Source: Candidatus Tayloriibacteriota bacterium (GTDB taxonomy: Bacteria; Patescibacteriota; Minisyncoccia; Phycocordibacterales; PALSA-1337). Taken from it: a DNA stretch of 64,000 nt. A program made the position numbers and the translations under genes. The DNA lies in contig JBAXSG010000001.1 of the NCBI GenBank assembly GCA_037130865.1, positions 41,429 through 105,428 on the forward strand, in the 5' to 3' direction. The notes under the pieces were generated by a model that had not been told where the DNA came from, did no database searches, and was given only the letters and a program-made list of their open reading frames with translations. Shown here piece by piece: positions 1 to 64,000 of the stretch. Position 1 is the stretch's first letter; each line of letters begins with the position of its first letter.

Positions 1-236
1 GGGATGTACCTGCAGACAGCGCCAAAAATGGCGCAACAATCGGAAAATATTTCGAGGTCGTAAACAAAATTGCGCAAGCACAAAAGAAAGCTTTCAACCA
101 AGAAATGATACTAAGCAAGATTGTCGGTGAGGAAGTCCCCCATGCACATATCTGGGTCTATCCGAACAAAGAGACCAAAGGAGATAAAGAAGATTTTGAA
201 GGAAATAAAAAGAAGATTGTCGCAGCATTAATCTAA
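1..236 (+). CDS. HIT (histidine triad) family hydrolase, C-terminal fragment running off the window start
   Basis: Frame 3 reads ...MILSKIVGEEVPHAHIWVYPNKETKGDKEDFEGNKKKIVAALI*. The HxHxHxx histidine-triad motif is present. Stop TAA at 234-236. Confidence 0.55.
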   Translation, partial: DVPADSAKNGATIGKYFEVVNKIAQAQKKAFNQEMILSKIVGEEVPHAHIWVYPNKETKGDKEDFEGNKKKIVAALI

Positions 237-249
237 AGACCAAGAAAAT

Positions 250-1386
250 CTATAGATTCAATGCGTCTATACCTGGCAATGTTCCATTAGTAAGAAAATC
301 TAACATAGCGCCACCGGCGGTAGATATGAAAGTGAATTTATCTTCGAGCTTGAGAGTCGCTATAGCTGCCAATGTATCACCACCACCAACTATTGAAGTG
401 ATCTTTCCTGCGGCGCCAGCGACATCAAAACGAGCTGCAATCGCCTTTGCCACTTCTTGAGTCGCTTCACAATAACCACCTTCATATAAGCCGAGTGGTC
501 CATTCCAAAGAATGAAACTTGCCGCATCAATCTTCGCTTTCAAGAGCTCTAGTGTCTTCGGACCAGCATCCATAATTTTGTCAGTATTTATGAGACAGTC
601 CACAGGTCTAGTCTCGCGATTCTCAATAACCACATCTTCCGGAAGCATGAGCACTGGATTGGAAAAATATTTCGAAAGATCAAACTCACCAACAGAGACT
701 AGGGATTTTCCGACTTCGTAGCCTTTGCCTTTGAAAAAATCATGAGCCAGAGCACCTCCAACAAACACAGTATCAGCCAGACGAATAAATCTTTCTAGTA
801 GAGGAAGTTTCGTCTCAAACTTGGCACCACCGAGTATAAAGAGGAATGGATGCATGGCATGAAATGCCTGCGAGAGATGCTCGATCTCATTTTGGAGTTG
901 CAAACCGGCATAGCTCGGCAGAAGCTTCGGCACACCAACGATCGAGGCGTGCTCACGATGACAGACTGAGAAAGCATCATTTACAAAAAAATCTCCAAGT
1001 GAAGCCAATTCCTTAGCAAATTGCTGGTCATTGGTCTTCTCACCGTCGAATTGACGAAGGTTTTCCAAGAGAATGCACGAGCCGGCTGACATCTTCGCAA
1101 TCTCGTCAGTGGCATTGCGGATATTTTTCACAAAAGTTGTCGAAACTCCAAGATTCTCCAGCACACCAACAACCGGTTCCAAGGTCGCCTTTTCACCTTC
1201 CTTCACTTCGAGATGGCTTATCAAAACCACCTTCGCGCCTTTCGCACGCAAAAAGTTTATCGTTGGCAAGGCCATACGGATGCGATAATCGTTAACCACT
1301 TTGCCTTTGATGATCGGCACATTGAAATCCACACGCACAAGTGCGCGAACATCTTTCAAGTATTCGATATCGGAGAGAGTTTTCAT
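250..1386 (-). CDS. pgk: phosphoglycerate kinase
   Basis: 378-aa translation from MKTLSDIEYLKDVRALVRVDFNVPI... with PGK N-terminal substrate-binding and C-terminal nucleotide-binding hallmarks (GGGA/GGGD region). The ATG at 1386 is preferred over the upstream ORF start at 1446. Confidence 0.92.
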   Translation of the reverse strand: MKTLSDIEYLKDVRALVRVDFNVPIIKGKVVNDYRIRMALPTINFLRAKGAKVVLISHLEVKEGEKATLEPVVGVLENLGVSTTFVKNIRNATDEIAKMSAGSCILLENLRQFDGEKTNDQQFAKELASLGDFFVNDAFSVCHREHASIVGVPKLLPSYAGLQLQNEIEHLSQAFHAMHPFLFILGGAKFETKLPLLERFIRLADTVFVGGALAHDFFKGKGYEVGKSLVSVGEFDLSKYFSNPVLMLPEDVVIENRETRPVDCLINTDKIMDAGPKTLELLKAKIDAASFILWNGPLGLYEGGYCEATQEVAKAIAARFDVAGAAGKITSIVGGGDTLAAIATLKLEDKFTFISTAGGAMLDFLTNGTLPGIDALNL

Positions 1387-1509
1387 GAATGCACCATAAG
1401 ACTGGCTTGTTTCAAGTATAACATTAAAAACGAAAGAGCCGCGCACAGTTTTTTTGTTTCTGTGCGCGGTCTTGAATGTCAGCGGCTCATTCCATGCCAG
1501 GTGAATAAA

Positions 1510-2148
1510 TCACCGCCGTGCTTTTACGGGTTTTACGGATTCTGCTAGATAAGCCTGAACCATTAAAGCAAAACCACGCTCAATGACGAACTTGTAGCCG
1601 GGGCGATCGTAGGACGCATCTACCCACCGACCACCATCGGCACAGCCAACACGGAGAAAGAACGGGTTGCCTCTGGAATCCTTGACTGAGTCACACATGA
1701 CAACAATCCAATCCAGACCCATCTCCTTAAAGTCCTCATCCGAGAGCGTCTCACGGATTTGGAACAATATTTCAATGTTCGTCTCCAGTGCTTTTCCATA
1801 CTTCAGTCCGCGCTTGTCACCTTCGGCTTGAATGTTCTTGAAGGTGCGGTTACCGTCTTCGAACAGCACCCCTTTCAGCACCGCGATTTCGCGGATGACA
1901 CCAGTCGTCGGCGGCATAACCAGCTTACTGAAAACTTTAGTGGCTGATTTGCTAAAGCGGAAACCCTGATCCATAAGACGCTCTTTCCACTCTGGATATG
2001 TTGTACCGTTAGTGGCAGGAAGTTGGATATAAATTACACCATCAACTTCACGCCAACGCTTTACATGCTCTTTTGCAGCCATGATGATGGCCTTTCTCCG
2101 ACCAGTGGTCGGGATTGTCCTTATACATACGTGATAAGGATTGTTCAA
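1510..2148 (-). CDS. hypothetical protein on an elevated-GC segment, upstream neighbour of the DGR
   Basis: 212-aa ORF with no recognisable motifs. Local GC is visibly higher than the flanking pgk. Start is uncertain (an alternative Met at about 2082). Confidence 0.4.
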   Translation of the reverse strand: MNNPYHVCIRTIPTTGRRKAIIMAAKEHVKRWREVDGVIYIQLPATNGTTYPEWKERLMDQGFRFSKSATKVFSKLVMPPTTGVIREIAVLKGVLFEDGNRTFKNIQAEGDKRGLKYGKALETNIEILFQIRETLSDEDFKEMGLDWIVVMCDSVKDSRGNPFFLRVGCADGGRWVDASYDRPGYKFVIERGFALMVQAYLAESVKPVKARR

Positions 2149-2190
2149 TGTTCTTTACTGTCAATGGTATAGACCTTTTATGACTATCTG

Positions 2191-3273
2191 TCAATGACAT
2201 GAATTCGTCCACAACATTTGAGACTTTCCTGGTAATTGATTATATAACCTTATTTGTTGGCCTAGTTTATAACTATTTCCATGCGAAAGCATACCTAGAT
2301 AAGAGTTAAGCGTGGCCTCATATTTTTCGCTCTTTTCACTATCACCTTCACTATCTATAACTGCCTTTTTAGCCAACAAGTTTCTAAACATCCTCTTCTT
2401 GGTGGTTGTGCGTAAGACGCGATATTTAGGAAAATGAACCCAGCCAAGAAAATCTATACCGGAAGAAACAGTCTCTATCGATACTTTATCGGGATGAAGA
2501 TCCAGTCGCAATTCGCTCTGCAAAAAATCGCGAACTTTCGGGAGAAGACCGGCCAAAACACCTCGGTCATCATGCATAACCAAAAAATCATCGGCGTAGC
2601 GGATGTAATATCTCTGTTTCAGTTCATGTTTAATAAATTGATCCAATTCGTTTAAGTAAATATTTACCAGAAGTTGCGATGTAAGATTCCCAAGTGGCAG
2701 ACCTTTACCAAAACCGCCGGCACCACCAACAGCACCAACGACCTTACCACTAGAAAAACTGGAGATTATTTTCCAAAGCAACCCGAGAGTCGCATCATCC
2801 ACGGTATGCCTTCGTAAAACCCTCATCAAAACTTCATGATCAATAGAAGCGAAGCACTTGCGCACATCACATTTCAAGACCCAACAAGTTCGCCTGTGAT
2901 TTTTCGAAACTTTGCGTGCAAATTGTCTGAAACGATTTAGTGCTTTGTGAGTTCCTTTGAAATCTCTGCATGAATAAGAGTCAAAGATGAATCTCTTATC
3001 AAAAATCGGATACAAAATTCTGTATATAGAGTGATGCAATAATCTGTCACGAACAGTGGCTTTATGTATTATCCTAGTCTTAGGATCATTTATGATAAAA
3101 CTTTCATATAATCCGTGCGCATAGTTGCCATATAACAAATCTCTATATAAATCCGATATATTGCTAGACAGCTTTATTGTAAATTCAGCCACATCGTCTT
3201 TGCGGTTTTTGTCCACCACAAATTCCCGCCAGGCCTTGCATAAATTTTGAAAAGATATAATATCCTCGTACAT
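2191..3273 (-). CDS. diversity-generating retroelement (DGR) reverse transcriptase
   Basis: 360 aa. RT motifs are present: IINDPKTRIIHKATVRDRLLHHSIY (motifs 1/2), GLPLGNLTSQLLVNIYLNELD (motif 4 with the DGR-specific xGNLTSQ signature in place of group-II QGxxxSP) and YIRYADDFLVM (YADD catalytic motif 5). Size and N-terminus (ISFQNLCKAWREF) are typical of DGR RTs. Confidence 0.9.
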   Translation of the reverse strand: MYEDIISFQNLCKAWREFVVDKNRKDDVAEFTIKLSSNISDLYRDLLYGNYAHGLYESFIINDPKTRIIHKATVRDRLLHHSIYRILYPIFDKRFIFDSYSCRDFKGTHKALNRFRQFARKVSKNHRRTCWVLKCDVRKCFASIDHEVLMRVLRRHTVDDATLGLLWKIISSFSSGKVVGAVGGAGGFGKGLPLGNLTSQLLVNIYLNELDQFIKHELKQRYYIRYADDFLVMHDDRGVLAGLLPKVRDFLQSELRLDLHPDKVSIETVSSGIDFLGWVHFPKYRVLRTTTKKRMFRNLLAKKAVIDSEGDSEKSEKYEATLNSYLGMLSHGNSYKLGQQIRLYNQLPGKSQMLWTNSCH

Positions 3274-3332
3274 ATGAATTTAACTCAAAATCAAAATCTT
3301 TCTCATAGTACCCCCCCCGCAAAACGCCACAA

Positions 3333-3698
3333 GTGCTTTTGAAAGAGAAAGTGGTATACCGATCGTGGATATCGCTTCATAGGAATTTTCCGCGAATAGA
3401 AAGATTGGGTATTGGCCAAAAGATAGAGGCCTCTTTTCTGGATATTCTCGAATATACTTTCGTAGCAATGTATCTGGCATCTGACCAGAAAATTCTGATG
3501 CTCAGTAAAACCATAGCCAAACTAGATAAATTGAAATTTTTCATGCAAATAGCGTGGGAAAATAAACTCATACCAGAAGAAAAATATGCCCAGATATCGC
3601 TGGATCTTGAAGAGATTGGCCGCCAACTCGGCGGTTGGAGAAAGGGGTTGCAAACATCCGACCCAACGAAAACTCCCACCACAGGACAAGCCGCGTAG
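3333..3698 (+). CDS. avd: DGR accessory variability determinant (Avd-like four-helix bundle, 23S rRNA-IVS protein family)
   Basis: 121 aa from a GTG start. FPRIERLGIGQKIEASFLDILEYTFVA ... LEEIGRQLGGWRKGLQ aligns along its length with Bordetella phage bAvd (IPRKHGVAREMFLKCLLGQVELFIVA ... IAEVGRILGSWIARVNRKGQ). It lies between the RT and the TR but on the opposite strand. Confidence 0.72.
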   Translation: MLLKEKVVYRSWISLHRNFPRIERLGIGQKIEASFLDILEYTFVAMYLASDQKILMLSKTIAKLDKLKFFMQIAWENKLIPEEKYAQISLDLEEIGRQLGGWRKGLQTSDPTKTPTTGQAA

Positions 3699-3712
3699 TA
3701 GGAGAAATGGTA

Positions 3713-3830
3713 AGTTTCGGAACCACGATGCGATTCCTGTTCTCGGCGTTCCACACATTGTCGTTCAAGAAGCGGTTCACGTTCACCTTGGGAGCTCCAT
3801 CGGAGTCCAGATTCACGTTCGCGACGAAGA
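3713..3830 (-). repeat. DGR template repeat (TR)
   Basis: 118-nt segment homologous to 4163-4280. The conceptual translation VNLDSDGAPKVNVNRFLNDNVWNAENRNRIVVPKLT is rich in AAC/AAT codons. Every TR/VR difference falls on a minus-strand adenine of the TR. Confidence 0.85.
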
Positions 3831-4146
3831 AAATATGCAATAAACCATCCGTTACACCATCGGCCAAATCATGACCGATTGAATTTCATTTGGGACATAG
3901 AAGTCCGCCAGTTCATTGCACCAACTGACTATTTTTTGTTAATAGGAATACATCCACTCTCCTGCAAGACGTATCCGGCAGAATTCTCGAATGTATTTCT
4001 TCACAAGCGTGGCGCGGAAGCCTTGGCCGCCGCACATTCAGACTTGTGATGCTACTATAACAAAATCACCCCAACCTGTGGAGTGCCATCTTTTTCAGAC
4101 GGCACACCACAAGGGTCAGAGTGATTGATAGTCAGAGCGTCAAGCG

Positions 4147-4836
4147 CTAAGACTCGAGGGTCAGTTGCGGAACCACGATGCGACTCCTGCCCTCGGCGTA
4201 CCACACAATGCCGCACAAGAAGCGGTACACGTGCACCTTGGGAGCCCCATCGGAGTCCAGATCCACGCGCGCGACGAAGAGTTCACCATTGGCTTCGAAT
4301 AGGAAGAGCGTCCAGAAGTCTGTGCTGAGCCACTTGTGGTGGTTCTTCACAAACTGGATGATCTGAGGCTGTGGGAGGCACAGCTTTTTCGAATCCTCCG
4401 ACAAACTATCGAAGATTTTTTGATAGTTGCCGTTCTTGATGAGTTCATGAACAGCAACGTTCGTTTCCTTCGTCGGTTCGCTCTTCACATCGCAACCCCA
4501 GTTCTTGAAGTCGCAGTCGATGCCCCAGGTGAAAACTTTCTCTGCCCGAGCAATAGTCTCCTTGCCATCGGTTGGTTTGAGCGTGATGGTTTCCGCGCCC
4601 GAGATGAGCTTAAGGCAACCGCTCACGTTCTCGGTGATTTCTGCAAGCTTCTTCTTCACCGCTTCCATGACCACGGTTTTGAGTTCATTGCCGCGCTCCA
4701 CGAGTTTCTGAATGTTGTCACCGTTGATGACATCATTCTTTTCGAGGTCTTGGATCGCCTCCTCGGTGGCTTTACGAGCTGCCGATGTTGCGACTGTTAC
4801 GACTTGTTCTTTCTGACCAGATGTAATCGGTTTCAT
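4147..4836 (-). CDS. DGR target (variable) protein with a C-terminal VR-encoded ligand-binding segment
   Basis: 229 aa. The C-terminus ...FVARVDLDSDGAPKVHVYRFLCGIVWYAEGRSRIVVPQLTLES* is the diversified copy of the TR-encoded peptide (N->R/D/H/Y/C/I/Y/G/S, D->G, K->Q). There is no obvious N-terminal signal peptide. A ribosome-binding site AAAGGA lies 9 nt upstream of the ATG. Confidence 0.8.
   Translation of the reverse strand: MKPITSGQKEQVVTVATSAARKATEEAIQDLEKNDVINGDNIQKLVERGNELKTVVMEAVKKKLAEITENVSGCLKLISGAETITLKPTDGKETIARAEKVFTWGIDCDFKNWGCDVKSEPTKETNVAVHELIKNGNYQKIFDSLSEDSKKLCLPQPQIIQFVKNHHKWLSTDFWTLFLFEANGELFVARVDLDSDGAPKVHVYRFLCGIVWYAEGRSRIVVPQLTLES
4163..4280 (-). repeat. DGR variable repeat (VR) inside the 3-prime end of the target gene
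   Basis: Offset exactly 450 nt from the TR. There are 15 mismatches to the TR within 3731-3820 versus 4181-4270, all plus-strand T in the TR changed to C/A/G in the VR (adenine-specific on the coding strand). The 3-prime flank (4150-4170) is GC-rich and shows non-adenine mismatches to the TR (IMH versus IMH*-like). Confidence 0.85.
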
Positions 4837-5031
4837 GCCGTTATCATCCTTTCTTTATACGGCTTTCGGCCGGCCGTTGACTAACCTTCATTGGTTTCGC
4901 CACAGCAGACAGTTGCCATCGACATTAACCAAAATAGTTAACATCCTAGCCACTTTCTGCCATGGCGAAAATCGCATTTTATGTTCATTTCCGCAATATT
5001 CAAGGTGCTTTTACTACCCAATAGTATACAC

Positions 5032-5802
5032 CTAAATAGAGACTCTGTCAACCTCTTTTATAAGCTCCACAAATCCAGGAATATTTACACTTTCGCGGCC
5101 GACAAGAAGACCATCGACTTTTCCGATAGTGATAATGTCCGGCGCATTGCGGTATGTCACAGAACCACCATAGAGCACTGTAACTTTGAGACCCATATCG
5201 GCACCATAGAGATCAGCGAAAACTTTTTTAATGAAAAGCGAAGTCTCGTAAACATCTTCTGGCTTCATAGCTTCCGCGGCGCCGATAGCCCAGATTGGCT
5301 CATAAGCAACTATTATTGACTTGGCTGACTTCTTCAATATATCTCCACAACTGGCCTTGATCTGATCTTTCAGAAAACCTAGATACGCGCCGCTTTCATC
5401 GCGAACGGATTCTCCTATGCAAAGTATCGGCGTCAAACCTTGACCAAGTACCGCTTTCAAACGTGCCGCGACTGTTTCGTTGGTGTCGCCGCGCTTGCGC
5501 TGCTCCGAATGTCCAACGATGACATATTCAACTCCAATATCACGCAACATGTGCGCTCCAACTTCACCTGTATGTGGCCCACCTTCTTCTTGAGTAGAGA
5601 CCGTCTGCGCACCCATGTGAAAATGAGCAATCTTCTTGCGAGATGCGCAAGCTGTAATAAATGGCAATGGCGGACAGATCACGACTTCTGTATTGGCTAA
5701 GGCGGGTGCTGCGCGCTTGAATTTGTGCGAAAGTTTCTTGGCCTCAGCGAGCGTGGCTGGGTTCATTTTCCAGTTTCCGACTACTAGTTTTTTGTTAGTC
5801 AT
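5032..5802 (-). CDS. tpiA: triosephosphate isomerase
   Basis: MTNKKLVVGNWKMNPATLAEAKKL... has the canonical TIM N-terminus (GNWKMN) and catalytic residues. The ATG at 5802 is preferred over the ORF start at 5823. Confidence 0.92.
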   Translation of the reverse strand: MTNKKLVVGNWKMNPATLAEAKKLSHKFKRAAPALANTEVVICPPLPFITACASRKKIAHFHMGAQTVSTQEEGGPHTGEVGAHMLRDIGVEYVIVGHSEQRKRGDTNETVAARLKAVLGQGLTPILCIGESVRDESGAYLGFLKDQIKASCGDILKKSAKSIIVAYEPIWAIGAAEAMKPEDVYETSLFIKKVFADLYGADMGLKVTVLYGGSVTYRNAPDIITIGKVDGLLVGRESVNIPGFVELIKEVDRVSI

Positions 5803-5854
5803 TGGATAATTGTAACACAACAAAAATGTCCCGCCATTACGGCCATTGCTGCTA

Positions 5855-7174
5855 TTATCTCACCTCCTTCCATGAAATCATCTTATATTGATTGCCCTGA
5901 CTTCCTCCTTGTTTGATTATTGGGAAATATGGAGGTGGATTGCCAGCCAGATTCACATCATAAGCGATATTACGAGCTGTATAAGCTGTACCGTCTGTAT
6001 AAGTAAATCCAAATTTCTTATTTGTGGCTATAGAACCATTTAGCGTAAGTGTCGAACGATGAGAATAATCTATACCATCTACTCTACAAGCAGATGGATA
6101 GAAAAATCTACCGACGCGACCATTTTCTGCTATAAGAGCTCCATCTATATGCAAAGAATCAGCGCTGACTAAACCGATATTTATATTCTCCTTGGCAATA
6201 AGTCCAAGAGCTTCGGTGTTATCGTATTTTATGTACGACAAATCTGAATTGACTGTTATATTATTTGCAGCAATCGTAAGTCTTGAGCCGTCTATAGTGC
6301 CGTCGACCCAAACATCATCATTGAAAAATAGAAGACCTTGAACTGGTAAAGTATATGTGCCGAGAAAACTCTGTGAGTGAATACTCCAAGTACCCCAACC
6401 GGCTGTAGCACTGGAACATCCAGCAGGTGCTGCGACCAACTCTGTCACTGTATATAAGGTAAATGTATCATCTTGATTTAAGGCGATATGATATCCGTAT
6501 GCAGGACTTTCATCGTATTGGGATCTTGCATAATAAGTACCACTACTACTTGCGACCGTCTGAAGTCCTTGAAAATCAGCACCAAGCCCAGAAAAATCCA
6601 CCACTGTGACCGGCGCTTGCTTACCAGCATAGAAAACACCTGATCCATCTACTGCAGTGGCGCTCGAGATAATATTATTTGCGATTCCATTGAAGTGGAT
6701 GACTCCATTTGCCATGACTGGTCCAGAGGTTTCAGTATCGAATGAAAATATAAGACCATCATTTGAGACTATGGCGTATTTTGTAAATGTTGGAAGACCG
6801 AACACAGCTTCGATAGTGCGAGAGATCTTCGAACTATTCAAATCCACACTCCCTTTCGAACTAACAGATATCTTGGTCGAACCAACGGTTGTCGGAGCTA
6901 CTTCTAGTACATAATTTCCGAGAATATTACCGTCTTTATCGAAAAAATCTTGCTTATATGTGTGTGTTTGATTATCACTGGTAATATTGGCGATATTTCC
7001 TCTAAACGAACTGAGACCAGCCTCTGCAATCTCAAAAGCTTGCTCGCTCTTGACCGCCATCCTTGCATTTACGATCAAGGTCGCGCCCCAATTTACCAAA
7101 CCAATAACCATAGTCACCGCTACAGCAGCAAAAACCAAAACACTTACGAGTATATCTCCTCGAATTGTCATCAT
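5855..7174 (-). CDS. type IV pilus minor pilin / tip-associated protein, PilX-like (large)
   Basis: The N-terminus MMTIRGDILVSVLVFAAVAVTMVIGL is a hydrophobic prepilin-like helix, followed by AVKSEQAFEIAEAGL (PilX_N-like). It is the last gene of the pilB-pilC-pilin operon. Start is taken at the internal ATG-ATG at 7174 and is uncertain. Confidence 0.55.
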   Translation of the reverse strand: MMTIRGDILVSVLVFAAVAVTMVIGLVNWGATLIVNARMAVKSEQAFEIAEAGLSSFRGNIANITSDNQTHTYKQDFFDKDGNILGNYVLEVAPTTVGSTKISVSSKGSVDLNSSKISRTIEAVFGLPTFTKYAIVSNDGLIFSFDTETSGPVMANGVIHFNGIANNIISSATAVDGSGVFYAGKQAPVTVVDFSGLGADFQGLQTVASSSGTYYARSQYDESPAYGYHIALNQDDTFTLYTVTELVAAPAGCSSATAGWGTWSIHSQSFLGTYTLPVQGLLFFNDDVWVDGTIDGSRLTIAANNITVNSDLSYIKYDNTEALGLIAKENINIGLVSADSLHIDGALIAENGRVGRFFYPSACRVDGIDYSHRSTLTLNGSIATNKKFGFTYTDGTAYTARNIAYDVNLAGNPPPYFPIIKQGGSQGNQYKMISWKEVR

Positions 7175-7217
7175 GTATGCAGTTTTTTGCGATGATATTA
7201 TCTTCATATATTTATAT

Positions 7218-7667
7218 TCATAAATTGCGTAGCTGTACAAAAGCAGAGTAAGAAGCAATCGTTATCCGTACAAAACGCACAGCCGATATGTCTGTAGTGG
7301 TGGCGTCGTTACCATCGAAGTATAAGAATGAAGCCACGGAATCATAAACTATAGGTTCTGGTATACCATCGGCATTTGTATCTGAGAAAAATCTGATCGT
7401 ACTAGACCCAATAGCCGTAAGTGGGTATGCCCCACTTGGTGGTGCTGACATCTGACGCATTTCTCTTGAAATCTTTTTCAAAACTATTTGTGAACTCTGT
7501 GATACATCAAATGATCCTGATATAGATTTCTGATATGAAAATATATTAACTTCAAAAGTTGTGATCGCTACCATAATTACAAGGAATATTGAAAGTGCGA
7601 CTAGGGTTTCAACTAGAGTCATACCTCTCGTATTTTGACTATTTTGATTTTTGGGATGAAATAACAT
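7218..7667 (-). CDS. type IV prepilin / pseudopilin
   Basis: Class III signal peptide ...NTRG|MTLVETLVALSIFLVIMVAI with Glu at +5. Confidence 0.75.
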   Translation of the reverse strand: MLFHPKNQNSQNTRGMTLVETLVALSIFLVIMVAITTFEVNIFSYQKSISGSFDVSQSSQIVLKKISREMRQMSAPPSGAYPLTAIGSSTIRFFSDTNADGIPEPIVYDSVASFLYFDGNDATTTDISAVRFVRITIASYSAFVQLRNL

Positions 7668-7672
7668 AATAT

Positions 7673-8122
7673 CTATATTGATGTCGGTGTCACCTCTCCA
7701 GTCAAAACAATCGGTGTGAAATTCTTACAAGACGCGCATGAAACACTTACTTCCACGAGTTTACTGACGATAGTACCTCCTGTAGAAAATGGCGATTGCG
7801 CATTTTCATCGCGAATATACAAAGCTACAGTAAATGGTACGCCTCCTCGAACTACCTCTTGTCTCGCAGACAAAATCCCATGTGGAATCCCATCGACTAA
7901 ACCAACATCTATATATGACATACCGCGCACTATCTCTAACTGCTCACTTGCCAGAGCCAAGGCCAACAATTTTGTTTGATTCGCTCGCGCTACTTGAAAT
8001 AAGCTGGTATAGGCACTATATGCGGCTATCGCCACCACTAGAAAAAGTGCTGAACCAACAACCACTTCTATGAGAGAGAAGCCTCTTCGTGAAATCTCCT
8101 GTTGTGAGTTTTTGTGTGACAT
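7673..8122 (-). CDS. type IV prepilin / pseudopilin
   Basis: ...EISRRG|FSLIEVVVGSALFLVVAIAAY prepilin leader and cleavage motif. The start at Met 8122 avoids overlap with pilC; the ORF track gives 8137. Confidence 0.75.
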   Translation of the reverse strand: MSHKNSQQEISRRGFSLIEVVVGSALFLVVAIAAYSAYTSLFQVARANQTKLLALALASEQLEIVRGMSYIDVGLVDGIPHGILSARQEVVRGGVPFTVALYIRDENAQSPFSTGGTIVSKLVEVSVSCASCKNFTPIVLTGEVTPTSI

Positions 8123-8126
8123 TGAA

Positions 8127-9359
8127 CTAGATAACATTCACAAGTGAATACATCGGTGAGATCATAGAGATAGCAAAGAAAGCAACAGCAGCACCTATAA
8201 AGACGATCAGGAATGGCTCAATAATCGTAGACATGTCCTTGGTCTTTTGTTCAACATCTTCTTCATAATAATGAGCCACACCTGATAGCATATCCGCAAC
8301 CTTACCAGTCTCTTCACCAACACTTAACATCTCTGCCAAGAAAACCGGATAAGTTTTCGTATTTTCAGAAAAAATCTTCGACATCGAGTCTCCTTTACTT
8401 ATGGCTGTACGAGCTTTTATCAAGACAGATCTGAAGTGGACGTTTTGCACAACAGATGCAGTTATCTCCAGAGAATCGACTACACCAACACCGGATTTCA
8501 TAAGCGAAGATAGAGTACGGGCGGTGCGAGCAGCATTGATCTCTTGGACCAGGGATCCTATAAGTGGTATTTTCAAAATCATCGCATGTACCACTGCCTT
8601 ACCAGATGCACGCTTCGACCATAGATATATAGTGCCGCCAACAATCACCAAGATTATAGCTACAAATAGGCCATGATAACGAATAGCGTCGCTGATATTC
8701 AGGAGAATTCTGGTCGAGATCGGTAAAGCTACATTCAAATCCAGGAAAGTCTTCATCAAGGTTGGTACCACGAATATAAACATGAGTACACCGACAATAA
8801 GCATCACTCCGATTATGACTGCTGGATACAACATAGCTCCGCGAATGCGTCTCTCCAATTCATAAGAGCTCTCTAGCTGCGCAGCCAATATATGTAGAGA
8901 CTCAGCCAGATTTCCTCCTTGTTCACCAGCATGAACCATCGATACAAAGAGTGGTGAAAATACTTTCGGATATGCTACCAATGCTTTTGCAAGAGTTTGC
9001 CCGCCATCAACACTGGTATTTATATCTACTAGGACCTTTTTCAAACTAGCATTTCTGGCCTCCTTGATGATTACCCCCAAAGCGCGTGAAAGTGGTAGTC
9101 CGGCTTCTAACATCGATCCCAAATTCCTGGCCATATTTATCTTTTCTATAGGTTTTACTCTGCCAGATAAGAAAGGTATGTTTATATTCAGTTTGAAGAA
9201 ATCAGCACCAAAGACAGAGTTCTTCTTTTCTTTTACAGAAATAACTTCAGTACCATCTTCGCGCAACATATGATAAAGATCATAACGATCTTTCGCTTCT
9301 TTCACAGAAGAATATACTTCGCCGCTAGATTTTTTGGCTTTGAAAATGAATTTGGACAT
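8127..9359 (-). CDS. pilC: type IV pilus assembly platform protein PilC (GspF family)
   Basis: 410-aa polytopic membrane protein with the two GspF repeats (e.g. ...GLPLSRALGV..., ...LLESGVPILEAL-type segments) and three TM regions. It sits immediately downstream of pilB. Confidence 0.88.
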   Translation of the reverse strand: MSKFIFKAKKSSGEVYSSVKEAKDRYDLYHMLREDGTEVISVKEKKNSVFGADFFKLNINIPFLSGRVKPIEKINMARNLGSMLEAGLPLSRALGVIIKEARNASLKKVLVDINTSVDGGQTLAKALVAYPKVFSPLFVSMVHAGEQGGNLAESLHILAAQLESSYELERRIRGAMLYPAVIIGVMLIVGVLMFIFVVPTLMKTFLDLNVALPISTRILLNISDAIRYHGLFVAIILVIVGGTIYLWSKRASGKAVVHAMILKIPLIGSLVQEINAARTARTLSSLMKSGVGVVDSLEITASVVQNVHFRSVLIKARTAISKGDSMSKIFSENTKTYPVFLAEMLSVGEETGKVADMLSGVAHYYEEDVEQKTKDMSTIIEPFLIVFIGAAVAFFAISMISPMYSLVNVI

Positions 9360-9360
9360 T

Positions 9361-11142
9361 TTATTCTGAAACTACACGAAAGACTTCTTCTATCGTCGTC
9401 AATCCTTGGACGCATTTGAATATTCCATCCTCGAGCATGGTAAGCATCCCCTCTTTTTTGGCTTGTGCCTCAATAACACCAGAAGTGGAATTCTTCATAA
9501 CCAAGTCTTTTATACTTGGAGTCATCTTCAAGACTTCATGAATTCCGACTCGACCCTTGAAGCCATCGTCTGCAGCAGTCGTGGCAGCAGCACCATCAGT
9601 AGTGCTAGAAGGTACGGCTTTGTATAGAGAAATGGTCTTCCACGAATCGTCTTTTTTGATTATATTCTCCTTTTTTAGAGCCTCTAGAACGCGTTCTGTA
9701 TCTACAGCTTTCATAAGTTGCGCCAATTGATCAGCCGAAAGTTTATATGCTTGCTTCGAGTCAGTGAGTTTTCTGACCAATCGTTGTCCTATGACTATGT
9801 CCAATGTTGACACCAATAAAAATGGTTCAACTTTCATATCAAGTAGTCTTGGAATAGCGCCTGCAGCGGAGTTTGTGTGCAAAGTAGAGAGAACTAAGTG
9901 ACCAGTCAAAGCTGCATTCACAGCCAAAGCGGCAGTTTCGTCGTCACGGATCTCACCAACCATAATAATATCCGGGTCTTGGCGTACTAGAGTACGGATA
10001 CCTTGAGCAAAAGAAAAACCTATCTCTGGACGGACTTGTGTCTGATTGACTCGAGGCAACTGATATTCTATAGGATCTTCAATGGTAGATATATTTACAT
10101 GTGGTGTATTCAATACATCGAGCATTGTATAGAGCGAAGTGGTCTTTCCGGAACCGGTCGGTCCTGTAGTAAGGATCATGCCTGTTGTGACATTGAGAGC
10201 GTGGTGAATACATTCCAGCGCTTCACCATGAAAATGCAAAGACTCCAGAGTAAAACCAGTGATACTTTCTCGAAGCAAGCGCATCACTATCTTTTCTCCA
10301 TAATATGTCGGCAATATAGAGACACGAAAAGCGACCTTTTCATTATTTAAATCTAGTTTGAAGCGACCGTCTTGTGGCAAACGCTTCTCATCCAACTTGA
10401 GTGCGGCCAAGACTTTTATACGTGCAGAAACTGATGGTCCAGCCTCTTTCGGTAAAACCATTGCGTCATGCAACATGCCATCTATTCGATATCTGACGAG
10501 GACTTGATCATCCATAGGCTCTATATGAATATCAGATGCGCCTTGTATAGCAGCGTGCTTGACCAAAGTGTCTACAATACGCACTACAGGCAAGTCTTCA
10601 GCGAGTTTCTTCAAATCTGTCTCCGAATCGGTGCTTCCGACACGACTTTTTGCCAAATCTTTCAGAGTAGCTGTATCCTTTTGCAAAATATCACCAAACT
10701 CTGCCTTCAAGCTCTTTTGGTATTGGACCAATGCTTCGCGCATAGAGTCCGTATCTGTGAGACGCGGTAAAATCTTTATATTTACTTTCTTTTTTATAAA
10801 ATCTATAGCCGACAAATCGTTCACATCCAACATAGCTACCTCAAGTCCAGCATCACTCTTCTTAAATGCTACGATATTGTGACCACGAGCAATCGGTTCT
10901 GGTATGAGAGACAGTATATCGAAGGGTATTTTTTCTCCTTTCAGGTCTACGAAAGAAATACCTATAACATAGGCTTGCATACGACGGAGATTGTCAGCTG
11001 TTATCCTGCCAGAAGATATCAGTACATCTCCAAGGCGTTTGCTGGAAGCTTCTGATTCTTTCTTGGCGTCGTCGAGATCAGTCTTGGATACAAGTCCTGA
11101 ATCAGAAATAAATTTATAGAGCTGGGCGTCTTCTGCGAACAT
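9361..11142 (-). CDS. pilB: type IV pilus assembly ATPase PilB (GspE family)
   Basis: 593 aa with an N-terminal GSPII-type domain, Walker A TGPTGSGKTTSLY, Asp box, Walker B DPDIIMVGEIRD and His box LVLSTLHTNSAAGAI. Confidence 0.9.
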   Translation of the reverse strand: MFAEDAQLYKFISDSGLVSKTDLDDAKKESEASSKRLGDVLISSGRITADNLRRMQAYVIGISFVDLKGEKIPFDILSLIPEPIARGHNIVAFKKSDAGLEVAMLDVNDLSAIDFIKKKVNIKILPRLTDTDSMREALVQYQKSLKAEFGDILQKDTATLKDLAKSRVGSTDSETDLKKLAEDLPVVRIVDTLVKHAAIQGASDIHIEPMDDQVLVRYRIDGMLHDAMVLPKEAGPSVSARIKVLAALKLDEKRLPQDGRFKLDLNNEKVAFRVSILPTYYGEKIVMRLLRESITGFTLESLHFHGEALECIHHALNVTTGMILTTGPTGSGKTTSLYTMLDVLNTPHVNISTIEDPIEYQLPRVNQTQVRPEIGFSFAQGIRTLVRQDPDIIMVGEIRDDETAALAVNAALTGHLVLSTLHTNSAAGAIPRLLDMKVEPFLLVSTLDIVIGQRLVRKLTDSKQAYKLSADQLAQLMKAVDTERVLEALKKENIIKKDDSWKTISLYKAVPSSTTDGAAATTAADDGFKGRVGIHEVLKMTPSIKDLVMKNSTSGVIEAQAKKEGMLTMLEDGIFKCVQGLTTIEEVFRVVSE

Positions 11143-11226
11143 GGATATATTTTAACATAAAAAAAAGTACACAGCTCCACCCTTTCAAAGGAGCTATGTA
11201 CTTTCCGGCGTGATGCCGAATGATTT

Positions 11227-11937
11227 TTAGTTTTTGCTGTTAGCGCTGCTAGCGACGGTTTTCTCCGGATTGTTTCGGAGATGTAGTATTCCACCGGGGA
11301 AACCACTCGTCCTAAGGACTTCCTGCAGGGGATAGTAGTCCACCTGAAGGCCCTTACCTTCTCTGCCGCTACGGCGATAGATCGTCACGATTGAGACTGG
11401 TGGACAATTGTGTTCGATTTGTCCATTCGTTACGAAGAAGTGGTGTTCTCCCTCATCGAAGTCTGCCAACTCCCCGCCCTTTTCGCTCTGACGATTCAAT
11501 CCCTGAAGACCTAACTCAATCTGAATCGGGCTGAATATCGCCTTAAGCTCTATAAGCTTTCCGGCGAACTTCATCAGAGCTTCCTCATAAGCTCGCCGAG
11601 AAAAGAGTTCAGACGATGCATCGAGACCCAACGCCAACGAGGCTTTGTACAGCAGATCTGGATCTTCGGCCTTGTTGACCATCTGACAAGTTGTCCAGAG
11701 GCCATCACCCGACGGCGGCACTATCTTGGCCATACCAGAAAAGAATTCCTGGTCGATCCTGAACATGGCTTGCTTCGCTGTGTTTTTGCTACAGAAGCAT
11801 GCCTCCGAGACTATAGATGGACATTGTTGAACCTGGATACCGGTCTCTATAAATTTCACCGGACCCGAACAACTCACTGTTGGTTGATTAGTCTGTTTAA
11901 CTTGAGCGACCATTTTTCCTCCTCGTGGTATTGCCAC
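11227..11937 (-). CDS. hypothetical Cys-containing protein on an elevated-GC segment
   Basis: 236-aa ORF with C-x-C and HNCPP motifs and no family recognised. It is co-oriented with, and downstream of, the LeuD-like gene. Confidence 0.35.
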   Translation of the reverse strand: MAIPRGGKMVAQVKQTNQPTVSCSGPVKFIETGIQVQQCPSIVSEACFCSKNTAKQAMFRIDQEFFSGMAKIVPPSGDGLWTTCQMVNKAEDPDLLYKASLALGLDASSELFSRRAYEEALMKFAGKLIELKAIFSPIQIELGLQGLNRQSEKGGELADFDEGEHHFFVTNGQIEHNCPPVSIVTIYRRSGREGKGLQVDYYPLQEVLRTSGFPGGILHLRNNPEKTVASSANSKN

Positions 11938-11961
11938 TTTTGTTTATGTTAATGTTCACGA

Positions 11962-12402
11962 TTATGCGATAGAGTAAGGGATATCATATCCACCACCACT
12001 ACCGTTGCTGATGAAGATTCTCTGTGTCTTTGTGTCAATCTTCAACATGTTCAATGCCCTCGGTATACCACTGACAATGTCGCAGTGATATGAGGGTGGC
12101 AGTACAACACATACAAGACCTAGACTCTTAACACTCGCACGGAAACCATCATCGAAAGACGGTGCAATCACTACCTTGATACCGTAATTCTTGATCTGGC
12201 TCGCGGCGAATGCTCTACTTGGCCCTTGACCGAAACCATTCTCCACAACCATGATTACGGCCGGGGTAACTTGATATCTCTCATCGAGCTTATGGGGGTC
12301 TTTACCCAACCGCTCAAGTTTATCGGTACATACATCACCAGCGCTTATATTTTCGCCTGGCCAATGAAATGCCCTACCTTTAATGATCTGATTATCTGCC
12401 AC
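11962..12402 (-). CDS. aconitase-swivel-domain protein (LeuD-like small subunit)
   Basis: IKGRAFHWPGENISAGDV...VIMVVENGFGQGPSRAFAASQIKNYGIKVVIAPSFDDGFRASVKSLGLVCVVL matches the LeuD/aconitase C-terminal pattern (GxNFGCGSSRExA...GI.xVIAxSFADIF...GLLPI). Confidence 0.55.
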   Translation of the reverse strand: MADNQIIKGRAFHWPGENISAGDVCTDKLERLGKDPHKLDERYQVTPAVIMVVENGFGQGPSRAFAASQIKNYGIKVVIAPSFDDGFRASVKSLGLVCVVLPPSYHCDIVSGIPRALNMLKIDTKTQRIFISNGSGGGYDIPYSIA

Positions 12403-12647
12403 AAACCACCTCCTGTTGTTTCAATGTTTCACCACCTCATGATTCAGCATAAAATCTAGCGAATCTAATAGAACCATATAATAAAAAATGAAACCATGCA
12501 ATAGGCTTTACTTCCTTCATTACTTATGCTACATTACTTCCGTAATCAGTTCGCCCGACCGGCGGACTTATTTGTTAGAAGGGTGCCATCGGCGCCACAG
12601 TAAAATTTAATAAAAACTAAATAACAACGCGCATAAGCGCTAAATAC

Positions 12648-13901
12648 ATGGAAAACATATTTGATTTGAAAGTAATAAACGCAGTCGTAGCACAACTAGA
12701 AGAAGAGCGTGGTATTCCTAAAGAAAAGACTTGGGAGGCTATCGCTATGGCTATGGCTACTGCTTATAAAAAAGAGTATGGAAAGAAAGGTCAGATCGTC
12801 CGTGCTTCATTTGACCAAAATACCGGTGCAACCGAGTTCTGGCAAGTGAAAATAGTCGTCGATCGCAATCAAGTCATCATGGAAGGTGATGAGGATGCTA
12901 CTCATGAGGATATTAAGGACGCGGCTATTGAAGATATCAAGATCCGCTTCAATACAGAACAGCATATGCTTATTGAAGACGCTCGCAGGATCAAGAAAGA
13001 TGCTGTTATTGGTGATGAGCTAGTATTCCCTCTCGAAGCCAAGGCTGATTTCGGTCGCATTGCTGCACAAACAGCCAAGCAGATAATCATCCAAAAGATT
13101 CGTGAAGCAGAGAAGGTCTCAGTCATGAGTGAATATGGTCAAAAAGAAGGCGAGATCGTCGCTGGAACTGTCGAGCGTGTTGAACGCGGAATGGTTCACA
13201 TCGATATGGGTCGCGCTGTTGGTCTTATACCTTATGAAGAGCAGATTCCTAGCGAACGCTGGAAGACTGGCGATCGTATCCGTGCTTATCTCTACGCCGT
13301 GGAGGAAACTCCTCGTGGTATTGTCTTGAAACTTTCTCGTTCACATCCAAAATTCCTTGCAAAACTCTTTGAGACTGAAACTCCAGAGATTGCCAACGGC
13401 ACAGTCGAGATAAAGGCTATTGCTCGCGAAGCCGGTTCTCGTTCCAAGATTGCTGTCATCTCTCATGATCTACACATCGATCCTATCGGTTCAATGGTCG
13501 GCCAACGCGGTGTTCGTGTTTCTACTGTTACCAGCGAACTGTCCGGTGAAAAGATAGATATCGTCGAATGGAATGAGGATCCAGCTTTGTTCATAGAAGA
13601 GGCTCTATCCCCTGCAGAAGTGATCAGTCTTGAACTTGATGAGGTCGCACATCGTGCCATCATCACTGTTACAGAAGAGGAGCAATCTCTCGCTATTGGT
13701 AAAGGTGGTCAAAATGTCCGCCTAGCCGCAAAGCTCACTGGTTGGAAGATCGATATTAAATCTTCTGGCGGAAAAGAGGTCGCTGAAGCAGATGTTGACG
13801 AAATCGAAGCAGCCGTCGAAGACAGCAAGGAAGTGAAAGAAGAGATAAAGAAGGTGGAGGAGGAAATTGCTACTCCAGCCAAAGAAGAGAAGAAGAAATA
13901 A
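12648..13901 (+). CDS. nusA: transcription termination/antitermination factor NusA
   Basis: 417 aa. N-terminal RNAP-binding domain, S1 domain (GEIVAGTVERVERGMVHIDMG) and tandem KH domains (GQRGVRVSTVTSELSGEKIDIVEW). Lys/Glu-rich tail. Confidence 0.92.
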   Translation: MENIFDLKVINAVVAQLEEERGIPKEKTWEAIAMAMATAYKKEYGKKGQIVRASFDQNTGATEFWQVKIVVDRNQVIMEGDEDATHEDIKDAAIEDIKIRFNTEQHMLIEDARRIKKDAVIGDELVFPLEAKADFGRIAAQTAKQIIIQKIREAEKVSVMSEYGQKEGEIVAGTVERVERGMVHIDMGRAVGLIPYEEQIPSERWKTGDRIRAYLYAVEETPRGIVLKLSRSHPKFLAKLFETETPEIANGTVEIKAIAREAGSRSKIAVISHDLHIDPIGSMVGQRGVRVSTVTSELSGEKIDIVEWNEDPALFIEEALSPAEVISLELDEVAHRAIITVTEEEQSLAIGKGGQNVRLAAKLTGWKIDIKSSGGKEVAEADVDEIEAAVEDSKEVKEEIKKVEEEIATPAKEEKKK

Positions 13902-13913
13902 TTTCGCGAAAAA

Positions 13914-14669
13914 CTATTTCAATTGTTTGCGGCCGGTTCTACCGGCTGCTTTCAATTCTATTTTCACTTCACGGATATGCTTCTCTGGTTTTAGATTCTC
14001 TGGCATGGTACCGCCGAGGTCTTTTATTGCTTGACGGACTTTCTCGCCAACCTGTTGATGGGTTTTGCGTGCATCAAGATCACCTCTTACTTGTTCTCTT
14101 TTAAGTTTTGCTTCTGTTTGAGTGATTCTAAACCAATTTGCTCCCAATTCTTCCGAACCAGATCGATCCAATAGTTCGCCAGATCTAATATTTTTCTTCT
14201 CTTCGATTTGTGACAGCGGCATTCCATACAAACCCTTATATCCAGCATCATTGAATAGACCAAAATGTGAAACACCTGCCTGCTTGGCCGCACTGAATAA
14301 AAATCTATTTTTATCAGCCACATCACCTCTCATGTGAATCCTTTTCTCTTTATCAGATAAGTTCTGAAATATTTCTTGCCTGCGCGTTTGAATGGCAAAA
14401 TACGTCTGAGCTAAAGCGATCTGTGGTTTTGTTGGGTCACCGTTTTGTGCGATGAGATAACATGCATACCTATCTAATTTGAAGTCGTCAAGTTTTCTAA
14501 TCGTTCCGTGGCCTACTTGCGTCATATTGCTGATATCAGCAATATGATCGGCAAAATCCTGACCACTGCTAATACATGACTTTTTTGCCTTTTTAATAAC
14601 ATCTACAAAATTCCTCCACTGAACATAACCAAGCACTTGTGCAAGTTCCCTCGCCGTCCAATACTCCAC
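13914..14669 (-). CDS. dinD: DNA-damage-inducible protein D homolog
   Basis: ARELAQVLGYVQWRNF...RYACYLIAQNGDPTKPQIALAQTYFAIQTRRQE...GYKGLYG...FRITQTEAKLKRE...GEKVRQAIKDLGGTMPE matches E. coli DinD block for block. Confidence 0.82.
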   Translation of the reverse strand: MEYWTARELAQVLGYVQWRNFVDVIKKAKKSCISSGQDFADHIADISNMTQVGHGTIRKLDDFKLDRYACYLIAQNGDPTKPQIALAQTYFAIQTRRQEIFQNLSDKEKRIHMRGDVADKNRFLFSAAKQAGVSHFGLFNDAGYKGLYGMPLSQIEEKKNIRSGELLDRSGSEELGANWFRITQTEAKLKREQVRGDLDARKTHQQVGEKVRQAIKDLGGTMPENLKPEKHIREVKIELKAAGRTGRKQLK

Positions 14670-15004
14670 ACCATTTTCATCAAATTTCTTTATAGATTCA
14701 AAATCTTTACTTGGGCCGATAGGTTCAACAACTTCTAACGAATCATTTTTTGATTCATAATATTTTATTAGATTAAATTATTAATACTAAACCGAGAAAC
14801 AAAGTCTAGTCCAAATCACTAGAAATGGGGCTGATAGGCCGATGAAGTATGTCAATTATATCACCAGAAAAAGTTTTGCAATCTACCGTGCGTCAAGATT
14901 TTGTTTTGTAATGCAAAAAATATCTTTGTAGAGAAATTGTTCCATTCCTTATATAGATATATGCCTAATCTGTCTTGATCCTGCTTTCGTGATATACTGC
15001 TCTT

Positions 15005-15697
15005 ATGAAAAAATATCAATTCACAGGTGCTTTTCTAGCCCTATCTTTAATAGTTTCACCAATCCTAGTCTACGGACAAGTTCGTGAACAAAAGGACAAT
15101 CAAAGACCCAATCAAAGTGACAACGAAAATGCCAAGCCGATAATAATGCCTTACCGAGTAGGGACTTCCACTCCAAAAGTATTCAGTTCGACAACTCGTC
15201 AGGATATACAAGAAAATATCCGCCAACAGATCGATCAGAAGCGCAACGAAATTAACGATAACCGCAAAGAGCTTCGTGTCGATATATTCAAACTCCAACA
15301 GAACAATATCACGAGACAACTCGAGCGCTCTTTGGAAAACCTCAAGCAAGTGAGCTCTCGTATCAGTGCTCGTATAACAAAGGCTGAACAAAGCGGAAAA
15401 ACCATGACTTCAGCAAAAGCCTTGCTTGTTATAGCAGAAGAAAAAATGACTGCTGCTGAAACTGCGGTTGCTTTATTTGTAGCTTACAGTCCTACAGCAT
15501 CAAGTACTATCGCTTCTACAAGCACAGCTGCTACTTCCACAAATATTCAACTCGATAAACCTCGTCAGGTTGCTTCTACTGCAATAACAGCGATAAAGAG
15601 CGCCAAAGACGCATTGAATGCTGTTGTTGTTTCCATTGCACAAGACATGGGTATTAACCTTAGTGATAGTCCAATATCAAATACAGAAAATAAATAG
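15005..15697 (+). CDS. hypothetical secreted coiled-coil protein
   Basis: Signal peptide MKKYQFTGAFLALSLIVSPILVYGQ. Gln/Arg-rich heptad region and a low-complexity Ser/Thr/Ala C-terminus. Confidence 0.5.
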   Translation: MKKYQFTGAFLALSLIVSPILVYGQVREQKDNQRPNQSDNENAKPIIMPYRVGTSTPKVFSSTTRQDIQENIRQQIDQKRNEINDNRKELRVDIFKLQQNNITRQLERSLENLKQVSSRISARITKAEQSGKTMTSAKALLVIAEEKMTAAETAVALFVAYSPTASSTIASTSTAATSTNIQLDKPRQVASTAITAIKSAKDALNAVVVSIAQDMGINLSDSPISNTENK

Positions 15698-15721
15698 TTT
15701 AAAAGCATAAAATAAAGCAAT

Positions 15722-16009
15722 ATGGACACAAACAATCAAACAACCCAACCAACAGAACACAGAAAGATTGGACCAATCGTAGTAACTCTAGTGGTTGTAC
15801 TGGTACTAGTCATCGTAGCTCTATACATGTTTGCATCAAGAATAAGCCAGCAAGGTGCTCCAGATATGACCAAGTCCGATACTTCGACGGCTCCAGTAGT
15901 CCAACAACCTCAAACAGTACCAACTGTCACAAACACAGCAGACGATGTTCAATCATTGAAAGATGACCTCAATGCTTCTGTAAGTGGTCTAGATAGTCAG
16001 AATTTCTAA
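15722..16009 (+). CDS. hypothetical small membrane protein
   Basis: One TM helix (IGPIVVTLVVVLVLVIVALYMFA) followed by a Thr/Pro/Val-rich tail. Confidence 0.4.
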   Translation: MDTNNQTTQPTEHRKIGPIVVTLVVVLVLVIVALYMFASRISQQGAPDMTKSDTSTAPVVQQPQTVPTVTNTADDVQSLKDDLNASVSGLDSQNF

Positions 16010-16067
16010 TTTATAGATATATAGATATTTTCTTGCAGTTTTTTCATTATCCGTGTAAACTCACGAC

Positions 16068-17138
16068 ATGAAAAACTACACATCTGCTACTATTAATAAA
16101 GCTGGAAAATCCCAAATAGAAATTGTTGGATCTATTTCTGCTGAAGTTCTCGGCTCTTACCGTGCGAAGGCATTAAAAAATATAAATGATTCCATATCCA
16201 TAGACGGATTCCGCAAAGGCTTTGTACCTGAAAATATCCTAGTAGCCAAGGTTGGCGCCATGGCTATCTTGGAAGAGATGGCGGAGATGGCTATTTCCAA
16301 GGCTTATTTCGATATCATAGTCGATAACAAGATCGATGCTATCGGCAGGCCTGCAACACAGATCACTAAACTTGCAGAGAACAATCCTCTAGAGTTCAAA
16401 ATAACCACAGCTGTCATGCCAGAGATATCTCTACCGGATTACAAGAAGATCGCCGAAAAAGAAGTTAAAAAATCTGCCAAGGATAGTGACGAGCTCAAAG
16501 TAAATGACAAAGATATTGAAGAGGTTATTCTGCGTATCCGTAAATCCCACGCTTCTCACGAAGGTCATGATCATGAGAAAATGTCCCCAGAAGACCACGA
16601 GAAAGCGGTGATGGCTAACCTACCAGAACTAACAGATGATTTCGTGAAGAAATTGGGCGATTTCGCCGATGTTCCAGATTTCAAAGTGAAGCTATCTGCG
16701 ATGATTGCTGAACAGAAACAAAACGAAGCCAAGGATAAGCGTCGTATCCGTATCGCTGATGCAATAGCCGAGGAGACGAAAGTCGAGCTGCCAGATATCA
16801 TGGTGGAAAGCGAGCTTCATCGTACAGAATCACAATTCGCCGCCGATATAGAAAGGATGGGTGTCAAACTCGATGATTATCTGAAACATGCCAAGAAAAC
16901 TCTTGAGGATATGAAAAAGGAGTGGAGGCCTTATGCAGAAAAAAAGGCTAAGTTGCAGCTGATTCTAAACTCTATTTCAGCCGCCGAAGACATAAAGCCA
17001 GAACCGGAAGAGGTTGAAGAAGAAGTAGACCATATCGTCGAACACTATAAGGATGCAGATCGCGAGAGTGCGCGCACATATGCAGAGACCGTCCTCACAA
17101 ATGAGAAAGTGTTCCAGTGGTTAGAGAAGACGGAGTAG
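16068..17138 (+). CDS. tig: trigger factor lacking the PPIase domain
   Basis: The N-terminal ribosome-binding domain carries the GFRKGFVP signature (GFRxGxxP). The C-terminal chaperone arm is present. No FKBP-type PPIase segment is visible in the 356 aa. Confidence 0.72.
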   Translation: MKNYTSATINKAGKSQIEIVGSISAEVLGSYRAKALKNINDSISIDGFRKGFVPENILVAKVGAMAILEEMAEMAISKAYFDIIVDNKIDAIGRPATQITKLAENNPLEFKITTAVMPEISLPDYKKIAEKEVKKSAKDSDELKVNDKDIEEVILRIRKSHASHEGHDHEKMSPEDHEKAVMANLPELTDDFVKKLGDFADVPDFKVKLSAMIAEQKQNEAKDKRRIRIADAIAEETKVELPDIMVESELHRTESQFAADIERMGVKLDDYLKHAKKTLEDMKKEWRPYAEKKAKLQLILNSISAAEDIKPEPEEVEEEVDHIVEHYKDADRESARTYAETVLTNEKVFQWLEKTE

Positions 17139-17167
17139 AAAAGGATGTGAAATTGAAAATAGAAAAA

Positions 17168-17200
17168 GGGTCGTCCACCACCGGACGGCCCTTTTCTGAT
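17168..17200. terminator. bidirectional rho-independent terminator between tig and the downstream minus-strand ORF
   Basis: GGGTCGTCC-ACCACC-GGACGGCCC stem-loop with an A-tract on one side and a T-tract on the other. Confidence 0.6.
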
Positions 17201-17229
17201 TTACCACGACAGCATTATTGTCATCGTGT

Positions 17230-17487
17230 TTATATTGCGTGAACAGCTGCCAGACTAAAGGCTGCTTTCATTGGGGATAGACCCAGAACAGAGGTCTTAC
17301 CACCACCAATAGTCGGTGCAAAAACTGTCCATGCAGATGGTCCGACGCGTCGAAGATTGACCTTCTCATTGCGAGCCGAGACCCAAAGCCGTAGCTTCGG
17401 ATCCCAGTAGAATGTCCTCTTGTGACGGCCTTGTCTAACCACGCAAACACCTTTCAATGGTGTATGAATGTCTTTATTCATGGTCAC
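17230..17487 (-). CDS. hypothetical small basic protein (doubtful)
   Basis: 85-aa ORF in a GC-richer patch with no motifs. It could be spurious. Confidence 0.2.
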   Translation of the reverse strand: MTMNKDIHTPLKGVCVVRQGRHKRTFYWDPKLRLWVSARNEKVNLRRVGPSAWTVFAPTIGGGKTSVLGLSPMKAAFSLAAVHAI

Positions 17488-17586
17488 CCCTTTCCATGGA
17501 ACAGACTATAGCATCCATACCGAAAAAGCTAGTCATTGAATGAGGTCACCTATTTCCGCACTCTGCTGGTAATTATGTGAAATCGC

Positions 17587-18315
17587 TTAATTAGAAAACA
17601 CAACCTTCGACAGGGCAACAATAACCGCTGTTTCAGCCCTTAGAACCTGGTTTCCTAAGCATTTAACAGCTATTTTGCTCTTGTGAAACAAGTCCACTTC
17701 ATCTGCAGACCACCCGCCTTCTGGACCTATGAAAACAAATGTTGGTGACTTAGTATCGATATCTGCATCAGTAAATAATTCTGCTTCAGTGTGGAAAGCT
17801 ACAGACTTCATATTTTCGGTACTATTTGCAAGAGAGATAGCTTGTTCAAGGTTGTTAATAGGCAAAATCGTTGGCACACTTCCACGACCACTCTGCTCAC
17901 TTGCTTCGACGGCGATCTTACGCAGACGCACTTCATTTAAAGATTTCTTCTCACTCCTCTCAGCCAAGACAGGTATTATGTGTGTGACACCGAGTTCGGT
18001 GGCTTTTTCAACAATCCATTCAAAAGTATCCTTCTTTGTAATAGCGGCGCACAAGTAAATATCACGCTTTGGCATATAGTGACTGCGTTCGGAAGAGACG
18101 ACTCGCAAATTTAGTGAATCTTTTTCTCCGCCAGCAATTTCACATTCAAAATCAAAACCAGATCCATCAAAAATGATGACCTTGTCGGCATTTTTCAGAC
18201 GGAATACTCGGCGTATCTGATTCGTAAGTTCAGCGGATTCAATAGAAAATTCTTTCTGAGCGCCTATCTTGCCGCCATTTATATTCTCAGTTAGAAAAAA
18301 TCTATGAAGCCTCAT
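17587..18315 (-). CDS. rsmE: 16S rRNA (uracil1498-N3)-methyltransferase RsmE
   Basis: 242 aa. PUA-like N-terminus and the SPOUT C-terminus ...VFIGPEGGWSADEV...LGNQVLRAETAVIVAL. Confidence 0.85.
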   Translation of the reverse strand: MRLHRFFLTENINGGKIGAQKEFSIESAELTNQIRRVFRLKNADKVIIFDGSGFDFECEIAGGEKDSLNLRVVSSERSHYMPKRDIYLCAAITKKDTFEWIVEKATELGVTHIIPVLAERSEKKSLNEVRLRKIAVEASEQSGRGSVPTILPINNLEQAISLANSTENMKSVAFHTEAELFTDADIDTKSPTFVFIGPEGGWSADEVDLFHKSKIAVKCLGNQVLRAETAVIVALSKVVFSN

Positions 18316-18903
18316 TTATTTCTTGCCAGACAAAACCTGATCGACGATACCGTACTTCTTGGCTTCATCGGCATCCATGAAGAAATCACGATCTACATCT
18401 TTCTCTATTCTACTTAGTGGTTGACTCGTATTTTTAGCCAAAATCTTATTTAAGAGACTTCTCATCTTGATTATATGCTTGGCACTTATCTCAATATCCG
18501 CCGCCTGACCTTCTGTGCCACCAATAGGTTGATGAATCATTACTTCGGCATTTGGTAAGATTTGACGCTTCCCTTTTGTACCACAAGACAATATCACCGC
18601 AGCCATAGAAGCAGCTAGACCGACACCGACCGTGGCGATGTCATTTTTTATATGCTGCATAGTGTCTATAATAGCCAAACCAGCATGGATAGAACCACCA
18701 GGAGAATTTATATACATACTAATCTCTTTCTTTGGGTCTTCGGATTGCAAGAATAGCAGTTGAGCGATAACTATATTTGCCATAGCGTCATCTATTGGAC
18801 CACCAAGAAAGACAACACCTTCTTTGAGTAGGCGTGAGTAGATATCATAAGCACGTTCGCCTTGTGGGCTTTTCTCTATAACTGTTGGGATGAGGTATGA
18901 CAT
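18316..18903 (-). CDS. clpP: ATP-dependent Clp protease proteolytic subunit
   Basis: [39 protein letters not shown]...[19 protein letters not shown]... with the catalytic Ser-His-Asp context. Start is at the internal Met (18903). Confidence 0.93.
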
Positions 18904-19155
18904 ATGTTTTGTTTGGTTAATGAAAACAATATAACACGCAACAGATTGATTGACAAGAGTACTTGGTAATACATATACAAACAACCAGGTTTTCTTGTAC
19001 TCGGCATAAGAGTTTGCGCAAAAACCTACACTGTTGTACTATACACATGTTACCAATTTAATTTTTGATTCCGCTTTTTTAAGCCTTTGTGATAAAAATG
19101 TTATACAATTCAGTCATATCGCCATAGTCTCTAAAAGAGCGAATCACATTCGCAT

Positions 19156-20685
19156 ATGTCATTAAAACTAGTTGCACTTCTCCTCTCGATCGCCGGGGTT
19201 GTCGGTGCGGCTGTTGGTTATTACTTGCGTTTGATCATTTCCTTAGGAAAGAAGGGTTCAATGGAACTCGAAATCAAGGAGATGCTCTTGACCGCCAAAG
19301 AAGACGCAAAGAAGATTACTGCCGACGCCGAAGCCAAGAACGCTAAGATCCAAGAGAATGCCAGAATTGAGATAAAAGAGAAAGAAGACAAAGTCCACCA
19401 AGTTGAAGACCGCCTTATAAAAAAGGAGGATTTTCTAGATAAACGCCAAGTCGACCTCGACAAAGAAGTTGAGTTGGTAAAACAGCGTGTTGCTGAGATA
19501 AAAACCATTCGTGAACAAGCTGATAAGCTAGGACTAGAGCGCGCAGCAGCTTTGGAAAAGGTTGCACGACTCACAGAAGAACAAGCCAAGGATGAGGTCA
19601 TCAAGACTGCTGAGAAGCATTATGAAGAAGACATCATGGTTCGTATGAATAAACTCGACACACAAGGTGAAGAGCTCTTAGAAAATAAGGCTAGAGATAT
19701 TCTTGCTGTTTCTATACAGCGTCTAGCTTCTTCTGTTGCTTCAGATGTTATGTCCACTGTTGTACCGATACCAAGTGATGATGTGAAAGGTAAAATCATC
19801 GGTAAAGAGGGTCGCAACATCAAGTCATTTGAACGCATCACCGGCGTTGAAGTCCTTGTCGATGACACTCCTGGTGCTATTACTATTTCTTCATTTGATC
19901 CAGTCCGTCGTCATGTCGCTCGTCTGGCCCTCGAAGAGCTTCTAAAAGATGGCCGTATACAGCCATCTCGCATAGAACAGGTTGTAGAAAAAGCTAAACA
20001 GGATATAAACAAAACTATCAAAGAGAAGGGTGAGCAAGCCGCATACGAGTGCGGAGTCATCGGCCTCGATCCTCGCATATTACTCATACTTGGTCGTCTA
20101 CATTTCCGCACCAGTTATGGTCAAAATGTCCTCATGCACTCAATGCAAATGTCTCACATTGCAGGAATGATTGCAGAGGAGCTCGGTGCCAATGTTCAAG
20201 TCGCAAAAGCCGGTGCTCTTCTACATGATATCGGTAAAGCACTCGACCATGAAGTTACAGGTACTCACGTCGAGATAGGTCGTCGTATATTGCAAAAATT
20301 TGGTGCCCCTGAAGAGGTTATAAAGGCCATGCAAGCCCATCATGAGGAATATCCTTATGAAACTATCGAGTCACGCATAGTCCAAACCGCTGACGCCATT
20401 TCCGGAGCTCGTCCAGGCGCACGCCGCGACAATGTTGAGAATTATCTCAAGCGTCTTGGTGACCTTGAAGCTATCGCTACTTCATTCAAAGGCATAGAAA
20501 AAGCCTATGCTCTCCAAGCTGGTCGTGAAATCCGCGTCTTCGTCAGACCAGAAGAGATGGGTGATGTTGAATCCAAGAATGTAGCCCGCGAAATCGCTCT
20601 CAAGATTGAAAAGGATCTGAAATATCCTGGTGAAATCAAGGTTATCGTCATTCGTGAGCAAAGAACGGTGGAGTTTGCTAGGTAA
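19156..20685 (+). CDS. rny: ribonuclease Y
   Basis: 509 aa. N-terminal TM anchor, coiled-coil, KH domain (GKIIGKEGRNIKSFERITGVEV) and HD domain (LLHDIGKALDHE...). Confidence 0.93.
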   Translation: MSLKLVALLLSIAGVVGAAVGYYLRLIISLGKKGSMELEIKEMLLTAKEDAKKITADAEAKNAKIQENARIEIKEKEDKVHQVEDRLIKKEDFLDKRQVDLDKEVELVKQRVAEIKTIREQADKLGLERAAALEKVARLTEEQAKDEVIKTAEKHYEEDIMVRMNKLDTQGEELLENKARDILAVSIQRLASSVASDVMSTVVPIPSDDVKGKIIGKEGRNIKSFERITGVEVLVDDTPGAITISSFDPVRRHVARLALEELLKDGRIQPSRIEQVVEKAKQDINKTIKEKGEQAAYECGVIGLDPRILLILGRLHFRTSYGQNVLMHSMQMSHIAGMIAEELGANVQVAKAGALLHDIGKALDHEVTGTHVEIGRRILQKFGAPEEVIKAMQAHHEEYPYETIESRIVQTADAISGARPGARRDNVENYLKRLGDLEAIATSFKGIEKAYALQAGREIRVFVRPEEMGDVESKNVAREIALKIEKDLKYPGEIKVIVIREQRTVEFAR

Positions 20686-20782
20686 TACTGGAATTTCTCC
20701 CAATAAAAACTCAACCCCACCTTCGGTAGGTAGGGTTGGTCGGGGCTAGCCTTTCTTCTAGCTCACCTAATTAATCTTGATG

Positions 20783-21268
20783 TTACTCCATAAAATTCAT
20801 GGGTACAGTTTTACGACCATTCAATTCCACGATTTTACGCGGGCGGTCCTTGTTTTCTAGCTTGATCTTGAATTTGACCCTGAATTTGCCGTCCTTATTG
20901 AGGATTCTGCTCACCTCCTTAGCAAACGCCTCACTTCTTGAACTATGACCAATGTCGATATTTCCACGTCCACTGGACACAACGGATGTGATGTAAACGA
21001 CAATGTCTTCGCGATCAAATATTATCTTGCGACGGAAGACATGATCATAAGTCATCACTGACGCCAGACTCTCCTCGACCAAACCAATTGCTTGCGCGAT
21101 GATTTGCTGGGACACGAGGAATATACGGAAATCCTCATGCACTTTGTTGTTTGTGTGTATGATCTTATCAGCCACCTTACGTAACTTCCTGATATACAGC
21201 CGTAAGACTATGAGACCACCGACACAAGCGACCATAATGATCAACCTGATAACATCTATTAATTTCAC
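20783..21268 (-). CDS. hypothetical membrane-anchored protein
   Basis: 161 aa with an N-terminal TM helix (LIIMVACVGGLIVLRLYI). No family recognised. Confidence 0.4.
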   Translation of the reverse strand: MKLIDVIRLIIMVACVGGLIVLRLYIRKLRKVADKIIHTNNKVHEDFRIFLVSQQIIAQAIGLVEESLASVMTYDHVFRRKIIFDREDIVVYITSVVSSGRGNIDIGHSSRSEAFAKEVSRILNKDGKFRVKFKIKLENKDRPRKIVELNGRKTVPMNFME

Positions 21269-21449
21269 AAAGAGCTCCTTTCTTTGAGTTAAATCGAGTT
21301 AAATTTCATTCGTTCAGACAATACCGTATCACAGATTGAGCTGTTGCGTCAAATTATCAACTATTTTGCAGCCTATTGCCTAAAATATGGCTTACTATAT
21401 AATGTATCTACAGTTAGTCTAGTGTTTATTAGCAATTAATAAAGCAAAT

Positions 21450-21722
21450 ATGAACAAAGCAAGCATTGTAGAAGCAGTTCACGGAGTTCTCGGTGGTACC
21501 AAGGTACAGGCCGAGCAAGCAGTCGAAACCATGATCAATAGCGTCATCGATTCACTCAAGAAGGGTGAAGAGGTGTCTATAGCTGGTCTCGGTATCTTCT
21601 CTGTTAAGCAGCGTGCAGCTCGTCAGGCTCGTAACCCTCGTACTGGTGAGGCTATAAATGTCCCAGCTATGAAGGTTCCTAAGTTCCGCGCCGCAAAGGC
21701 ACTCAAGGACGCAGTTAAATAA
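21450..21722 (+). CDS. hup: DNA-binding protein HU
   Basis: 90 aa: MNKASIVEAV...GLGIFSVKQRAARQARNPRTGEAINVPAMKVPKFRAAKALKDAV, with the HU arm and signature. Confidence 0.9.
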   Translation: MNKASIVEAVHGVLGGTKVQAEQAVETMINSVIDSLKKGEEVSIAGLGIFSVKQRAARQARNPRTGEAINVPAMKVPKFRAAKALKDAVK

Positions 21723-21786
21723 AGCTATTTATAGGTGCTTGACCAGCCTTCGACAGCTGACCAATCTCCTACTATCGAACAAAAGA

Positions 21787-21810
21787 CCTCCGTAAGGGGG
21801 CTTTTTGTTT
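21787..21810 (+). terminator. rho-independent terminator after hup
   Basis: CCUCC-GUAA-GGGGG stem with a GNRA loop followed by CTTTTTGTTT. Confidence 0.7.
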
Positions 21811-21829
21811 ACATAGCCAGGAATCCTCA

Positions 21830-22795
21830 CTATGCGAGCAACCCCTTTCTTTTGGAAAGATAGGTGCGAACCCCTTCTATAAAGTCCGCCTTCTTCTTTC
21901 TGTGCCAATCGTATGATTTTATATAGCAATTTAGAAGTAAAGCAGAGTGTAATACACTTTCATCATAAGGTTTGCCGCCGAAATATCCCACCAGCCATTG
22001 TTCATTTTCTTTGCTTTCATCTTTTGTGATGCCGAGCAACATCGAACGGGCCAAATCGAAGTATCCCACGTTAAATTTCGGATTGGGATCAAAAACAGTA
22101 ACTGGTTCTGTGGCAAATATATTTGAGATATTGAAATCGTCATGGCAATAGCTAGTACTCTTCTGTGTGCTTACATAGCTATTCAATATCGACAGAGCAT
22201 TTTCCAATGATCCGTGCTCATCACCAAGGACATTGTTGTCTCGAACGTATTTTATTCGTCTCTATATTTCTTCGGACGATATCCATTCATTGAAAGAATC
22301 AAATTCAGCCTTTCCGTTGGCCACTCTGCCAAACCCTTCTGCTTTCGGTTCGTGCATCCTCCTCAAAGTCTTCCCAAGATCGACAAAAACCTCCATTTCA
22401 AGTAGCTGTTCCTCGCTATATTTATCGAGTAGAGTAGGCTCGTCTATGAATTCCATAACGAGATAGTGATGGTCACCAATCGTGCCTGTTTCAAATATTT
22501 TCGGCGTCTTCACTCCGATACTCGCCCATTTTTCCAAGAATTCTGATTCGCCTTCAGCAAAATTCAGACTCAAAGGAACCTTGAGAATGTATTTACCATC
22601 CGCTGATTCGATCAAACACACGATCGATCCTACACCTTTCTGCATGTATGAAACTTGAACTTCTTTATCCTTAAAAAGTCTATGGCCTGAAATAAATTCT
22701 TCTATGAGCGGTATGAGCTTTTCTCTTCTCTCATTAAGAGTTTTATGTGCCTCAAATTCTGAAAACTTTGGCTTATTAAGGATTGATATCGACAT
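21830..22795 (-). pseudogene. aminoglycoside/choline-kinase-type phosphotransferase (APH family), interrupted by an in-frame TAG
   Basis: The upstream ORF (22262-22795) encodes the N-lobe (...HHYLVMEFIDEPTL...). The collinear downstream ORF (21830-22207) begins with the catalytic-loop motif CHDDFNISNIF (HxDxxxxN). They are separated by a stop at 22262-22264 and a 55-nt gap. Confidence 0.6.
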
Positions 22796-22801
22796 TGGTT
22801 G

Positions 22802-22872
22802 TGCGGGATGCGGGAGTCGAACCCGCGACATTTGTTTGGAAAACAAAAATTTTACCGTTAAACTAATCCCGC
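22802..22872 (-). tRNA. tRNA-Gly (anticodon TCC), no encoded CCA
   Basis: Reverse complement is GCGGGAT...TTTGT-TTTCCAA-ACAAA...GCGGGTTCGACTCCCGC-ATCCCGC-A. It has a 7-bp acceptor stem, a T-arm GGTTCGA and an A/T-rich D-arm. Confidence 0.82.
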
Positions 22873-22877
22873 GAGCC

Positions 22878-23552
22878 TCACTTTTCTAGAACACGGTCAA
22901 TCGTAGCAAGTATTTTCCTATGTAACAAGACGCCGAGTTCTTTGTCACCATAACTTTTTACACCAAGATGAGCTGTCCCAAATGGTAAGATCCCCGCTTT
23001 TTTTGTCTTCTTATTGAGACGACGGTCGATATAACATGGTAAGAAAGAACTTTTTGGTATCTTTAATTGTCTGACCCAAAATTGCAGCGCAGCATCTTCG
23101 TCACTATCGGGATATATATGAAGCCTAACTCTTATATTTGTATTGGGTACATTGAAACATTTATTTAGCCAAATGATTGAAAACCTAATTATCCTTGGAT
23201 CAGCATTAACTATTCTCAAAATATTGTGGGTCTTACTACCCTCTCCAATATAGATGCCAACGCCGAGCAGGAATAAGTCTCTGTGAGATAGTTTGCCAAT
23301 CATTCCCTCTGCATACCTATCTGCTTCAATAAGAGACCGGATTTTATCTACTCTTTTACCTACAACGCCCATCTTTTGGCCTTTAAGAATTGATTGTTTA
23401 GTTGTTTCGTTTGGCAAAAAATCAACATTTCTTAACCAACAACTTAGGGTGCTTTTCGAGACATTCAATTTTTGTGATATATAGCCATAAGCAAAACCCT
23501 TCTTACGGTAACCAATGGCTCGCTTTTTCAGTGCATACGAATACATATGCAC
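22878..23552 (-). CDS. HTH + LAGLIDADG-like (homing-endonuclease-like) protein
   Basis: N-terminal HTH (GYISQKLNVSKSTLSCWLRN) followed by two degenerate LAGLIDADG-like blocks (DLFLLGVGIYIGEGSK and ...FGTAHLGVKSYGDKELGVL). Its stop is 5 nt from the 5-prime end of tRNA-Gly. Confidence 0.45.
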   Translation of the reverse strand: MHMYSYALKKRAIGYRKKGFAYGYISQKLNVSKSTLSCWLRNVDFLPNETTKQSILKGQKMGVVGKRVDKIRSLIEADRYAEGMIGKLSHRDLFLLGVGIYIGEGSKTHNILRIVNADPRIIRFSIIWLNKCFNVPNTNIRVRLHIYPDSDEDAALQFWVRQLKIPKSSFLPCYIDRRLNKKTKKAGILPFGTAHLGVKSYGDKELGVLLHRKILATIDRVLEK

Positions 23553-23597
23553 TAATTATATCAGACCAGATGTGGTTCGTGCAATTCTTAAATTAAT

Positions 23598-24113
23598 TTA
23601 CCCCCTCTTTTCATCCGGATGATGAACAGCGTGTTCGTGCTCCATAACCTCTTTTATTTCATCTATTTCTTCTTTGATTATCTTCAGATCAACAATATCT
23701 TGCTCCATCTTTATCTCATCAACTTCTTTCTTCATTTCTTTTATGGTCGCTCTCATTCCCTTCAATTCCGCCTCCTCTTCTTCAACCTCTTTCTCTGTCT
23801 TTTCTGTTGTCTTTTTCTGCTTTTTAAGACCACTCATAAGTATCGTGTCACCTATAAAGTATGAAACGAATAGTCCGGTCATGAGCAAAACTATTGTCAT
23901 GATCACTAAGTTGTTCGGCTCATAGAAAATCAACTCCAACCAACCACCTTTGGCTTGTAAGATATCTGCTGTATGCCACACTCCCCTCCAGAAAAGCACT
24001 ATAGCCACACCACCGATGATTGTATAGATTATTGGATATTGACTCAAGTGTTCACGCACATGATCTTCGAGTTTATCGAAAAACCAGACTATTTTTTTGA
24101 ACAATGAAATCAT
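23598..24113 (-). CDS. hypothetical membrane protein with an acidic coiled-coil tail
   Basis: Two TM helices, then an EEEA/KEVDEIK-rich C-terminus ending in HEHAVHHPDEKRG. Confidence 0.4.
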   Translation of the reverse strand: MISLFKKIVWFFDKLEDHVREHLSQYPIIYTIIGGVAIVLFWRGVWHTADILQAKGGWLELIFYEPNNLVIMTIVLLMTGLFVSYFIGDTILMSGLKKQKKTTEKTEKEVEEEEAELKGMRATIKEMKKEVDEIKMEQDIVDLKIIKEEIDEIKEVMEHEHAVHHPDEKRG

Positions 24114-24152
24114 CTTTGTATTTTTTATCTTTCTCTGAAGAAACTCTTACCT

Positions 24153-24227
24153 GTCGGGGCGCCGGGATTCGAACCCGGAGTCACCTCTTCCCAAAAGAGG
24201 CATGTTAGCCGTTACACCACGCCCCGA
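24153..24227 (-). tRNA. tRNA-Pro (anticodon TGG), no encoded CCA
   Basis: Reverse complement ...CCTCT-TTTGGGA-AGAGG...CCGGGTTCGAATCCCGG-CGCCCCGA. Anticodon loop TTTGGGA. Confidence 0.8.
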
Positions 24228-24281
24228 AATATCCCTATTCCACTACAAACTAACTGTCGCATTATCGTAGCATAAAACATT

Positions 24282-24725
24282 CTATAAGACTAGATTTTTT
24301 AACCATTTTACATGTGCGAGACGAGTTCCTTTGTCCATATAGACGCAAAGTACATGAAATTGAAATTCTGACTCTGCTCCCCTACCAGACACCTCACTAC
24401 TCCTTTGCCCAAATTCTGCCATATATGTCTGAATCATTCGACGGATCTGCCTTAACTTGAAATTATGGACATTTTCTTCTGGTTCATGTCCGTTTGGATG
24501 ATTTCTCTGTACTGTCACACTCTTCACCTCAAAAAAGTGTAGAGTTGCTGATGTTGCACGTGAAACATCACTAGACTCGCGCGCAATAATATCTATCTCG
24601 CCCCATTTCTTGCGATAATTCCTCGCAGTAATGATAAAGCCCTTCTTCTCCAAAAACTTACAAGCTATATCCTCACCTATGTTTCCTATTGATCTTGTGC
24701 TCATAAATATTTTCTTAGAATCCAT
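24282..24725 (-). CDS. yraN: YraN/UPF0102-family endonuclease-like protein
   Basis: GNIGEDIACKFLEKKGFIITARNYRKKWGEIDIIA matches the YraN signature (GxxGExxAxxxLxxxGxxIxxRNxRxxxGEIDLIA). Confidence 0.7.
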   Translation of the reverse strand: MDSKKIFMSTRSIGNIGEDIACKFLEKKGFIITARNYRKKWGEIDIIARESSDVSRATSATLHFFEVKSVTVQRNHPNGHEPEENVHNFKLRQIRRMIQTYMAEFGQRSSEVSGRGAESEFQFHVLCVYMDKGTRLAHVKWLKNLVL

Positions 24726-24956
24726 ATTTTCAACACATTTTCAGTGACTTTTAAACTGTCTTATCCCAAAATCCACTGGCTGAGCCACAACAAGAAAAGA
24801 CATCATAAAATACACAAAAACTACGATAATTAGCCGTTTTTTATGTCTTTTATAGACAGCATCCACAGACTTATCCACAGTTTCTGTTTATACACTTATA
24901 CGATTAGCCATTCGTAAAGGAAAAACAGACAAGGACATATAAAGGCCAATGAAGTG

Positions 24957-25027
24957 TGCGGGTAGGGAGAATCGAACTCCCACCTCGTCCTTGGCAAGGA
25001 CGCGTCCTACCATTAAACAATACCCGC
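24957..25027 (-). tRNA. tRNA-Gly (anticodon GCC), no encoded CCA
   Basis: Reverse complement GCGGGTA...CGTCC-TTGCCAA-GGACG...GGGAGTTCGATTCTCCC-TACCCGC-A. Confidence 0.86.
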
Positions 25028-25140
25028 AATTATATATGTAATGACCTTAAAAATCTGACGTGCTTCAGTATAGCGCAACTTTCATTTTTTACAAAATCTT
25101 CTCACATAAATAAACTATCATCGTATCAACTGTTACCGTG

Positions 25141-25212
25141 TGCCCCCGGAGGGACTCGAACCCCCAACATCAGTTCCGAAGACTGGTGTGATATCCATTT
25201 CACCACGAGGGC
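25141..25212 (-). tRNA. tRNA-Arg (anticodon TCG), no encoded CCA
   Basis: Reverse complement GCCCTCG-TG-GTGA-AATGGATA-TCAC-A-CCAGT-CTTCGGA-ACTGA-TGTT-GGGGG-TTCGAGT-CCCTC-CGGGGGC-A. The cloverleaf folds with one mismatch in the anticodon stem. Confidence 0.72.
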
Positions 25213-25292
25213 ATTGATGAATAAACATCATCTCGTGCCACATCATACTACCGCACATAGCCAAAAAGCCCAAATGGTGCTACGATATCACC

Positions 25293-26780
25293 ATGAAAAT
25301 GGCTCAAAACAGCCCTATTCCGACAGAAGTGGTCAATGTTGTAACTGGTTTGGAGAAGGCCGGCTTCCAAGCATATCTAGTAGGCGGATGCGTCCGTGAT
25401 ATTTTTCTTGGCAGAAAACCGAAGGATTGGGATGTCACCACAAATGCAAAACCGGAAGAAATACAAAAAATATTTCCAAAAACTGTTTATGAAAATATAT
25501 TCGGAACAGTCGCGGTGATAAATGAAACAACAGAAGATGAAACAGTCCGTTCTGTTGAAGTCACTCCTTACAGACTTGAGACTGGTTATTCAGATCGTAG
25601 ACATCCTGACCAAGTTTCTTTCAGTGAAAAATTAGAAGATGACCTTAAGAGACGAGATCTCACTATAAACGCTATTGCTGTTTCCTTGTCCGATGGAGCT
25701 ATAAAGGACATCGTTGATCTATATGGCGGTTTTGCCGATATAAAAGCCAAGATTATACGAACTGTAGGAAAACCGTCTGATCGCTTCAACGAAGACGCCT
25801 TGAGAATGATGCGCGCAGTCAGATTGGCCGTAGAACTGGGTTTCACGATAGAAAAAGATACTTATACGGCTATACAGAGCCAAAATAAACTAATAAAAGA
25901 CGTGTCAGCAGAACGAGTTCGTGATGAGTTTACTAAGATTGTTATGTCTCCAAACCCTAAAATAGGGCTTGAAATGCTTCATGAAACGGCTCTACTTAGC
26001 CATTTTTTGCCAGAAATAGAGCGCGGTATTGGTGTAGAACAAAGAGGAACCCATATATACGATGTCTGGGAACACCTAGTTAGAAGTCTCCAACACGCCG
26101 CCGACAAGGAATGGGGGCTAGAAATAAGGCTTTCTGCCCTATTTCACGACATTGGTAAGCCGAAAAGCCGTGGGTTTTCACGTGAAAGCAACTCTTATAC
26201 GTTTTATGGCCATGAGGTAATTGGTTCACGTGAAACACGTCAAATCCTCGAAAGGATGAAGTTTTCACGTGCAACAGTAGAGAAAGTCTATAAACTGTGC
26301 CGTTGGCATATGTTTTTCTCTGATACAGAGCAAATCTCCCTATCTGCTGTCAGGCGTATGATTGTGAATGTAGGGCGTGAAAACATATGGGATCTCATGA
26401 ATGTGCGCATATGCGACCGTATAGGCACTGGTAGACCCAAGGAAAACCCTTATAGACTCCGTAAATACAAGGCTATGATCGAGGAAGCTCTAAATGGGCC
26501 GGTTTCCGTCTCTATGCTTAAAATTGATGGTAAAAGGGTTATGGATGTATGCAAGATACCAGCTGGACCTAAGATTGGTTGGATACTGCATGCCCTCTTT
26601 GAAGAAGTCATCGAGGATGTGAAACTTAATACACCAGAGTATTTGGAAAAACGCGCAAATGAACTATCAGTCATGAATGAAAAGGAACTTAAAGCTCTTG
26701 GTGAAGCTGGAAAAGATAGAAAAGAAGAGGAAGGAGAAAAGAAAGTGCAAGAGATTCGAAAAAAACACTTCGTATCCTAA
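25293..26780 (+). CDS. cca: tRNA nucleotidyltransferase (CCA-adding enzyme), PolyA_pol head + HD domain
   Basis: N-terminus ...AGFQAYLVGGCVRDIFLGRKPKDWDVTTNAKPEEI (GGxVRD...DxD class II nucleotidyltransferase), followed by an HD domain (LFHDIGKP). Confidence 0.85.
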   Translation: MKMAQNSPIPTEVVNVVTGLEKAGFQAYLVGGCVRDIFLGRKPKDWDVTTNAKPEEIQKIFPKTVYENIFGTVAVINETTEDETVRSVEVTPYRLETGYSDRRHPDQVSFSEKLEDDLKRRDLTINAIAVSLSDGAIKDIVDLYGGFADIKAKIIRTVGKPSDRFNEDALRMMRAVRLAVELGFTIEKDTYTAIQSQNKLIKDVSAERVRDEFTKIVMSPNPKIGLEMLHETALLSHFLPEIERGIGVEQRGTHIYDVWEHLVRSLQHAADKEWGLEIRLSALFHDIGKPKSRGFSRESNSYTFYGHEVIGSRETRQILERMKFSRATVEKVYKLCRWHMFFSDTEQISLSAVRRMIVNVGRENIWDLMNVRICDRIGTGRPKENPYRLRKYKAMIEEALNGPVSVSMLKIDGKRVMDVCKIPAGPKIGWILHALFEEVIEDVKLNTPEYLEKRANELSVMNEKELKALGEAGKDRKEEEGEKKVQEIRKKHFVS

Positions 26781-26806
26781 AGGACACACTTATCCCCAGT
26801 GTGTCC
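26780..26806 (+). terminator. hairpin terminator after cca
   Basis: Perfect 10-bp inverted repeat AGGACACACT-TATCCCC-AGTGTGTCCT overlapping the cca stop. The downstream T-tract is weak. Confidence 0.5.
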
Positions 26807-27358
26807 TTTACACTTGTCTTTAATAAATATAAAATATACCCAGATCAGTATTTCGTCCGAGAAATTTAAAGTTATGTTGTGTGTTCGTAACCAACATGAC
26901 AAACGATATACACCTGATCTTTATATAGGTACCGGAATTTCGCCGATACCAAAAAGAAGCCACTGGGTAGGCTTCAACAGAGAGGGATCTTCCTGATCTC
27001 ACTCAAAGTGAAGTTAAGCAAAGATTTTTTAAAGAGGGTAATACCTCAAAGTGCATCCGATCGGTGCTCGGTCATAAAGGTGGTGTGATTGTCTACAAAT
27101 TACATCAAAGCCTCCTTCCGGAGAGCAATAACTTTAAGACATATTGCACACCACTTACCGCTGATGAATGCCGTGAAAAGCTTCATCTAGGACTGGTTTG
27201 GATAGCATCAGTTCTTTCGTCAGTTTTCTTTGCGAGACTTCTAAGACCGTGTCACACGCCGTTCTGTCTGAACCGTCACTGATACGGTCTTTTTGTTGAT
27301 TATACCGGACACACTAAATACTAATTTTTACTTTATACGCCTATATCAGGCCGTATAA

Positions 27359-28126
27359 TTATCCAATAACTATATCGATAGGGCAATGGTCAGAACCCAT
27401 TATTTCATCAAGGATTCTAGCTTTTGTCACGCGTGCAAGTATTCCTTTGGTGGCGAAAAAGTAGTCGATTCTCCAACCAACATTGCGATCTCTGGCAAAA
27501 GTTTTCATATCCCAATACGTATATTTCCCGACCTCACCAGAGTGAAAATGTCGGAACACATCTGTATATCCTGCATCGACAACTTTATCCATCCAAGCAC
27601 GCTCGATTGGTAGAAAACCGGTGTTGTCAATATTTTCTTTGGGACGTGCAAGATCCATCTCTGTGTGAGCTGTATTGATGTCACCACAAAAGATAATCTC
27701 ACGACCTTCATTCTTCAACTTATTTATATAATTCAAAAAGTGATCATAGTAGCGGAGCTTAAAGGACAAGCGCTCTGGACCGCCACCGCCGTTAGGGAAG
27801 TAATTATTCAAAAGGACAAAATCCTTAAAAAACAATGCCAAGAAACGTCCCTCTTGGTCATATTCTGGAATTCCCATGCCATATTCGACTTTATCGGGTT
27901 TTATTTTCGAATAAACAGCTACTCCGCTATAACCTTTGCGGCCTTTTGAGTGATCGAAGTATGAAAAATACCCAGCTGGGTTACGAACACCTTCTTCAAG
28001 CTGATCTGGGTGAGCTTTTGTCTCCTGAATACAGAAAATATCAGGGGACTCGTTGATAAACCAATCAAAACTGCCTTTTTTAACATTTGCTCGTAGCCCG
28101 TTTACATTCCATGAAATGATACGCAT
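27359..28126 (-). CDS. xth: exodeoxyribonuclease III (AP endonuclease)
   Basis: MRIISWNVNGLRA...IFCIQETKA...GDHCPI... are EEP-family hallmarks. Confidence 0.92.
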   Translation of the reverse strand: MRIISWNVNGLRANVKKGSFDWFINESPDIFCIQETKAHPDQLEEGVRNPAGYFSYFDHSKGRKGYSGVAVYSKIKPDKVEYGMGIPEYDQEGRFLALFFKDFVLLNNYFPNGGGGPERLSFKLRYYDHFLNYINKLKNEGREIIFCGDINTAHTEMDLARPKENIDNTGFLPIERAWMDKVVDAGYTDVFRHFHSGEVGKYTYWDMKTFARDRNVGWRIDYFFATKGILARVTKARILDEIMGSDHCPIDIVIG

Positions 28127-28127
28127 A

Positions 28128-29057
28128 TTATTTTTGTTTATTATGAAACTTCTTATGAATATTTTTCAATTCACTGTCGGTCACGTGCGTGTATATTTGT
28201 GTCGTGCCTATATTCGCGTGGCCAAGAAGCATTTGGACTGAACGAAGATCGGCACCATTGCGCAAAAGATCTGTAGCAAATGAGTGGCGAATAACATGGG
28301 GAGTGACTTTCTTGGAAATCCCGGCTCTGACGGCGTATTGTTTTACAATCCTCTCGACGGAACGCGAAGTAAGACGCAAAGAATCTCTATCTGTTGCAAG
28401 TTTTGTACCTGTAATCTGTATGAAGAGGGCATCGTCCATATCATCTCGCTTATCTAGATAGGATTTGAGCCATTTTTTCGACTCTTCAGAAATAAAGACA
28501 ACGCGCACTTTGTCGCCTTTTCCGCGCACAGAAAGCTCATCAAGTTTCAGATTTATATCGCGGGGCAGGGCACAAAGCTCGGAAACACGCAGTCCGGTAG
28601 AGAAAAGTAGTTCCATAAGCGTGCGGTCGCGCAAACCTCGTAGAGTAGCCGTGTCTGGAGCATCTAGTAGACGACCGAGCTCCTCCATAGTTATAAGATC
28701 AAGTGAGCGCTCTGGTATTTTCGCGAGTTCTATACGATCTGGTGACATAGACTTCACATCCATACGCGCCATGTATTTCAAAAATGCACGCAAAGCAATC
28801 ATATAGTAGTTCTGTGTCTTCCTCTTGAGTGTGGTAAGTGCTGCTCCTTTTTCTTCACGGGTTTCTTGGCGGTTCAACCAGAGACGATACTCACGAACAA
28901 CACTATCATCGATATCTTTAGGGTTTTTCACCTTCGAATGTTCTATGAAACGGCTCAAGTAGCGATCATAATTCTCAACAGTCTTCAAACTGCGGCCTTT
29001 TTCTATTTCAATGTATTCAAGAAACTGCTGTTTTAGATCTGAGATATTGTGCGACAT
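28128..29057 (-). CDS. xerD: tyrosine recombinase XerC/XerD family
   Basis: C-terminal catalytic box ...HVIRHSFATDLLRNGADLRSVQMLLGHANIGTTQIYTHV (R..H.R.Y) and an N-terminal SAM-like domain. Confidence 0.88.
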   Translation of the reverse strand: MSHNISDLKQQFLEYIEIEKGRSLKTVENYDRYLSRFIEHSKVKNPKDIDDSVVREYRLWLNRQETREEKGAALTTLKRKTQNYYMIALRAFLKYMARMDVKSMSPDRIELAKIPERSLDLITMEELGRLLDAPDTATLRGLRDRTLMELLFSTGLRVSELCALPRDINLKLDELSVRGKGDKVRVVFISEESKKWLKSYLDKRDDMDDALFIQITGTKLATDRDSLRLTSRSVERIVKQYAVRAGISKKVTPHVIRHSFATDLLRNGADLRSVQMLLGHANIGTTQIYTHVTDSELKNIHKKFHNKQK

Positions 29058-29265
29058 GGTTATAGTGTAACAGGTGAATCATATTCATGGATACTTGACA
29101 TATATAGTATTGGATGATAGGGTATTTGAGAAAGAGAACAAGGAGGTCAATTGAACAAAGACCCGCCCGAGTAAAAGACGGCCCTCTGCGGACTGTGGGA
29201 CACCTAAAGAATGTGTTGCCACTGCTCCGCCGAGGGTCGTTTAAATTTACTGTTGTTTTTCCAAC

Positions 29266-29294
29266 AGATTTGCATCAAAACCCTATTCGTGCTA
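29266..29294 (+). promoter_or_regulatory. candidate sigma70-type promoter for rpsO (TTGCAT-17-TACTAT)
   Basis: Consensus-like -35/-10 hexamers with 17-nt spacing. The -10 ends 13 nt before the rpsO ATG, implying a very short leader. Confidence 0.4.
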
Positions 29295-29307
29295 CTATAT
29301 TCGCACA

Positions 29308-29577
29308 ATGCTTACAACACGACAAAAGACGAAAGTTATCAAAGAAACAGCTATTCACGCCAAGGATACTGGTTCTTCAGAGGTTCAGGTCGCTATTTTG
29401 ACCAAAAGGATCACAGAATTGACCGATCATTTGAAGAAACACAAAAAAGATAATCATTCTCGCCGCGGTTTGCTCGGTATGGTTGCAGATCGTCAAACAC
29501 ATTTGACTTACCTCAAGAAAAACTATCCTCGTCGTTATTCTTCTATCACAAAGAAGTTGGAGCTCAGGGCTAAATAA
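29308..29577 (+). CDS. rpsO: 30S ribosomal protein S15
   Basis: 89 aa: [13 protein letters not shown]...[29 protein letters not shown], an S15 signature. Confidence 0.93.
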
Positions 29578-29685
29578 TCTAATTTCCATAATAGGGTATA
29601 ATAGTAGTGTGATAAGTCATGGTCTTGTTGTGCGCATTTTAATAATAGTTAGTGTAACGGGCATTTGCCCAAAATTTTAATAAAT

Positions 29686-30207
29686 ATGTCAGTAATAAAA
29701 CATAAGGAACAGCGCGTCGGCGTTTATATCGACACGCAGAACTTGTATCATAGTGGTAAAAATCTTTATCACTCCAAGGTGAATTTCGGCGCCATTGTGA
29801 AAGATGCCGTCGATGGTCGCAGGCTAGTCCGCGCGATCGCCTACGTCATAGCCACAGAATCAGGTGATGAAAATGCCTTTTTCGACGCACTTACCAAGAC
29901 CGGTATCGAAACCAAGGTTAAGGATCTACAAATATTCGGCTCTGGTGCCAAGAAAGCCGATTGGGATGTCGGTATGGCTATAGATGCAGTGAAACTTGCA
30001 CCAAAACTCGACTCAGTTATCTTACTCACAGGTGATGGAGACTTCTGTCCACTCGTCGAGTATCTACAAATGAACCAGGGTTGTCAGGTTGAGGTTGTCT
30101 CATTTGGCAAATCCACTTCTGCCAAGCTTATCGAGGTTGCGGATCATTTCACGGACTTGGATGCTTCGCCAAATAAATATCTCTTGAGATCTGGAGGGAG
30201 AAGGTAA
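29686..30207 (+). CDS. NYN-domain (LabA-like) predicted RNase
   Basis: ...QRVGVYIDTQNLYHSG...SVILLTGDGDFCPLVEYLQ are NYN/LabA motifs. ATG 29686 is preferred over the TTG at 29665. Confidence 0.72.
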   Translation: MSVIKHKEQRVGVYIDTQNLYHSGKNLYHSKVNFGAIVKDAVDGRRLVRAIAYVIATESGDENAFFDALTKTGIETKVKDLQIFGSGAKKADWDVGMAIDAVKLAPKLDSVILLTGDGDFCPLVEYLQMNQGCQVEVVSFGKSTSAKLIEVADHFTDLDASPNKYLLRSGGRR

Positions 30208-30214
30208 AACAAAA

Positions 30215-30236
30215 CTGGTCGCGCGGATGCGACCAG
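30215..30236 (+). promoter_or_regulatory. GC-rich hairpin in the pnp 5-prime region
   Basis: CTGGTCGC-GCGGAT-GCGACCAG, an 8-bp perfect stem about 200 nt upstream of the pnp ATG. Confidence 0.35.
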
Positions 30237-30440
30237 TGGAAGTTGGGTCTCTTGGCCGAAGCCAGATTTATTTAATATTGGCAAAACCTGTGTCGCCATG
30301 CTACATTACTCTTATTGCTACCCAGTATTTTGAGTTTATTAATAGTTAACTTCGCCTCCAGATAGGCAGAGTTGAACGCCGCCTTTATACTTTATATGGC
30401 GCGCTCATTCAAAGCTGAAATCTGTGGGCGACATATTCGC

Positions 30441-32591
30441 ATGACAAAAAAAGAATACTCGATAGATTTCGGCGGTAAGAAGCTTACGGCTGAATTCAAC
30501 GATTTAGCAGATCAAGCCAATGGCGCGGTGATGTTGCGTTATGGCAACACAGTTATCCTCGCAACAGCTGTTATGGGTCGCCTCAAGGATGCCGACTTTT
30601 TTCCATTGACAGTGGATTATGAAGAACGCTTCTACGCAACTGGTCGTATCTTGGGATCACGCTTCGTCCGTAGAGAGGGAAGGCCTTCGACAGAAGCTAT
30701 ATTGTCCGGTCGCATCGTCGATCGCACGATTCGTCCTCTTTTCAATCAGCAGACTCGTAATGAAATACAGGTCATATTGACAACGATTTCTATCGACCAA
30801 GATGATCCAGAAGTTGTGGCTGTTATTGCGGCTTCTCTAGCACTCGGAACCTCGGATATTCCTTGGAATGGTCCGGCTTCTGCAGTCAGAATGTGCAAAA
30901 ACAACGAATGGTTAGTCAATCCTGACTTCAAAGCTCGTGAAGATGCTGGTATTTCACTCGATCTCTTGGCTTGTGGTAAGGATGGCATGATAAATATGAT
31001 CGAAGTATCCTCAAAAGAGGTTGGTGAGACATTGGTAAATGAAGGCTTGGCACTTGCTTCCGCTGAAATCGAAAAGATCCAGGCTTGGCAGAAGAAAATC
31101 ATCGCCGAGATTGGTAAAAAGAAGGCGGTTATCCAACTTCCGGAGATGACTCCTGGGACAAAAGAACTCTTCGATGCTGAGATCGCGCCATTGCTAGAAA
31201 AATACGTATTTTGCAATGAGCCTGGTAAAGAAAAAATACACGAATTGCATGATAAGTGGACTGAACTCTTCGCGGAGAAGTTTCCAGAAGGAAATGCGGC
31301 CATGGCCAATGATATTTTTGAGGAAGCTATCAATAAAACCATTCACGATGGTGCCATAGACAAAAATAAACGTGCTGATAATCGCGACTTCGACACAATC
31401 CGTCCTTTGTCAGTACAAGCCGGCGGTGTTTCTCCGGTGTTGCACGGATCTGGTATCTTCTATCGTGGTGGAACGCACGTCATGTCTGTCCTCACCCTCG
31501 GTTCTCCAGGTGATGCTCAAGTTGTAGAAGGTGTAACTGTGGCTGAAAATAAGCGTTTCATGCACCATTACAATTTTCCTCCTTTCTCAAGTGGTGAAAC
31601 AGGTAAGGTCGGCGGTGTAAATCGTCGCGCTGTAGGTCACGGCGCTCTCGCAGAGAAGGCTTTGTTCCCAGTCATTCCAGAAAAGGATAAATTCCCTTAC
31701 ACTGTACGTCTAGTATCAGAATCTTTTGCTTCAAATGGTTCAACCTCTATGGGATCTGTCTGTGGATCTACGCTCGCACTCATGGACGGCGGAGTTCCAA
31801 TAAAAGCACCTGTTGCTGGTATCGCTTCTGGTCTTATGATGCGCAGCCCGACCGAATATAAGCTCATGACCGACATACAAGGTCCAGAAGATGAACATGG
31901 TGATATGGATTTCAAGGTCGCCGGTACTCGTGAAGGTATAACTGCGGTGCAAATGGACGTGAAAGTCGGAGGTATTCCGCTCAAGATTCTCGCTGAAGCT
32001 TTCGAGAAAGCAAAAACAGCTCGCTACCAGATTATCGACGTTATAGAAAAGGAGATTGCTAAGCCTCGTGAGAAAATATCTCCAAGTGCTCCGGAAATCA
32101 TTGCAATGAAAATAACACCTGACCAGATCGGTCTAGTTATCGGTTCTGGAGGTAAGACAATCAACGAGATCCGCGATGTCACCCACGTGGAAGACATAAC
32201 TATCGAAGATGATGGCTCGGTATTCATCACTGGAAAGGCCGGATCAGCTGAAAAGGCCCGCGAAATCATATTCAATATGACTCGTGAATATATGCCTGGC
32301 GAGAAATTCGACGGCGAAGTCACTCGTCTTATGGACTTCGGTGCCTTCGTAAAGATCGGACCAAACGCAGAAGGACTTGTCCATGTTTCCGAGATTGCAC
32401 CATTCCGTGTCGAACGAGTTGCCACATATCTTATAGAAGGAATGAAAGTCCCAGTCACAGTGAAAGAAGTTGATGATAAAGGAAGAATCAATCTTTCCAT
32501 CAAGGCTGCCAATCCTACTTTCTTCACAAAGAAAGATGAATTACCTGCTCCTCCAAGACCTCCTCGTACTGATTTCAAGAAGAGATACTAG
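30441..32591 (+). CDS. pnp: polynucleotide phosphorylase
   Basis: 716 aa with two RNase PH domains, KH (GLVIGSGGKTINEI) and S1 (GEKFDGEVTRLMDFGAFVKIGPNAEGLVHVSEI) domains. Start is taken at MTKKEYSIDFGGKKL. Confidence 0.93.
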   Translation: MTKKEYSIDFGGKKLTAEFNDLADQANGAVMLRYGNTVILATAVMGRLKDADFFPLTVDYEERFYATGRILGSRFVRREGRPSTEAILSGRIVDRTIRPLFNQQTRNEIQVILTTISIDQDDPEVVAVIAASLALGTSDIPWNGPASAVRMCKNNEWLVNPDFKAREDAGISLDLLACGKDGMINMIEVSSKEVGETLVNEGLALASAEIEKIQAWQKKIIAEIGKKKAVIQLPEMTPGTKELFDAEIAPLLEKYVFCNEPGKEKIHELHDKWTELFAEKFPEGNAAMANDIFEEAINKTIHDGAIDKNKRADNRDFDTIRPLSVQAGGVSPVLHGSGIFYRGGTHVMSVLTLGSPGDAQVVEGVTVAENKRFMHHYNFPPFSSGETGKVGGVNRRAVGHGALAEKALFPVIPEKDKFPYTVRLVSESFASNGSTSMGSVCGSTLALMDGGVPIKAPVAGIASGLMMRSPTEYKLMTDIQGPEDEHGDMDFKVAGTREGITAVQMDVKVGGIPLKILAEAFEKAKTARYQIIDVIEKEIAKPREKISPSAPEIIAMKITPDQIGLVIGSGGKTINEIRDVTHVEDITIEDDGSVFITGKAGSAEKAREIIFNMTREYMPGEKFDGEVTRLMDFGAFVKIGPNAEGLVHVSEIAPFRVERVATYLIEGMKVPVTVKEVDDKGRINLSIKAANPTFFTKKDELPAPPRPPRTDFKKRY

Positions 32592-32637
32592 TCAAGATAT
32601 TAGTCAATGGTCGCGCTTACGCGCTATAATATAGCCC

Positions 32638-33657
32638 ATGGATGAAGACAAAGTTCCGCAACCACCGGTTGTACCACAAACAAAACCAGTAGCACCACTC
32701 AAAACACTCCGTACTTACGAGAGTGATGTCGCTGATATTCTAGCCAAGAGAAATACTTCGGCTGTGACTATTGCTCTGGCTGAAAGCAGAAAAAGTCGTG
32801 GCGGTGAAATCATAGGGAACGGTGATAGCTTCGACTCAAGTCAGACTGGAAAAAAGATTATCGTCATAGTGATAAGTATAATTTTAGTCGTTGGTGGAGT
32901 ATTTGGAGCTTATTATCTATACAGTATAAGCCCATTAGCACCATCACCAGTGGTCTCAAAACCAGCACCTGGATATAGTTCTGTTGTACCTGTAGATTCT
33001 CAGACCGTGCTCACTGTAGACTTGGCAGCTCCATACGACATAGAAAATAAGATCAAATCTGAATTGGCAAAAAGTCAGGCACCAAAAACAATCCGAGAAC
33101 TAGTCTTGGTCGCTACAAATAATACAGACACAAAAAATCCAACCGTTGCGCGTATTCCCGCACCAGCAGTTATAACCGCCTTAAATATATCCATGCCGGA
33201 TATACTGTATCGATCTATTGCTCCAAGTTGGTTGCTTGGTATATATGCAAACGCCCTGGGACAGAAAAGTATATTCGTAGTTGTCACAAATAATTTCTTC
33301 CAAAACTCTTTCGCTGGAATGCTTCAGTGGGAAAATCTCATGGCTGATGACTTAAAAGCTTTCCTTGTACCTAGTGGTGTAAATAACATCGCCAATATAT
33401 CGAACTTCTCTAACCAACAAATCGGCACATCTACAGCAACTAGTACGGATCAATATATATCACAATATACGGTATTGCGTGGACAATTTATAGACAAAAT
33501 TATAAAGAATAAAGACATTCGTGAATTCATTGGGATCGATGGTAAGACAATCTTCTTGTATTCATTTATAGACAATAGCCGCATAATATTTACCGCTGAA
33601 GAAAGTTTGGTAACAGAGATAATCAATCGCCTTGAAAAACAGACAAATCTGCGCTAG
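32638..33657 (+). CDS. hypothetical membrane protein with a Pro-rich N-terminus
   Basis: PQPPVVPQTKPVAP, one TM helix (IIVIVISIILVVGGVFGAYYLY) and a long extracytoplasmic domain. No family recognised. Confidence 0.4.
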   Translation: MDEDKVPQPPVVPQTKPVAPLKTLRTYESDVADILAKRNTSAVTIALAESRKSRGGEIIGNGDSFDSSQTGKKIIVIVISIILVVGGVFGAYYLYSISPLAPSPVVSKPAPGYSSVVPVDSQTVLTVDLAAPYDIENKIKSELAKSQAPKTIRELVLVATNNTDTKNPTVARIPAPAVITALNISMPDILYRSIAPSWLLGIYANALGQKSIFVVVTNNFFQNSFAGMLQWENLMADDLKAFLVPSGVNNIANISNFSNQQIGTSTATSTDQYISQYTVLRGQFIDKIIKNKDIREFIGIDGKTIFLYSFIDNSRIIFTAEESLVTEIINRLEKQTNLR

Positions 33658-33669
33658 ACTGGGGTTGTT

Positions 33670-34035
33670 ATGAATACAAAAGATATAAAATATTTTGAGG
33701 AAAAACTCAATGCTGAGAGAATTGAACTTGAAGAAGAACTCGGTGAAATAGCAAAAAAAGACACTCACAATCGTGGTGGTTGGGAACCTACGGCTGGTAA
33801 CATGGAAGTAGACAACGCCGATGAGAACGAAGTTGCTGACAAATTTGAAGAAATAGAAGAGAACACCATCATTGCAAACCAGCTCGAGAACCAGCTGATA
33901 GAGGTTAAGGCTGCTTTGGATCGTATAAAGACTGGCAAATTCGGCCTCTGTGAGAAATGCGGCAAACCTATAGAAGCCGGTCGTCTTGAAGCCAATCCTT
34001 CTGCTAGATTATCTATCAAACACGAGCACAACTAG
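33670..34035 (+). CDS. DksA/TraR-family C4 zinc-finger protein
   Basis: Coiled-coil N-terminus and C-terminal ...GKFGLCEKCGKPIEAGRLEANPSARLSIKHEH (CxxC...CxxC-type TraR/DksA finger). Confidence 0.78.
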   Translation: MNTKDIKYFEEKLNAERIELEEELGEIAKKDTHNRGGWEPTAGNMEVDNADENEVADKFEEIEENTIIANQLENQLIEVKAALDRIKTGKFGLCEKCGKPIEAGRLEANPSARLSIKHEHN

Positions 34036-34134
34036 GGTTTTTTGAGCAATATTTGAACAATACTTGAGAACTTCTTGAGTATTTCTTCATAACTTTTTCA
34101 TCAGAATTTTATCACATCGCTGTATGATGCTTGT

Positions 34135-35685
34135 ATGAGCATTGCTCAATCATATAGCGCACAACTAGTTGGTCTAGATGCTGAAATAATAACTATCGAG
34201 GTAGATATCTCAAATGGTCTACACTCTTTTTCTGTTATTGGACTCGGTGATCGCTCAGTAGAAGAGTCGAAAGATAGAGTTTCGGCTGCAATAAAAAATA
34301 CTGGTTATACATCTCCTAAACAAAAGAATCAAAAACTGGTTGTTTCTCTGGCGCCAGCCGATGTCCGAAAAGAGGGGCCAGCTTTTGACCTAGCTATTGC
34401 GATCGGTTATCTGGTTGCATCATCGGAAATAGAGTGTGGTCCAAAATACGAAGTGACAAAAAACATATTTCTCGGCGAGCTTTCCTTGGAGGGAAATATC
34501 CGTCGAGTCAGCGGTATCCTGCCTATGCTTTTTTGTGCTCTAAGAAATGGCTTCGGACATGCTTTCATACCAGCAGAAAATGCTCGTGAAGCTTCGTTAG
34601 TACAGGGTATAGATGTGTATGCAGTTTCTACACTGGCAGAGGTGATAGGTCATATAACTGGAAAAAAGACGCTGCAAAAGATTTGTATGGATGATCTTTT
34701 CTCTCAGACCATCTTATTCCAAGACAAATCTACACATCCGGACATATCATTGGTCCGAGGCAATGAAGTCGCAAAAAGAGGATTGGAAATAGCGGCCGCC
34801 GGTGGGCACAATATGCTTATGTATGGATTGCCGGGTACTGGTAAAACTATGCTAGCTCAAAGTCTTCCAACTATATTACCTCCACTTTCTTATGAACAAT
34901 CAATCGAGGTAACAAGTATACATTCGGCGGCGCGCGCCCTAACGTCTGAGTTCATAACCACACCGCCATTTCGCGCGCCGCACCATACCGCCTCTCATAT
35001 CTCTATTATTGGCGGTGGCACTTTTCCAAAACCTGGAGAAATAACTTTGGCCCATCGTGGTGTCATTTTTCTAGACGAATTCCCAGAATTTGACCGACAA
35101 ACTATCGAAGCATTGCGACAACCACTCGAGGAAAGACGAATCACGGTGTCTAGAGCAAAAGGAAGTCTGACATTTCCTGCACAGACTATTTTATTGGCTG
35201 CGATGAACTCTTGTCCTTGTGGAAAACCGAAAAAGAAAGGCTGTATGTGTAGTGAATCAATGATCAGAAACTATTGGCGCAAAATATCTGGACCGATTAT
35301 GGACCGTATCGACATTTGGGTGCACATAGACTCTGTAGAATACAAAAAGTTGTCCGCTCCACCAGAAGAACATAGATGGAGCTCAGCAATCATGGCTGCG
35401 AGAGTACGCAAAGCGCGTGCAAAACAACAAGAACGCTTCAAACAGATCGGCCGACCAATCTATTTCAATAGCGAGATGGGTGCTGCTGATATTGAAAAAG
35501 TCATCGTTATGGATGATCGCGCACGATTTGCATTGGAGACTTCAGCACGTAAGTTCAATCTCTCTGGCCGCGCCTTTCACCGCATAATAAAAGTCGCCAG
35601 GACCATCGCTGATCTGGACGATATAGAAATAATCACACAAAAACAAATACTGGAGGCATTACAATTCAGAAAAAAGAGTACTTAG
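34135..35685 (+). CDS. comM: Mg-chelatase-like AAA+ protein YifB/ComM
   Basis: Lon-protease-like N-terminal domain, Walker A LMYGLPGTGKTMLAQSLPTILPPLS, Walker B VIFLDEFPEF and a C-terminal Mg-chelatase domain. Confidence 0.88.
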   Translation: MSIAQSYSAQLVGLDAEIITIEVDISNGLHSFSVIGLGDRSVEESKDRVSAAIKNTGYTSPKQKNQKLVVSLAPADVRKEGPAFDLAIAIGYLVASSEIECGPKYEVTKNIFLGELSLEGNIRRVSGILPMLFCALRNGFGHAFIPAENAREASLVQGIDVYAVSTLAEVIGHITGKKTLQKICMDDLFSQTILFQDKSTHPDISLVRGNEVAKRGLEIAAAGGHNMLMYGLPGTGKTMLAQSLPTILPPLSYEQSIEVTSIHSAARALTSEFITTPPFRAPHHTASHISIIGGGTFPKPGEITLAHRGVIFLDEFPEFDRQTIEALRQPLEERRITVSRAKGSLTFPAQTILLAAMNSCPCGKPKKKGCMCSESMIRNYWRKISGPIMDRIDIWVHIDSVEYKKLSAPPEEHRWSSAIMAARVRKARAKQQERFKQIGRPIYFNSEMGAADIEKVIVMDDRARFALETSARKFNLSGRAFHRIIKVARTIADLDDIEIITQKQILEALQFRKKST

Positions 35686-36743
35686 AAAGGATTTCGTGCG
35701 CCACGAATCTCGAAGTGCACATGAGGTCCGGTAGATTCACCAGTGGAACCTAGTAGGGCAATCGTCTGACCTTGCGCTACATACTGACCAGCAGAGACAA
35801 GCACCTTGGAGGCGTGTCCGTACAGTGTTTGTGTTCCATTATTATGAGAAATGATGACAAAACTACCATAACCACCGTTCCATCCACCTGTTCTGGCAAC
35901 GATTACAGTTCCTGCGGCAGAAGCGTATATTGGAGTACCTGTCCTATCAGCCAAATCAATCGCATTGTAACCATGTAGACCTTGAGTTCTACGACCACCA
36001 TCGATAGGACGAATATAATAACCTGGATACATTGGTCCATTTGTATCATGTGCTGGGTTATTTCCAACAATAATCTTTATGGGAACAGATATGATTATTT
36101 CAGCGTTCGGTATGATGATCGTATCTCCAACGGCTAGAGTGGAAGTTAAAGAAATATCATTGTAAGCAAGCACATCACCGATATCTGCTTTATATTTCTT
36201 AACGATAGCTTGTATAGTATCGCCTTTTTTCACTGTGTAATTGATTCCGGATATAGGAAGAATGACAAGAGTATCTCCTACATGCAAAGCTGATTTGCTA
36301 TTTATGTTGTTGGCCCACAAAACAGTACTTACTGACACGCCAAACATCTTCGCAACACTAGAAACAGTGTCACCACTCTGAACAACATAGGTGCTGATCT
36401 GTGTATTTATCGGTGTGTCTGAACTTGTATCATTTGTCATGGCGATATCTGCTACAAGTGTCTCTCCGGAACCTATAGGGGAGATCTCGCCGGCTTTATC
36501 AGGATTTGGGTCTATATTGTTTGCGGCTTGAAGCAAAGCTATGTTCTGTGAGTTAGAAGATGAGGCAAATCGGTCCAATTTTGCTGAAACTGGCTGATTC
36601 CAAAGTGATGCCAAAAAAGAAAAAAGACTGGCATTGGCAGTCTTGGTTTGCAGTATGGCAGGTAAACTTATCGCTATGATAAGTGTAATGGTCCAGACGA
36701 AGAAACGCTTATTTGTTTCAGGATTATAGTGTGAATTTTTCAT
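35682..36743 (-). CDS. LysM-domain M23 family metallopeptidase
   Basis: N-terminal TM. Two LysM repeats (YVVQSGDTVSSVAKMFGVSVSTV..., YTVKKGDTIQAIVKKY...). C-terminal M23 motif ...LYGHASKVLVSAGQYVAQGQTIALLGSTGESTGPHVHFEIR. Confidence 0.85.
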   Translation of the reverse strand: MKNSHYNPETNKRFFVWTITLIIAISLPAILQTKTANASLFSFLASLWNQPVSAKLDRFASSSNSQNIALLQAANNIDPNPDKAGEISPIGSGETLVADIAMTNDTSSDTPINTQISTYVVQSGDTVSSVAKMFGVSVSTVLWANNINSKSALHVGDTLVILPISGINYTVKKGDTIQAIVKKYKADIGDVLAYNDISLTSTLAVGDTIIIPNAEIIISVPIKIIVGNNPAHDTNGPMYPGYYIRPIDGGRRTQGLHGYNAIDLADRTGTPIYASAAGTVIVARTGGWNGGYGSFVIISHNNGTQTLYGHASKVLVSAGQYVAQGQTIALLGSTGESTGPHVHFEIRGARNPF

Positions 36744-36964
36744 TATGAATATCTCTCTTCTGAAATGTTACCTCTTGACTCATATGGCTCTGTTGAGCCA
36801 TTATTCTGACATCAAATTCGGAGTAACCTTAACAGAGTAGCAGGGTGACAGCCATTGTCAATGACCCATATACACAAGATGTGCACAGCCATATAAGTTG
36901 ACTGAATGTCAAAATATATTATGTTTTATAACATCTGACGCCTTCTGCATGCTAATATATCCGC

Positions 36965-38965
36965 ATGCTCAATGACGCTCAACAAAAAGCTGTGGAGACG
37001 ACCAATGGTCCTCTGCTTATTATCGCCGGAGCCGGATCGGGGAAGACTAAAGTCATAACACATCGTATTTTAGGCCTTATTAAGAAGGGTGTGGCGCCGC
37101 ATTCTATACTGGCCATAACTTTCACGAACAAAGCCGCAAATGAGATGAAAGATCGAGTCGGCGCACTCTTATCTGAAGATAAGTCTCTAAATAGGCCTAT
37201 TTCCATAAGCACGGATTGGCGCGAGAGGCCCTTTGTGAGCACATTTCACGCACTCGGTGTGCATATCATCCGCGAAAATGCGCAACTCCTCGGGCTAACA
37301 AGACATTTCACAATATATGATCGAGGAGATTCGAGGCGTGCAGTGAAAGAAGCTATGGCGCAGTGTTCTCTGGACCCGAAAGCACATGATCCTGGAACTA
37401 TTTTGAACATGATATCGCGCGCAAAGGGTGATGGTATGAACCGATTGGAGTATTTCGACCGCGCAAAAGGCTATATCGAAGAGATGGTCGCCAATATCTG
37501 GGAAAAATACGACGCCATATTGGCAAAAGAGAAGTCACTGGACTTCGATGATCTACTTTTGAAGACGGCCTTGTTGCTAGAAAAATATCCTGATGTGAAA
37601 AATCACTATGCGGAGATCTGGAAATACATCCATATCGATGAATATCAAGATACCAACCGCGTCCAGTACAAGATTGCGCGTGCGCTTGCAGAAAAAAGCA
37701 GAAATATTTGCGTGGTGGGCGATGTCGACCAGAATATTTACTCTTGGAGAGGTGCGACTATAGAAAATATTCTGAATTTCGAGAAAGATTATCCGGAAGC
37801 AACGGTTGTCACGCTGGAAAAGAACTATAGATCTACAAAAACGATCTTAGCGGCGGCAAATTCTGTGATTTTGAAGAATAGAATGCGACGAGACAAGACT
37901 TTATTCACCGACAATGAGCATGGCGAGAAGATTGCGCTCATTGTTTCATACAGTGAAACCGAAGAAGCTCGTGCTATCGCCGACAAATCGCGTGAACTTA
38001 TATCCGCTGGTACTTCACCTAGTGAGATTGCTGTCTTGTACCGTGCAAATTTCCAATCACGTGTGCTCGAAGATTCATTTATAAAAAAACAAATACCATA
38101 TCAGTTGCTCGGCGTGAAATTCTTCGAAAGAAAAGAGGTGAAAGATGTTATATCTTATGTTCGCGCAGCATTGAACCGAGATAGTTGGGGTGACATCGCG
38201 CGTATCATAAATATTCCGCCACGCGGAATAGGGAAGGTGACATTGGCGAAGATTTTGTCAGGGGCGCCGACCGAAGGTGCTGTACAAGCAAAGCTATCTG
38301 GATTCTGGAAACTGCTGGATGATATAAAAGCAGAAATAGCTGAAAAAGGCCCAAGTGAAGCCGTAAAATTCGTAATCCAAGAAACGGGAATTGAGCGTAT
38401 GTATCGCGAAGGAGTAGGGGATGACGAAGAACGTTTGCTCAACGTGCGCGAATTGGTAACCGTCGCGGCACAATATGATTCACTGAAAAGCGAAAAGCGC
38501 AAGACGCAAGGCGCAAGTGAGTCGCAAGACGAAAAATCCGACGAAAATTTAACGGAAAATCGCGCCATCGAGGCCTTCCTAGAAAATGCAGCACTCGCAA
38601 CTGATCAAGATGAACTGGAGAAAAAAGAAGACGCGGTGAAACTCATGACTGTGCACGCCGCCAAGGGTTTGGAATTTGAATATGTATTCATCGCGGGTCT
38701 TGAGCAGGATCTTTTTCCATTTAAACATATGAATGACGCCGAGATTGACCAAGCTGGTGAAGAAGAGGAGCGTCGTCTGTTCTATGTAGCTCTCACGCGT
38801 GCGAAAAAGAAACTTTTTTTGAGTAATGCCATCATCCGTACAGTCTATGGAGCACAAAGAGTGTGTGCGCCATCGGAATTCATTGCGGACATAGAGAAAA
38901 CTCTGATCGAAGAGTCTGTGCCAGAGAAACCAAGTGGTGCCAAGGCGATATTTATTGATTTTTAA
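36965..38965 (+). CDS. uvrD: ATP-dependent DNA helicase UvrD/PcrA family
   Basis: Motif I IIAGAGSGKTKVITHRI, motif II IHIDEYQDTN, motif V/VI ...MTVHAAKGLEFEYVFIAGL... and a C-terminal ...FYVALTRAKKKLFLS. Confidence 0.9.
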   Translation: MLNDAQQKAVETTNGPLLIIAGAGSGKTKVITHRILGLIKKGVAPHSILAITFTNKAANEMKDRVGALLSEDKSLNRPISISTDWRERPFVSTFHALGVHIIRENAQLLGLTRHFTIYDRGDSRRAVKEAMAQCSLDPKAHDPGTILNMISRAKGDGMNRLEYFDRAKGYIEEMVANIWEKYDAILAKEKSLDFDDLLLKTALLLEKYPDVKNHYAEIWKYIHIDEYQDTNRVQYKIARALAEKSRNICVVGDVDQNIYSWRGATIENILNFEKDYPEATVVTLEKNYRSTKTILAAANSVILKNRMRRDKTLFTDNEHGEKIALIVSYSETEEARAIADKSRELISAGTSPSEIAVLYRANFQSRVLEDSFIKKQIPYQLLGVKFFERKEVKDVISYVRAALNRDSWGDIARIINIPPRGIGKVTLAKILSGAPTEGAVQAKLSGFWKLLDDIKAEIAEKGPSEAVKFVIQETGIERMYREGVGDDEERLLNVRELVTVAAQYDSLKSEKRKTQGASESQDEKSDENLTENRAIEAFLENAALATDQDELEKKEDAVKLMTVHAAKGLEFEYVFIAGLEQDLFPFKHMNDAEIDQAGEEEERRLFYVALTRAKKKLFLSNAIIRTVYGAQRVCAPSEFIADIEKTLIEESVPEKPSGAKAIFIDF

Positions 38966-38971
38966 GAATTC

Positions 38972-39853
38972 GTGTATGATGTAGAAATGAGCCCTGAAAA
39001 ATCCCTAAAACCAAAAAAATCCCTCGGTCAACACTTTCTACATTCGCCGTCGGCGCTAAAAAAGATTGTTGAGGCCGCGAAGATAATGCCAGATGAAACC
39101 GTACTCGAAATAGGCCCGGGAACTGGTATTTTGACTGAAGCACTTCTCGCAACTGGCGCGCAAGTGGTGGCGATAGAGAAAGATGCACGCGCATACGAAG
39201 TTTTGTCACAAAAATTCTCAAAAGAGCTCGCTAGTAAACAGTTAAAACTGATTATCGGCGATATTTTGGAAGAAAATTTTGAAAAACTTGGTGCCGAAGA
39301 TATCAAAGAAGGGAAATATGCCCTCGTCGCGAATATTCCTTACTACATAACTGGCGCGATTCTAGAAAAATTCCTCGAACACACACCGAGACCGAACCGT
39401 ATGATCTTATTGGTGCAAAAAGAAGTGGCTGAACGCATCATCGCTCGTGATAAAAAAGAAAGCGTACTTTCTATATCTGTAAAAGCCTTTGGTACGCCAC
39501 ATATAGTGGCGATTGTACCGCGTGGAGCATTTGTACCAGCACCAAATGTAGACTCCGCAATACTGGAGATAACGGATATATCCGATGTGCGTTTCAACCC
39601 AAATATTGAAAAAATGGCTCTAAATAGCCAAAAAACGCTTGCAATACCTAGATTTTTCAAGATCGTCAAAGCTGGTTTCGCACACAAAAGAAAGTTTGCG
39701 CGCAGAAATCTAGAAAATTTGGCTGGAACAGAAGAATTCATAACTCGTGAAAAAATCGAGGAGATTTGGCAGAAAATAGGACTGGATGAAAAAATCAGGC
39801 CTGAAGATATGACTGTAAAAAACTGGTTAGAAATATTGACATTGAGTTGTTAA
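38972..39853 (+). CDS. rsmA: 16S rRNA (adenine1518/1519-N6)-dimethyltransferase
   Basis: KKSLGQHFLHSPSALKKIVEAA...VLEIGPGTGILTEALL...ANIPYYIT, KsgA/RsmA motifs. Confidence 0.9.
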   Translation: MYDVEMSPEKSLKPKKSLGQHFLHSPSALKKIVEAAKIMPDETVLEIGPGTGILTEALLATGAQVVAIEKDARAYEVLSQKFSKELASKQLKLIIGDILEENFEKLGAEDIKEGKYALVANIPYYITGAILEKFLEHTPRPNRMILLVQKEVAERIIARDKKESVLSISVKAFGTPHIVAIVPRGAFVPAPNVDSAILEITDISDVRFNPNIEKMALNSQKTLAIPRFFKIVKAGFAHKRKFARRNLENLAGTEEFITREKIEEIWQKIGLDEKIRPEDMTVKNWLEILTLSC

Positions 39854-39903
39854 CAGTTTGCTTAGTTAGACATCGCGCAATCTGCTATAATCTACAAGGT
39901 ATT

Positions 39904-40773
39904 ATGCCAATTATCCCAAAGAGCAGGCAGACTATTGTAGTATCTGTAATATGCCTTTTAATCGTGGTGGCTACTCTAGTCATCGTCTATGGTTTTCCTG
40001 GAAATAATCCAGCAAATAACGGTGTCGTAGCCGATGCAACCGCCTCTCTCGCTTCACAAAACATGTCCACGAGTACTGATTGGCAGAAATCCTTCTACGA
40101 GGTCTCTGGTACATCTACAAAACCATATGGTGCAGATCTTGCTGCCACCACAAACTCTGGATCATCTACGGAAATATTGACGAATACAGATATTTTGGGA
40201 AGGAATTTTCTCACAGTGTATTCACAGATGCATCAAGCTGGTATAGAAAGTGATTCGCAAACAGTAAGCACAGTCGCAAACAAGCTTGCATCAAACAGTC
40301 TGGCTGGTGTGGGTTCTCCAAATATATATTATGGCAATGACATAAAAATCGTGGCGGATTCTTCTGCTAATGCTGGTACATACGCAAAATCTCTAAGTGT
40401 TATCTTGTCTGGATCTATACCTTCTGAAAATGAAGCCGTCATCGCAGACAATGCTTTTCAGAAAAATGACATGACTATATTAAAAAAAATAGATCCTGTG
40501 ATAGCAGGGTATAATAAGACCATAAAATCTCTGTTGGCCACACCGGTCCCTCAGTCTGCCAGCCAGTATCATATCGATCTTGTAAATGGTTTCAGTATGC
40601 AAGTCTACAATGCGACCGCTTTGCGACATGTAGACAGTGACCCTGTTCTTAGTCTTGCAGCGATAGGTCAAGTGATTCCAGCACTTCAGCGTATCAGTAC
40701 GGCACTGGTGAATCTACAGAGATATTTCAATACAAGTGGTGTGACTTTCATAGCTCCTACACCTGGCCAATAA
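39904..40773 (+). CDS. hypothetical secreted / membrane-anchored protein
   Basis: N-terminal TM/signal (TIVVSVICLLIVVATLVIVYG), Ser/Thr-rich. No family recognised. Confidence 0.4.
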   Translation: MPIIPKSRQTIVVSVICLLIVVATLVIVYGFPGNNPANNGVVADATASLASQNMSTSTDWQKSFYEVSGTSTKPYGADLAATTNSGSSTEILTNTDILGRNFLTVYSQMHQAGIESDSQTVSTVANKLASNSLAGVGSPNIYYGNDIKIVADSSANAGTYAKSLSVILSGSIPSENEAVIADNAFQKNDMTILKKIDPVIAGYNKTIKSLLATPVPQSASQYHIDLVNGFSMQVYNATALRHVDSDPVLSLAAIGQVIPALQRISTALVNLQRYFNTSGVTFIAPTPGQ

Positions 40774-40792
40774 TTTTCAATAATTAAAATCT

Positions 40793-42424
40793 ATGAAAAT
40801 AAATGAATCATATAAAAAAATAGTCAGCATCATACTCTTAACAGCTATAGTGTTTTCTTATGTACAAGTGGTGGCGCCACAAAGAGCAAGTGCTGTTGCA
40901 GGAATAGCAGATGTAACCGTCGTCACTGTAGCCGCAAATACTAGCCCTACCGAGCTACAAAACACTGTAAACTCTTGGATGGAGCGCATAAAAAACTTCA
41001 TCTTGGACCGTCTAGCAACAGCTATAGCAAACGCTATCTTGAACCAGATGACCGCCAGTGTTATAAACTGGATAAATAATGGCTTCCAAGGTAGCCCTTC
41101 ATTTATGACAAACCCTGAAGATTTTTTCCTGGATGCTGCCGACCAAGTAACTGGTCAATTCATCGCTGAAACAGGTATTATGTCGCAACTATGTTCGCCG
41201 TTTAGTATAAATATCCGCGCAAACCTGGCTCTTGGTAGCGCACAATCTTCTCGTGGAAGTTACGCTTGTACTTTGAGAACAGTTGTAGCAAATGCAAAAA
41301 ATATCCCAAACAACATAACTCTAAATGGACAAAACATTCAAGGATTTATGGATGGAGATTTCCGACAAGGTGGTTGGGTTTCATTCAACTCAATAATGAT
41401 GGACCCACAAAACGATCCATTCTTCGCATATCATTCAGCTGTTGGTGATATAAGAGCAGCCGTTACCACAAAGAAAAATGCTATCAATCTAGATCTGTCT
41501 GCTGGTGCTGGTTTCATGTCATTTAAAGTGTGTGATCCTGTACCTGTTGGCGGAACATATATAGATGCCTCTGGTGCAAAAGCGGTAAACACTCCTGCTC
41601 CTGCAGATCTTGTTGGTCCTCCAGCTCCTCCTCCAAAAAATTGTCACACGGAAACACCTGGATCCGCTATTTCTAACAGCTTGACTAAGACTCTTGGTGT
41701 GCCGTTCGACAAGCTTACACTGGCAAACAATATAAACGCTATTATAGACGCCTTGGTCTCACAGATGGTCATGCAGGTGCTTGGTGGTGGTTTGCGTGCT
41801 ATGAGTAGTGGTAGTAGTGGTGGTCCTTCATACACTAGTCAGATATACGATACATCATTGAAAGACAATTCAAATTCCGCATACTCCGTATATGGCCAGA
41901 GTAGCGATCCAATATTGGGAATTGTTCAGGAATATAAATCAAACTACGATACAGCAGTCTCGTTGATGCAGGGCGGTCAGGCAAACTTGAATTCTGCAAA
42001 GGCCTGTCTTGCAGGAAAGTATAGTGGTTTGTCTTCGGTGATAAGCAATCCGAAAATGACCCAGCAAGATAAGGCCAAGTATCAGAACATTATGAGTGAT
42101 ATACAATCACGAATAAACTCTATAGACAGTAGCTTGCAAAACCAGGTAAGCGTGCTTCTAAGCACATTTGGCCGCGGCGCAGCAGATGGTTATGCCAAGC
42201 TTGCTCAAGCACAAAATGTAAACCAGGTGCTTATATCAAACAGTTACGATGGTACCGCCAGTGCTACTGCAGCCGCTTCCATATCAGCAGAGCTACAAGC
42301 AGGAAAGCTTGATACCTCGAGAACTGACCTGCAAAATGCTCAAAATACAGCAAGTAGTCTAAACTCTGGTGCGGATTCTTATAACCAATTCTGTAATAGT
42401 ATATCTGTGCCAGTCATACAATAA
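40793..42424 (+). CDS. hypothetical secreted protein, first gene of the type IV secretion-like cluster
   Basis: Signal peptide MKINESYKKIVSIILLTAIVFSYVQVVAPQRASA. 543 aa. Pro-rich linker PAPADLVGPPAPPP. Confidence 0.4.
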   Translation: MKINESYKKIVSIILLTAIVFSYVQVVAPQRASAVAGIADVTVVTVAANTSPTELQNTVNSWMERIKNFILDRLATAIANAILNQMTASVINWINNGFQGSPSFMTNPEDFFLDAADQVTGQFIAETGIMSQLCSPFSINIRANLALGSAQSSRGSYACTLRTVVANAKNIPNNITLNGQNIQGFMDGDFRQGGWVSFNSIMMDPQNDPFFAYHSAVGDIRAAVTTKKNAINLDLSAGAGFMSFKVCDPVPVGGTYIDASGAKAVNTPAPADLVGPPAPPPKNCHTETPGSAISNSLTKTLGVPFDKLTLANNINAIIDALVSQMVMQVLGGGLRAMSSGSSGGPSYTSQIYDTSLKDNSNSAYSVYGQSSDPILGIVQEYKSNYDTAVSLMQGGQANLNSAKACLAGKYSGLSSVISNPKMTQQDKAKYQNIMSDIQSRINSIDSSLQNQVSVLLSTFGRGAADGYAKLAQAQNVNQVLISNSYDGTASATAAASISAELQAGKLDTSRTDLQNAQNTASSLNSGADSYNQFCNSISVPVIQ

Positions 42425-42426
42425 AA

Positions 42427-44301
42427 ATGTTCAATAAACACAAGTACAAATTCATAAGTCTGGCGCTACTAGTTGTACTGGCTGGTGTTGCTTTGCCGAT
42501 ACATTTTGCGCATGCAGGTTTATCTGATCTGCTTGGAATAGGAAATATTCCATCTGCGGTTATATTGTTTGTTATATCTGTAGGTATGACTGTAGTGTTC
42601 CATGTGGTTGGATTCTTACTGACTATGGCTGGTGGTTTATTGAACATATCCATAAATCTTACTCTCCATATAAAAGACTTCGTACAAAATACAGCCGGTG
42701 TCTACCTTGTATGGCAGACCATACGAGATGTATCTGGAATGCTTATAATATTCCTACTTCTCTATACATCTTTCCGAACAATTCTTGGTATCGATCAGGG
42801 TATAAATAAGCTGATAAAAGATATTATCATCGCTGGTATACTCATAAACTTCAGCTTCTTCTTGGTTGGTGTAATGATAGATGCTTCAAACATGATCTCT
42901 TTGTCTGTATTCAATGCTATAGCTCCAGCACAGGGAACTACTTGTAATGTTGGTTCTGGTAATTTTTCCAGCTGTTCCGTATCTAGTATGTTGGACTCAT
43001 CGACATACGACGGAGGATTATCTTCTATAATAATGCAAAATTTGAAGATTACTGGACTATTTTCTGCAAAATGGATGAGTCTAGATGTGGTAAATATGAG
43101 CGCAACCCAATTTAAGATATTGTTCATACAGATAATCGGTATCTTAGTGATGGGTGGTCTGGCAATAAGTTTTATTGTAGCTGCAATCGCTTTTGTAGTA
43201 AGGCTCGTAATGCTTATATTTATATTGGCCTTCTCACCAGTCTGGTTTGCCTCGTGGATATTCCCTGACATGAAACCGCTGTCCGACAAATTCTCTAGTG
43301 CTTTGAAGGGTCAACTCGTCTTCATGCCAGTCTATCTGTTCTTGTTATATGCGGCCATAAAGATATTAGAGACAATGAAGCTCGGTTCGTCTGCAACTTC
43401 AATAGATACCTCTTCAGCCGCGGTTGCTGCAAAAGGAGCTTTGTCTCTACTCATAAACTCTACTTTCGTCATCGCTATGATCAACCTACCACTCATGGGT
43501 GCAATAAGTGTGGCTGGATTGACAAATAGCTGGTTCGACAAGATGACAAGTTCGATAAAAAATAAGACAACAAGTTTTATTGGAAGAAATACTCTTGGTA
43601 GGGCAGCAGCGAAGTTTGAGAATTCTAAATTTATGCGTGACCAATATAACAATGGAAATCCATTGGTTAGCCGCGCACTCTCTTTGGGTCTTTCTAAGAC
43701 AAGAACAGCTGGATTTGGTGGAGGAAAAGGTTCTGGTTTCGATGATGTAAGGAAGAAAAAGGTAGAGGCTTATACGAAGATAGCACAAAAGGGTGATCTC
43801 AACGATGAAGAAAAAGATGCAATAAAGAAAAATACAGAAAACAGCGCGGATTACAAAGAAAACCAAGCTAAAATAGCTGCACTGAAGAGTGGTCGAGTAC
43901 AAGAATTGCAGGACAAGAAGAAGGTTTTGAGGGAGGAGATGGAAATTCTTGCAAAAAGCTTAGGTTCGACAAAAGCAGGATCTGCTGAACAGAAAAACAT
44001 AGCAACAAAGATAGAAGCAAACAAAGAGCAGTCGAAAAATGTAAGAGAGGAGTTATCAGAACATACAGATGCGATAAAATCTCATGAGGAGGCAAATACT
44101 ACACTTGTAAAGAAGGCGCAAGATGAAAGAAAATCAGCACTCGTAATGAAGTGGAAGGCTAAGGGTGGTGTATACAAGGAAGCTGCCAAAAAATACGGGA
44201 AAGATGAGACGACTGCAGATAAAATCAATAAAGCCTTGCGAGAAGAGGCACAAAAGATAGCAGCATCTACTCCTCCTACTACTCCACCAGCGGCATCTTG
44301 A
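42427..44301 (+). CDS. VirB6/TrbL-like polytopic membrane protein with a charged coiled-coil tail
   Basis: At least seven predicted TM helices in the first 400 aa, then a Lys/Glu-rich coiled-coil C-terminus. Its position is adjacent to the VirB4-like ATPase. Confidence 0.5.
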   Translation: MFNKHKYKFISLALLVVLAGVALPIHFAHAGLSDLLGIGNIPSAVILFVISVGMTVVFHVVGFLLTMAGGLLNISINLTLHIKDFVQNTAGVYLVWQTIRDVSGMLIIFLLLYTSFRTILGIDQGINKLIKDIIIAGILINFSFFLVGVMIDASNMISLSVFNAIAPAQGTTCNVGSGNFSSCSVSSMLDSSTYDGGLSSIIMQNLKITGLFSAKWMSLDVVNMSATQFKILFIQIIGILVMGGLAISFIVAAIAFVVRLVMLIFILAFSPVWFASWIFPDMKPLSDKFSSALKGQLVFMPVYLFLLYAAIKILETMKLGSSATSIDTSSAAVAAKGALSLLINSTFVIAMINLPLMGAISVAGLTNSWFDKMTSSIKNKTTSFIGRNTLGRAAAKFENSKFMRDQYNNGNPLVSRALSLGLSKTRTAGFGGGKGSGFDDVRKKKVEAYTKIAQKGDLNDEEKDAIKKNTENSADYKENQAKIAALKSGRVQELQDKKKVLREEMEILAKSLGSTKAGSAEQKNIATKIEANKEQSKNVREELSEHTDAIKSHEEANTTLVKKAQDERKSALVMKWKAKGGVYKEAAKKYGKDETTADKINKALREEAQKIAASTPPTTPPAAS

Positions 44302-44319
44302 GATAAAAAATAGTGGCAA

Positions 44320-44982
44320 ATGAACTTACAAAAAGACACCAACATGAATACTGACCAACACCCAATACAACTGATAAAAGAGCGTTTTGCTGAACTTCCA
44401 CCAGAAGTGCAAGCCGCTGTCACTGCATCTGACTTGAAAGATAAGATGCGTGCGATTGGTGATAAATACAACCTCCTTCTAGACAAACAGAGTGATCTCC
44501 AGAGGTTAATCTTGATAGTTATGTTGGGACTTATGTCATCGAGTGAATTCGTGCCATCTCTTATGGAAGAATTGAAGATAAGCCGCACTGAAGCAAATTT
44601 GATAGCCAATGATGTCAGTGAACAGATATTTGCCCCTATCCGTACACATTTGAGAGAATGGGAAGAGCAAACAGAAACAGATCTCGAGCGCCTTGGAGAC
44701 TTCACTATAGACCATACCCAGACGGCGGGGAATGAGTCTCTATCTACAGAAGACAATGCTGGCAACGGTATGCTTGTGGAAAGACGACCTACAATTCTAG
44801 ATAGTATAGAGAACCCTCAACCAGCCAAGAGGACATTTGTCACAAAAACATCAGAAACACGTACAGAGCCACTCACTGACCATCTCTTGAGCACTCCTGT
44901 CACAGTTCCACCACAAAGGATTGTACAGCCAAGCACACAGACCCAGAAGTCAGCAGACCCCTACAAGGAATCAATCGCTTAG
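44320..44982 (+). CDS. hypothetical acidic protein
   Basis: 220 aa with no motifs, inside the T4SS-like cluster. Confidence 0.35.
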   Translation: MNLQKDTNMNTDQHPIQLIKERFAELPPEVQAAVTASDLKDKMRAIGDKYNLLLDKQSDLQRLILIVMLGLMSSSEFVPSLMEELKISRTEANLIANDVSEQIFAPIRTHLREWEEQTETDLERLGDFTIDHTQTAGNESLSTEDNAGNGMLVERRPTILDSIENPQPAKRTFVTKTSETRTEPLTDHLLSTPVTVPPQRIVQPSTQTQKSADPYKESIA

Positions 44983-44994
44983 TGTGATATAATT

Positions 44995-45447
44995 GTGACA
45001 ATGCGCTTTCAAGTTCCTCAATTTATCGAGATTGAAGATAAGATATTTGGCCCATTGACGCTGAAGCAGTTTATTTATTTGGCTGGTGGTGGTGGGTTGT
45101 CTTTCATGGTGTACATATTCCTTAACAACCTTTTCTTGTCTGCGTTACCGATCTTGATCATAGTGGGTATATCTGGATTGTTGGCATTCTTCAAGATAAA
45201 CAATAAACCCCTAATAAACGTTATCGAATCTGCTTACAAATATTATGTCGGCGACAAGCTCTATATCTGGAAGAAGGTGGCCAATCCACAACCAACAATA
45301 GAGCCGGCGACTACCAATGATATGAAAAATTATGCCTCCATCATGGTCCCAAAGATGTCAAATAGTAAATTGAAGGATCTAACCTGGAGTTTGGATGTGC
45401 AAGATAGTAGATATGCAAATAAAAACTCAAAGAGTAACAACCGCTAA
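44995..45447 (+). CDS. small two-TM membrane protein (VirB3/PrgI-like position)
   Basis: 150 aa. Hydrophobic segments LAGGGGLSFMVYIFLNNLFLSALPILIIVGISGLLAFF. It is located two genes upstream of the VirB4-like gene. Confidence 0.35.
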   Translation: MTMRFQVPQFIEIEDKIFGPLTLKQFIYLAGGGGLSFMVYIFLNNLFLSALPILIIVGISGLLAFFKINNKPLINVIESAYKYYVGDKLYIWKKVANPQPTIEPATTNDMKNYASIMVPKMSNSKLKDLTWSLDVQDSRYANKNSKSNNR

Positions 45448-45456
45448 AAAAATATC

Positions 45457-46104
45457 ATGGCACAAAGCACAAAAACAACTCAAGATTTTATACCAATACA
45501 AGAAATACGCGACGGTATAATCATACTGAAGGGCGGTGGTATGCGCTCAGTTATATTGGCGTCATCTCTGAACTTTGCTTTGAAGTCTGGAGATGAGCAG
45601 GCGTCAATCTTGATGCAATTCCAAAACTTTTTGAACTCTCTGGATTTCTCTGTGCAGATTTTCATTCAGTCAAAAAAGCTTGATATAAGGCCATATTTGG
45701 CTCTTCTGGAAGATCGTTACAAAGAACAAAATACGGATCTTATGAAGATCCAAGTTCAAGAATATATCGGATTCATAAAAGCTTTCGTGGAGAGTACAGA
45801 TATTATGACAAAAAGCTTCTTTATTGTTGTTCCTTATGATCCACCAATGCTAACTGCCAACAATAACCCGATCACAAATCTTTTTGGCGGTAAAAATTCC
45901 ACCGGTAATACCTCAGCTTCTGCTGAAAAACAAAAAAGTTTCAGTGAATATAGGAGTCAGTTGGAACAGCGTTCAGCTGTGGTAGAACAAGGTCTGGTTC
46001 GTTGTGGTGTGCGCGCAGCAGAGCTTGGAACAGAGGAGATCGTCGAGCTCTTCTACAAACTCTTCAATCCAGGCGAAACAGAAAAGCCGATACAGATAAC
46101 ATAA
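45457..46104 (+). CDS. hypothetical T4SS-associated protein
   Basis: 215 aa (...DFIPIQEIRDGIIILKGGGMRSVILASSLNFALKSGDEQ...). It resembles N-terminal regions seen in Gram-positive conjugative ATPase partners, but this is not certain. Confidence 0.35.
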   Translation: MAQSTKTTQDFIPIQEIRDGIIILKGGGMRSVILASSLNFALKSGDEQASILMQFQNFLNSLDFSVQIFIQSKKLDIRPYLALLEDRYKEQNTDLMKIQVQEYIGFIKAFVESTDIMTKSFFIVVPYDPPMLTANNNPITNLFGGKNSTGNTSASAEKQKSFSEYRSQLEQRSAVVEQGLVRCGVRAAELGTEEIVELFYKLFNPGETEKPIQIT

Positions 46105-46116
46105 AATATTAAAATC

Positions 46117-47931
46117 ATGTCATTCCTAGGAAAAATCTTCAATAAAAAAGAACAATCACCGATTGTTTCTATACTGCCACAAGAAATATATCAGGCTGGA
46201 GTCTTGGAATTGCGTGATGTTATAGCACCATCAGCTCTGAAGGTCACTCCAAAAGAATTAAATCTTGGCGAAAAGGTTGCACGTACACTCTTCGTCATTT
46301 CATATCCACGCTTCTTGGAAGAGAGTTGGTTTGCACCGATCATCAACCTCGACAAAGTCTTCAATGTCTCCATATTTATTCATCCTGTGGATACTGCAAA
46401 GATTTTGCGACATTTCCAAAAGAAGGTGGCTGAAGTACAGAGCCAGATATCTAGAAGGGAGGACAAGGGTCTTGTGCGCGACCCTTCACTAGATACCGCT
46501 TACCAAGACCTAGAAACACTGCGTGACCAGCTTATGCAGGCTCAAGAGCACCTCTTCGATGTGGGTATATATATCACCATATTTGCTGATAGTGATAGTG
46601 AGTTGGACAAGCTCGAATCCGAGATCAAATCCATGTTGGAGTCCAAGCTTATATATGTGAAGCCAGCATTGTTCCAGCAAGAACAGGGCTTTAAGAGCGT
46701 TATACCTATAGCCGATGACCAACTTTCTGTGCATTCCAAACTCAACTCTTCACCACTTTCGAGTATATTCCCATTCGTTTCATTTGATCTGACGGAAAAC
46801 AAGGGTATCCTTTATGGTATAAATCGTCACAATTCTTCTCTAGTCTTGTTTGATAGATTCTCTCTAGAAAACTATAACTCTGTGACCTTCGCTGTCGCTG
46901 GTGCTGGTAAATCTTACTGCACAAAGCTGGAAATCTTACGCACACTCATGTTCGATACCGATGTCCTTGTTATTGACCCTGAAAAAGAATATGAATACAT
47001 GGCTGAAGCTACTGGTGGAAAATATTTCAATATCTCATTGAACTCTGAACACCATATAAATCCATTTGATTTGCCAGTACCAGCAGAAGATGAATCAACT
47101 TCAGATGTCTTGCGTTCAAATATCATAAACTTGGTCGGTCTTTTCCGTATAATGTTCGGCGGTTTGTCACAAGAAGAAGATGCCATCATAGATCGTGCCA
47201 TCACTGAGACTTATGCTTTGAAAGATATAACAGCAGACTCTGATTTCCGTAATGTTGAGCCACCTCTTCTCTCTGATTTCGAGCTAGTCCTCGCTGGGAT
47301 GGAAGGTGCAGAGTCTCTAGTAGAGCGTCTGACGAAATATACGAAGGGAACATGGGCTGGTTTCATCAACAGACCATCCAATGTCGACATAAATAACAAA
47401 TTTGCTGTCTTTTCACTCCGTGATATGGAAGATGAGCTCAAACCGGTGGCTATGTATATAGTTACACACTATATATGGAACATGGTCCGCAGAACGAAGA
47501 AGAAGCGTCTTCTTGTGGTCGATGAAGCTTGGTGGATGATGAAATCCGAAGATACGGCCTCATTCTTGTTCGGAATAGCAAAGAGATGTCGCAAATACTG
47601 GCTTGGTTTGGCCACAATAACGCAAGATGTGGATGATTTCTTGAAATCTCCTTATGGTCTACCGATCCTAACAAACTCTTCTATACAGGTTTTGCTAAAA
47701 CAATCGCCGACAATAATAGATCATATCCAAGAGACATTCCATCTAACAGATGAAGAAAAGTATTTGCTTCTAGAGTCCGATGTTGGAGAAGGTATCTTCT
47801 TCGTTGGTCTCAAACATGTGGCCTTAAAAGTGGTCGCTTCGTACACAGAAGACCAGATCATCACCACAAATCCAGAACAGGTCCAACAAATCCAGCGTGC
47901 AAAGAAGGAGCTAGAGGCGGCAGGGCAGTAG
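46117..47931 (+). CDS. virB4: VirB4/TrbE-family conjugation/secretion ATPase
   Basis: 604 aa. N-terminal ...LGEKVARTLFVISYPRFLEESWFAPIINLD..., Walker A FAVAGAGKSYCTK and Walker B RLLVVDEAWWMM. Confidence 0.8.
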   Translation: MSFLGKIFNKKEQSPIVSILPQEIYQAGVLELRDVIAPSALKVTPKELNLGEKVARTLFVISYPRFLEESWFAPIINLDKVFNVSIFIHPVDTAKILRHFQKKVAEVQSQISRREDKGLVRDPSLDTAYQDLETLRDQLMQAQEHLFDVGIYITIFADSDSELDKLESEIKSMLESKLIYVKPALFQQEQGFKSVIPIADDQLSVHSKLNSSPLSSIFPFVSFDLTENKGILYGINRHNSSLVLFDRFSLENYNSVTFAVAGAGKSYCTKLEILRTLMFDTDVLVIDPEKEYEYMAEATGGKYFNISLNSEHHINPFDLPVPAEDESTSDVLRSNIINLVGLFRIMFGGLSQEEDAIIDRAITETYALKDITADSDFRNVEPPLLSDFELVLAGMEGAESLVERLTKYTKGTWAGFINRPSNVDINNKFAVFSLRDMEDELKPVAMYIVTHYIWNMVRRTKKKRLLVVDEAWWMMKSEDTASFLFGIAKRCRKYWLGLATITQDVDDFLKSPYGLPILTNSSIQVLLKQSPTIIDHIQETFHLTDEEKYLLLESDVGEGIFFVGLKHVALKVVASYTEDQIITTNPEQVQQIQRAKKELEAAGQ

Positions 47932-47952
47932 AGGTGGTATAATTCGTTTATT

Positions 47953-48468
47953 ATGGCTTATAAAAGGAAATCAGACGGCTGGATACTGTTGTATATATTT
48001 GCAGGAGGGATGGATTTTATACAATTCTTCATACTAGAGTTAATCTTTGTGTGGTTTTTTGGGGCTGGCGCAGCTATAAACGAGGTTATAGATCCTATTG
48101 TTGGGGTAATATTGGCTGGTTGGATACAGTTTATCAAGAAAGTGTCTTTGGTTTCCCGCCCACAAAGACTTGTCTCCATGTTTGCGACAGAGGCTGCGGC
48201 CGCACTGACTGGTGGTATAGCTCAATTCTGGATTCTTGATGTTTGGTACATACACAATGATGTAAAAAAGGAGGATAATGAAGCCGAGCAGCAAGAGTTA
48301 CAAAAAAATTTGAGGCCAGAACAAGATGAGCCTATAAATAAAGTTGGTAGTGATGGTGTACCAACACGCCTACCAGAGAAAGCTACACAAGAGGCGGCTG
48401 TAAGTAATATCAGATCAACACCACCCTTAAATATAGTGGCTGGTACCAGTAGACCGCGTGGAAGATAG
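47953..48468 (+). CDS. hypothetical membrane protein
   Basis: 171 aa with three or four hydrophobic helices and an acidic/Gln-rich tail. Confidence 0.35.
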   Translation: MAYKRKSDGWILLYIFAGGMDFIQFFILELIFVWFFGAGAAINEVIDPIVGVILAGWIQFIKKVSLVSRPQRLVSMFATEAAAALTGGIAQFWILDVWYIHNDVKKEDNEAEQQELQKNLRPEQDEPINKVGSDGVPTRLPEKATQEAAVSNIRSTPPLNIVAGTSRPRGR

Positions 48469-48518
48469 TGCATAACCACTTTAGCTATTTTCTCATTTAC
48501 TTGATAAAATACTAGTTA

Positions 48519-49577
48519 ATGAAACCTCGTAATTCTATTGTATTTGTCTGTCTGGTCGCTTCGATAATAACCAGTGTTGTTTTCTCGATCAAAGCTGCAC
48601 AAGCTCAACTAGTTCCTGTGTCTATAAGCGTACTCCAGCTTTCAATATTACCGAAAAATCCAAGCCCAAATGAGTCTGTTGTTGTAAAAGTAGAAAGTTA
48701 TGCCACAGATATCAGTGGTGCAACTATATCTTGGTCAGCAAATGATACGGTTATGAAGAAAGGGGTAGGACTGACAACATTTACTACACAAGCTCCAAAG
48801 TTGGGAAAAACACTAACTATACAAGTAAATGTCGTGACTCCTTCTGGACAACAATACAACGAGAGTTTACCTATAAAATCTGGTGGTGTAGATTTCATCA
48901 CAGAATCCAGTGGTTACACTCCTCCTTTTTTCCTAGGAAGATTGCCGGTTGTTTATGAAAACACTGTGAGAATCGTGGCTGTGCCGCATTTGGCAAATTC
49001 TGCTGGTGTGGAATATGATCCATCGACGCTGATATATAAATGGGAAAAAGACAGTGGCGAGGTTTTGTCTGACATGTCTGGATATGGAAAGAGTTCTATT
49101 GACCTGAAAGGGGATATCATACCTAGACCTTATTCACTTACTGTCACCGTGAATACAAAAGATGGCACAAATACAACAAAAGGAACTGTGTCTGTAATAC
49201 CACAACGAGCTAGTCTGGTTTTTTATGTAAATGATTCTTTGTATGGTCCTTTGTACAACAGATCTATAGATACAGTAAATCTTGGTACACAAAAAGAACT
49301 TTCTGTAGTCGCTGTTCCATTTGGTTTTGATAAAGTTTTAAATGGTCTAGGTAATCTTGTTTTAAATTGGTCAATAAATGGCACCTACAACTCCGACTTG
49401 GGTTCTAGTAACAATATTGTCTTGAGAGCACCAGACGGCTCAGCTGGTTCATCTGATATCAATCTTAGTATAAGCAATAAAAGGGAATTCCTACAGAGCG
49501 CTAATAGCGGCTTCGCCACAAATTTCAGTGGAGCTACTGATTCGACCAATTCAACAAGTAATCCTGTAACATTTTAA
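48519..49577 (+). CDS. hypothetical secreted beta-rich protein
   Basis: Signal peptide MKPRNSIVFVCLVASIITSVVFSIKAAQA. Ser/Thr/Asn-rich with repeated beta-strand-like segments. Confidence 0.4.
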   Translation: MKPRNSIVFVCLVASIITSVVFSIKAAQAQLVPVSISVLQLSILPKNPSPNESVVVKVESYATDISGATISWSANDTVMKKGVGLTTFTTQAPKLGKTLTIQVNVVTPSGQQYNESLPIKSGGVDFITESSGYTPPFFLGRLPVVYENTVRIVAVPHLANSAGVEYDPSTLIYKWEKDSGEVLSDMSGYGKSSIDLKGDIIPRPYSLTVTVNTKDGTNTTKGTVSVIPQRASLVFYVNDSLYGPLYNRSIDTVNLGTQKELSVVAVPFGFDKVLNGLGNLVLNWSINGTYNSDLGSSNNIVLRAPDGSAGSSDINLSISNKREFLQSANSGFATNFSGATDSTNSTSNPVTF

Positions 49578-49582
49578 ATAAT

Positions 49583-51040
49583 ATGAAAATGAAAAAAGAA
49601 AAAATTATCATTCTAGGAATAGTTGCGTCAGTATTGTTTGGTGGTGTTGTTAATGGTCAAACTACTAAAAACACTCCAACATCAGTCTCTGGGCCAGTTC
49701 CAACCTCAACAACTACTCAATCTCTAGGCTCTCTAAACATCCTATCACCAGGAACAAATTCAATCTCAGACGGAGTGACACCGTCAGCTGCTGCAAAACT
49801 TGATCAAAACCTACAGTTTCAAAATAATGGTGGTTTAGTGAACACACCAACTAAATCTCCTGGTAGCTACACCCTTCTAGAACCACTGCCTTGTATTGAG
49901 GCATTGAAAAATGGTGCTCCTGGTATCGAGTGTATAAATGGTCAAGTGGTAGATATGAATATAAAAGGTTATGTTCAGTATATGTTCAACTTGCTTATAG
50001 CAATATCAGCCGTGGCTGCGGTGTTCATGATTGTTTTGGGAGGATTCGAATATATGACATCAGACGCTATACAAGGAAAAAGTGAAGGAAAAGAGAAGAT
50101 TAAACATGCTATTGAGGGCCTTCTTCTGGTTTTGTGTTCTTATTTGATCCTACGAACAATAAATCCACAGTTTGTGAATATACCAAATACTTTAGTGGCA
50201 CCGCTAACTACTCAAGTAAAGACTGGCGTCCTAGATTTTTCAACAGTTTTAAATGATCAGGCCAATTTCGCCATAAATAATAGAAACTATGCAGTAACAA
50301 CTCTAAATAATGCCAAAACAACCATCGCCAATCTATCTACACAACACAACACAATCTCTGAACAGTTGATGTCTAACCAAAATACAGATGGTACACCTTT
50401 AACTGCTAGTCAGAGGGATACATTGATTCTACAAAATGCAGAGTTTCAAGATCAAATAAACCAAATGAAGGCAGTAGTTGTTGTTAATTCAGGTGCTCAA
50501 GCATTTCAAACTAGTGTCACATATGCTGCTCAAGGAAAAACTGATATGACTTTAGATGCTAATATAGCTAATATTGACAACATATACAAACAAGATGCAA
50601 CTAGTTTAGTTGATGGTGGTCTGGCCGCACAACCATACACCACAGCAGATGGTTATAAAACCACAGCGGCACAACAATTAAAAGATCAAGCTTCTTACGC
50701 AAAAGGTTTGTTGTTGATTCAACAAAGCCAGCAAATAGACTCTAGTAATCTTGGTATAAAAACTATTGTAGGTTCGACTGCTGCTGGTGCAGTCACTGGA
50801 GCGACCGTAGCTGGTGCCGGTGGAACATTTGTAGTCCCTGTAGTAGGAACTGCTGTTGGTGCTGGTGGTGGTGCTGTTGTTGGTGGTGGTATAGGACTTG
50901 CATCAGGTCTTGCCGTCACTGCAAAAGGGTTGTACTTATCTGCAGAAAACAGCTCTAGGTATAAAGATATTGTTGCCTCTATCCAAGACCCTAAACTACA
51001 AGAGGAACTCAAATCTGCAGCGATAAAAGCTGGTCAATAA
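49583..51040 (+). CDS. pilin-like protein (TrbC/VirB2-like double hydrophobic helix) with a Gly/Ala-rich C-terminal region
   Basis: Signal/TM N-terminus. A central pair of hydrophobic helices (MFNLLIAISAVAAVFMIVLGGFEY ... LLLVLCSYLILRTINPQF) is separated by a short charged loop. The C-terminus is GAVTGATVAGAGGTFVVPVVGTAVGAGGGAVVGGGIGLASGLAV. Confidence 0.35.
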   Translation: MKMKKEKIIILGIVASVLFGGVVNGQTTKNTPTSVSGPVPTSTTTQSLGSLNILSPGTNSISDGVTPSAAAKLDQNLQFQNNGGLVNTPTKSPGSYTLLEPLPCIEALKNGAPGIECINGQVVDMNIKGYVQYMFNLLIAISAVAAVFMIVLGGFEYMTSDAIQGKSEGKEKIKHAIEGLLLVLCSYLILRTINPQFVNIPNTLVAPLTTQVKTGVLDFSTVLNDQANFAINNRNYAVTTLNNAKTTIANLSTQHNTISEQLMSNQNTDGTPLTASQRDTLILQNAEFQDQINQMKAVVVVNSGAQAFQTSVTYAAQGKTDMTLDANIANIDNIYKQDATSLVDGGLAAQPYTTADGYKTTAAQQLKDQASYAKGLLLIQQSQQIDSSNLGIKTIVGSTAAGAVTGATVAGAGGTFVVPVVGTAVGAGGGAVVGGGIGLASGLAVTAKGLYLSAENSSRYKDIVASIQDPKLQEELKSAAIKAGQ

Positions 51041-51066
51041 TTATAAACACTTAAGATACATCACCC

Positions 51067-52356
51067 ATGTCCAACCGAGCAGCAACAATCACAATCATCA
51101 TCTTGGTACTTGTCCTCATACTTCTTGGGGTGGGATATTGGTGGTATATGTCACATCTTTCAACACCTGGTCCTATAACAAATAGCTCGAACCCTACTGG
51201 TTTTGTCCCATTAAATCGTGACTCTGGCAGTGGTAGTCAAAGCTCTTCTACTGGAAATGGTTCTATCACAAATTCGACGACTACTGGAAACCAACAAATC
51301 GGTACTATCAAAACAAACCCTATACCTGTTCTTCGTCTCCTAAGTAATACTCCTGTAGGTGGATATGCGGCCAGCACAACTGGTACAACAACGGTGATGC
51401 GTTGGGTTGATAGGGGCCGCGGCAATGTCTACCAGACTCGAGGTGACACATTGAACATAACAACTCTCTCTAACACACTCCTTCCACGCCTTTATAACAG
51501 CTCTTGGAACAAAGATTTGACGGCGTTTATTGGCCAAACATTGCAAGATGATAGTGAAACTCCGACTTCTATATATGCCCAGCTCCAGTCTCGCGCGATA
51601 ACTTCAACAACAAGTGCCTCAACATCCTTTGATTTGCGTGGAAAAAATCTACCAGATAACACTATCGGTTATGCTGTTTCTCCCAAAAAGGATCAGGTCT
51701 TCCTGCTTGTGAAGGGTGATACTGTATCTACTGGATATGTAACCAACTTCGATGGCACAAAGGCTGTACAGATATTTACAACTCCTCTTGCTCAATTAAA
51801 TGTTGATTGGCCATCTGACAATATAATCTCCATAACAAACAAAGGAACTGCTGATAGGGCTGGTTATCTCTATTTCGTAAATCCAAAGACTGGTGCTTGG
51901 ACAAAAATCCTTGGCCCTCTAAATGGTCTAAGCTCTCGTGTCAGCCAAGATGGTAAAAAAGTCTTCTTCTCAGTCGCCGGATCTAACGCCGATGTAAAAT
52001 CTGCTATATATAATATCGCCAGCAGCACAATAACAGACGTGGTTATACAAACTCTCGCCGATAAGTGTGTTTGGGGTAATTTCTACAAAGAAATAGTTTA
52101 CTGCGCGGTACCATTCCAACCTGTTTCTGGTACATATCCAGATGATTGGTATTTGGGCTCTCTCTCAACCATAGACAAGATTTGGCAGATAAACTCTATA
52201 ACAGGGGAGACGAAGCTTGTGAACAACCTTATTGGTCAAGCCGACAGAGTTATAGATGCTTTCAGTCTCGTCTTAGACAACAAAGACAACTTCCTGTTGT
52301 TTATGAATAAAAACGACTTGTCCCTTTGGTCACTTGATCTAGTAAGAAGTAAGTAA
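51067..52356 (+). CDS. hypothetical membrane-anchored protein with a beta-propeller-like C-terminal domain
   Basis: N-terminal TM (ITIIILVLVLILLGVGYWWYM), a Ser/Thr-rich linker and PD40/TolB-like repeat character (DGKKVFFSVAGSN...). Confidence 0.4.
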   Translation: MSNRAATITIIILVLVLILLGVGYWWYMSHLSTPGPITNSSNPTGFVPLNRDSGSGSQSSSTGNGSITNSTTTGNQQIGTIKTNPIPVLRLLSNTPVGGYAASTTGTTTVMRWVDRGRGNVYQTRGDTLNITTLSNTLLPRLYNSSWNKDLTAFIGQTLQDDSETPTSIYAQLQSRAITSTTSASTSFDLRGKNLPDNTIGYAVSPKKDQVFLLVKGDTVSTGYVTNFDGTKAVQIFTTPLAQLNVDWPSDNIISITNKGTADRAGYLYFVNPKTGAWTKILGPLNGLSSRVSQDGKKVFFSVAGSNADVKSAIYNIASSTITDVVIQTLADKCVWGNFYKEIVYCAVPFQPVSGTYPDDWYLGSLSTIDKIWQINSITGETKLVNNLIGQADRVIDAFSLVLDNKDNFLLFMNKNDLSLWSLDLVRSK

Positions 52357-52382
52357 AAAAGCCCCCTCAGGGGCTTTTTTGT
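52355..52382. terminator. bidirectional rho-independent terminator
   Basis: AAAAAA-GCCCC-CTCA-GGGGC-TTTTTT sits between the convergent genes at 51067-52356 (+) and yidC (-). Confidence 0.8.
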
Positions 52383-52393
52383 TGCTTATTGTT

Positions 52394-53152
52394 TTATATC
52401 TTCAAGAGTTTCTTTCTAACATATAACTCCTGACCTAGTGTAAATAATGTGCTCACAGACCAATATATTGCGATTATAGAGGCCGCTTGAGGGTATCTGG
52501 CTGGAATTAGCCAGTAAACTGATGCGAAGGCTAGAATCGGCATAAAATACTTCATGTTTGTATTCATAGATGACATCATATCTGCTGTAGATCCTGTTTT
52601 TGCCACCGTGTTGCCATCTTGTGCATTCTTTTTGGCTATCAAGCGAATCTGATGTGATGCGAGGGAGTAATGTAGTTGAAAAAACTGAATAACACCAGTT
52701 AGAAGCGCCAGTATTAAGCTTTTACCAAGTAGGTTTATACCTAGAAGGCTGATGTGTGCGGTTGGCACATGAACAAAACTATAAAGAAGTTCTGGTTGCA
52801 CTGTTGGCACAATTTTATAAAAGACTGAGATCAGTGCTATTAAGATTGGTAATTGAATAATAATCAAAAGAACACCAGAAAGTGGCTTGATTTTCTTTGT
52901 TTTGTACAATTCCATCGTCTTTTGTGCTTGCATCTGACGATTGTCGGCATGCTGGGCTTTTATTTTATTGAGTTCAGGTTCAGCATCCTTCATACGAACT
53001 TGGGTTAGAAGAGCACTCTTAGAGAGGGGATAGAGGATCAGACGAACTATCGCTGTAAAAAGGATGACAGCAAGTCCAACATCTATACCTGGGATGTTCA
53101 TCAGAGCCACGAGGCCATTATAAAGAGGAAGGAAGATGAAAGTATTGTACAT
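52394..53152 (-). CDS. yidC: membrane protein insertase YidC (short form)
   Basis: 252 aa. Five TM helices with the conserved hydrophilic groove context (...LPLYNGLVALMN...LLIIIQLPILIAL...). Confidence 0.85.
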   Translation of the reverse strand: MYNTFIFLPLYNGLVALMNIPGIDVGLAVILFTAIVRLILYPLSKSALLTQVRMKDAEPELNKIKAQHADNRQMQAQKTMELYKTKKIKPLSGVLLIIIQLPILIALISVFYKIVPTVQPELLYSFVHVPTAHISLLGINLLGKSLILALLTGVIQFFQLHYSLASHQIRLIAKKNAQDGNTVAKTGSTADMMSSMNTNMKYFMPILAFASVYWLIPARYPQAASIIAIYWSVSTLFTLGQELYVRKKLLKI

Positions 53153-53190
53153 AAGTATATTTAAATAATTAAATGATTATTGAATATCTA

Positions 53191-53553
53191 CTATAGCACA
53201 CCCGCCTTACTAAGGAGAGTTTTCAGATCAGTGGTGAGTGTCTTTAGGTTGGCCCCAATGGACGCGGCTTTACAAAGAACAATGACTTGGAAACCTGGTT
53301 TGACCAAAACACCTGTAAGTTTCAAGGCTTCGTATGTTCGCCTTCGGGCCAAATTCCTAGCAACCGCTGTTTTGGCGATCTTTTTTGAAACAATGGCTGC
53401 AAAGCCGTTTCCTAAAACCGGTTTTGGTGTCTTAAGGGTCTTTGGAGTCTTGACGAGGACTTTTAGAGTAAAAAAGGGGGAGTGAAAGGACTTACTGTTT
53501 TCCATAACAGCAGAAACTTGCTCGGTAGTGAGCCTTTGGGTTTTTTTAAGCAT
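53191..53553 (-). CDS. rnpA: ribonuclease P protein component
   Basis: 120-aa basic protein, MLKKTQRLTTEQVSAVMENSKSFHSPFFTLKVL..., starting 2 nt after the rpmH stop. This is the classic rpmH-rnpA-yidC order. Confidence 0.82.
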   Translation of the reverse strand: MLKKTQRLTTEQVSAVMENSKSFHSPFFTLKVLVKTPKTLKTPKPVLGNGFAAIVSKKIAKTAVARNLARRRTYEALKLTGVLVKPGFQVIVLCKAASIGANLKTLTTDLKTLLSKAGVL

Positions 53554-53555
53554 TA

Positions 53556-53690
53556 TTAGACCGCGACACGCTTGCGACCCTTCGCACGGCGTCTTGCAAG
53601 AGCCTTGCGGCCGCCTGGAGTCTTCATGCGTACTCGAAAACCGTGTGATTTGGAGCGCTTTCGCTTCTTGGGGTTGTATGTAAATGACAT
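53556..53690 (-). CDS. rpmH: 50S ribosomal protein L34
   Basis: Reverse-complement translation [44 protein letters not shown]. It was missed by the ORF track because it is 44 aa. Confidence 0.9.
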
Positions 53691-53835
53691 GTCAGCAATA
53701 ATACATTATTTATACAGAAGCGCAAGCTTCCAGAAGGTTGGGAAGTGTTTCCTAATGCGTAATCCACATGTTATCAACATATTTTTGAGCACTCCACAAG
53801 TTTGCAGAATTATAAACAAAGGTATACTTAGACCC
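53691..53835. promoter_or_regulatory. rpmH-dnaA divergent intergenic region with DnaA-box-like 9-mers
   Basis: TAATCCACA (53760-53768) and TTATCAACA (53771-53779) each differ by one base from TTATCCACA. CACTCCACA is nearby. Confidence 0.45.
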
Positions 53836-55182
53836 ATGCAAGATTACTCAAAACTTTGGCAGACAGCCCTTATAGAGATAGAGTCCGCCGTATCACAAGC
53901 CAATTTCTCCACATGGTTCAAGGAGACTAGGATTGTAAGGGAAGCTGATGGTGTTATATATCTTGGTGTTCCAAATTCATTTACACAAGAATGGCTCTAT
54001 AAGAAGTTCCATAACTCTATTTTGCGCATATTACGCCAGACAAACGAGCAGGTTAGGGCACTAGAATACATTATAGAGAAAGAAAATGGCTCAAAGAAGG
54101 AAGATGGTAAGAAAAAGGCTGTTTTGGCACCAACAATCTCTATGCCTTTGCAGGATTTTTATATCAACAAAGAAGATAATTTGAATCCAAGATACACTTT
54201 TGAAAGTTTTGTCGTTGGTTCTTTCAATGAACTAGCTCACGCCGCCTCCCAAACAATAGTGACCGCTCCTGGTCAAACCTATAATCCATTGTTTATATAT
54301 GGAGATCCTGGTCGTGGCAAAACACACCTTATACAAGCGGTTGGAAATAAAATAAAAAAGGATATGCCGGACAAAAAAGTCTTTTATCTTACTTCAGAGC
54401 GTTTCTGTACTGAGTTCTTCGCCGCTCTTCAAGAAAATAAAGCCAACCAATTTAAAGAGAAGTATAGGAAGTATGATGTGGTGATTATGGATGATATCCA
54501 ATTCTTCTCTGGTAAAGAAAAGTTTCAAGAGGAGTTGTTCCATTTCTTCAATACCTTCAAAGATAGTTGCAGACAGCTTGTATTCTCGTCTGATAGACAC
54601 CCAAATGTCATCCCTGGGCTTGAGGAGCGTCTGAGAAGTAGATTCAACACTGGTATGGTTGTAGACCTCCAAGAGCTTGATCAAGAGTCTAGAATGGCTA
54701 TAGTTAGGGCTAAATGCGCCACACAAAACATAACCATGTTGGCCGAGGTTGTAGAGCTTATCGCCTCATCAATAGGGGACAATATCCGTGAAATAGAGGG
54801 GGTGGTTAATATCATCGCTTGCCAAACACAACTCAAAAACCGTGAGTTAAACTTAAATGAAATAAAGAATATCCTAAAAAACAACACGAAACCAAAGAAA
54901 ATGGTGTCTGTTAAGGATATAGTTAAGGTTGTTTCAGATTTCTACAACATAGACGAACAGAGTATATTCGATAAAACCAGACGTAAAGAGGTTGTTAGGC
55001 CACGCCAAATGATTATGTACCTTTTGCGTGAGGATTTTGGTATTTCTTTTCCTTCGATTGGAGAGAAATTAGGTGGAAGAGATCACACCACAGTGATTCA
55101 CTCTTACGAGAAGGTGAAAGAGGAGTTGAAAAGAGATACTATATTATCTCAGGAGGTGGCACAGTTGAGGTCAATGATTTAG
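53836..55182 (+). CDS. dnaA: chromosomal replication initiator protein DnaA
   Basis: Start at MQDYSKLWQTALIEIES. AAA+ Walker A GDPGRGKTHLIQAVGN, Walker B VVIMDDIQF, and a C-terminal DnaA-box binding HTH (...LLREDFGISFPSIGEKLGGRDHTTVIHSYEKV). The ORF-track N-terminal extension overlaps rpmH and is rejected. Confidence 0.93.
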   Translation: MQDYSKLWQTALIEIESAVSQANFSTWFKETRIVREADGVIYLGVPNSFTQEWLYKKFHNSILRILRQTNEQVRALEYIIEKENGSKKEDGKKKAVLAPTISMPLQDFYINKEDNLNPRYTFESFVVGSFNELAHAASQTIVTAPGQTYNPLFIYGDPGRGKTHLIQAVGNKIKKDMPDKKVFYLTSERFCTEFFAALQENKANQFKEKYRKYDVVIMDDIQFFSGKEKFQEELFHFFNTFKDSCRQLVFSSDRHPNVIPGLEERLRSRFNTGMVVDLQELDQESRMAIVRAKCATQNITMLAEVVELIASSIGDNIREIEGVVNIIACQTQLKNRELNLNEIKNILKNNTKPKKMVSVKDIVKVVSDFYNIDEQSIFDKTRRKEVVRPRQMIMYLLREDFGISFPSIGEKLGGRDHTTVIHSYEKVKEELKRDTILSQEVAQLRSMI

Positions 55183-55401
55183 GTTTTAGTTGTTGATAAG
55201 TTTGTGGAAAAGTTTGTAGTTAGTAATAGGATAAGTTGGTGGTAAGAATGGTTTTAAAAAACAATCAAAAACAATTCACTTGTTATTAAAAAATAAAACT
55301 TAAAAAACCAAGCTTTTAGGCCACAGAAAAACTTGTTCACATAAATACACCCTTAATAGCGATTAATTTATTTAAATAAGAACAATAATACTATTACTAA
55401 C
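55183..55401. promoter_or_regulatory. dnaA-dnaN intergenic AT-rich region, candidate oriC DNA-unwinding element
   Basis: 219 nt with a strongly AT-rich core (TTTTAAAAAACAATCAAAAACAATTCACTTGTTATTAAAAAATAAAACTTAAAAAACC). Degenerate DnaA boxes TGTGGAAAA and TTGTTCACA are present. Confidence 0.5.
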
Positions 55402-56508
55402 ATGAAAATCGAGATTCAGACACAAAAAATAAAAGAGATTATCCAAAAAATAGACCGCATAGCTGGAAAACACACCACTCTTCCTGTTTTGTCTTGTATT
55501 TTGATTGAGTTTAATAAAAACACAGCAATTTTCAAAGCTACAAACTTAGATGTTGGTATTGAAGTGTCTATACCAATCAAATCAGAAGGTTCTGGCGCTG
55601 TAGCAGTACCAGCACACACCTTAAGTGCTTTTATATCTCAACTACCAGACCAAAATGGTGTTGTTTCTATGGAAATAGACGGTGGAAACATAAAAATAAC
55701 CACCCCACACTCAAACGGAGTAATAAAGACAGTACCAATTGATGATTTTCCAACAATACCAAAAGTTGTTGATGGTCAAACATACGATCTTCCAGCAGAT
55801 GTTTTTATAAAAGGCCTCAAATCTGTGTGGTACAGTGCCTCAGTTTCCAGTATAAAACCAGAACTTTCAAGTATTTACATATATCGCGATGGTGAGTATA
55901 TAAACTTTGCGGCTACAGACTCATTCCGTTTAGCAGAGAAGAAAGTGAAGGCGCCAAACACAGCCAAAATGGGGGATATTTTGATTCCATTCAAAAATAT
56001 TGCTGACATAGTCAGGTTTCTGGAGGGTGTTGGTGGAACAGTGAAAGTAACAACCAGCAAAAACCTAATTTCTTTTAGTGAAAATGGTACATACCTAGTT
56101 TCAAGAGTGATTGACGGTGTTTTCCCAGATTATCACCAAATCATTCCTAAAAGCTTTATAACAGAAGCAGTAATCTTAAAACAGGACTTTATAAACGCAC
56201 TCAAAATATCAAATATATTCTCAGATAGGTTCAATCAAATCAAACTAGTGATCGACCCGAAGAAAAAAGTTTTTGATATCCAAACAAAAAACAGTGATGT
56301 TGGTGAAAATAAAACCTCCGTTTCAGCGGCATTGTCTGGTGAACAAATAGAGGTCAATTTCAACTACAAATATGTTGCCGACTGTTTCCAGTCTATAGAA
56401 GCCGACAGCCTCTCATTACAACTTGGCGGCCTCAACAAACCAATGCTTATCCGCTCCGTTTCTGGTGACCAAACATTTTTATATATAGTGATGCCAATGA
56501 ATAGATAA
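55402..56508 (+). CDS. dnaN: DNA polymerase III beta sliding clamp
   Basis: 368 aa with a three-domain beta-clamp architecture: MKIEIQTQKIKEIIQKIDRIAGKHTTLPVLSCILIEF..., ...IRSVSGDQTFLYIVMPM. Confidence 0.92.
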   Translation: MKIEIQTQKIKEIIQKIDRIAGKHTTLPVLSCILIEFNKNTAIFKATNLDVGIEVSIPIKSEGSGAVAVPAHTLSAFISQLPDQNGVVSMEIDGGNIKITTPHSNGVIKTVPIDDFPTIPKVVDGQTYDLPADVFIKGLKSVWYSASVSSIKPELSSIYIYRDGEYINFAATDSFRLAEKKVKAPNTAKMGDILIPFKNIADIVRFLEGVGGTVKVTTSKNLISFSENGTYLVSRVIDGVFPDYHQIIPKSFITEAVILKQDFINALKISNIFSDRFNQIKLVIDPKKKVFDIQTKNSDVGENKTSVSAALSGEQIEVNFNYKYVADCFQSIEADSLSLQLGGLNKPMLIRSVSGDQTFLYIVMPMNR

Positions 56509-56519
56509 TGGAATAGGTA

Positions 56520-56780
56520 ATGTTCAATATAAATCATCTTTTGGATAGGATGCGCGCCATTCGCAACAGCGATGTTGGTTTGCGTACAACAACACAGGCT
56601 GCCCTAAAGAAACACACCAATATAGATGTTCCAATCGAATCTATACAAGTTAAATCTGGAAGAGTTTCAATCAAAAACATACCAGGAGCTGCTAGAGCAG
56701 AAATCTTTATGAAGAAGACGCAAATTCTAGAGGAAATTAAAAACAACACTGGTAGCAGTAAAATAGTAGAGATAAACTAA
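56520..56780 (+). CDS. small DUF721 (DciA-like) protein
   Basis: 86 aa. ...IESIQVKSGRVSIKNIPGAARAEIFMKKTQILEEIKNNTGSSKIVEI fits the DUF721 pattern (v.v.n.awaqel...~iLeeln...g..i.~I). It occupies the usual position downstream of dnaN. Confidence 0.4.
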   Translation: MFNINHLLDRMRAIRNSDVGLRTTTQAALKKHTNIDVPIESIQVKSGRVSIKNIPGAARAEIFMKKTQILEEIKNNTGSSKIVEIN

Positions 56781-56795
56781 AAACAAACGAATCTA

Positions 56796-59393
56796 TTATT
56801 GTGTTTGTGCTACGTGGAAATTTAGACTGGCCTGGCCTTTATTGTAGACACCGTCGTAAACAGTCACAGATAAAACATTGTCTGCAGACAAGTCGGTGAC
56901 GTCGGCTGGCACAAAACTTATATTGAGAGGACTCTGTGTTGAAGTAAGCACGTATTTTCCATTTATATACACATCAGTCTTGGTTATTTGGTAAACATTG
57001 TTTGATCTTATTTGTATAGACAAAGGCAACTGTGGGTCTATGGTTGAACCTTCAATAGGGGACACAATGCTTATTTGGGGCGATTTCTCTGGAGTATGGA
57101 CGTCGTCGGTGGCCGTTGGGATTGGTGTGGGAACAGTCTCTCTGAAATCAGGGTGTGATTTAACATAGTTTGTAAACCAATTACGAACACCATATTCCCA
57201 ATACTGGAATTGGGAGTCTTTGGTTGGGTCTATTGGCGCCAAACCACGAGGGTCATCTTTGTTCAACCAATAAAGAATTGAGTGGACATTATTGAAGACA
57301 ACCTCTTTTTTTGTTTCTACTGGGGTGTACGGAGTTGCTACTTTTCCAGATATTGTATCTACCCAATATGAAATGCCTCCTTGCCAGACGCCATGTAATA
57401 CCGGCTTACCACTAGTATATGGTTGAGGAGGAGCCACAAAATTACTTGGAGGAAAATTCTTGGCTACTTGTGACATGAAAGCGCCCCAAAGAGGAGAAAT
57501 AATCAAACCAGCAACATTGTGTTGCATTGGAGTGTTGTCGTTGTTTCCAGCCCAAGCACCAACAACCAAATCTGGAGTGTAACCAAGAGTCCAAACATCA
57601 CGGTAGTCGTTTGTTGTACCTGTTTTTATAGCTACAGTACGGCCAACACTTTCTCCTATTGGTTTCAAACTAGCCATACGGACATTTGTATCAGAAAGAA
57701 TGCTAGAGATTTGACGCACCGCCTCTGCTGGCACAACTTGTGATGGGTTTAAGGTTGCCTTTTCCAAAACATTACCCTTACTATCATCGACTTCTAACAC
57801 AGATCTGTAAGGATTACGGACACCATCGTCAGCAAAGACACCATAAGCACTAGTGATATCAAGAAGAGAAACCTCACCACCACCAAGAACAAGTGTTAGA
57901 CCATATCTATTTGGGTCACTAAGGGTGGTTATACCCATTTCTTGGGCTGTTTGTAAGGAATCACCAATACCTGCTAAGTAAAGAGCTTTAACCGCTGGTA
58001 TATTGCGAGATTGGGCCAATGCTTGTCGTACAGTGAGTGGACCTTCGAAGATATTGTCGTATTCTCCAGGTGAATAACAAGGCGTGCTGGAAGAATATGC
58101 ACCACTTGGGTTTTCCCAAAAACCAGTTAAATTGTTGAATAGCAAATCTGGAGCAAGTGCTGGGTTTTTTGGCCTACCATCGACAGTACACTCTGTAGAA
58201 AACTCTGTTTCTGCATCGAAAAGAACAGTTTCTGGCGTATAACCCTTTTCAAACAAAGTTGTATATACAAAAGGTTTGAAAGTAGATCCTGGTTGGCGGT
58301 TTGCCAAGGCGACATTGTAATTACCATCGATACTTTCATCGAAATAATCTTTTGATCCAACCATAGTCAGAATATCTCCAGTTTTTGGATCTATAGCGAC
58401 CACGGCGGTATTACTAGCGTTGTAGTTTTCAGAGAGTGAGGCACTAAATTTTGTTACTACATCCTCTGCTTTTTTCTGCATATCATAATCAAGGGAGGTG
58501 ATAACTTTCAGGCCACCATTTAGAACAACATCCTCACCATATTTTTGTGTTAAATAATCTTTCACATACATCACAAAATGTGGGGCACGAATACTTCCAG
58601 CACTACGGGATGAGAAGATAACCTTTTCTTTTAAAGCAGCTTGGTATTCTTTGTCGGAGATCATCCCAAGAGACTTCATTCGTGATAGGACAGTTTTCTC
58701 TCTCGCATCCAAAGCGCTCTTATGTAATCCGTTTGGGGAATAATAGCTCGGCGCCTGTGGAATAGCCGCGAGATAGGCCGCCTCGGCGATAGTTACATTT
58801 TTTGCTGGTTTACCAAAGAATATTTGAGAGGCTTCTTCTATACCATAAGTGGTTCCACCATAAGGAGTTTCGTTGAAATATGCCTGCAAAATCTGATCCT
58901 TCGTCATCACTTGAGTGAGTTTGATAGCTAGAACCAACTCTTTTATCTTTCTAGTTATAGTTTTGTCTTGGGTCAATAAAGAATTTTTTATAACTTGTTG
59001 AGTGATAGTAGAAGCACCTTGGTTGTAACCACCTGTAGATATGTTGGCCAAAAAAGCTCGGATTATAGAGAGCGGTTCTATGCCGGAGTTGTGATAAAAA
59101 TTTGAATCCTCTATAGCGATCGTCGCCTGTTGAATATAAGGAGATATTTCAGAAAGGGTAACAGTTTTTCTTTTTATATTTGCTCCAGTGTCGTAAAGAA
59201 GTATTGTTCCAGTACGGTCATAGATCTTCGTAGACTCCACAACCTGTCTACTTGTGAATGAACTCAAATCTGGTATTGGTAGAGTTGCTACCCACAAAGC
59301 CATTAAACCACAAGAGATGAAGACAACAGATAAAACAATCAATAAAAGCGACTTTATATGTCGTTTATGTTTGCGATAATGATGACGTATCAT
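56796..59393 (-). CDS. class A penicillin-binding protein (PBP1A-type transglycosylase/transpeptidase) with an Ig-like C-terminal extension
   Basis: N-terminal TM, GT51 motifs (IAIEDSNFYHNSGIEP, GASTITQQVIKN), transpeptidase SxxK/SxN/KTG (STFKP..., KTGTTND) and a roughly 150-aa extra beta-rich C-terminus. Confidence 0.9.
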   Translation of the reverse strand: MIRHHYRKHKRHIKSLLLIVLSVVFISCGLMALWVATLPIPDLSSFTSRQVVESTKIYDRTGTILLYDTGANIKRKTVTLSEISPYIQQATIAIEDSNFYHNSGIEPLSIIRAFLANISTGGYNQGASTITQQVIKNSLLTQDKTITRKIKELVLAIKLTQVMTKDQILQAYFNETPYGGTTYGIEEASQIFFGKPAKNVTIAEAAYLAAIPQAPSYYSPNGLHKSALDAREKTVLSRMKSLGMISDKEYQAALKEKVIFSSRSAGSIRAPHFVMYVKDYLTQKYGEDVVLNGGLKVITSLDYDMQKKAEDVVTKFSASLSENYNASNTAVVAIDPKTGDILTMVGSKDYFDESIDGNYNVALANRQPGSTFKPFVYTTLFEKGYTPETVLFDAETEFSTECTVDGRPKNPALAPDLLFNNLTGFWENPSGAYSSSTPCYSPGEYDNIFEGPLTVRQALAQSRNIPAVKALYLAGIGDSLQTAQEMGITTLSDPNRYGLTLVLGGGEVSLLDITSAYGVFADDGVRNPYRSVLEVDDSKGNVLEKATLNPSQVVPAEAVRQISSILSDTNVRMASLKPIGESVGRTVAIKTGTTNDYRDVWTLGYTPDLVVGAWAGNNDNTPMQHNVAGLIISPLWGAFMSQVAKNFPPSNFVAPPQPYTSGKPVLHGVWQGGISYWVDTISGKVATPYTPVETKKEVVFNNVHSILYWLNKDDPRGLAPIDPTKDSQFQYWEYGVRNWFTNYVKSHPDFRETVPTPIPTATDDVHTPEKSPQISIVSPIEGSTIDPQLPLSIQIRSNNVYQITKTDVYINGKYVLTSTQSPLNISFVPADVTDLSADNVLSVTVYDGVYNKGQASLNFHVAQTQ

Positions 59394-59414
59394 ATCGCGA
59401 TATTATAACACTAA

Positions 59415-59657
59415 CTACCAATTATCACCGCTCAAGAGGTCCATATCCTCCTCGTCTTCAGTTTCTTCAGTCTCTATTTCCAAATCCTCTGGAACCTCTT
59501 CCACCAAAACCGGATCTATTACATCCAAAACCTTCAACTCATCTACCTCTTCCTTTTCTATTTTGGGTGTAGCCTTCACGATGGGGGTGACGAGCGGCCG
59601 CTTTTTTTTGTCTGATTTTGTGTGACGGGTAGCCGTCCTTTTTTGCACTTTTGTCAT
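59415..59657 (-). CDS. hypothetical small basic/acidic bipartite protein
   Basis: 80 aa: a Lys-rich N-terminal half and an extremely acidic C-terminal half ending ...DEEDMDLLSGDNW. Upstream of the PBP gene. Confidence 0.3.
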   Translation of the reverse strand: MTKVQKRTATRHTKSDKKKRPLVTPIVKATPKIEKEEVDELKVLDVIDPVLVEEVPEDLEIETEETEDEEDMDLLSGDNW

Positions 59658-59698
59658 TGTGCATAATTTGTAACAAAACAGATTTATTTTGGCAAGAA

Positions 59699-60163
59699 CT
59701 ACCGGCTGTGGATAATTGCGGCGTGTGTCAGGGCTACAGCTATCGCATCATATTCGTCATCAAGCATTTTTTTCTTTGGTAAAGAGACAAGGAGATTTAC
59801 CATTTTTATCATGCGAGATTTATCGCTCGATCCGTCGCTAGTCACAGCGGTTTTTATTTGCATAGGGCTGTATTCGTAAATAAGGACGCCTCTTTTTATT
59901 GCTTCATACATGATAATACCTCGCGCCTCAGCAACACGCATTCCGGTTTTTTGGTTTGTTGATATGAAAAGAGTTTCTATTGCCAGTGCGTCTGGTTGGA
60001 ATTTTTCTATAATTTTCGATATCTCCACACCGATCTCGCCGAGGCGTTTGTGTATATCATCTTTCGCCGATGTGCGAAAACAATCCGAGTAGAGGACGGT
60101 GTTTTTTTCGATTACTGCGATGCCGAGTCTTTCATAGCCAGGATCTATACCTAGGATTCGCAT
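59699..60163 (-). CDS. ruvC: Holliday junction resolvase RuvC
   Basis: MRILGIDPGYERLGIAVIEK...YEYSPMQIKTAVTSDGSSDKSRMIKMVNLLV... with the RuvC catalytic acidic residues. Start is at the internal Met 60163. Confidence 0.9.
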   Translation of the reverse strand: MRILGIDPGYERLGIAVIEKNTVLYSDCFRTSAKDDIHKRLGEIGVEISKIIEKFQPDALAIETLFISTNQKTGMRVAEARGIIMYEAIKRGVLIYEYSPMQIKTAVTSDGSSDKSRMIKMVNLLVSLPKKKMLDDEYDAIAVALTHAAIIHSR

Positions 60164-60164
60164 G

Positions 60165-60695
60165 TTATTCTGCGTTTGTGAAGACTTCTTGAACCTCATC
60201 ATTGTTTTCTAGATCTTCTACGATTTTTCCCAACTTTTCTATGTCGGCATCTTCCAAAGGAGTTGTGGTTGTGGCTTGCCATCCTTCATGTGTTTTTGTA
60301 AATGCCCACGAGGCGCTTCCTTGAGCTGCCAATTCGAGTTCATGTAGAGCCAATATGTGTTTAATCTCTTGTGCAGCCTTGTTTTTGTTATCAGTTAAGG
60401 CTTCTATGAGGATTGCTACGCCACCAGGACCGTAAGACTCATAGAGGTGCAGTTCCATAGCTGTACTGTTGTCGGTGGAACCTTTTTTCACCGCACGATC
60501 GATCGTGTCGTTTGGTAGGTTTTCTTTGCGGGCTTTGTCTATCGCGGCAGCGAGACCTGGAGAGAGGATGTTGCCTTTGGCTTTCTTCGACTCTACTGTT
60601 ATAAGACGGACGAATTTACCAAAAGCTTTGCTCTTTTGAGCGTCGTTTTTGGCTTTCAAGTGCTTTATTTTTGAGAATTTATTGTGTCCGGACAT
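60165..60695 (-). CDS. yebC: YebC/PmpR-family transcriptional regulator (short form)
   Basis: MSGHNKFSKIKHLKAKNDAQKSKAFGKFVRLI... matches the conserved YebC N-terminus ([23 protein letters not shown]). 176 aa is shorter than the usual roughly 240. Confidence 0.78.
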   Translation of the reverse strand: MSGHNKFSKIKHLKAKNDAQKSKAFGKFVRLITVESKKAKGNILSPGLAAAIDKARKENLPNDTIDRAVKKGSTDNSTAMELHLYESYGPGGVAILIEALTDNKNKAAQEIKHILALHELELAAQGSASWAFTKTHEGWQATTTTPLEDADIEKLGKIVEDLENNDEVQEVFTNAE

Positions 60696-60729
60696 GGTCG
60701 TTGTTGGTTATGGTGGTATTATACACGAA

Positions 60730-61047
60730 ATGAAGAAGATTTATATCAACCCTAGAATAATACAAGCGATGAGGCTTTCTGAAAATGAGAAGGTTGTTTG
60801 GAGTGTACTTCTTGGCCAGCAGTTCGGTAAAACTCCTGGGAGGATTGCTAGGTTGGCGGGAATCCCTAGAACAACGGTTGCTTATATACTCAAAAAATTT
60901 CATAAATATGGACTTGTTATAAGAGAGGTAGGCGTTTCTGGACACAGGTGTCCTGTTTGGAGATACAAGAAAGGATTGGAGTTTATGCATTATAAAAACA
61001 AAGAAGACAAAGTTCCTTTGGAAATAAGGTTTGATCACGAATGTTAA
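60730..61047 (+). CDS. small winged-helix (MarR/ArsR-like) DNA-binding protein
   Basis: 105 aa from MKKIYINPRIIQAMRLSENEKVVWSVLL...GRIARLAGIPRTTVAYILKKFHKYGLVIRE (HTH). Upstream Mets would overlap yebC. Confidence 0.45.
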   Translation: MKKIYINPRIIQAMRLSENEKVVWSVLLGQQFGKTPGRIARLAGIPRTTVAYILKKFHKYGLVIREVGVSGHRCPVWRYKKGLEFMHYKNKEDKVPLEIRFDHEC

Positions 61048-61108
61048 GTTTTGAGCCGTATTTTTGTGCCTAGGGGGGCACAAGCAATTCGAGCACATAT
61101 GCGAAAAC

Positions 61109-61123
61109 GACGAAATTTTCGTC
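61109..61123 (-). terminator. palindromic hairpin GACGAAA-T-TTTCGTC, candidate ruvB terminator (T-tract on the minus strand)
   Basis: 7-bp perfect arms followed on the plus strand by AAAAAC, which is a T-run on the minus strand. Confidence 0.45.
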
Positions 61124-61172
61124 AAAAACGCCGCGCAACCCAGGCCTAGAATTAGACCTAACTATAGCCACG

Positions 61173-61197
61173 AAAATGACGAACTTTTCGTCGTTTT
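61173..61197 (+). terminator. palindromic hairpin AAAATGACGAA-CTT-TTCGTCGTTTT, candidate terminator for the plus-strand wHTH gene
   Basis: 11-bp arms with one mismatch, followed by a TTTTTCC T-tract. It is a sequence relative of the hairpin at 61109-61123. Confidence 0.45.
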
Positions 61198-61265
61198 TCC
61201 ATATGGTGTCGCGGAGCATGTGTCCCACCAGCCTCCTTTTTGTTTTTATGAGAAAATTGTGGCCA

Positions 61266-62318
61266 CTAAAGCAACTTCGCCGATCCTGGCCGGCCACCCT
61301 TCACACCAATATGCCCATACGCCTTCTCAGTTGCTGTGCGACCACGCGGTGTTCGTTCAAGCAAACCAAGCTGTATCAAATACGGCTCATAAACTTCCTC
61401 AATCGTCGCCATCTCTTCAGACAAAGCGGCAGCAATAGTATTTAGTCCGACTGGCCCACCACCAAACTTATTTATAATCACTTTCAAAATATCACGATCG
61501 GCGCCAGTGAGTCCGATTTTATCGACACCCAACATATCCAAAGAAGCTTCAACAACATCTTTATTCAAATCCTTTTTTTGTATTTGTGCCAAGTCACGAC
61601 TCCTTTTCAGATGATAATTGGCTGTTCGAGGGGTGAATCGTGAACGGACAGCGATCTCAGCCAAAGCTTCAGGTTGAGCCTTTATTCCTAAAATCTTCGC
61701 AGAGCGACGGACAATCTCAGCTATTTCTTCATTTGAATAAAACTCCAACTTGAAGACTCCACCAGAGAAGCGTGAACGCAAAGGCGCAGATATCATAGCC
61801 ACACGCGTGGTTGCAGCTATCAAAGTAAATGGTGGCAACTCAAGTTGTATTGTTCTTGCTGAAGGTCCTTTGCCGATGATGATATCGAGAGTACCAGATT
61901 CCATAGCAGGGTAGAGAACCTCCTCAATAGCTTTGTTAAGACGGTGGATCTCGTCGATAAACAAAATATCTCCAGCCGACAAATTTGTCAGGATAGAAGC
62001 AAGGTCGCCAACTTTGAGAATTGCCGGACCGGAAGTGACTTTGATTTGCGCGCCAGTCTCTTTTGCGATCAAATGAGCAAGAGTCGTCTTTCCAAGTCCT
62101 GGAGGACCATAGAAAAGTATGTGTTCTGGTGGATGGTTGCGCTCTTTTGCAGCCGTAAGGAGGATACGCAGGTTTTCTTTTGTGTTTTTCTGGCCGATAT
62201 AGTCATCCCAGCGAGTTGGTCGTAGGGTTTGGTCTAGAAAACCAGTCTCTTTTTCATCCACGGCCACTGGAGGTGTCTTTGCGGCTCTGTTTGGCTGTTT
62301 TTTATTTTCTCTTGACAT
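61266..62318 (-). CDS. ruvB: Holliday junction branch-migration helicase RuvB
   Basis: Walker [19 protein letters not shown], Walker [11 protein letters not shown], sensor and winged-helix C-terminus. 350 aa. Confidence 0.93.
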
Positions 62319-62630
62319 AATAGATAGTTTATGCTAGACTTATGGAGGTTACAAATGGAGGGCTGAAAAGCCCAAAACTCGAGCTTATGAATCTCTAAGC
62401 AATGGCCTTCCCAGGTTTGGGCATAGTGCTAAGGACATTTTGGTCATTACGCTTGTCGTAATGCCACTGGAATTATCCTCGGGACTCTGCCTCGCTTCCG
62501 ACATCACGTCGAAAGATTTTGCTTAGAGACTCTTGTGCTTGAGTCTAACTTTACCTGAACCTATCCTACCGTTTTAGCTATACAAAAAGCAATTGACAGT
62601 AGGGGATAATTTGAGCTGTAAGGATTTTCT

Positions 62631-63920
62631 TTAATTTTCCAAAGAGATCACACGCCTAAGTTCATCCATAGAAGTAACACCGGCCAATACTTTCGTCACA
62701 CCATCTTGTTTCATTGTTAGAAGACCTTGGCCTTTTGCGGCATCCCAGATTTCTCGATCACTTGAATTTTGTTGTACCACAGCCTCTATTTCACGAGTCA
62801 TTAATATGGCTTCATATATACCTATTCTGCCTTTGTAACCAGTTTTATTACATCGATCACAACCAACCGGAACATATATTTTCGAACGATCTGTTGGAAC
62901 AAGTGTTTTATCTTCTATGCCAGCAACAGTATCTTCGATCTCTTTTTTATCTTGTACCAAATCAATAGAGACTTCCTTTTTGCAATACTTACAAAGTCGG
63001 CGCACAAGGCGTTGTGCCATAGAAACACGCAAAGCCGAAGGAATAATTTTTGGATTTACACCAAGCTCAGCTAAACGAGGGAATGTTCCAGCGGCATCAT
63101 TTGTGTGGATGGTAGAGAAAACCAAGTGACCAGTAAGAGCTGAGTTGATGGCAATATCTGCAGTTTCATTGTCACGAATTTCACCGATCATAATAATATC
63201 TGGATCTTGGCGGACAGCAGCACGTAAACCATCGACGAATGTATAACCTTTGTCGTTGACCTGTGTCTGGACGATTCCAGGCAAGTGGTACTCAATAGGA
63301 TCTTCAATAGTGATAATCTTCACATCGCTTGTGTGGATCTTTTTCAGAAAGGCATAGAGAGTGGTGGTTTTTCCAGAACCAGTTGGTCCTGTAGTAAGAG
63401 TCATACCATCTGGGCGTTGTATTTCTTCAAGCAAGATTTTCAACAGTTTCGGATATATACCAAGCTCTTCAAGAGGAACACTGATAGATTTTGGATTCAA
63501 GAGACGCATAACAACCGACTCATCATATGCTCCTGGTAAAATAGAAACACGAACCTCAATATCACCGATAGGTAGATGAATACTAAAGCGGCCATCTTGC
63601 GAAGATTTCTTCACATTTAACTTCATACCAGAAATAAGTTTGATACGAGAGAGGAGCAGGGCATAGGTTTCATTGTCGAAACGAGTGACATCTTGCAAGA
63701 CACCATCTAGACGATAACGCAGACGAACATATTCTTCCTCTGGCTCCAAATGCATATCTGACGCCTCTAGTGCCAGTGCACCCGCCACCACAACTTCCAA
63801 AATTCGAGAAACACGGTAACTCTTTTTCATTGTTATGGTATTTTCCAGTATAGATATTACAGTTGGAAGACTTTTTGCCTTTTCCACAATGACAGATATT
63901 TCCTCGGCTGATATTTGCAA
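62631..63920 (-). CDS. short GspE/PilB-family secretion ATPase (second copy, lacks N-terminal GSPII domains)
   Basis: Walker A LTTGPTGSGKTTTLYA, Asp box, Walker B DPDIIMIGEIRD, His box LVFSTIHTNDAAGTF and a tetracysteine CKYC...GCDRC zinc motif (PilB/GspE-like, not PilT-like). 429 aa. Confidence 0.85.
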   Translation of the reverse strand: MQISAEEISVIVEKAKSLPTVISILENTITMKKSYRVSRILEVVVAGALALEASDMHLEPEEEYVRLRYRLDGVLQDVTRFDNETYALLLSRIKLISGMKLNVKKSSQDGRFSIHLPIGDIEVRVSILPGAYDESVVMRLLNPKSISVPLEELGIYPKLLKILLEEIQRPDGMTLTTGPTGSGKTTTLYAFLKKIHTSDVKIITIEDPIEYHLPGIVQTQVNDKGYTFVDGLRAAVRQDPDIIMIGEIRDNETADIAINSALTGHLVFSTIHTNDAAGTFPRLAELGVNPKIIPSALRVSMAQRLVRRLCKYCKKEVSIDLVQDKKEIEDTVAGIEDKTLVPTDRSKIYVPVGCDRCNKTGYKGRIGIYEAILMTREIEAVVQQNSSDREIWDAAKGQGLLTMKQDGVTKVLAGVTSMDELRRVISLEN

Positions 63921-64000
63921 TGAGCCGGCCTTACTCTCGTAAGCAAAAGAAAGGTCACGGTATCCTTTCCATGCTTTTTCAAGACTTTGTAAAGATGATA

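Follow-up and report, generated by a model that had tools for sequence, protein, structure and literature searches.

The 64-kb window analyzed here, a stretch of 64,000 nt from Candidatus Tayloriibacteriota bacterium, contains one DGR, arranged in the order target gene with VR, a spacer of ~330 nt, TR, avd (encoded on the other strand) and RT. Comparison with related loci makes it probable that this DGR, of architecture B3, is organized as separate transcription units and that its Avd is subject to stochastic switching by a poly-C tract. A broader reading of these sequences has a slight balance of probability in its favor, namely that targeted hypermutation would be phase-variable via the avd repeat in a large clade of CPR DGRs, with most genomes in the OFF state, alongside a stand-alone TR RNA of ~400 nt with a five-helix scaffold.

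Components and arrangement of the DGR

The element is a DGR located on the chromosome of a member of the CPR (Patescibacteria). Its RT (2191-3273, minus strand, 360 aa) is divergent from avd and is of the DGR type, matching Pfam RVT_1 (E=3e-27) and having as its best match among solved structures the Bordetella phage DGR RT 8ub7_A (E=9.5e-40), with retron and group II intron RTs at ~1e-14. It is the only RT detected by tblastn in the window. Positions 3709-3830 and 4159-4280 form 122-nt direct repeats of 87% identity, and in the minus-strand reading 15 of the 16 mismatches fall at adenines of the 3830→3713 copy. This copy is the TR (3713-3830, minus strand; homology to the VR runs on to 3709) and the other is the VR (4163-4280, minus strand), the TR core having only these two occurrences in the window. 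Because the mismatches are adenine-biased on the minus strand, the sense strand of the TR is the minus strand, as it is for the RT and the target gene. The target gene (4147-4836, minus strand) encodes 229 aa with the VR at the C-terminus, the VR (read 4280→4163) ending 16 nt before the stop codon; its product has no significant Pfam match, and 29 related loci carry homologs at the corresponding position. Among the related loci, 125 have a TR/VR pair, with the VR invariably upstream at a median spacer of 335 nt; in 121 of the 125, TR adenines (as read on the RT strand) account for at least 75% of the mismatches. Downstream of the VR and the target stop codon, a hairpin read from the sequence, GTGCCGTC-TGAAAAA-GATGGCAC (4083-4105, minus strand), is by its position the counterpart of the inverted repeat that follows the IMH in some DGRs (Wu 2018, PMC5758913).

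The plus-strand frame at 3333-3698 (121 aa), which the original prediction had taken to encode Avd, passed the profile check, scoring 48.5 bits against Pfam bAvd PF22296 (cut-off 40) over profile positions 17-106 of 107, and has 87 homologs in the protein database. Its AlphaFold model (pLDDT 90.2) consists of four helices and was superimposed by Foldseek on Bordetella Avd 4dwl with TM scores of 0.79/0.88 and an rmsd of 1.5 Å, the Avd chains of 8ub7 and 8ube also being matched. Sequence and profile searches against the PDB returned nothing relevant, the relation to these structures coming from the fold search. By sequence family and by its Bordetella-type four-helix-bundle fold, this protein is an Avd. 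The minus strand was also searched for an Avd: none of the four minus-strand ORFs lying between RT and TR (3280-3867) matches any Pfam family, and tblastn finds a single Avd in the 64 kb, in agreement with the earlier claim that no Avd-like frame exists on that strand. The placement of RT (2191-3273) and TR (3830→3713) on the minus strand and of Avd on the plus strand was confirmed as well, with all coordinates of the original prediction being correct.

That prediction had also presented the inversion of avd as a departure from the usual DGR order. The opposite-strand avd is real, but CPR DGRs are already known to be laid out in this way as a rule: the arrangement is the published B3 architecture, "TR-(avd)-RT", which makes up 90% of the CPR DGR set and is almost missing elsewhere (Wu, Gingery, Abebe et al., Nucleic Acids Res 2018; PMC5758913). 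Order and orientation in the window are exactly those of B3, with no difference in arrangement, and a divergent avd is found in 149 of the 150 related loci having at least 450 nt upstream of the RT. The hosts fit this assignment, as the related genome records are nearly all Patescibacteria, Paceibacterota, Parcubacteria or other CPR MAGs. Among the matches listed in a metagenome scan, none is closer than ~61% RT identity, the closer relatives having come from exact-protein look-ups. The text of Wu et al. 2018 (PMC5758913) makes no mention of a TR-RNA promoter, a 5' domain, a terminator or a repeat in the avd leader.

The predicted TR RNA and its boundaries

It had further been claimed that any transcript joining TR and RT must run antisense through avd. 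This claim finds no support, as a conserved predicted intrinsic terminator lies just 3' of the TR and a -10 box and a structured domain lie 5' of it.

At the 5' side, a consensus scan identified a promoter-like site for the TR RNA (4054-4085, minus strand), with a -35 element TCCACA at 4082-4077 and a -10 element TATAGT at 4059-4054 that is preceded by TG; it is overlapped by a terminator-like hairpin of the target gene (4085→4067). The sigma-70 consensus scan of positions 2000-5100 is uninformative alone, returning 6 sites against 5.7 expected from shuffles, and 4082→4054 is the only one of its sites that gained support from conservation. In 29 of 31 aligned relatives, a TATACT, TATAAT or TATAGT box is located 13-20 nt 5' of helix P1, right after a hairpin plus GGGGGAUUUUU.

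The region between this box and the TR holds a structured 5' domain of ~200 nt (3835-4035, minus strand) whose five helices are drawn from covariation in relatives. P1 (4035-4012) is followed by P2 (3996-3948, with an inner hairpin at 3983-3960) and an A-rich linker; P3 (3921-3910 paired with 3846-3835) then encloses P4 (3906-3893) and P5 (3879-3859). Over ~200 nt the domain retains 80-82% nucleotide identity to loci in which RT protein identity is just ~58-60%. RNAalifold predicted 51 pairs, 42 of which have compensatory changes, and 94.8% of cells are paired as compared to 39-50% in slid controls, with none of 500 shuffles reaching the observed values. The strand of the domain is fixed by its frequent G-U pairs. 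A covariance model built from the P3-P5 part finds one match per locus (71 in 710 kb), and every match is on the RT strand and runs up to the TR; its single match in the window is 3934→3826. Rfam searches found no family at threshold in the DGR of the window or in 16 relatives. Two hairpins of the domain give weak, partial, same-strand matches to the Rfam motifs RT-9 (RF03080) and RT-7 (RF03028), whose scores of 20.8 bits (gathering threshold 46.1) and 17.5 bits (threshold 116.8) place the domain outside both families. The domain does resemble the RT-associated motifs of Rfam in being a structured RNA near an RT gene: RT-1 to RT-19 are structured RNAs beside RT genes, some of which have been proposed as DGR components, and RT-10 lies in the TR-brt spacer of BPP-1 (Weinberg et al. 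2017, PMC5737381).

At the 3' side, the predicted intrinsic terminator of the TR RNA (3665-3704, minus strand) consists of a 13-bp hairpin at 3704→3673 (dG -16.2) and a U-tract at 3672→3665; in sequence, the hairpin is followed by UUUUCGUU, as in rho-independent terminators. Of 99 distinct loci, 94 have a hairpin plus T-run no more than 120 nt from the TR end, and in 91 of these the dG is -8 or lower. A stricter search, in which UUUU is invariant by selection, collected 84 hairpins with 64 distinct stem sequences, and stem pairs 1-7 are paired in 89-100% of these as compared to 57-61% when slid. On the other strand, the avd stop codon (3696-3698) is inside the hairpin, as it is in 42 loci, while in 48 it lies beyond the hairpin. 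The C-terminal "KTP" tail of Avd is disordered in the model, and its coding sequence is the antisense of the terminator stem and U-tract. The predicted TR RNA overlaps avd by its last ~34 nt only. From these sequence features we infer that the TR RNA is a separate unit, convergent with avd, composed of -10 box, 5' domain, TR and terminator.

The DGR of phage BPP-1 (mtd-VR, avd, TR, brt) resembles that of the window in having a homologous RT, an Avd of the same fold (TM ~0.8 to 4dwl and 8ub7) and TR/VR differences that are adenine-specific. The ~9-bp stem-loop just 3' of the TR also agrees with a study of the bRT-Avd-RNA complex of BPP-1 (PDB 8ub7-8ube), which predicts such a stem-loop in 207 of 278 Avd-containing DGRs, CPR included (bioRxiv 10.1101/2023.10.23.563531). 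As that study predicts for other DGRs, the hairpin after the TR may serve chiefly to bind Avd, instead of or besides terminating transcription. In the window, unlike BPP-1, a U-tract comes after the stem-loop, which also overlaps the stop codon of avd, so that the structure reads as a terminator. An "AACU" at the 3' end of the TR is complementary to "AGUU" at the junction of stem and U-tract, and the terminator hairpin may double as an Avd-binding or self-priming element. A second difference from BPP-1 is that avd is inverted and occupies the place of the spacer (Sp) RNA. A DGR RNA of the BPP-1 type, comprising the avd 3' end, the TR and, just ahead of the RT, a spacer that holds the priming adenosine, is not found here, the TR-RT interval being taken up by the inverted avd. 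Conserved RNA elements at this DGR are confined to the 5' domain and to the hairpin and U-tract after the TR.

Under an alternative explanation, a single minus-strand TR-RT transcript crosses avd in antisense and regulates avd or supplies the RT mRNA. TR and RT are indeed on the same strand, 440 nt apart, and TR and brt of BPP-1 are co-oriented and adjacent (Wu 2018, PMC5758913). A conserved RT promoter was not found in the relatives: a TAnnnT motif directly follows the G-run (the poly-C tract described below, as read on the RT strand) in just 28 of 115 loci, as compared to ~4 per offset in controls, with no conserved -35. Intrinsic terminators are, moreover, rarely 100% efficient. Given the lack of a conserved RT promoter, some read-through of the terminator into the RT may occur. 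Against a single transcript, the hairpin and U-tract intervene between TR and avd body in the loci counted above, with covarying stems, and the conserved RNA structure is wholly 5' of the TR. The antisense of avd has no conservation beyond that explained by the coding strand, and in most loci the region 48 nt after the repeat shows no better folding than shuffles. Co-transcription is also not required, since TR and RT may even sit on opposite strands and cassettes with parts on different strands cannot do with fewer than two transcription units (Wu et al. 2018, PMC5758913). We consider a single crossing transcript unlikely. The original prediction had offered two ways out of the antisense arrangement, and the first, separate promoters with a TR RNA acting in trans, is favored; the second, antisense regulation of avd, could arise via terminator read-through but is needless.

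A repeat tract in the avd leader

The start codons of the RT and of a short leader ORF are back to back (CAT|ATG, with the leader ATG at 3274). This leader ORF (3274-3342, plus strand) abuts the RT start, encodes MNLTQNQNLSHSTPPAKRHKCF and stops at 3340-3342, out of the avd frame. Between its ATG and the avd body lies a conserved, length-polymorphic poly-C tract, C8 (3311-3318, plus strand; G8 on the RT strand), which is a candidate SSR switch as its length sets the frame: with C9, leader and body would encode a 141-aa Avd beginning MNLTQNQNLSHSTPPRKTPQVLLKEK. Apart from the C8 tract, no G/C run in the 64-kb window reaches a length of 7, and the related loci (952 kb) contain 120 runs of at least 8 at the avd-leader position as opposed to 18 elsewhere. 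Runs of C6-C13 occupy the site in 136 of 149 relatives. An ATG within 60 nt upstream that is open into the run is present in 67 of 68 loci (mean 27 and maximum 39 in shuffles), and the codons from the tract to helix 1 are conserved as protein, with differences being synonymous. Of 115 loci, 114 have an avd frame that is open from the tract onward; the leader is in frame in 27 and out of frame in 88, and 87 of the latter would be mended by a change of +1 or -1 nt. The in-frame share (27/115, 23%) does not exceed the one-third that chance would give, and selection therefore does not hold the majority genotype in the ON frame. This low share fits a mostly-OFF switch and frame-independent slippage equally.

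Several contigs with flanks of 100% identity differ just in tract length, toggling the frame (L015/L094, L038/L121, L064/L137, L139 and L144/L140, and L086/L154), with the reservation that all sequences are consensus assemblies in which homopolymer length is error-prone, and that several of the "identical" pairs consist of a MAG and the contig it was built from. The closest relative, L166 (94% nucleotide identity over RT-avd), has C9 and an in-frame Avd of 137 aa, while the C8 of the window is out of frame. The C-run is replaced by (CA)8-17 in four loci and by (GA)11-13 in two, and one (CA)n pair also toggles, L024 with (CA)9 being out of frame and L107 with (CA)8 in frame. Length polymorphism of the repeat is thus seen in five poly-C groups and one (CA)n pair with identical or near-identical flanks, in consensus assemblies only. 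Four distinct loci lack any repeat, and all four are in frame from the leader ATG. In-frame leader forms also exist as database proteins (e.g., P0001), and ~20 of the 87 homologs carry a leader of the form M...(T)PP(P)R..P.V. Two of the groups that include in-frame alleles have VR differences almost solely at TR-adenine positions: in L139/L144/L140 and in L086/L154, TRs are identical and the VRs have 15-23 differences, of which 14-21 fall at TR adenines. The VR of the C8 element is identical in six assemblies, the window and five look-ups.

It could be argued that the tract differences are assembly or sequencing errors, that Avd starts after the tract at a GTG, TTG or non-canonical codon, and that the G-run functions on the RT strand, for instance as a spacer within a promoter or as a 5'-UTR element. 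Homopolymers are error-prone, and the gene callers are inconsistent in where they place the avd start. In the window, the avd frame is open from 3309, with GTG 3333 as its first canonical start and TTG 3339 as a further possible one. The G-run has a median position 32 nt upstream of the RT, and the excess of TAnnnT directly after it was noted above. These points have to be set against the 31 of 68 loci in which no ATG, GTG or TTG is available in the avd frame between tract and helix 1 (no ATG in 66 of 68), the upstream ATG that is open into the tract far more often than in any shuffle, and the in-frame leaders of the database homologs. The repeat-free loci are, in addition, all in frame, and the dinucleotide repeats that take the place of poly-C in six loci argue against a role specific to a G-run. 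We therefore regard this explanation as very unlikely. It may nevertheless be that the C8 "OFF" state is leaky, as the sequence would allow GTG 3333 (or TTG 3339) to start a complete four-helix Avd lacking the leader.

The poly-C tract could also be a site of programmed slippage, either by stuttering of RNA polymerase or by ribosomal frameshifting on CCC CCC C, which would supply a steady low level of full-length Avd at any tract length. Runs of proline codons pause and slip ribosomes, and the 77% of consensus alleles that are out of frame, in both directions, would be tolerable to a mechanism independent of frame. A strong hairpin right after the run (z < -1.5), as in frameshift stimulators, is present in 11 of 68 loci, with compensatory changes between, e.g., L005, L015, L064 and L039/L049. 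As a universal stimulator this hairpin was rejected, being missing in most loci and in the window (z = 0.17). The (CA)n and (GA)n tracts of the six loci are classic DNA-slippage repeats and not frameshift sites, the four repeat-free loci are all in frame, and tract length varies between otherwise identical contigs. Programmed slippage as the explanation of the tract is doubtful, and it and a heritable switch are not mutually exclusive.

SSR contingency loci with poly-G/C tracts are known in genes of Neisseria, Haemophilus, Campylobacter and Helicobacter, and in H. influenzae a (TA)n repeat lies between the divergent hifA and hifB promoters. The avd tract is like these loci in being an 8-13-nt homopolymer close to the start of an ORF and toggling the frame by its variation in length between otherwise identical sequences, in having alternative repeat types at the site and repeat-free alleles that are in frame, and in lying between divergent genes. 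It differs in that it would gate an accessory factor of targeted hypermutation in CPR, and not a surface antigen or restriction-modification gene. A full-text literature search, not covering Paul et al. 2017 (Nat Microbiol, CPR DGRs), found no paper on DGR or avd phase variation or slippage, and the avd-leader repeat appears to be unreported so far.

Proposed organization and its implications

In the organization that we consider probable, the B3 DGR would comprise four transcription units. The first would be the target gene, ending in its terminator. The second would be a discrete non-coding TR RNA of ~400 nt on the minus strand, with the -10 box at 4059-4054, the 5' domain at 4035→3835, the TR at 3830→3713 and the terminator at 3704→3665. 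The third, avd, would be read from the plus strand and converge with the TR RNA, with its last ~11 codons antisense to the terminator, and the fourth, the RT, would be read from the minus strand, divergent from avd. The TR RNA would act in trans on the RT-Avd complex, with no antisense crossing of avd being needed. Based on the comparative data, translation of Avd would start at ATG 3274 and read through the hypermutable poly-C run, where slipped-strand mispairing that adds or removes one C would set the leader in or out of the Avd frame. Full-length Avd, and hence mutagenic retrohoming, would be stochastically ON or OFF, with the C8 of the window representing an OFF frame.

The inverted avd is in itself of little weight, being the textbook layout of CPR DGRs. 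The features described here bear on two questions, that of how DGR mutagenesis is restrained and that of the form of the functional template RNA outside the Bordetella phage model. A TR RNA defined by promoter, 5' scaffold, TR and terminator would give exact constructs for the reconstitution of a CPR DGR, and both the switch and the TR RNA are directly testable with existing metagenome reads and metatranscriptomes. If the switch is true, it would explain the many seemingly inactive DGRs of metagenomes and the avd genes that gene finders mis-call or miss, and CPR bacteria would have placed a bet-hedging ON/OFF control on a hypermutation machine.

Components and arrangement of the DGR

The element in the window is a diversity-generating retroelement (DGR) by each feature that could be tested, namely the type of its reverse transcriptase (RT), an adenine-biased pair of template and variable repeats (TR and VR) with the VR at the 3' end of a target ORF, and an accessory protein (Avd). 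The RT (3273->2191, minus strand) matches Pfam RVT_1 (E = 3e-27), and its best solved-structure match is 8ub7_A, the Bordetella phage DGR enzyme (E = 9.5e-40). The direct repeats at 3709-3830 and 4159-4280 are 87% identical. Read on the minus strand, 15 of their 16 mismatches lie at adenines of the 3830->3713 copy, which identifies this copy as the TR and the other as the VR, and shows that the TR shares its sense strand with the RT and the target gene (4836->4147, minus strand). The TR core occurs only twice within the window. The avd ORF (3333-3698, plus strand) scores 48.5 bits against Pfam bAvd (curated cut-off 40). Its structure model (pLDDT 90.2) is a confident four-helix bundle that aligns with Bordetella Avd 4dwl at TM 0.79/0.88 and rmsd 1.5 Å, and it also superposes on the Avd chains of DGR ribonucleoprotein structures. 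No family match was detected by Pfam search in minus-strand ORFs of the TR-RT interval, and neither a second Avd nor a second RT was found within the 64 kb. The original prediction had placed RT, TR and avd correctly in position and strand, profile and fold confirm the plus-strand ORF as Avd, and the claim that no minus-strand Avd exists there is borne out.

Related loci were collected from species-representative genomes (80 loci, RT identity 53-60%, nearly all titled Patescibacteria or other CPR MAGs) and from among the metagenome matches listed (80 more). In 149 of the 150 loci whose sequence reaches 450 nt or more upstream of the RT, an Avd homolog lies immediately upstream on the opposite strand, so the inversion recurs in related genomes, where it had been proposed to look for it. 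Among the 125 loci with a detectable TR/VR pair, adenine bias assigns the TR to the RT strand in 121, and in all 125 the TR adjoins the avd 3' end with the VR upstream of it (median gap 335 nt). This is architecture B3 of Wu et al. (2018, PMC5758913), written 'TR-(avd)-RT' with parentheses marking the reverse strand and found there in 90% of the CPR DGRs; membership of the window DGR is essentially certain and nothing in its layout is unusual. The inverted avd, presented originally as a departure from canonical order, is real and already known. According to the same authors, cassettes with components on different strands require at least two transcription units.

A probable stand-alone TR RNA

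It had been argued that a plus-strand avd between a minus-strand TR and RT obliges the TR-RT transcript to run antisense through avd. This is probably wrong, as a conserved promoter-like box, a 5' RNA domain and a terminator-like hairpin all speak against any need to cross avd. A stretch of ~200 nt that adjoins the TR on its 5' side (4035->3835, minus strand) is better conserved in nucleotides than the protein genes, with 80-82% identity to loci whose RT proteins are ~58-60% identical. An alignment of this domain from 31 loci contains five helices (P1-P5) with 51 pairs, 42 of which show compensatory changes; 94.8% of cells are paired versus 39-50% with partners slid, double-change cells number 345 versus 35-66 in the slid controls, and none of 500 shuffles attained the observed values. 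Abundant G-U pairs place the domain on the TR/RT strand. A covariance model built on P3-P5, the half nearer the TR, returned exactly one match per locus (71 in 710 kb, with a single match in the window), and every match is on the RT strand and ends at the TR; 42 of the 71 lie outside the model seed (41 relatives and L166, another related DGR locus). A TATACT/TATAAT/TATAGT box is found 13-20 nt 5' of the first helix in 29 of 31 loci, right after the target gene terminator. The window's candidate -10 box, TATAGT (4059-4054, minus strand), is preceded by TG and a -35-like TCCACA.

Two Rfam matches lie side by side on the TR strand within the domain (3945-4037, minus strand). Helix P1 matches RT-9 (RF03080) at 20.8 bits, and the P2 hairpin, whose internal loop is GAGAAU/AGAGUG, matches RT-7 (RF03028) at 17.5 bits. 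Both scores are below threshold, so the domain is not a member of either family as curated, and the two families may be its distant relatives. RT-associated RNA motifs have been described previously, with RT-10 in the BPP-1 (Bordetella phage DGR) spacer and others speculated to belong to DGRs (Weinberg et al. 2017).

Just past the 3' end of the TR, 94 of 99 distinct loci carry a hairpin that leads into a U-tract, with the consensus ...AUUU-CUCYC...GRGAG-UUUU(G/C)UUU; a stricter search retained 84 hairpins comprising 64 distinct stem sequences with pairing preserved. In the window the hairpin (3704->3673, minus strand; 13 bp, dG -16.2) runs directly into the U-tract UUUUCGUU (3672->3665, minus strand), and to judge from sequence the pair has the form of an intrinsic terminator. 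It is probably the counterpart of the stem-loop predicted just downstream of the TR in 207 of 278 Avd-containing DGRs, CPR included (bRT-Avd-RNA preprint, 10.1101/2023.10.23.563531). The avd stop codon lies within the hairpin in 42 loci, the window among them, and beyond it in 48, so that the variable, disordered C-terminal tail of Avd (...KTP...) is an antisense reading of the stem and U-tract.

From these signals a separate minus-strand TR RNA of ~400 nt, with predicted ends at ~4047 and ~3668, is likely. It would be made from its own promoter, act in trans, and converge with avd over only the final ~34 nt of that gene. Of the two alternatives offered originally, separate promoters with the TR RNA in trans agrees with the conserved signals, and antisense regulation of avd is not required. 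Some minus-strand read-through from the TR RNA into avd and RT may occur, and neither a consensus scan nor comparison across 115 loci revealed a conserved RT promoter, but no observed feature demands read-through.

A near-invariant AACU at the TR 3' end (3709-3720) is complementary to AGUU at the stem/U-tract junction (3673-3668, minus strand). The terminated RNA could fold back through this pairing in a way that recalls the TR:Sp priming duplex of BPP-1. Because the two elements are invariant, covariation is uninformative on their pairing.

A probably hypermutable repeat at the start of avd

The loci share a common layout on the avd strand: the RT start (reading CAT), an ATG at once, 7-14 codons and a C run, then 4-9 codons conserved as protein (R-x-L-L-P-V/Q) with synonymous differences among loci, and Avd helix 1. 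In the window the leader ATG (3274, plus strand) abuts the RT start codon, the run is a C8 (3311-3318, plus strand), and the avd frame is open from 3309. A C6-C13 run (mode 9-10) is present in 136 of 149 loci. The C8 is the sole G/C run of at least 7 in the 64-kb window, and in 952 kb of related loci runs of at least 8 number 120 at the avd site versus 18 elsewhere. An ATG within 60 nt upstream, its frame open into the run, is present in 67 of 68 loci (shuffles: mean 27, maximum 39). Between run and helix 1 there is no in-frame ATG in 66 of 68 loci and no in-frame ATG, GTG or TTG in 31; in 22 the first canonical start after the run would cut into helix 1. Gene callers disagree on the window's element, where they called either no avd or a product of 76 or 97 aa. 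About 20 of 87 database homologs carry an in-frame leader fusion, starting M-x(4-12)-(T)-P-P(P)-R-x-x-P-x-V-I/L-L-K, and the rest begin at assorted internal codons.

The leader ATG is in frame with avd in 27 of 115 distinct loci and out of frame in 88, and a change of +1 or -1 nt would restore the frame in 87 of these; the avd frame is open from the run in 114 of 115. Several contigs differ only in run length, with 100% identical flanks of 120 + 250 nt, although all tract lengths come from consensus assemblies, in which homopolymers are error-prone. These are L015 (C10, out of frame) versus L094 (C9, in frame), L038 (C10, out) versus L121 (C9, in), L064 (C11, out) versus L137 (C12, in), L139 and L144 (C10, in) versus L140 (C8, out), and L086 (C10) versus L154 (C9), both in frame via different ATGs. 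L166, the window's closest relative (94% identity over RT-avd, same tpiA...pgk neighbourhood), carries a C9 and encodes an in-frame 137-aa Avd (P0001), which makes the window's C8 a -1, out-of-frame allele. Among the 13 loci without a C run, four carry (CA)8-17 at the same site, among them a pair that share their flanks, L024 ((CA)9, out of frame) and L107 ((CA)8, in frame); two carry (GA)11-13 and two C5 remnants. The four repeat-free distinct loci (L044, L052, L061 and L150) all read in frame from the leader ATG into Avd. These alleles suggest that the leader ATG is the actual Avd start codon, and that the conserved trait is a hypermutable repeat as such and not a poly-C motif.

A contingency-type switch gating Avd is a moderately likely reading of this pattern. 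Slipped-strand mispairing would alter repeat length and shift the leader ATG in or out of frame with the Avd body; full-length Avd, hence retrohoming, would then be ON or OFF, with a presumed effect on mutagenesis. The OFF state may be leaky, since GTG 3333 could give a complete bundle without the leader. Anecdotally, the VR is identical in all six assemblies with the window's C8 allele (the window and five others). In L139/L144/L140 and in L086/L154, two groups in which in-frame alleles occur, the TRs are identical but the VRs differ at 15-23 positions, nearly all TR adenines.

Transcriptional or ribosomal slippage on the run, with constant low Avd expression, is a serious rival because in-frame alleles (23%) are no commoner than chance predicts. 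In 11 of 68 loci the run is followed by a strong hairpin, as might suit slippage, but the window lacks such a stimulator-like hairpin, and the dinucleotide repeats and in-frame repeat-free alleles favour switching at the DNA level. The G-run on the RT strand might also affect RT transcription, as its median distance upstream of the RT start is 32 nt and TAnnnT comes directly after it in 28 of 115 loci; most loci give this no support. The combined model of B3 architecture, separate TR RNA and repeat-gated Avd is reasonably likely.

In L005, L006, L008, L015, L023, L039, L049 and L064 the first 25 nt past the poly-C run form a hairpin of 9-11 perfect base pairs, with compensatory changes between loci (e.g., GAGAATTAC/GTAATTCTC, GAGGATTAC/GTAATCCTC and GAGAAGCGC/GCGCTTCTC); most loci, and the window, lack it. 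Slippage stimulation, translational control and protein binding are conceivable roles. In many relatives (L037, L053, L022 and others), at the RT/avd start region equivalent to window 3253-3294, the RT has a 7-codon N-terminal extension, M-K/R-I-Q-L-V-H, exactly antisense to the first 7 avd leader codons (M-N-Q-L-N-F/S-H), the 21-nt segment ATGAAAATTCAATTGGTTCAT having ATG first on both strands. The window has its two ATGs back to back (CAT|ATG), and the remnant RT extension is broken by a stop codon. A TATAAT (3256-3261, plus strand) lies 12 nt ahead of the avd ATG, inside RT codons for a conserved D-I-I motif, and nearly every relative has a TATGAT/TATAAT/TAATAT equivalent. This box could be the -10 element of avd and give an almost leaderless mRNA, but its conservation is confounded by RT coding.

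Neighbouring genes and an apparent cassette exchange

Alignment of L166:1-4461 with window 1617-5825 gave 94% nucleotide identity across RT-avd in a first comparison and 89% when extended to window 3984, and the flanking tpiA is 88% identical. The TR, VR and target gene of L166 are unrelated in sequence to those of the window; the TR/target cassette was apparently swapped as a unit, leaving RT-avd where it was. Just downstream of the RT, a 212-aa ORF (1510-2148, minus strand) with no Pfam family is 27-37% identical to proteins at the DGR target position of L025, L055, L009, L132 and L139-L144, partly within their VR/TR-encoded segment. This ORF contains no sequence matching the TR in the window and is possibly a one-time or orphaned DGR target. 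Beside tpiA, an ORF run (5855-9359, minus strand) includes, judged from translations only, type IV pilin-like N-termini (e.g., ...GFSLIEVVVGSALFLVV... and ...GMTLVETLVALSIFLVI...) and a multi-pass membrane protein resembling PilC/GspF. Four tRNA genes in 2.4 kb (22802-25212, minus strand) are the sole Rfam matches at gathering threshold in the window.

Comparison with known systems

The element departs from the Bordetella phage paradigm in three respects: avd takes the position of the spacer RNA, the TR has the conserved RNA scaffold on its 5' side, and the post-TR stem-loop is terminator-like. The avd repeat shows the sequence-testable features of classical contingency loci. A literature full-text search, which did not extend to the main CPR DGR paper (Paul et al. 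2017), found no relevant account linking DGRs or avd to phase variation, and the candidate repeat switch in avd, conserved across this CPR DGR clade, is apparently undescribed. The interest of the locus lies in its defined, putatively stand-alone TR RNA and in the candidate avd repeat switch, not in the inverted avd.

Follow-up and report, generated by a model that had tools for sequence, protein, structure and literature searches.

A VR-end signal complementary to its own guide RNA in a Candidatus Taylorbacteria DGR: a familiar type of element, unusually rearranged

How the cDNA of a DGR finds the VR, and why the TR is never overwritten, is an open question (PMC12875486), and the sole proposal for targeting comes from one system, BPP-1, where an RNA primer attached to the cDNA is proposed to pair with the IMH (PMC5703328). 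The same question is raised by the locus described here, which lies in a stretch of 64,000 nucleotides (the window), and for which the original prediction, made from the letters alone, placed an IMH-like, GC-rich element at the 3' end of the VR. This location was right, and so was the concept of an asymmetry between VR and TR at the 3' boundary, which could give the transfer its direction.

The window holds a DGR of a Candidatus Taylorbacteria genome, with a reverse transcriptase (RT) gene adjoining a TR/VR pair. The main parts of the locus are as follows:
2191 to 3273, minus strand: DGR reverse transcriptase (RVT_1, E = 3e-27)
3333 to 3698, plus strand: bAvd-like accessory gene, avd (PF22296, E = 1.4e-12)
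3713 to 3830, minus strand: TR, the template for the VR
4147 to 4836, minus strand: target gene (229 amino acids) with the VR at its 3' end
4163 to 4280, minus strand: VR, aligned to the TR without gaps at an offset of 450

Each of two collections contains more than 500 relatives of the RT, and the RTs of the related DGRs are 53–61% identical to it. The avd gene lies on the strand opposite to the RT and TR, convergent with the TR RNA, an orientation that is the same in one relative. A Pfam search gave no domain for the target protein, which has 159 homologues (the 100% match being from Candidatus Taylorbacteria) and carries the VR in C-terminal position, with the residues P Q L T L E S and the stop codon around the VR end. 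The closest relative (L081/L082) has lost both TR and avd and is unusable as an orthologous TR/VR pair; the boundary statistics were taken over 64 related loci.

The A-to-N differences in the VR of the window span positions 4269 to 4184, and all 14 mismatches in this body fall on TR adenines, while non-A mismatches in the body amount to 11/3532 over the 64 loci. In a near-identical strain, the VR also differs from that of the window almost solely at TR-A sites, save two T>C changes. At the 3' side, all 64 loci have G at TR position 0 (TR 3718 in the window, presumed to be the first templated base), adenine mutagenesis stops ahead of this invariant G, and TR-VR homology ends 5 nt past it (the G itself being VR 4168). 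TR adenines are kept in the VR at +2 in 46/52 loci and at +3 in 54/62 loci, compared with 40% in the body. The VR base at +1 is C in 58/64 loci, in all three reading frames, and of the 27 loci with a TR adenine at this position 24 carry C in the VR (P = 6e-21 relative to the usual spectrum of A sites), which means that the predicted asymmetry is a family-wide feature and is not random with respect to side. From +6 on, about 70% of positions mismatch; the window itself has 4/8 matches past +5 (P = 0.14 by chance). The imperfect repeat expected of an IMH right after the A-to-N region is thus present, and the 3' boundary of mutagenesis is at 0/+1.

On the minus strand, VR 4170 to 4155 reads CCGCAACTGACCCTCG and TR 3720 to 3705 reads CCGAAACTTACCATTT. 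The five predicted differences do exist at their sites (4167/3717, 4162/3712, 4158/3708, 4156/3706 and 4155/3705), being in this order A>C, T>G, A>C, T>C and T>G, although the bases listed for them (a/c, a/g, t/g, a/c, t/g) were wrong at two entries, and two of the five are template adenines, contrary to the claim that none was. Repeat homology had been drawn over roughly 16 nt, of which the part to +5 (VR 4163) is supported; since homology ends there, the differences at 4158, 4156 and 4155 belong to an unrelated flank, and together with the A/C rule this leaves 4167 and 4162 as the positions that alone look meaningful. The proposed likeness to IMH and IMH* therefore survives in these two, C instead of A at 4167 and G instead of T at 4162, both of which lie in an octamer that is complementary to a guide strand in the RNA of the element:
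4160 to 4167, minus strand: IMH-equivalent core, the guide-complementary VR octamer CAACTGAC, +1 to +8 after the invariant G at 4168
3922 to 3936, minus strand: guide, or presumed priming strand, ending in AAAAATAGTCAGTTG, placed from the leader alignment, covarying with VR +1 to +6 and analogous to BPP-1 Sp 48-57
3704 to 3717, minus strand: IMH* equivalent, the TR 3' flank AAACTTACCATTTC, pairing imperfectly with the guide, with mismatches at 3717 and 3712

VR 4167 to 4160 and the guide segment GTCAGTTG (3929 to 3922), single-stranded in the leader, form 8/8 Watson-Crick pairs, while the TR reaches 6/8, with mismatches exactly at 3717 and 3712; the VR copy is thus the better complement of the presumed primer strand, as an IMH should be relative to IMH*. 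The 3' G of the guide (3922) is invariant in the family, and so is the next G (3921). The prevailing guide-VR pairs are AGTTG/CAACT, ACTTG/CAAGT and AATTG/CAATT, rarer compensated variants are also present, and nine distinct, fully complementary 6-mer combinations were found among 92 loci; as each of the three main guide classes may represent a clade, the independent compensatory events are fewer than the loci, with at least about seven countable from the variants. The mean contiguous Watson-Crick run was 5.25 bp for cognate guide and VR, 3.13 bp for non-cognate pairs and 2.1 bp for the TR, and none of 2000 permuted pairings reached the observed mean. The guide-VR covariation score was 0.382 compared with 0.159 when shuffled (0/500) and 0.05–0.15 when slid. 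Additionally, 28 further distinct metagenome loci from outside the first set gave mean runs of 5.0 (VR), 1.9 (TR) and 2.85 (non-cognate), and contained new compensated variants of up to 11 bp.

The guide-VR duplex is short, typically 5-6 bp, pairing beyond 6 bp being real in single loci, and within a guide class the cognate pairs are barely better than the non-cognate ones. In register, pairing is poor in seven of the 64 loci, whose run is 2 bp at most (L004, L031, L032, L046, L058, L073 and the L017/L050/L056 group, the last requiring wobble and a 1-nt shift). In 27 loci, the window included, a TR A lies opposite the presumed priming G.

The guide is part of a structured RNA upstream of the TR, of which the following elements were recognized:
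3831 to 4048, minus strand: leader of the TR RNA, about 230 nt, conserved and structured, lying between the terminator of the VR and the TR
3910 to 3921, minus strand: 5' strand of a long-range 12-bp helix, starting directly after the guide (RNAalifold columns 306-317 with 555-566)
3835 to 3846, minus strand: 3' strand of this helix, stopping 4 nt before the TR and resembling the BPP-1 cPRT Stop duplex
4054 to 4082, minus strand: promoter-like site for the TR RNA, TCCACA-17-TG-n-TATAGT, from a consensus scan only
3669 to 3704, minus strand: terminator-like hairpin with an 11-bp stem and a TTTT run, directly after the TR and overlapping the avd 3' end on the other strand

RNAalifold predicted 30 pairs in the leader, of which 26 have compensatory changes, and the stretch from 4048 to 3665 folds with an MFE z of −3.58, while an Rfam scan of 3200-4400 gave no match at E <= 1, RT-10 included. 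In the long-range helix, 10 of 12 pairs have been preserved through changes of both partners in at least one sequence (from 1 to 37 sequences, depending on the pair). Against the TR flank the guide is paired at +2, +3, +5 and +7 to +15, and systematically unpaired at +1, +4 and +6 (63 distinct loci), and the helix from +2 to +15 shows covariation at +8, +11 and +12; a single-sequence MFE fold did not recover this guide-flank helix. A TGnTAtAcT box is conserved at the promoter-like place in the family. RNAalifold gave no structure on the TR 3' region as MAFFT misaligned the 5' arms, and the hairpin after the TR was therefore counted by an anchored scan, which placed the start of a hairpin with a trailing T run at +13 to +18 in 58/64 loci; its CTC/GAG base is conserved, its distal stem varies yet stays paired, and the antisense LGGW codons that follow it are conserved in the family. 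By these sequence features, the TR RNA appears to have a promoter and a terminator of its own.

It was already proposed for BPP-1 that pairing with the RNA primer is what distinguishes IMH from IMH* (PMC5703328), and when re-derived here, BPP-1 Sp 48-56, ending at the priming A56, pairs 9/9 with the VR IMH and 6/9 with the TR IMH*. The two systems share the position of the element at the VR 3' end after the last A-to-N site, the imperfect copy in the TR, the better match of the VR version to the RNA strand at the priming end (9/9 and 6/9 in BPP-1, 8/8 and 6/8 in the window), a template G beside the duplex and a G after the priming nucleotide. The guide, paired to the TR 3' flank beside the first templated G and the invariant GG, resembles the BPP-1 primer with Sp A56 and G57; the strand after the primer pairs just upstream of the TR (3921-3910 with 3846-3835), clamping the TR ends as the cPRT Stop does (10.1101/2023.10.23.563531), and a stem-loop directly follows the TR, where BPP-1 has its Avd-binding stem-loop. 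However, the (GC)14 block of BPP-1 is absent, the VR-specific complementary part is 6-8 nt in the window family and about 21 bp in BPP-1, and the presumed priming base is G, not A. In the window this G faces a TR A, unlike in BPP-1, where a base pair at the priming nucleotide is needed for cDNA synthesis. The primer strand and the RNA domain of BPP-1 lie in the spacer downstream of the TR (Rfam RT-10), while those of the window lie upstream, so the RNA of the window is a circular permutation of that of BPP-1, running from the primer strand and the first stop-helix strand through internal hairpins to the second stop-helix strand, and from there through TR and IMH* to the hairpin and the U tract; avd is antisense.

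We consider the segment to be the IMH equivalent of a Patescibacteria-type DGR, which marks the 3' boundary of TR to VR transfer and tells the recipient VR from the donor TR, with a probability of roughly 0.7. Judged from sequence comparison, it would be a genuine IMH equivalent, short and not GC-rich, with the primer of the DGR RNA upstream of the TR. To hypothesize by analogy with BPP-1, the leader strand would fold onto the TR flank, where its invariant 3' G (3922) would prime cDNA at TR G3718, and the next G (3921) would face the template G, as Sp G57 faces TR G117. The RNA would remain attached to the cDNA 5' end, and this RNA-cDNA hybrid would then anneal to the sense strand of the VR, through its RNA portion at the IMH and through its cDNA over the remaining VR. 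The TR would be the poorer target through its mismatches at 3717 and 3712, and homing would run one way. A VR-end signal pairing with the RNA of the DGR itself thus probably tells the mutated cDNA where to land.

Other explanations of the same data have to be weighed. The VR bases +1 to +6 could be overwritten passively by sequence from the RNA primer whenever homing takes place, the complementarity being a by-product of priming with no role in the choice of target. The VR agrees with the guide, unlike the TR, at +1, +4 and +6 and over about 6 nt only, as a patch derived from the primer would, and Naorem et al. envisage processing of the primer at the VR by RNase H and Pol I (PMC5703328). Yet in BPP-1 the boundary of marker coconversion was placed upstream of the first templated base, and primer-proximal information is therefore not transferred there (PMC5703328), and a BPP-1 recipient must carry the IMH before homing, which makes this explanation unlikely. 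Such a patch and a role in recognition are not mutually exclusive. Less probable again, and rather improbable, is a regulation in cis, where the target mRNA would read through into the leader and its VR 3' end would pair with the guide, controlling translation, mRNA stability or the activity of the TR RNA and not the targeting of cDNA. The complementary segments do share a strand, separated by about 230 nt, and the terminator-like hairpin of the window is followed by a merely weak and displaced T run, but a strong hairpin with a T run separates both segments in most relatives, and neither the pairing of guide and TR flank beside the invariant GG, as in the BPP-1 primer, nor the stop of mutagenesis at position 0 would be explained.

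It seems very improbable that there is no special element, with homology merely decaying and the VR bases preserved because the C-terminal residues of the target protein are under selection. The segment is coding, and three of the five differences are in unrelated flank; however, the anchor G stands at codon position 2, 3 and 1 in 37, 17 and 10 loci, CGCAA is kept in all three frames, the VR motif CG-C-AA-N is thus independent of reading frame, C at +1 is kept even at synonymous third positions (11/12), and the base at VR +4 shows covariation with one in non-coding RNA at a distance of about 230 nt. Coding constraint on the VR end was rejected by this reading-frame analysis. Most remote of all is a site of the BPP-1 type itself, with a GC-rich IMH and then a cruciform-forming inverted repeat recognized as a structure, which is close to what was predicted and which directs attention downstream of the VR, where three features were noted:
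4136 to 4148, no strand assigned: palindrome AGCG-TCAAG-CGCT, 4-bp stem, overlapping the stop codon (4147-4149), inside an octamer array
4075 to 4113, minus strand: composite hairpin of 7 + 9 bp with loop GAAAA, downstream of the target gene, then a weak T run
4110 to 4162, minus strand: 8-nt repeat units, consensus G[A/G]CCCT[T/C][T/G], with units at 4162-4155 and then in register from 4149 to 4110
The VR copy is indeed richer in G+C over the 16 nt (11/16 compared with 6/16 in the TR copy), but VR −14 to 0 has a mean G+C of 65% against 66% in the VR body, and in VR −20 to +8 the longest run without A or T is 2-8 nt in the family (mode 5), against 14 in BPP-1. The palindrome is present, overlapping the stop codon and not just past it as had been described; folding of 4090-4180 was no better than shuffles (z = +0.08 as DNA, +0.24 as RNA), and the palindrome is not conserved in relatives, so it was rejected as a functional element and taken as a chance feature. 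The BPP-1-type hairpin (7-10 bp GC stem, GRNA loop, 4-34 bp from the VR) is not conserved among the 64 loci, in which a hairpin of at least 7 bp within 40 nt occurs in 13 and loops of four nucleotides fit GRNA in 2 of 18, so that neither the GC-rich part nor the hairpin of the predicted element was found as a conserved feature, and the family differs from BPP-1 in being without a GRNA-loop cruciform within 4-34 bp. A hairpin with a T run downstream of the target gene is found in 48/64 loci at a median start of +60 from the anchor, some of the stems being weak and low in GC.

The octamer array has a lag-8 autocorrelation of 0.37 compared with about 0.22, GACCCT is 55-fold enriched, and 81 of 155 unit pairs are spaced by 8 nt. 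From TCGCATCG to about 4134, past the stop codon and through the first of the octamer units, the near-identical strain has the same sequence, with two single-base differences further on, in the array. The exact motif occurs once in the 64-kb window, by which a general genome repeat was rejected, and inspection revealed no consistent complementarity of the octamers to the leader or the TR tail.

In the end, the VR-end signal belongs to a kind of element already known, but its form is unusual and rearranged. The family of the window brings the same relation of primer and IMH in very distant elements, with many natural compensatory changes, which makes the primer/IMH hypothesis directly testable and suggests a rule for retargeting, namely to change guide and IMH together. 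It also means that a functional DGR RNA can be arranged otherwise, and that surveys restricted to the region downstream of the TR would miss such RNA. A wider reading, to which we give slightly less than even odds, is that this large Patescibacteria family (more than 500 loci in each of the two collections) has a self-contained, circularly permuted RNA, with primer, stop and protein-binding domains 5' of the TR, its own promoter and terminator, and an antisense avd, that the covariation of guide and IMH is the first comparative evidence for primer-IMH pairing as a general rule of target and direction, and that the octamer array is an extra, undescribed target-site element replacing the cruciform.

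Outside of DGRs, the closest parallels are found in retrons and group II introns. In the retron msr-msd, a duplex of distant parts (a1/a2, with the branching G) likewise sets a conserved G beside the first templated base, a parallel drawn in 10.1101/2023.10.23.563531; priming from the 2'-OH of an internal nucleotide, which gives a branched RNA-cDNA molecule in cis-primed DGRs of the BPP-1 type, is a prediction for the DGR of the window. The EBS-IBS pairing of group II introns is similar in that a short RNA segment (5-8 nt) pairs with a DNA target and selects the integration site, and group IIC introns also have their target upstream of a terminator-like hairpin (PMC3240598). Retron cDNA undergoes no adenine mutagenesis and no homing into a target gene. 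Unlike the group II intron, the DGR of the window is without ribozyme, reverse splicing and target-primed reverse transcription, and its guide is at the same time the presumed primer of the cDNA.

The DGR components of the window are listed here.

2191-3273, minus strand: reverse transcriptase (RT; RVT_1, E = 3e-27)
3333-3698, plus strand: bAvd-like gene (avd; PF22296); TR and RT are on the other strand
3830 to 3709 (TR) and 4280 to 4159 (VR), minus strand: 122-nt direct repeat, offset 450
4147-4836, minus strand: target gene, 229 aa

Between 3819 and 3734, all TR/VR mismatches (14/14) lie at TR adenines. A Candidatus Taylorbacteria protein matches the target protein at 100% identity, and none of the target's 159 homologues carries a Pfam domain. 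The RT gene and phosphoglycerate kinase are separated by an ORF of 212 aa without a Pfam match (1510-2148, minus strand), which is missing in the close strain L081.

One genome per species was scanned, which gave at least 80 related loci, almost all from Patescibacteria, with RTs 53-60% identical to that of the window among the matches listed; 63 of the 80 have a TR/VR pair arranged as in the window (target/VR, about 450 nt, TR, RT). The conserved TR motif G[A/C]AACT served to anchor all TR/VR pairs; its G (TR 3718 and VR 4168 in the window) is denoted here as position 0, with positive numbers downstream. Upstream of this anchor, 40% of TR adenines are kept in VR and the rest are read as G (36%), T (14%) or C (10%), while non-adenine mismatches amount to 11/3532; from -9 to 0 the TR is nearly without adenines. 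At +1, VR has C in 24 of the 27 loci where TR has A (P = 6e-21), TR adenines are unchanged in VR at +2 (46/52 loci) and +3 (54/62), and at +4, where TR is C in 58/64 loci, VR has G in 29, C in 19, T in 11 and A in 5. TR and VR are unlike at about 70% of positions from +6 on, which means that there is no homology there; since homology is lost past +5 across the family, that of the window ends at 4163, past which 4/8 positions match, as chance gives (P = 0.14). The CG-C-AA sequence is kept in VR in all three frames, with the anchor G at codon position 2, 3 and 1 in 37, 17 and 10 loci, and the +1 C is retained in 11/12 cases in which it occupies a synonymous third codon position; therefore, the constraint is on the nucleic acid, and not on the protein.

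A partner for this segment is found in the leader, an RNA segment of about 230 nt that separates the VR terminator from TR (window 3831-4048, minus strand; same place in L001-L080, the related loci), which is conserved across the family and has no match to an Rfam family. RNAalifold predicted 30 pairs in the leader, 26 of them with compensatory changes, including a long-range helix of 12 bp whose 3' strand stops 4 nt short of TR, and the predicted 384-nt RNA folds better than 100/100 shuffles (z = -3.58). The leader is probably the functional domain of the DGR RNA, lying upstream and not downstream of TR. Just 5' of the long-range helix there is a single-stranded A-N-T-T-G followed by an invariant G, which we call the guide (the presumed cDNA primer), and it complements VR +1 to +5. 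The main guide/VR pairs are AGTTG/CAACT, ACTTG/CAAGT and AATTG/CAATT, with rarer compensated variants (AGTAG/CTACT, AGCTG/CAGCT, ACTCG/CGAGT and TGTTG/CAACA), while TR +4 stays C irrespective of the guide. The pair formed by the second guide nucleotide and VR +4 is CG in 22, GC in 18 and AU in 5 loci.

The mean contiguous Watson-Crick run is 5.25 bp for cognate guide and VR, 3.13 for non-cognate pairs and 2.1 for TR, and the cognate mean was reached by 0/2000 permutations. In the 8-bp guide/VR structure 78.8% of cells are paired, and the covariation score is 0.382, compared with 0.159 for shuffled sequences (0/500) and 0.05-0.15 for a slid partner. In the window, the guide GTCAGTTG (3929 to 3922) pairs 8/8 with VR CAACTGAC (4167 to 4160) and 6/8 with TR, the TR mismatches being at 3717 and 3712. 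The guide-VR prediction held in 28 further distinct loci from a metagenome scan (mean run of 5.0 bp with VR, 1.9 with TR and 2.85 for non-cognate pairs), which added the new compensated pairs GAAGCTACTTG/CAAGTAGCTTC (11 bp) and CAGGAATTG/CAATTCCTG (9 bp), the variant TATGCG/CGCGTA, and a guide ending in C with a VR G at +1. Altogether, the 92 loci contain 19 guide 6-mers in 38 combinations with VR 6-mers; nine distinct combinations are fully complementary, and 30/38 have at least 5/6 pairs. The duplex is short, and as guide classes may be clades, the independent events may be fewer than the loci.

A second partner of the guide strand is the TR 3' flank, where pairing extends over +2 to about +15; positions +8, +11 and +12 covary, and there are systematic mismatches at +1, +4 and +6, exactly the positions that are complemented by VR and not by TR; VR complementarity to the guide ends after +6. 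The presumed priming G of the guide (3922) pairs with C in VR, but faces the TR A (3717) as a G x A mismatch in the window and in 26 other loci; the family either primes despite this mismatch or uses a different nucleotide for priming. In the DGR of Bordetella phage BPP-1, the equivalent of this pair (A56 of the spacer RNA, Sp, with TR U118) is needed for cDNA synthesis (PMC6182149).

Putative pairs of IMH and IMH*, the VR-side and TR-side target signals of BPP-1, have been reported for nearly all DGRs (PMC5758913), so this kind of element is already known, and primer/IMH complementarity in BPP-1 was noted earlier by Naorem et al. (PMC5703328). In the BPP-1 genome, Sp 48-56 (AGGTGGTCA), which ends at the priming A56, pairs 9/9 with the VR IMH and 6/9 with the TR IMH* in the same register. 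What is added here is family-wide covariation supporting primer-IMH pairing. It is already known that BPP-1 priming occurs by the 2'-OH of Sp A56 with TR G117 as the first templated base, that Sp G57, which pairs G-G with G117, is required, that the strand past the primer pairs with sequence upstream of TR (the cPRT Stop), and that an Avd-binding stem-loop lies directly 3' of TR (PMC6182149; 10.1101/2023.10.23.563531). Similarly, in this family the guide ends in invariant GG, the template G is invariant at position 0, the long-range helix abuts TR and a stem-loop follows TR. Unlike in BPP-1, the presumed primer strand and the stop strand precede TR, which makes the arrangement a circular permutation of the BPP-1 RNA. 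The variant features of this family are the presumed primer strand in its upstream place, a putative self-contained TR RNA with antisense avd, and an array of octamers.

The original prediction of a GC-rich, hairpin-bearing IMH at this site had the right place and the right idea. Both 16-mers compared in it (4155-4170 and 3705-3720) are as written and differ at the five positions named, although two of these, claimed to be non-adenine, are template adenines: the change is A>C at 3717 and 3708, T>G at 3712 and 3705, and T>C at 3706, and two entries had been listed wrongly. The IMH/IMH* asymmetry is carried by 3717 and 3712, which mismatch the guide in TR and pair with it in VR, and not by the other three. 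The block is no richer in G+C (65%) than the VR body (66%), with the longest G/C-only run being 2-8 nt. The inverted repeat AGCG-TCAAG-CGCT is present at 4136-4148, but it has a stem of only 4 bp, overlaps the stop codon and sits inside the octamer array; 4090-4180 folds no better than shuffled sequence (z = +0.08 for DNA, +0.24 for RNA), and a BPP-1-type hairpin, by the criteria of PMC3240598, is not conserved in relatives. Judged by sequence comparison, the VR 3' segment is a genuine IMH equivalent that is short, not GC-rich and without a real hairpin.

The array consists of tandem 8-nt units (consensus G[A/G]CCCT[T/C][T/G]) common to the family downstream of VR (64 loci; window 4110-4162, minus strand), with a lag-8 autocorrelation of 0.37 against about 0.22, a 55-fold enrichment of GACCCT and a spacing of 8 nt in 81/155 successive units. 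The units are specific to this site, CTCTGACCCT as an exact motif being present a single time in the 64 kb of the window. It sits between the VR end and a terminator-like hairpin, and in several loci the last unit is the 5' arm of the hairpin. This hairpin with a T run has a median start of +60 (48/64 loci, uneven strength) and is followed by a -10-like box. On the 3' side of TR, 58/64 loci have another hairpin (window 3669-3704, minus strand) that begins at +13 to +18, with a T run and a CTC/GAG base that is conserved; avd is antisense to it and convergent with the TR RNA, and this fixed-distance hairpin and T run overlap the avd stop codon. Because of the antisense avd and the conserved hairpin, TR seems to be transcribed as its own small RNA, apart from RT.

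L081 and L082 represent a syntenic, nearly identical strain that retains RT, leader and VR, while TR and avd are gone (3540-4200 compared with window 3200-4300), with a few base differences in the VR-to-TR spacer. Its VR differs from that of the window almost only at TR-adenine sites; the stretch that begins with TCGCATCG and takes in the stop codon and the first octamer units is the same in both, to about 4134, after which the array has two single-base differences. This fits recent DGR activity with a fixed IMH, and suggests that the VR was diversified recently, before the template was lost.

Locus L039 has two target genes whose VRs (391-516 and 2987-3112) both match one TR; they share the CGCAAGT end, the same terminator hairpin and near-identical repeat arrays, diverging only past the hairpin, which fits a duplicated target unit of VR, array and hairpin. 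In the window, a perfect 18-nt inverted repeat GGAAAATGAACCCAGCCA (arms 2429-2446 and 5754-5771) brackets most of the DGR, with one arm antisense inside the RT gene and the other within the triosephosphate isomerase codons for GNWKMN; chance would give about 0.001 repeats of this kind in 9 kb.

Follow-up and report, generated by a model that had tools for sequence, protein, structure and literature searches.

A probable type IV pilus operon of Candidatus Taylorbacteria that encodes a large pilin with a predicted β-solenoid

The probable pilus operon and its surroundings

The 64-kb stretch of DNA analysed here (the window) belongs to Candidatus Taylorbacteria (Patescibacteria, Paceibacteria), and its source is an uncultured ultrasmall bacterium. 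Five co-oriented open reading frames are located on its minus strand, between positions 5855 and 11142, and all their coordinates were verified. The original prediction of five genes running in the same direction across this interval is borne out by these coordinates. The five genes, and a second ATPase gene that lies outside the operon, are the following:

9361–11142, minus strand: PilB-type extension ATPase, 593 aa; Pfam T2SSE and an MshEN N-terminal domain
8127–9359, minus strand: PilC/GspF-type inner-membrane platform protein, 410 aa; Pfam T2SSF, two repeats
7673–8137, minus strand: minor prepilin 1 (pilin 1), 154 aa; leader ...SRRG/FSLIE; Pfam N_methyl
7218–7667, minus strand: minor prepilin 2 (pilin 2), 149 aa; leader ...NTRG/MTLVE; Pfam N_methyl
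5855–7207, minus strand: putative PilX/GspK/ComZ-type tip pilin (the large protein), annotated as "hypothetical", 450 aa; assigned from its predicted fold
62631–63920, minus strand: second PilB/GspE-family ATPase, outside the operon, 429 aa; Pfam T2SSE

(Slashes mark the putative cleavage site.) The start of pilC lies 1 nt past the stop of pilB. The ORFs upstream of pilB were not counted as parts of the operon, given that their adjacency is not kept in relatives; of these, ORF 11227–11937 has no family match and ORF 11962–12402 is Aconitase_C-like. A promoter and terminator scan of positions 4800–12700 gave counts no higher than the shuffled-control level, and the operon boundaries were not set by it. 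Elsewhere in the window, a VirB4/TraG-like ATPase (46117–47931) and a T4SS_pilin-domain protein (49583–51040) bear out the T4SS-like cluster that had been noted from the sequence, and a ComM-like gene is present at 34135–35685. Genes for a prepilin peptidase, a major pilin, PilM, PilN, PilO or PilT were not found within the 64 kb; likewise, no secretin domain was matched among the window ORFs of at least 400 aa, nor were GspC, GspL or GspM found in the window. For the prepilin peptidase and the major pilin, this result is bounded by the window, which covers part of a 138-kb contig, and does not indicate that the genome lacks them.

The operon ATPase matches Pfam T2SSE (E 2.8e-117) and MshEN (E 9.5e-11), and at NCBI it is labelled "GspE/PulE family protein" (MEI6396516.1). 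The suggestion that it might group with type II secretion rather than with type IV pili ends in a near tie, with 499.4 bits over the full length for the NCBIfam model type_IV_pilB (cut-off 675) versus 484.8 bits for GspE (cut-off 630). This protein does not have the tetracysteine Zn motif, i.e., no CxxC...CxxC follows QRLVR; the motif is also missing in 59 of 61 PilB orthologues, and it is kept in the second ATPase. The latter, correctly recognized in the original prediction as GspE-like, matches T2SSE with an E of 6.4e-117, has no MshEN N-terminal domain, shares 43% identity with the operon PilB over 407 residues, and scores 439 bits with GspE and 426 bits with PilB in NCBIfam, both under cut-off. 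The platform protein shows the two T2SSF repeats (E 3.2e-58), and its NCBIfam scores, 314 bits for GspF versus 268 bits for the PilC models, are all under cut-off. The ComG equivalogs of Firmicutes also stayed below their cut-offs (ComGA 244 bits versus 300; ComGB 147 bits versus 240), and the operon ATPase has a full PilB-like N-terminal region.

The three pilin-like proteins

The class III leaders of the two small prepilins, read as RG/MTLVE and RG/FSLIE in the original prediction, are still valid once the start codons are rechecked, and a six-frame motif scan found them to be the only two canonical ones in the 64 kb. The N-terminal sequences read ...SRRG/FSLIEVVV for pilin 1 and ...NTRG/MTLVETLV for pilin 2, and both proteins exceed the Pfam N_methyl gathering score (26.2 bits for pilin 1, cut-off 21.2). 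Pilin 1 is probably GspI/PilV/ComGE-like, an identity that rests on the similarity of its N-terminal helix and on gene position: in the window protein, matches to ComGE, GspI and GspJ are sub-threshold and confined to the N-terminal 50 residues, similar sub-threshold N-terminal matches occur in 32, 30 and 28 of 37 family members, respectively, and the hhalign alignment with E. coli GspI covers 55 residues, all of them in the helix. Pilin 2 is GspJ/PilW-like by its predicted structure, a GspJ-type globular fold whose best structural match is TTHA1219, a type IV-like pilin from Thermus; its homologues also show weak matches to the cyanobacterial pseudopilin HpsC. The view that neither small pilin is the major one agrees with the GspJ-like predicted fold of pilin 2 and with the GspI/ComGE-like N-terminal helix of pilin 1. 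With hhalign against GspG, GspH, GspI, GspJ and GspK of E. coli K-12, the N-terminal helix alone was aligned and the classes were not separated. Searches of all PDB sequences with both small pilins and with a pilin 2 profile gave either no match or matches confined to generic pilin helices at the N-terminus.

For the large gene, the best start is the ATG at 7207 (450 aa, leader MKIISSQKTAYMMTIRG) and not the one at 7174, because it fits the N-termini of the closest homologues and the NCBI gene model MEI6396512.1. The hydrophobic pilin-like N-terminus claimed for a 440-aa product is present, although that start was placed 33 nt too far downstream. The N-terminal helix reads ...TIRG/DILVSVLVFAAVAVT, with Ser instead of Glu at position +5. 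Directly after the Gly at which cleavage would occur comes an Asp, an uncommon residue at this place in PilD substrates. The PilX-like motif that had also been claimed is detectable in homologues of the family but not by Pfam in the window protein, which has no Pfam (PilX_N, E up to 1) or NCBIfam match; PilX_N (PF14341) is found in 7 of 39 homologues at E up to 1, one of which (P0017) reaches 26.0 bits versus a gathering threshold of 25.5. DUF4900, considered as a bridge to ComZ, matched one homologue over 64 residues below its threshold (21.3 bits versus 29.4), and this lead was dropped.

A high-confidence structure prediction of the large protein shows a pilin domain of GspK type that carries a bulky β-solenoid. 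The model runs from an α1 helix, in which Glu5 is missing, through a pilin sheet of four strands and a triangular β-solenoid resembling those of ice-binding proteins to a final β-strand, the solenoid being an insert ahead of this last strand of the pilin fold. By two methods, the best match in the PDB is ComZ, the tip pilin of Thermus (6QVI), and when the two parts are considered separately, GspK/XcpX are matched by the pilin domain, and ice-binding proteins by the solenoid. The superposition with ComZ shows 18% identity over 230 residues, with a Z-score that barely exceeds that of the ice-binding proteins. This link is structural only, as ComZ was not found at E up to 10 when phmmer and a 120-sequence profile were run against all PDB sequences; with the protein alone or with the profile, these searches returned nothing or generic N-terminal pilin helices. 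From the model, we predict that the large protein is located at the pilus tip and has the architecture of ComZ, a tip pilin that binds DNA.

ComZ itself combines a GspK/XcpX-like pilin part with an ice-binding-protein-like solenoid, binds a GspI-like partner pilin as well as double-stranded DNA, and is encoded in a locus needed for transformation, where the gene order is pilA2-pilA3-comZ (PMC6561018). The small-small-large order of the window genes follows the same pattern, and ComZ likewise has no Glu5, nor is cleavage by PilD predicted for it. On the other hand, the chains in the 6QVI crystal have approximately 500–520 aa versus 450 aa in the window protein, and ComZ has long loops where the window model shows a helix (195–210) in the solenoid, a trait of ice-binding proteins (PMC6561018). 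By contrast with ComZ, the window genes share one operon with pilB and pilC, and there is no secretin in the window. The ice-binding proteins (DUF3494 fold; 3WP9, 7BWX and 6BG8) differ in that they are secreted as free proteins, do not contain a pilin domain and show no sequence similarity to the large protein; there is no reason to expect ice binding, as the authors of the ComZ study also concluded (PMC6561018).

Other tip pilins allow a similar comparison. Every cyanobacterial PilX, from competence and motility pili alike, bears the same solenoid and has been proposed to act as a tip cap or plug where PilY1 is absent (bioRxiv 10.64898/2026.02.12.705559). In the window model, the secondary-structure elements follow one another in an order that fits these proteins; nevertheless, they belong to another phylum, whose members are diderms with a secretin and two specialised PilX/PilV sets, whereas the window shows one set. 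In Saccharibacteria TM7x, another lineage of Patescibacteria, experiments have established type IV pili whose PilX tip pilins are large, bear an accessory domain and show no predicted PilD signal (PMC11623550). PilX1 and PilX2 of TM7x thus come from the same superphylum; they exceed the other pilins of their loci in size and have been proposed as tip proteins, but their accessory domains, a β-jelly-roll and a seven-bladed β-propeller, are attached C-terminally and are not an inserted solenoid of the ice-binding-protein type (PMC11623550). The GspI-GspJ-GspK and PilV-PilW-PilX trios are also encoded by three adjacent genes of small, medium and large size, in E. coli in the order gspI-J-K, which is that of the window; the likeness extends to a middle protein with a predicted GspJ-like fold and a last one with a predicted GspK-like fold and no Glu5. 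Unlike these systems, the window operon has no GspH/FimU-like fourth member, and its sequence matches to them all fall below threshold and extend over the N-terminal helix alone. GspK bears a helical insertion, and the large subunit of the window differs from it by its β-solenoid.

Conservation and a proposed assembly

In 80 related Patescibacteria loci from GTDB species genomes, the order pilB, pilC, pilin 1, pilin 2, large protein, tpiA (TIM) and pgk (PGK), the last two downstream of the operon, was kept without exception (80/80), which excludes a chance arrangement of the five genes. Median identity is 39% for the large protein, 46% for PilC and 47% for TIM, i.e., in sequence the large protein is nearly as conserved as its housekeeping neighbours. 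Its family includes 385 clusters at 50% identity (E up to 1e-30) from at least 469 species genomes. All three minor pilins are trimmed in the window lineage as compared with most relatives. The majority of the pilin 1 orthologues in the 80 loci have 581–654 aa, with CarboxypepD_reg-like domains in a C-terminal module of approximately 440 aa that the window protein does not have, and its nearest relatives are likewise short (138–141 aa); pilin 2 has 149 aa versus approximately 205 aa in most orthologues. A pseudogene reading of these short forms was dropped, given that the nearest relatives carry comparably short intact genes. The shortening of all three proteins could reflect reduced function, and the window operon is ordinary and well preserved, if slightly reduced in comparison with its relatives. 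A diversity-generating retroelement repeatedly sits directly downstream of the operon.

We consider it probable (about 0.8) that this locus is a core type IV pilus operon encoding the motor PilB, the platform PilC and a three-protein priming or tip complex, but not the major subunit of the fibre. The trio reads as an I-J-K-type complex and not as a major pilin because of the fold and leader evidence and the conserved operon order. The original reading, in which pilB, pilC, two prepilin genes and a PilX-like gene form an operon whose last product would be located at the pilus tip, withstood all the tests carried out. During assembly, the three pilin-like proteins would enter the membrane through their N-terminal helices, and the two small ones would be cleaved after the leader Gly by a prepilin peptidase encoded elsewhere. 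We infer that the helices of pilin 1, pilin 2 and the GspK/PilX/ComZ-like protein may then bundle on PilC, as in the GspI-GspJ-GspK trimer, and that the large protein, with no Glu5 and with a bulky solenoid, would have room only at the very top. Addition of major pilin below the complex, powered by PilB, would push it outward until the solenoid becomes the distal cap and the contact surface of the pilus.

Pilus or secretion system, and what the tip may bind

It is very improbable that the locus encodes instead a type II secretion-like pseudopilus, in which the GspI/J/K-like trio would work together with the GspE/GspF-like pair as a protein-exporting piston and not as a long pilus. The scores do lean this way in part, given that the platform protein scores highest on GspF, the ATPase scores almost equally on GspE and PilB, the three pilins resemble type II pseudopilins more than type IV pilins, and several family members are labelled "type II secretion system protein", "PulJ" or "PulG" by NCBI/JGI. 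Nevertheless, the minor pilins of the Thermus and Saccharibacteria pili are also pseudopilin-like, and this likeness is therefore not discriminating; moreover, PilM is encoded at a distance of 8 kb from the operon in one relative. To our knowledge, Patescibacteria have no outer membrane, so that there would be nothing for a type II system to cross. The type IV pilus assignment thus rests on current knowledge of Patescibacteria and on the absence of secretin, GspC, GspL and GspM among the window ORFs, and not on the ATPase.

As for the ligand of the solenoid at the tip of such a pilus, DNA capture, adhesion to a host surface and a mainly structural role as a plug seem roughly equally likely. 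A competence pilus, in which the ComZ-like solenoid would bind extracellular double-stranded DNA and retraction would deliver it to ComEC, may be put forward only tentatively. It is favoured by the closest structure, which is DNA-binding and comes from a locus required for transformation (PMC6561018), by the match of pilin 2 to TTHA1219, by the ComM-like gene of the window, and by the near-housekeeping conservation of the tip protein, as would fit a ligand that does not vary. In relatives, the same conserved block contains, 3–8 kb downstream, RecJ and a gene of ComEC type with DUF4131 and Competence domains, which also favours this reading. However, the solenoid is not diagnostic of DNA binding, being common to all cyanobacterial PilX (bioRxiv 10.64898/2026.02.12.705559), the two lysines to which a part in DNA binding is ascribed in ComZ could not be placed on the large-protein model, ComEC, ComEA and DprA are absent from the window, and TM7x mutants of one of its two pili were transformed normally (PMC11623550). 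Saccharibacteria provide the precedent for a host-attachment pilus, with large accessory-domain PilX-type minor pilins that mediate host binding (PMC11623550); the solenoid would then be an adhesin that recognizes a polymer on the surface of the epibiont's host cell, a possibility for which we claim equally little confidence. In most relatives pilin 1 carries the module of Ig-like CarboxypepD_reg domains, which is typical of surface binding, but this module was lost in the window lineage, and the solenoid protein is strongly conserved over many Paceibacteria lineages that presumably have differing hosts. Host-specific adhesins are usually fast-diverging.

A broader and rather improbable proposal is that the solenoid tip pilin, rather than being a peculiarity of Thermus or cyanobacteria, is an ancient part of the priming complex of Deinococcota, Cyanobacteria and Patescibacteria, which in Paceibacteria would belong to a single near-universal core pilus operon and serve as a receptor that captures extracellular DNA for ultrasmall, nucleotide-dependent cells. 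If this were the case, the retroelement downstream would suggest that the apparatus has another partner, a hypervariable one. If the competence reading is true, the DNA taken up would supply recombination as well as the salvage of nucleotides in an organism whose own biosynthesis is minimal.

Pili in Patescibacteria, and solenoid PilX/ComZ tip pilins in Thermus and cyanobacteria, were already known; in our literature search no report of such tip pilins in Patescibacteria was found, nor any paper that names ComZ alongside Patescibacteria or Parcubacteria. A central part in host attachment and DNA uptake is attributed to type IV pili in Patescibacteria, and beyond Saccharibacteria the pilus tip proteins of this group are unannotated. 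With the present model, a family labelled "hypothetical" gains a confident predicted structural identity, that of a GspK-like pilin with a ComZ-type solenoid; this extends the solenoid-pilin architecture to a third major lineage, and makes the large protein a candidate for the part of the pilus through which Paceibacteria make contact.

Gene content and conservation of the pilus operon

The region between 5855 and 11142 contains five closely packed ORFs on the minus strand, and their domain matches and leaders bear out the type IV pilus operon of the original prediction:

9361-11142, minus strand: PilB-type ATPase, 593 aa; Pfam T2SSE across the entire profile (E 2.8e-117), MshEN-type N-terminal domain
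8127-9359, minus strand: PilC/GspF platform protein, 410 aa; two T2SSF repeats
7673-8137, minus strand: pilin 1, 154 aa; N-terminal methylation motif above the gathering score, leader ...SRRG/FSLIEVVV
7218-7667, minus strand: pilin 2, 149 aa; N-terminal methylation motif above the gathering score, leader ...NTRG/MTLVETLV
5855-7207, minus strand: large protein, 450 aa; N-terminus MKIISSQKTAYMMTIRG/DILVSVLVFAAVAVT

One nucleotide separates pilB from pilC, pilC and pilin 1 overlap by 11 nt, and the later gaps are of 5 and 10 nt; a promoter and terminator scan had no useful outcome. A six-frame scan of the 64 kb for a class III motif with a hydrophobic stretch behind it gave pilins 1 and 2 alone. 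At the N-terminus of the large protein, a Gly precedes a hydrophobic helix of 20 residues, and position +5 holds Ser, not Glu. The start of this protein had been placed at 7174; the ATG at 7207 is the better start, since the nearest homologues share its MKI/MNI leader and the NCBI model of the identical protein (MEI6396512.1, Candidatus Taylorbacteria, 'hypothetical protein') also has 450 residues.

The large protein is a member of a big, unannotated family, and its locus is more than a chance arrangement. The 256 matches of a word-indexed search came from metagenome bins of Patescibacteria/Parcubacteria, and almost all of them had no name or were called 'hypothetical protein'. With clustering at 50% identity, an exhaustive search gave 385 clusters up to E 1e-30 and 1862 up to E 1e-3, and at least 469 GTDB species genomes hold relatives. 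In the 80 best loci, where called ORFs were assigned to their counterparts in the window, the order PilB, PilC, pilin 1, pilin 2, large protein, triose-phosphate isomerase (TIM) and phosphoglycerate kinase (PGK) was found wherever the contig was long enough, with typical sizes of about 582 aa for PilB and about 404 aa for PilC. In relatives and window alike, nusA lies upstream on the opposite strand.

Predicted fold of the large protein and its likeness to ComZ

The large protein was modelled with AlphaFold2 on a 120-sequence alignment, and the model is confident (mean pLDDT 92.8, pTM 0.87). It predicts a 60-residue N-terminal helix, four β-strands at 71-126, many short strands from about 135 to 404 that are typical of a β-solenoid, one helix at 195-210, and a final strand at 431-437. 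In a Foldseek comparison with the PDB, only three chains of Thermus thermophilus ComZ had E < 1e-3 (1.2e-10 to 4.0e-10). ComZ was also the best match in a second structural comparison, ranked by Z score, in which XcpX (8.5), GspI-class pseudopilins (about 7.5) and the tapirins (8.2-8.8), possible adhesins according to their PDB entries, came further down. Sequence searches of the PDB gave no productive lead, and a hint of DUF4900 was followed and led nowhere. Two cysteines of the protein, C253 and C363 (439-aa numbering), are nearly invariant and may form a disulfide.

ComZ has no Glu5, and PilD is not predicted to process it. Its pilin domain is GspK-like and holds, inserted in the sheet, a solenoid like that of ice-binding proteins; the bulk of the protein leaves the tip as the sole possible place, and its partners are the GspI-like neighbour PilA2 and DNA (PMC6561018). 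As modelled, the large protein would have this same published composition of pilin domain and solenoid. The order pilA2-pilA3-comZ of Thermus parallels pilin 1, pilin 2 and the large protein (PMC6561018), and pilin 1 holds the place of GspI in the gspI-J-K order of E. coli. The pilin 1 family gave sub-threshold N-terminal matches to ComGE (32/37), GspI (30/37) and GspJ (28/37), and a profile comparison with the E. coli Gsp pseudopilins had no useful outcome. The assignment of the three pilin genes to an I-J-K-type priming or tip set is firm for the last two, and we infer it for the first. Towards the end of its pilin module, pilin 1 also shows an almost invariant CxxC pair (residues about 134-137, VSCASCKNF).

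From the observed parts and their predicted folds, we infer assembly, processing and tip location after the established GspI-J-K/PilV-W-X model. The N-terminal helices of all three pilin-like proteins would anchor them in the membrane, the two small pilins would be processed by prepilin peptidase, and the three helices would bundle on the PilC platform with the subunit that lacks Glu5 in the top position; major pilin added beneath by the power of PilB would raise the complex, and the solenoid would become the distal cap.

Lineage-specific features and surroundings of the operon

Pilin 1 has 154 aa in the window versus 581-654 aa in the 80 loci, and it stops exactly where the extra module would start; the proteins of about 600 aa, found in all 80 relatives with data, consist of a pilin module of 145 aa with CarboxypepD_reg/Big-like domains behind it (e.g., the gene at 7519-9282 of related locus L002). 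Pilin 2 has 149 aa versus about 205 aa in its family, with an internal gap of about 45 residues, and the large protein is without an insertion of about 50 residues found in its family. In the nearest relatives (57-60% identity), pilins 1 and 2 are short as well. Loss of the extra module of pilin 1 in the window's lineage is clean, and the reduction of all three minor pilins looks like streamlining specific to this lineage, not decay.

Both CxxC pairs of the Zn-binding motif are gone from the operon PilB of the window, in which the tetracysteine positions read T..K / A..S-like; 59 of 61 Paceibacteria orthologues lack the motif too. The CxxC...CxxC is retained in a second ATPase:

62631-63920, minus strand: PilB/GspE-family ATPase, 429 aa; no N-terminal MshEN domain

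This gene has no platform or pilin gene adjacent; ruvB (61266-62318) adjoins it, and a YebC-family gene (60165-60695) and ruvC (59699-60202) lie further downstream.

Directly downstream of the operon, a diversity-generating retroelement (2191-4836) is inserted between tpiA and pgk:

2191-3273, minus strand: reverse transcriptase (RT)
3333-3698, plus strand: Avd-like protein
3709-3830: template repeat (TR)
4159-4280: variable repeat (VR), within the target gene (4147-4836, minus strand)

The two repeats, of 122 nt, share 87% identity, and all but one of their 16 mismatches (15) are at coding-strand template adenines. Homologous cassettes of RT, Avd and target occur in two related loci, in the TIM-PGK gap (L007) and after the large pilin gene (L041), and a third (L077) has a target homologue alone, flanked by the large pilin gene and TIM. 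A hot spot or a functional link may underlie the proximity of retroelement and operon.

A co-oriented plus-strand run at 39847-52356, directly upstream of yidC, dnaA and dnaN, is probably the T4SS-like cluster named in the original prediction; many of its genes gave no Pfam match (308, 543, 624, 220, 215, 352 and 429 aa), and it includes:

46117-47931, plus strand: VirB4/TraG-like ATPase
49583-51040, plus strand: T4SS_pilin-domain protein, 485 aa

Nature of the machine and possible roles of the solenoid

A Pfam search of all sizeable window ORFs detected no Peptidase_A24, major pilin, PilM/N/O, PilT-length ATPase or secretin; in one relative, PilM and another pilin are found 6-8 kb away, and therefore the remaining components probably lie scattered. 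With NCBIfam, the operon ATPase scored 499 for PilB versus 485 for GspE, and the platform protein 314 for GspF versus 268 for PilC, all below the equivalog cut-offs. A type II secretion system is an unlikely alternative; against it, the window has neither a secretin nor GspC/L/M and, to our knowledge, Patescibacteria have no outer membrane. Moreover, pili have been seen in cryo-tomograms of TM7x (PMC11623550). The likeness of the minor pilins to type II pseudopilins does not discriminate, since it has also been reported for the pili of Thermus and Saccharibacteria (PMC6561018, PMC11623550).

For the solenoid of the putative tip pilin, DNA binding, adhesion and a mainly structural cap carry roughly equal weight. 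Binding of DNA is suggested by the precedent of ComZ, by two genes, RecJ and one of ComEC type, that the conserved block of the relatives carries a few kb downstream, and by a large protein nearly as conserved as the adjacent housekeeping genes (median orthologue identity of 39%, versus 46% for PilC, 47% for TIM and 51% for PGK, in loci selected by large-protein similarity). A role as adhesin is consistent with the likeness to tapirins, with the module of about 440 aa of CarboxypepD_reg-like domains in pilin 1 of most relatives, and with the host binding mediated by Saccharibacteria PilX with accessory domains (PMC11623550). The structural cap is favoured by the case of cyanobacteria, in which every PilX, whether of competence or motility pili, carries this inserted solenoid and a 'plug' role was proposed (bioRxiv 10.64898/2026.02.12.705559, 2026 preprint).

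Elsewhere in the window, a protein with ChlI, Mg_chelatase and Mg_chelatase_C domains is encoded at 34135-35685 on the plus strand. This architecture is that of the YifB/ComM family, which is tied to natural transformation in some bacteria, and gives no more than weak context for a competence reading.

Type IV pili are well documented in Patescibacteria. From Saccharibacteria, large PilX-like tip pilins are described that lack PilD signals and carry jelly-roll or propeller domains (PMC11623550), in contrast to the solenoid predicted here, and the pilin and solenoid architecture is known from Thermus (PMC6561018) and cyanobacteria (bioRxiv 10.64898/2026.02.12.705559). No paper linking ComZ to Patescibacteria was found in the literature searched, and the family is 'hypothetical' in public annotation. 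Therefore, the predicted solenoid pilin is a further case of an architecture already described elsewhere, and a specialist would not be surprised by the identity of the large protein, which helps annotation and offers an experimental target.
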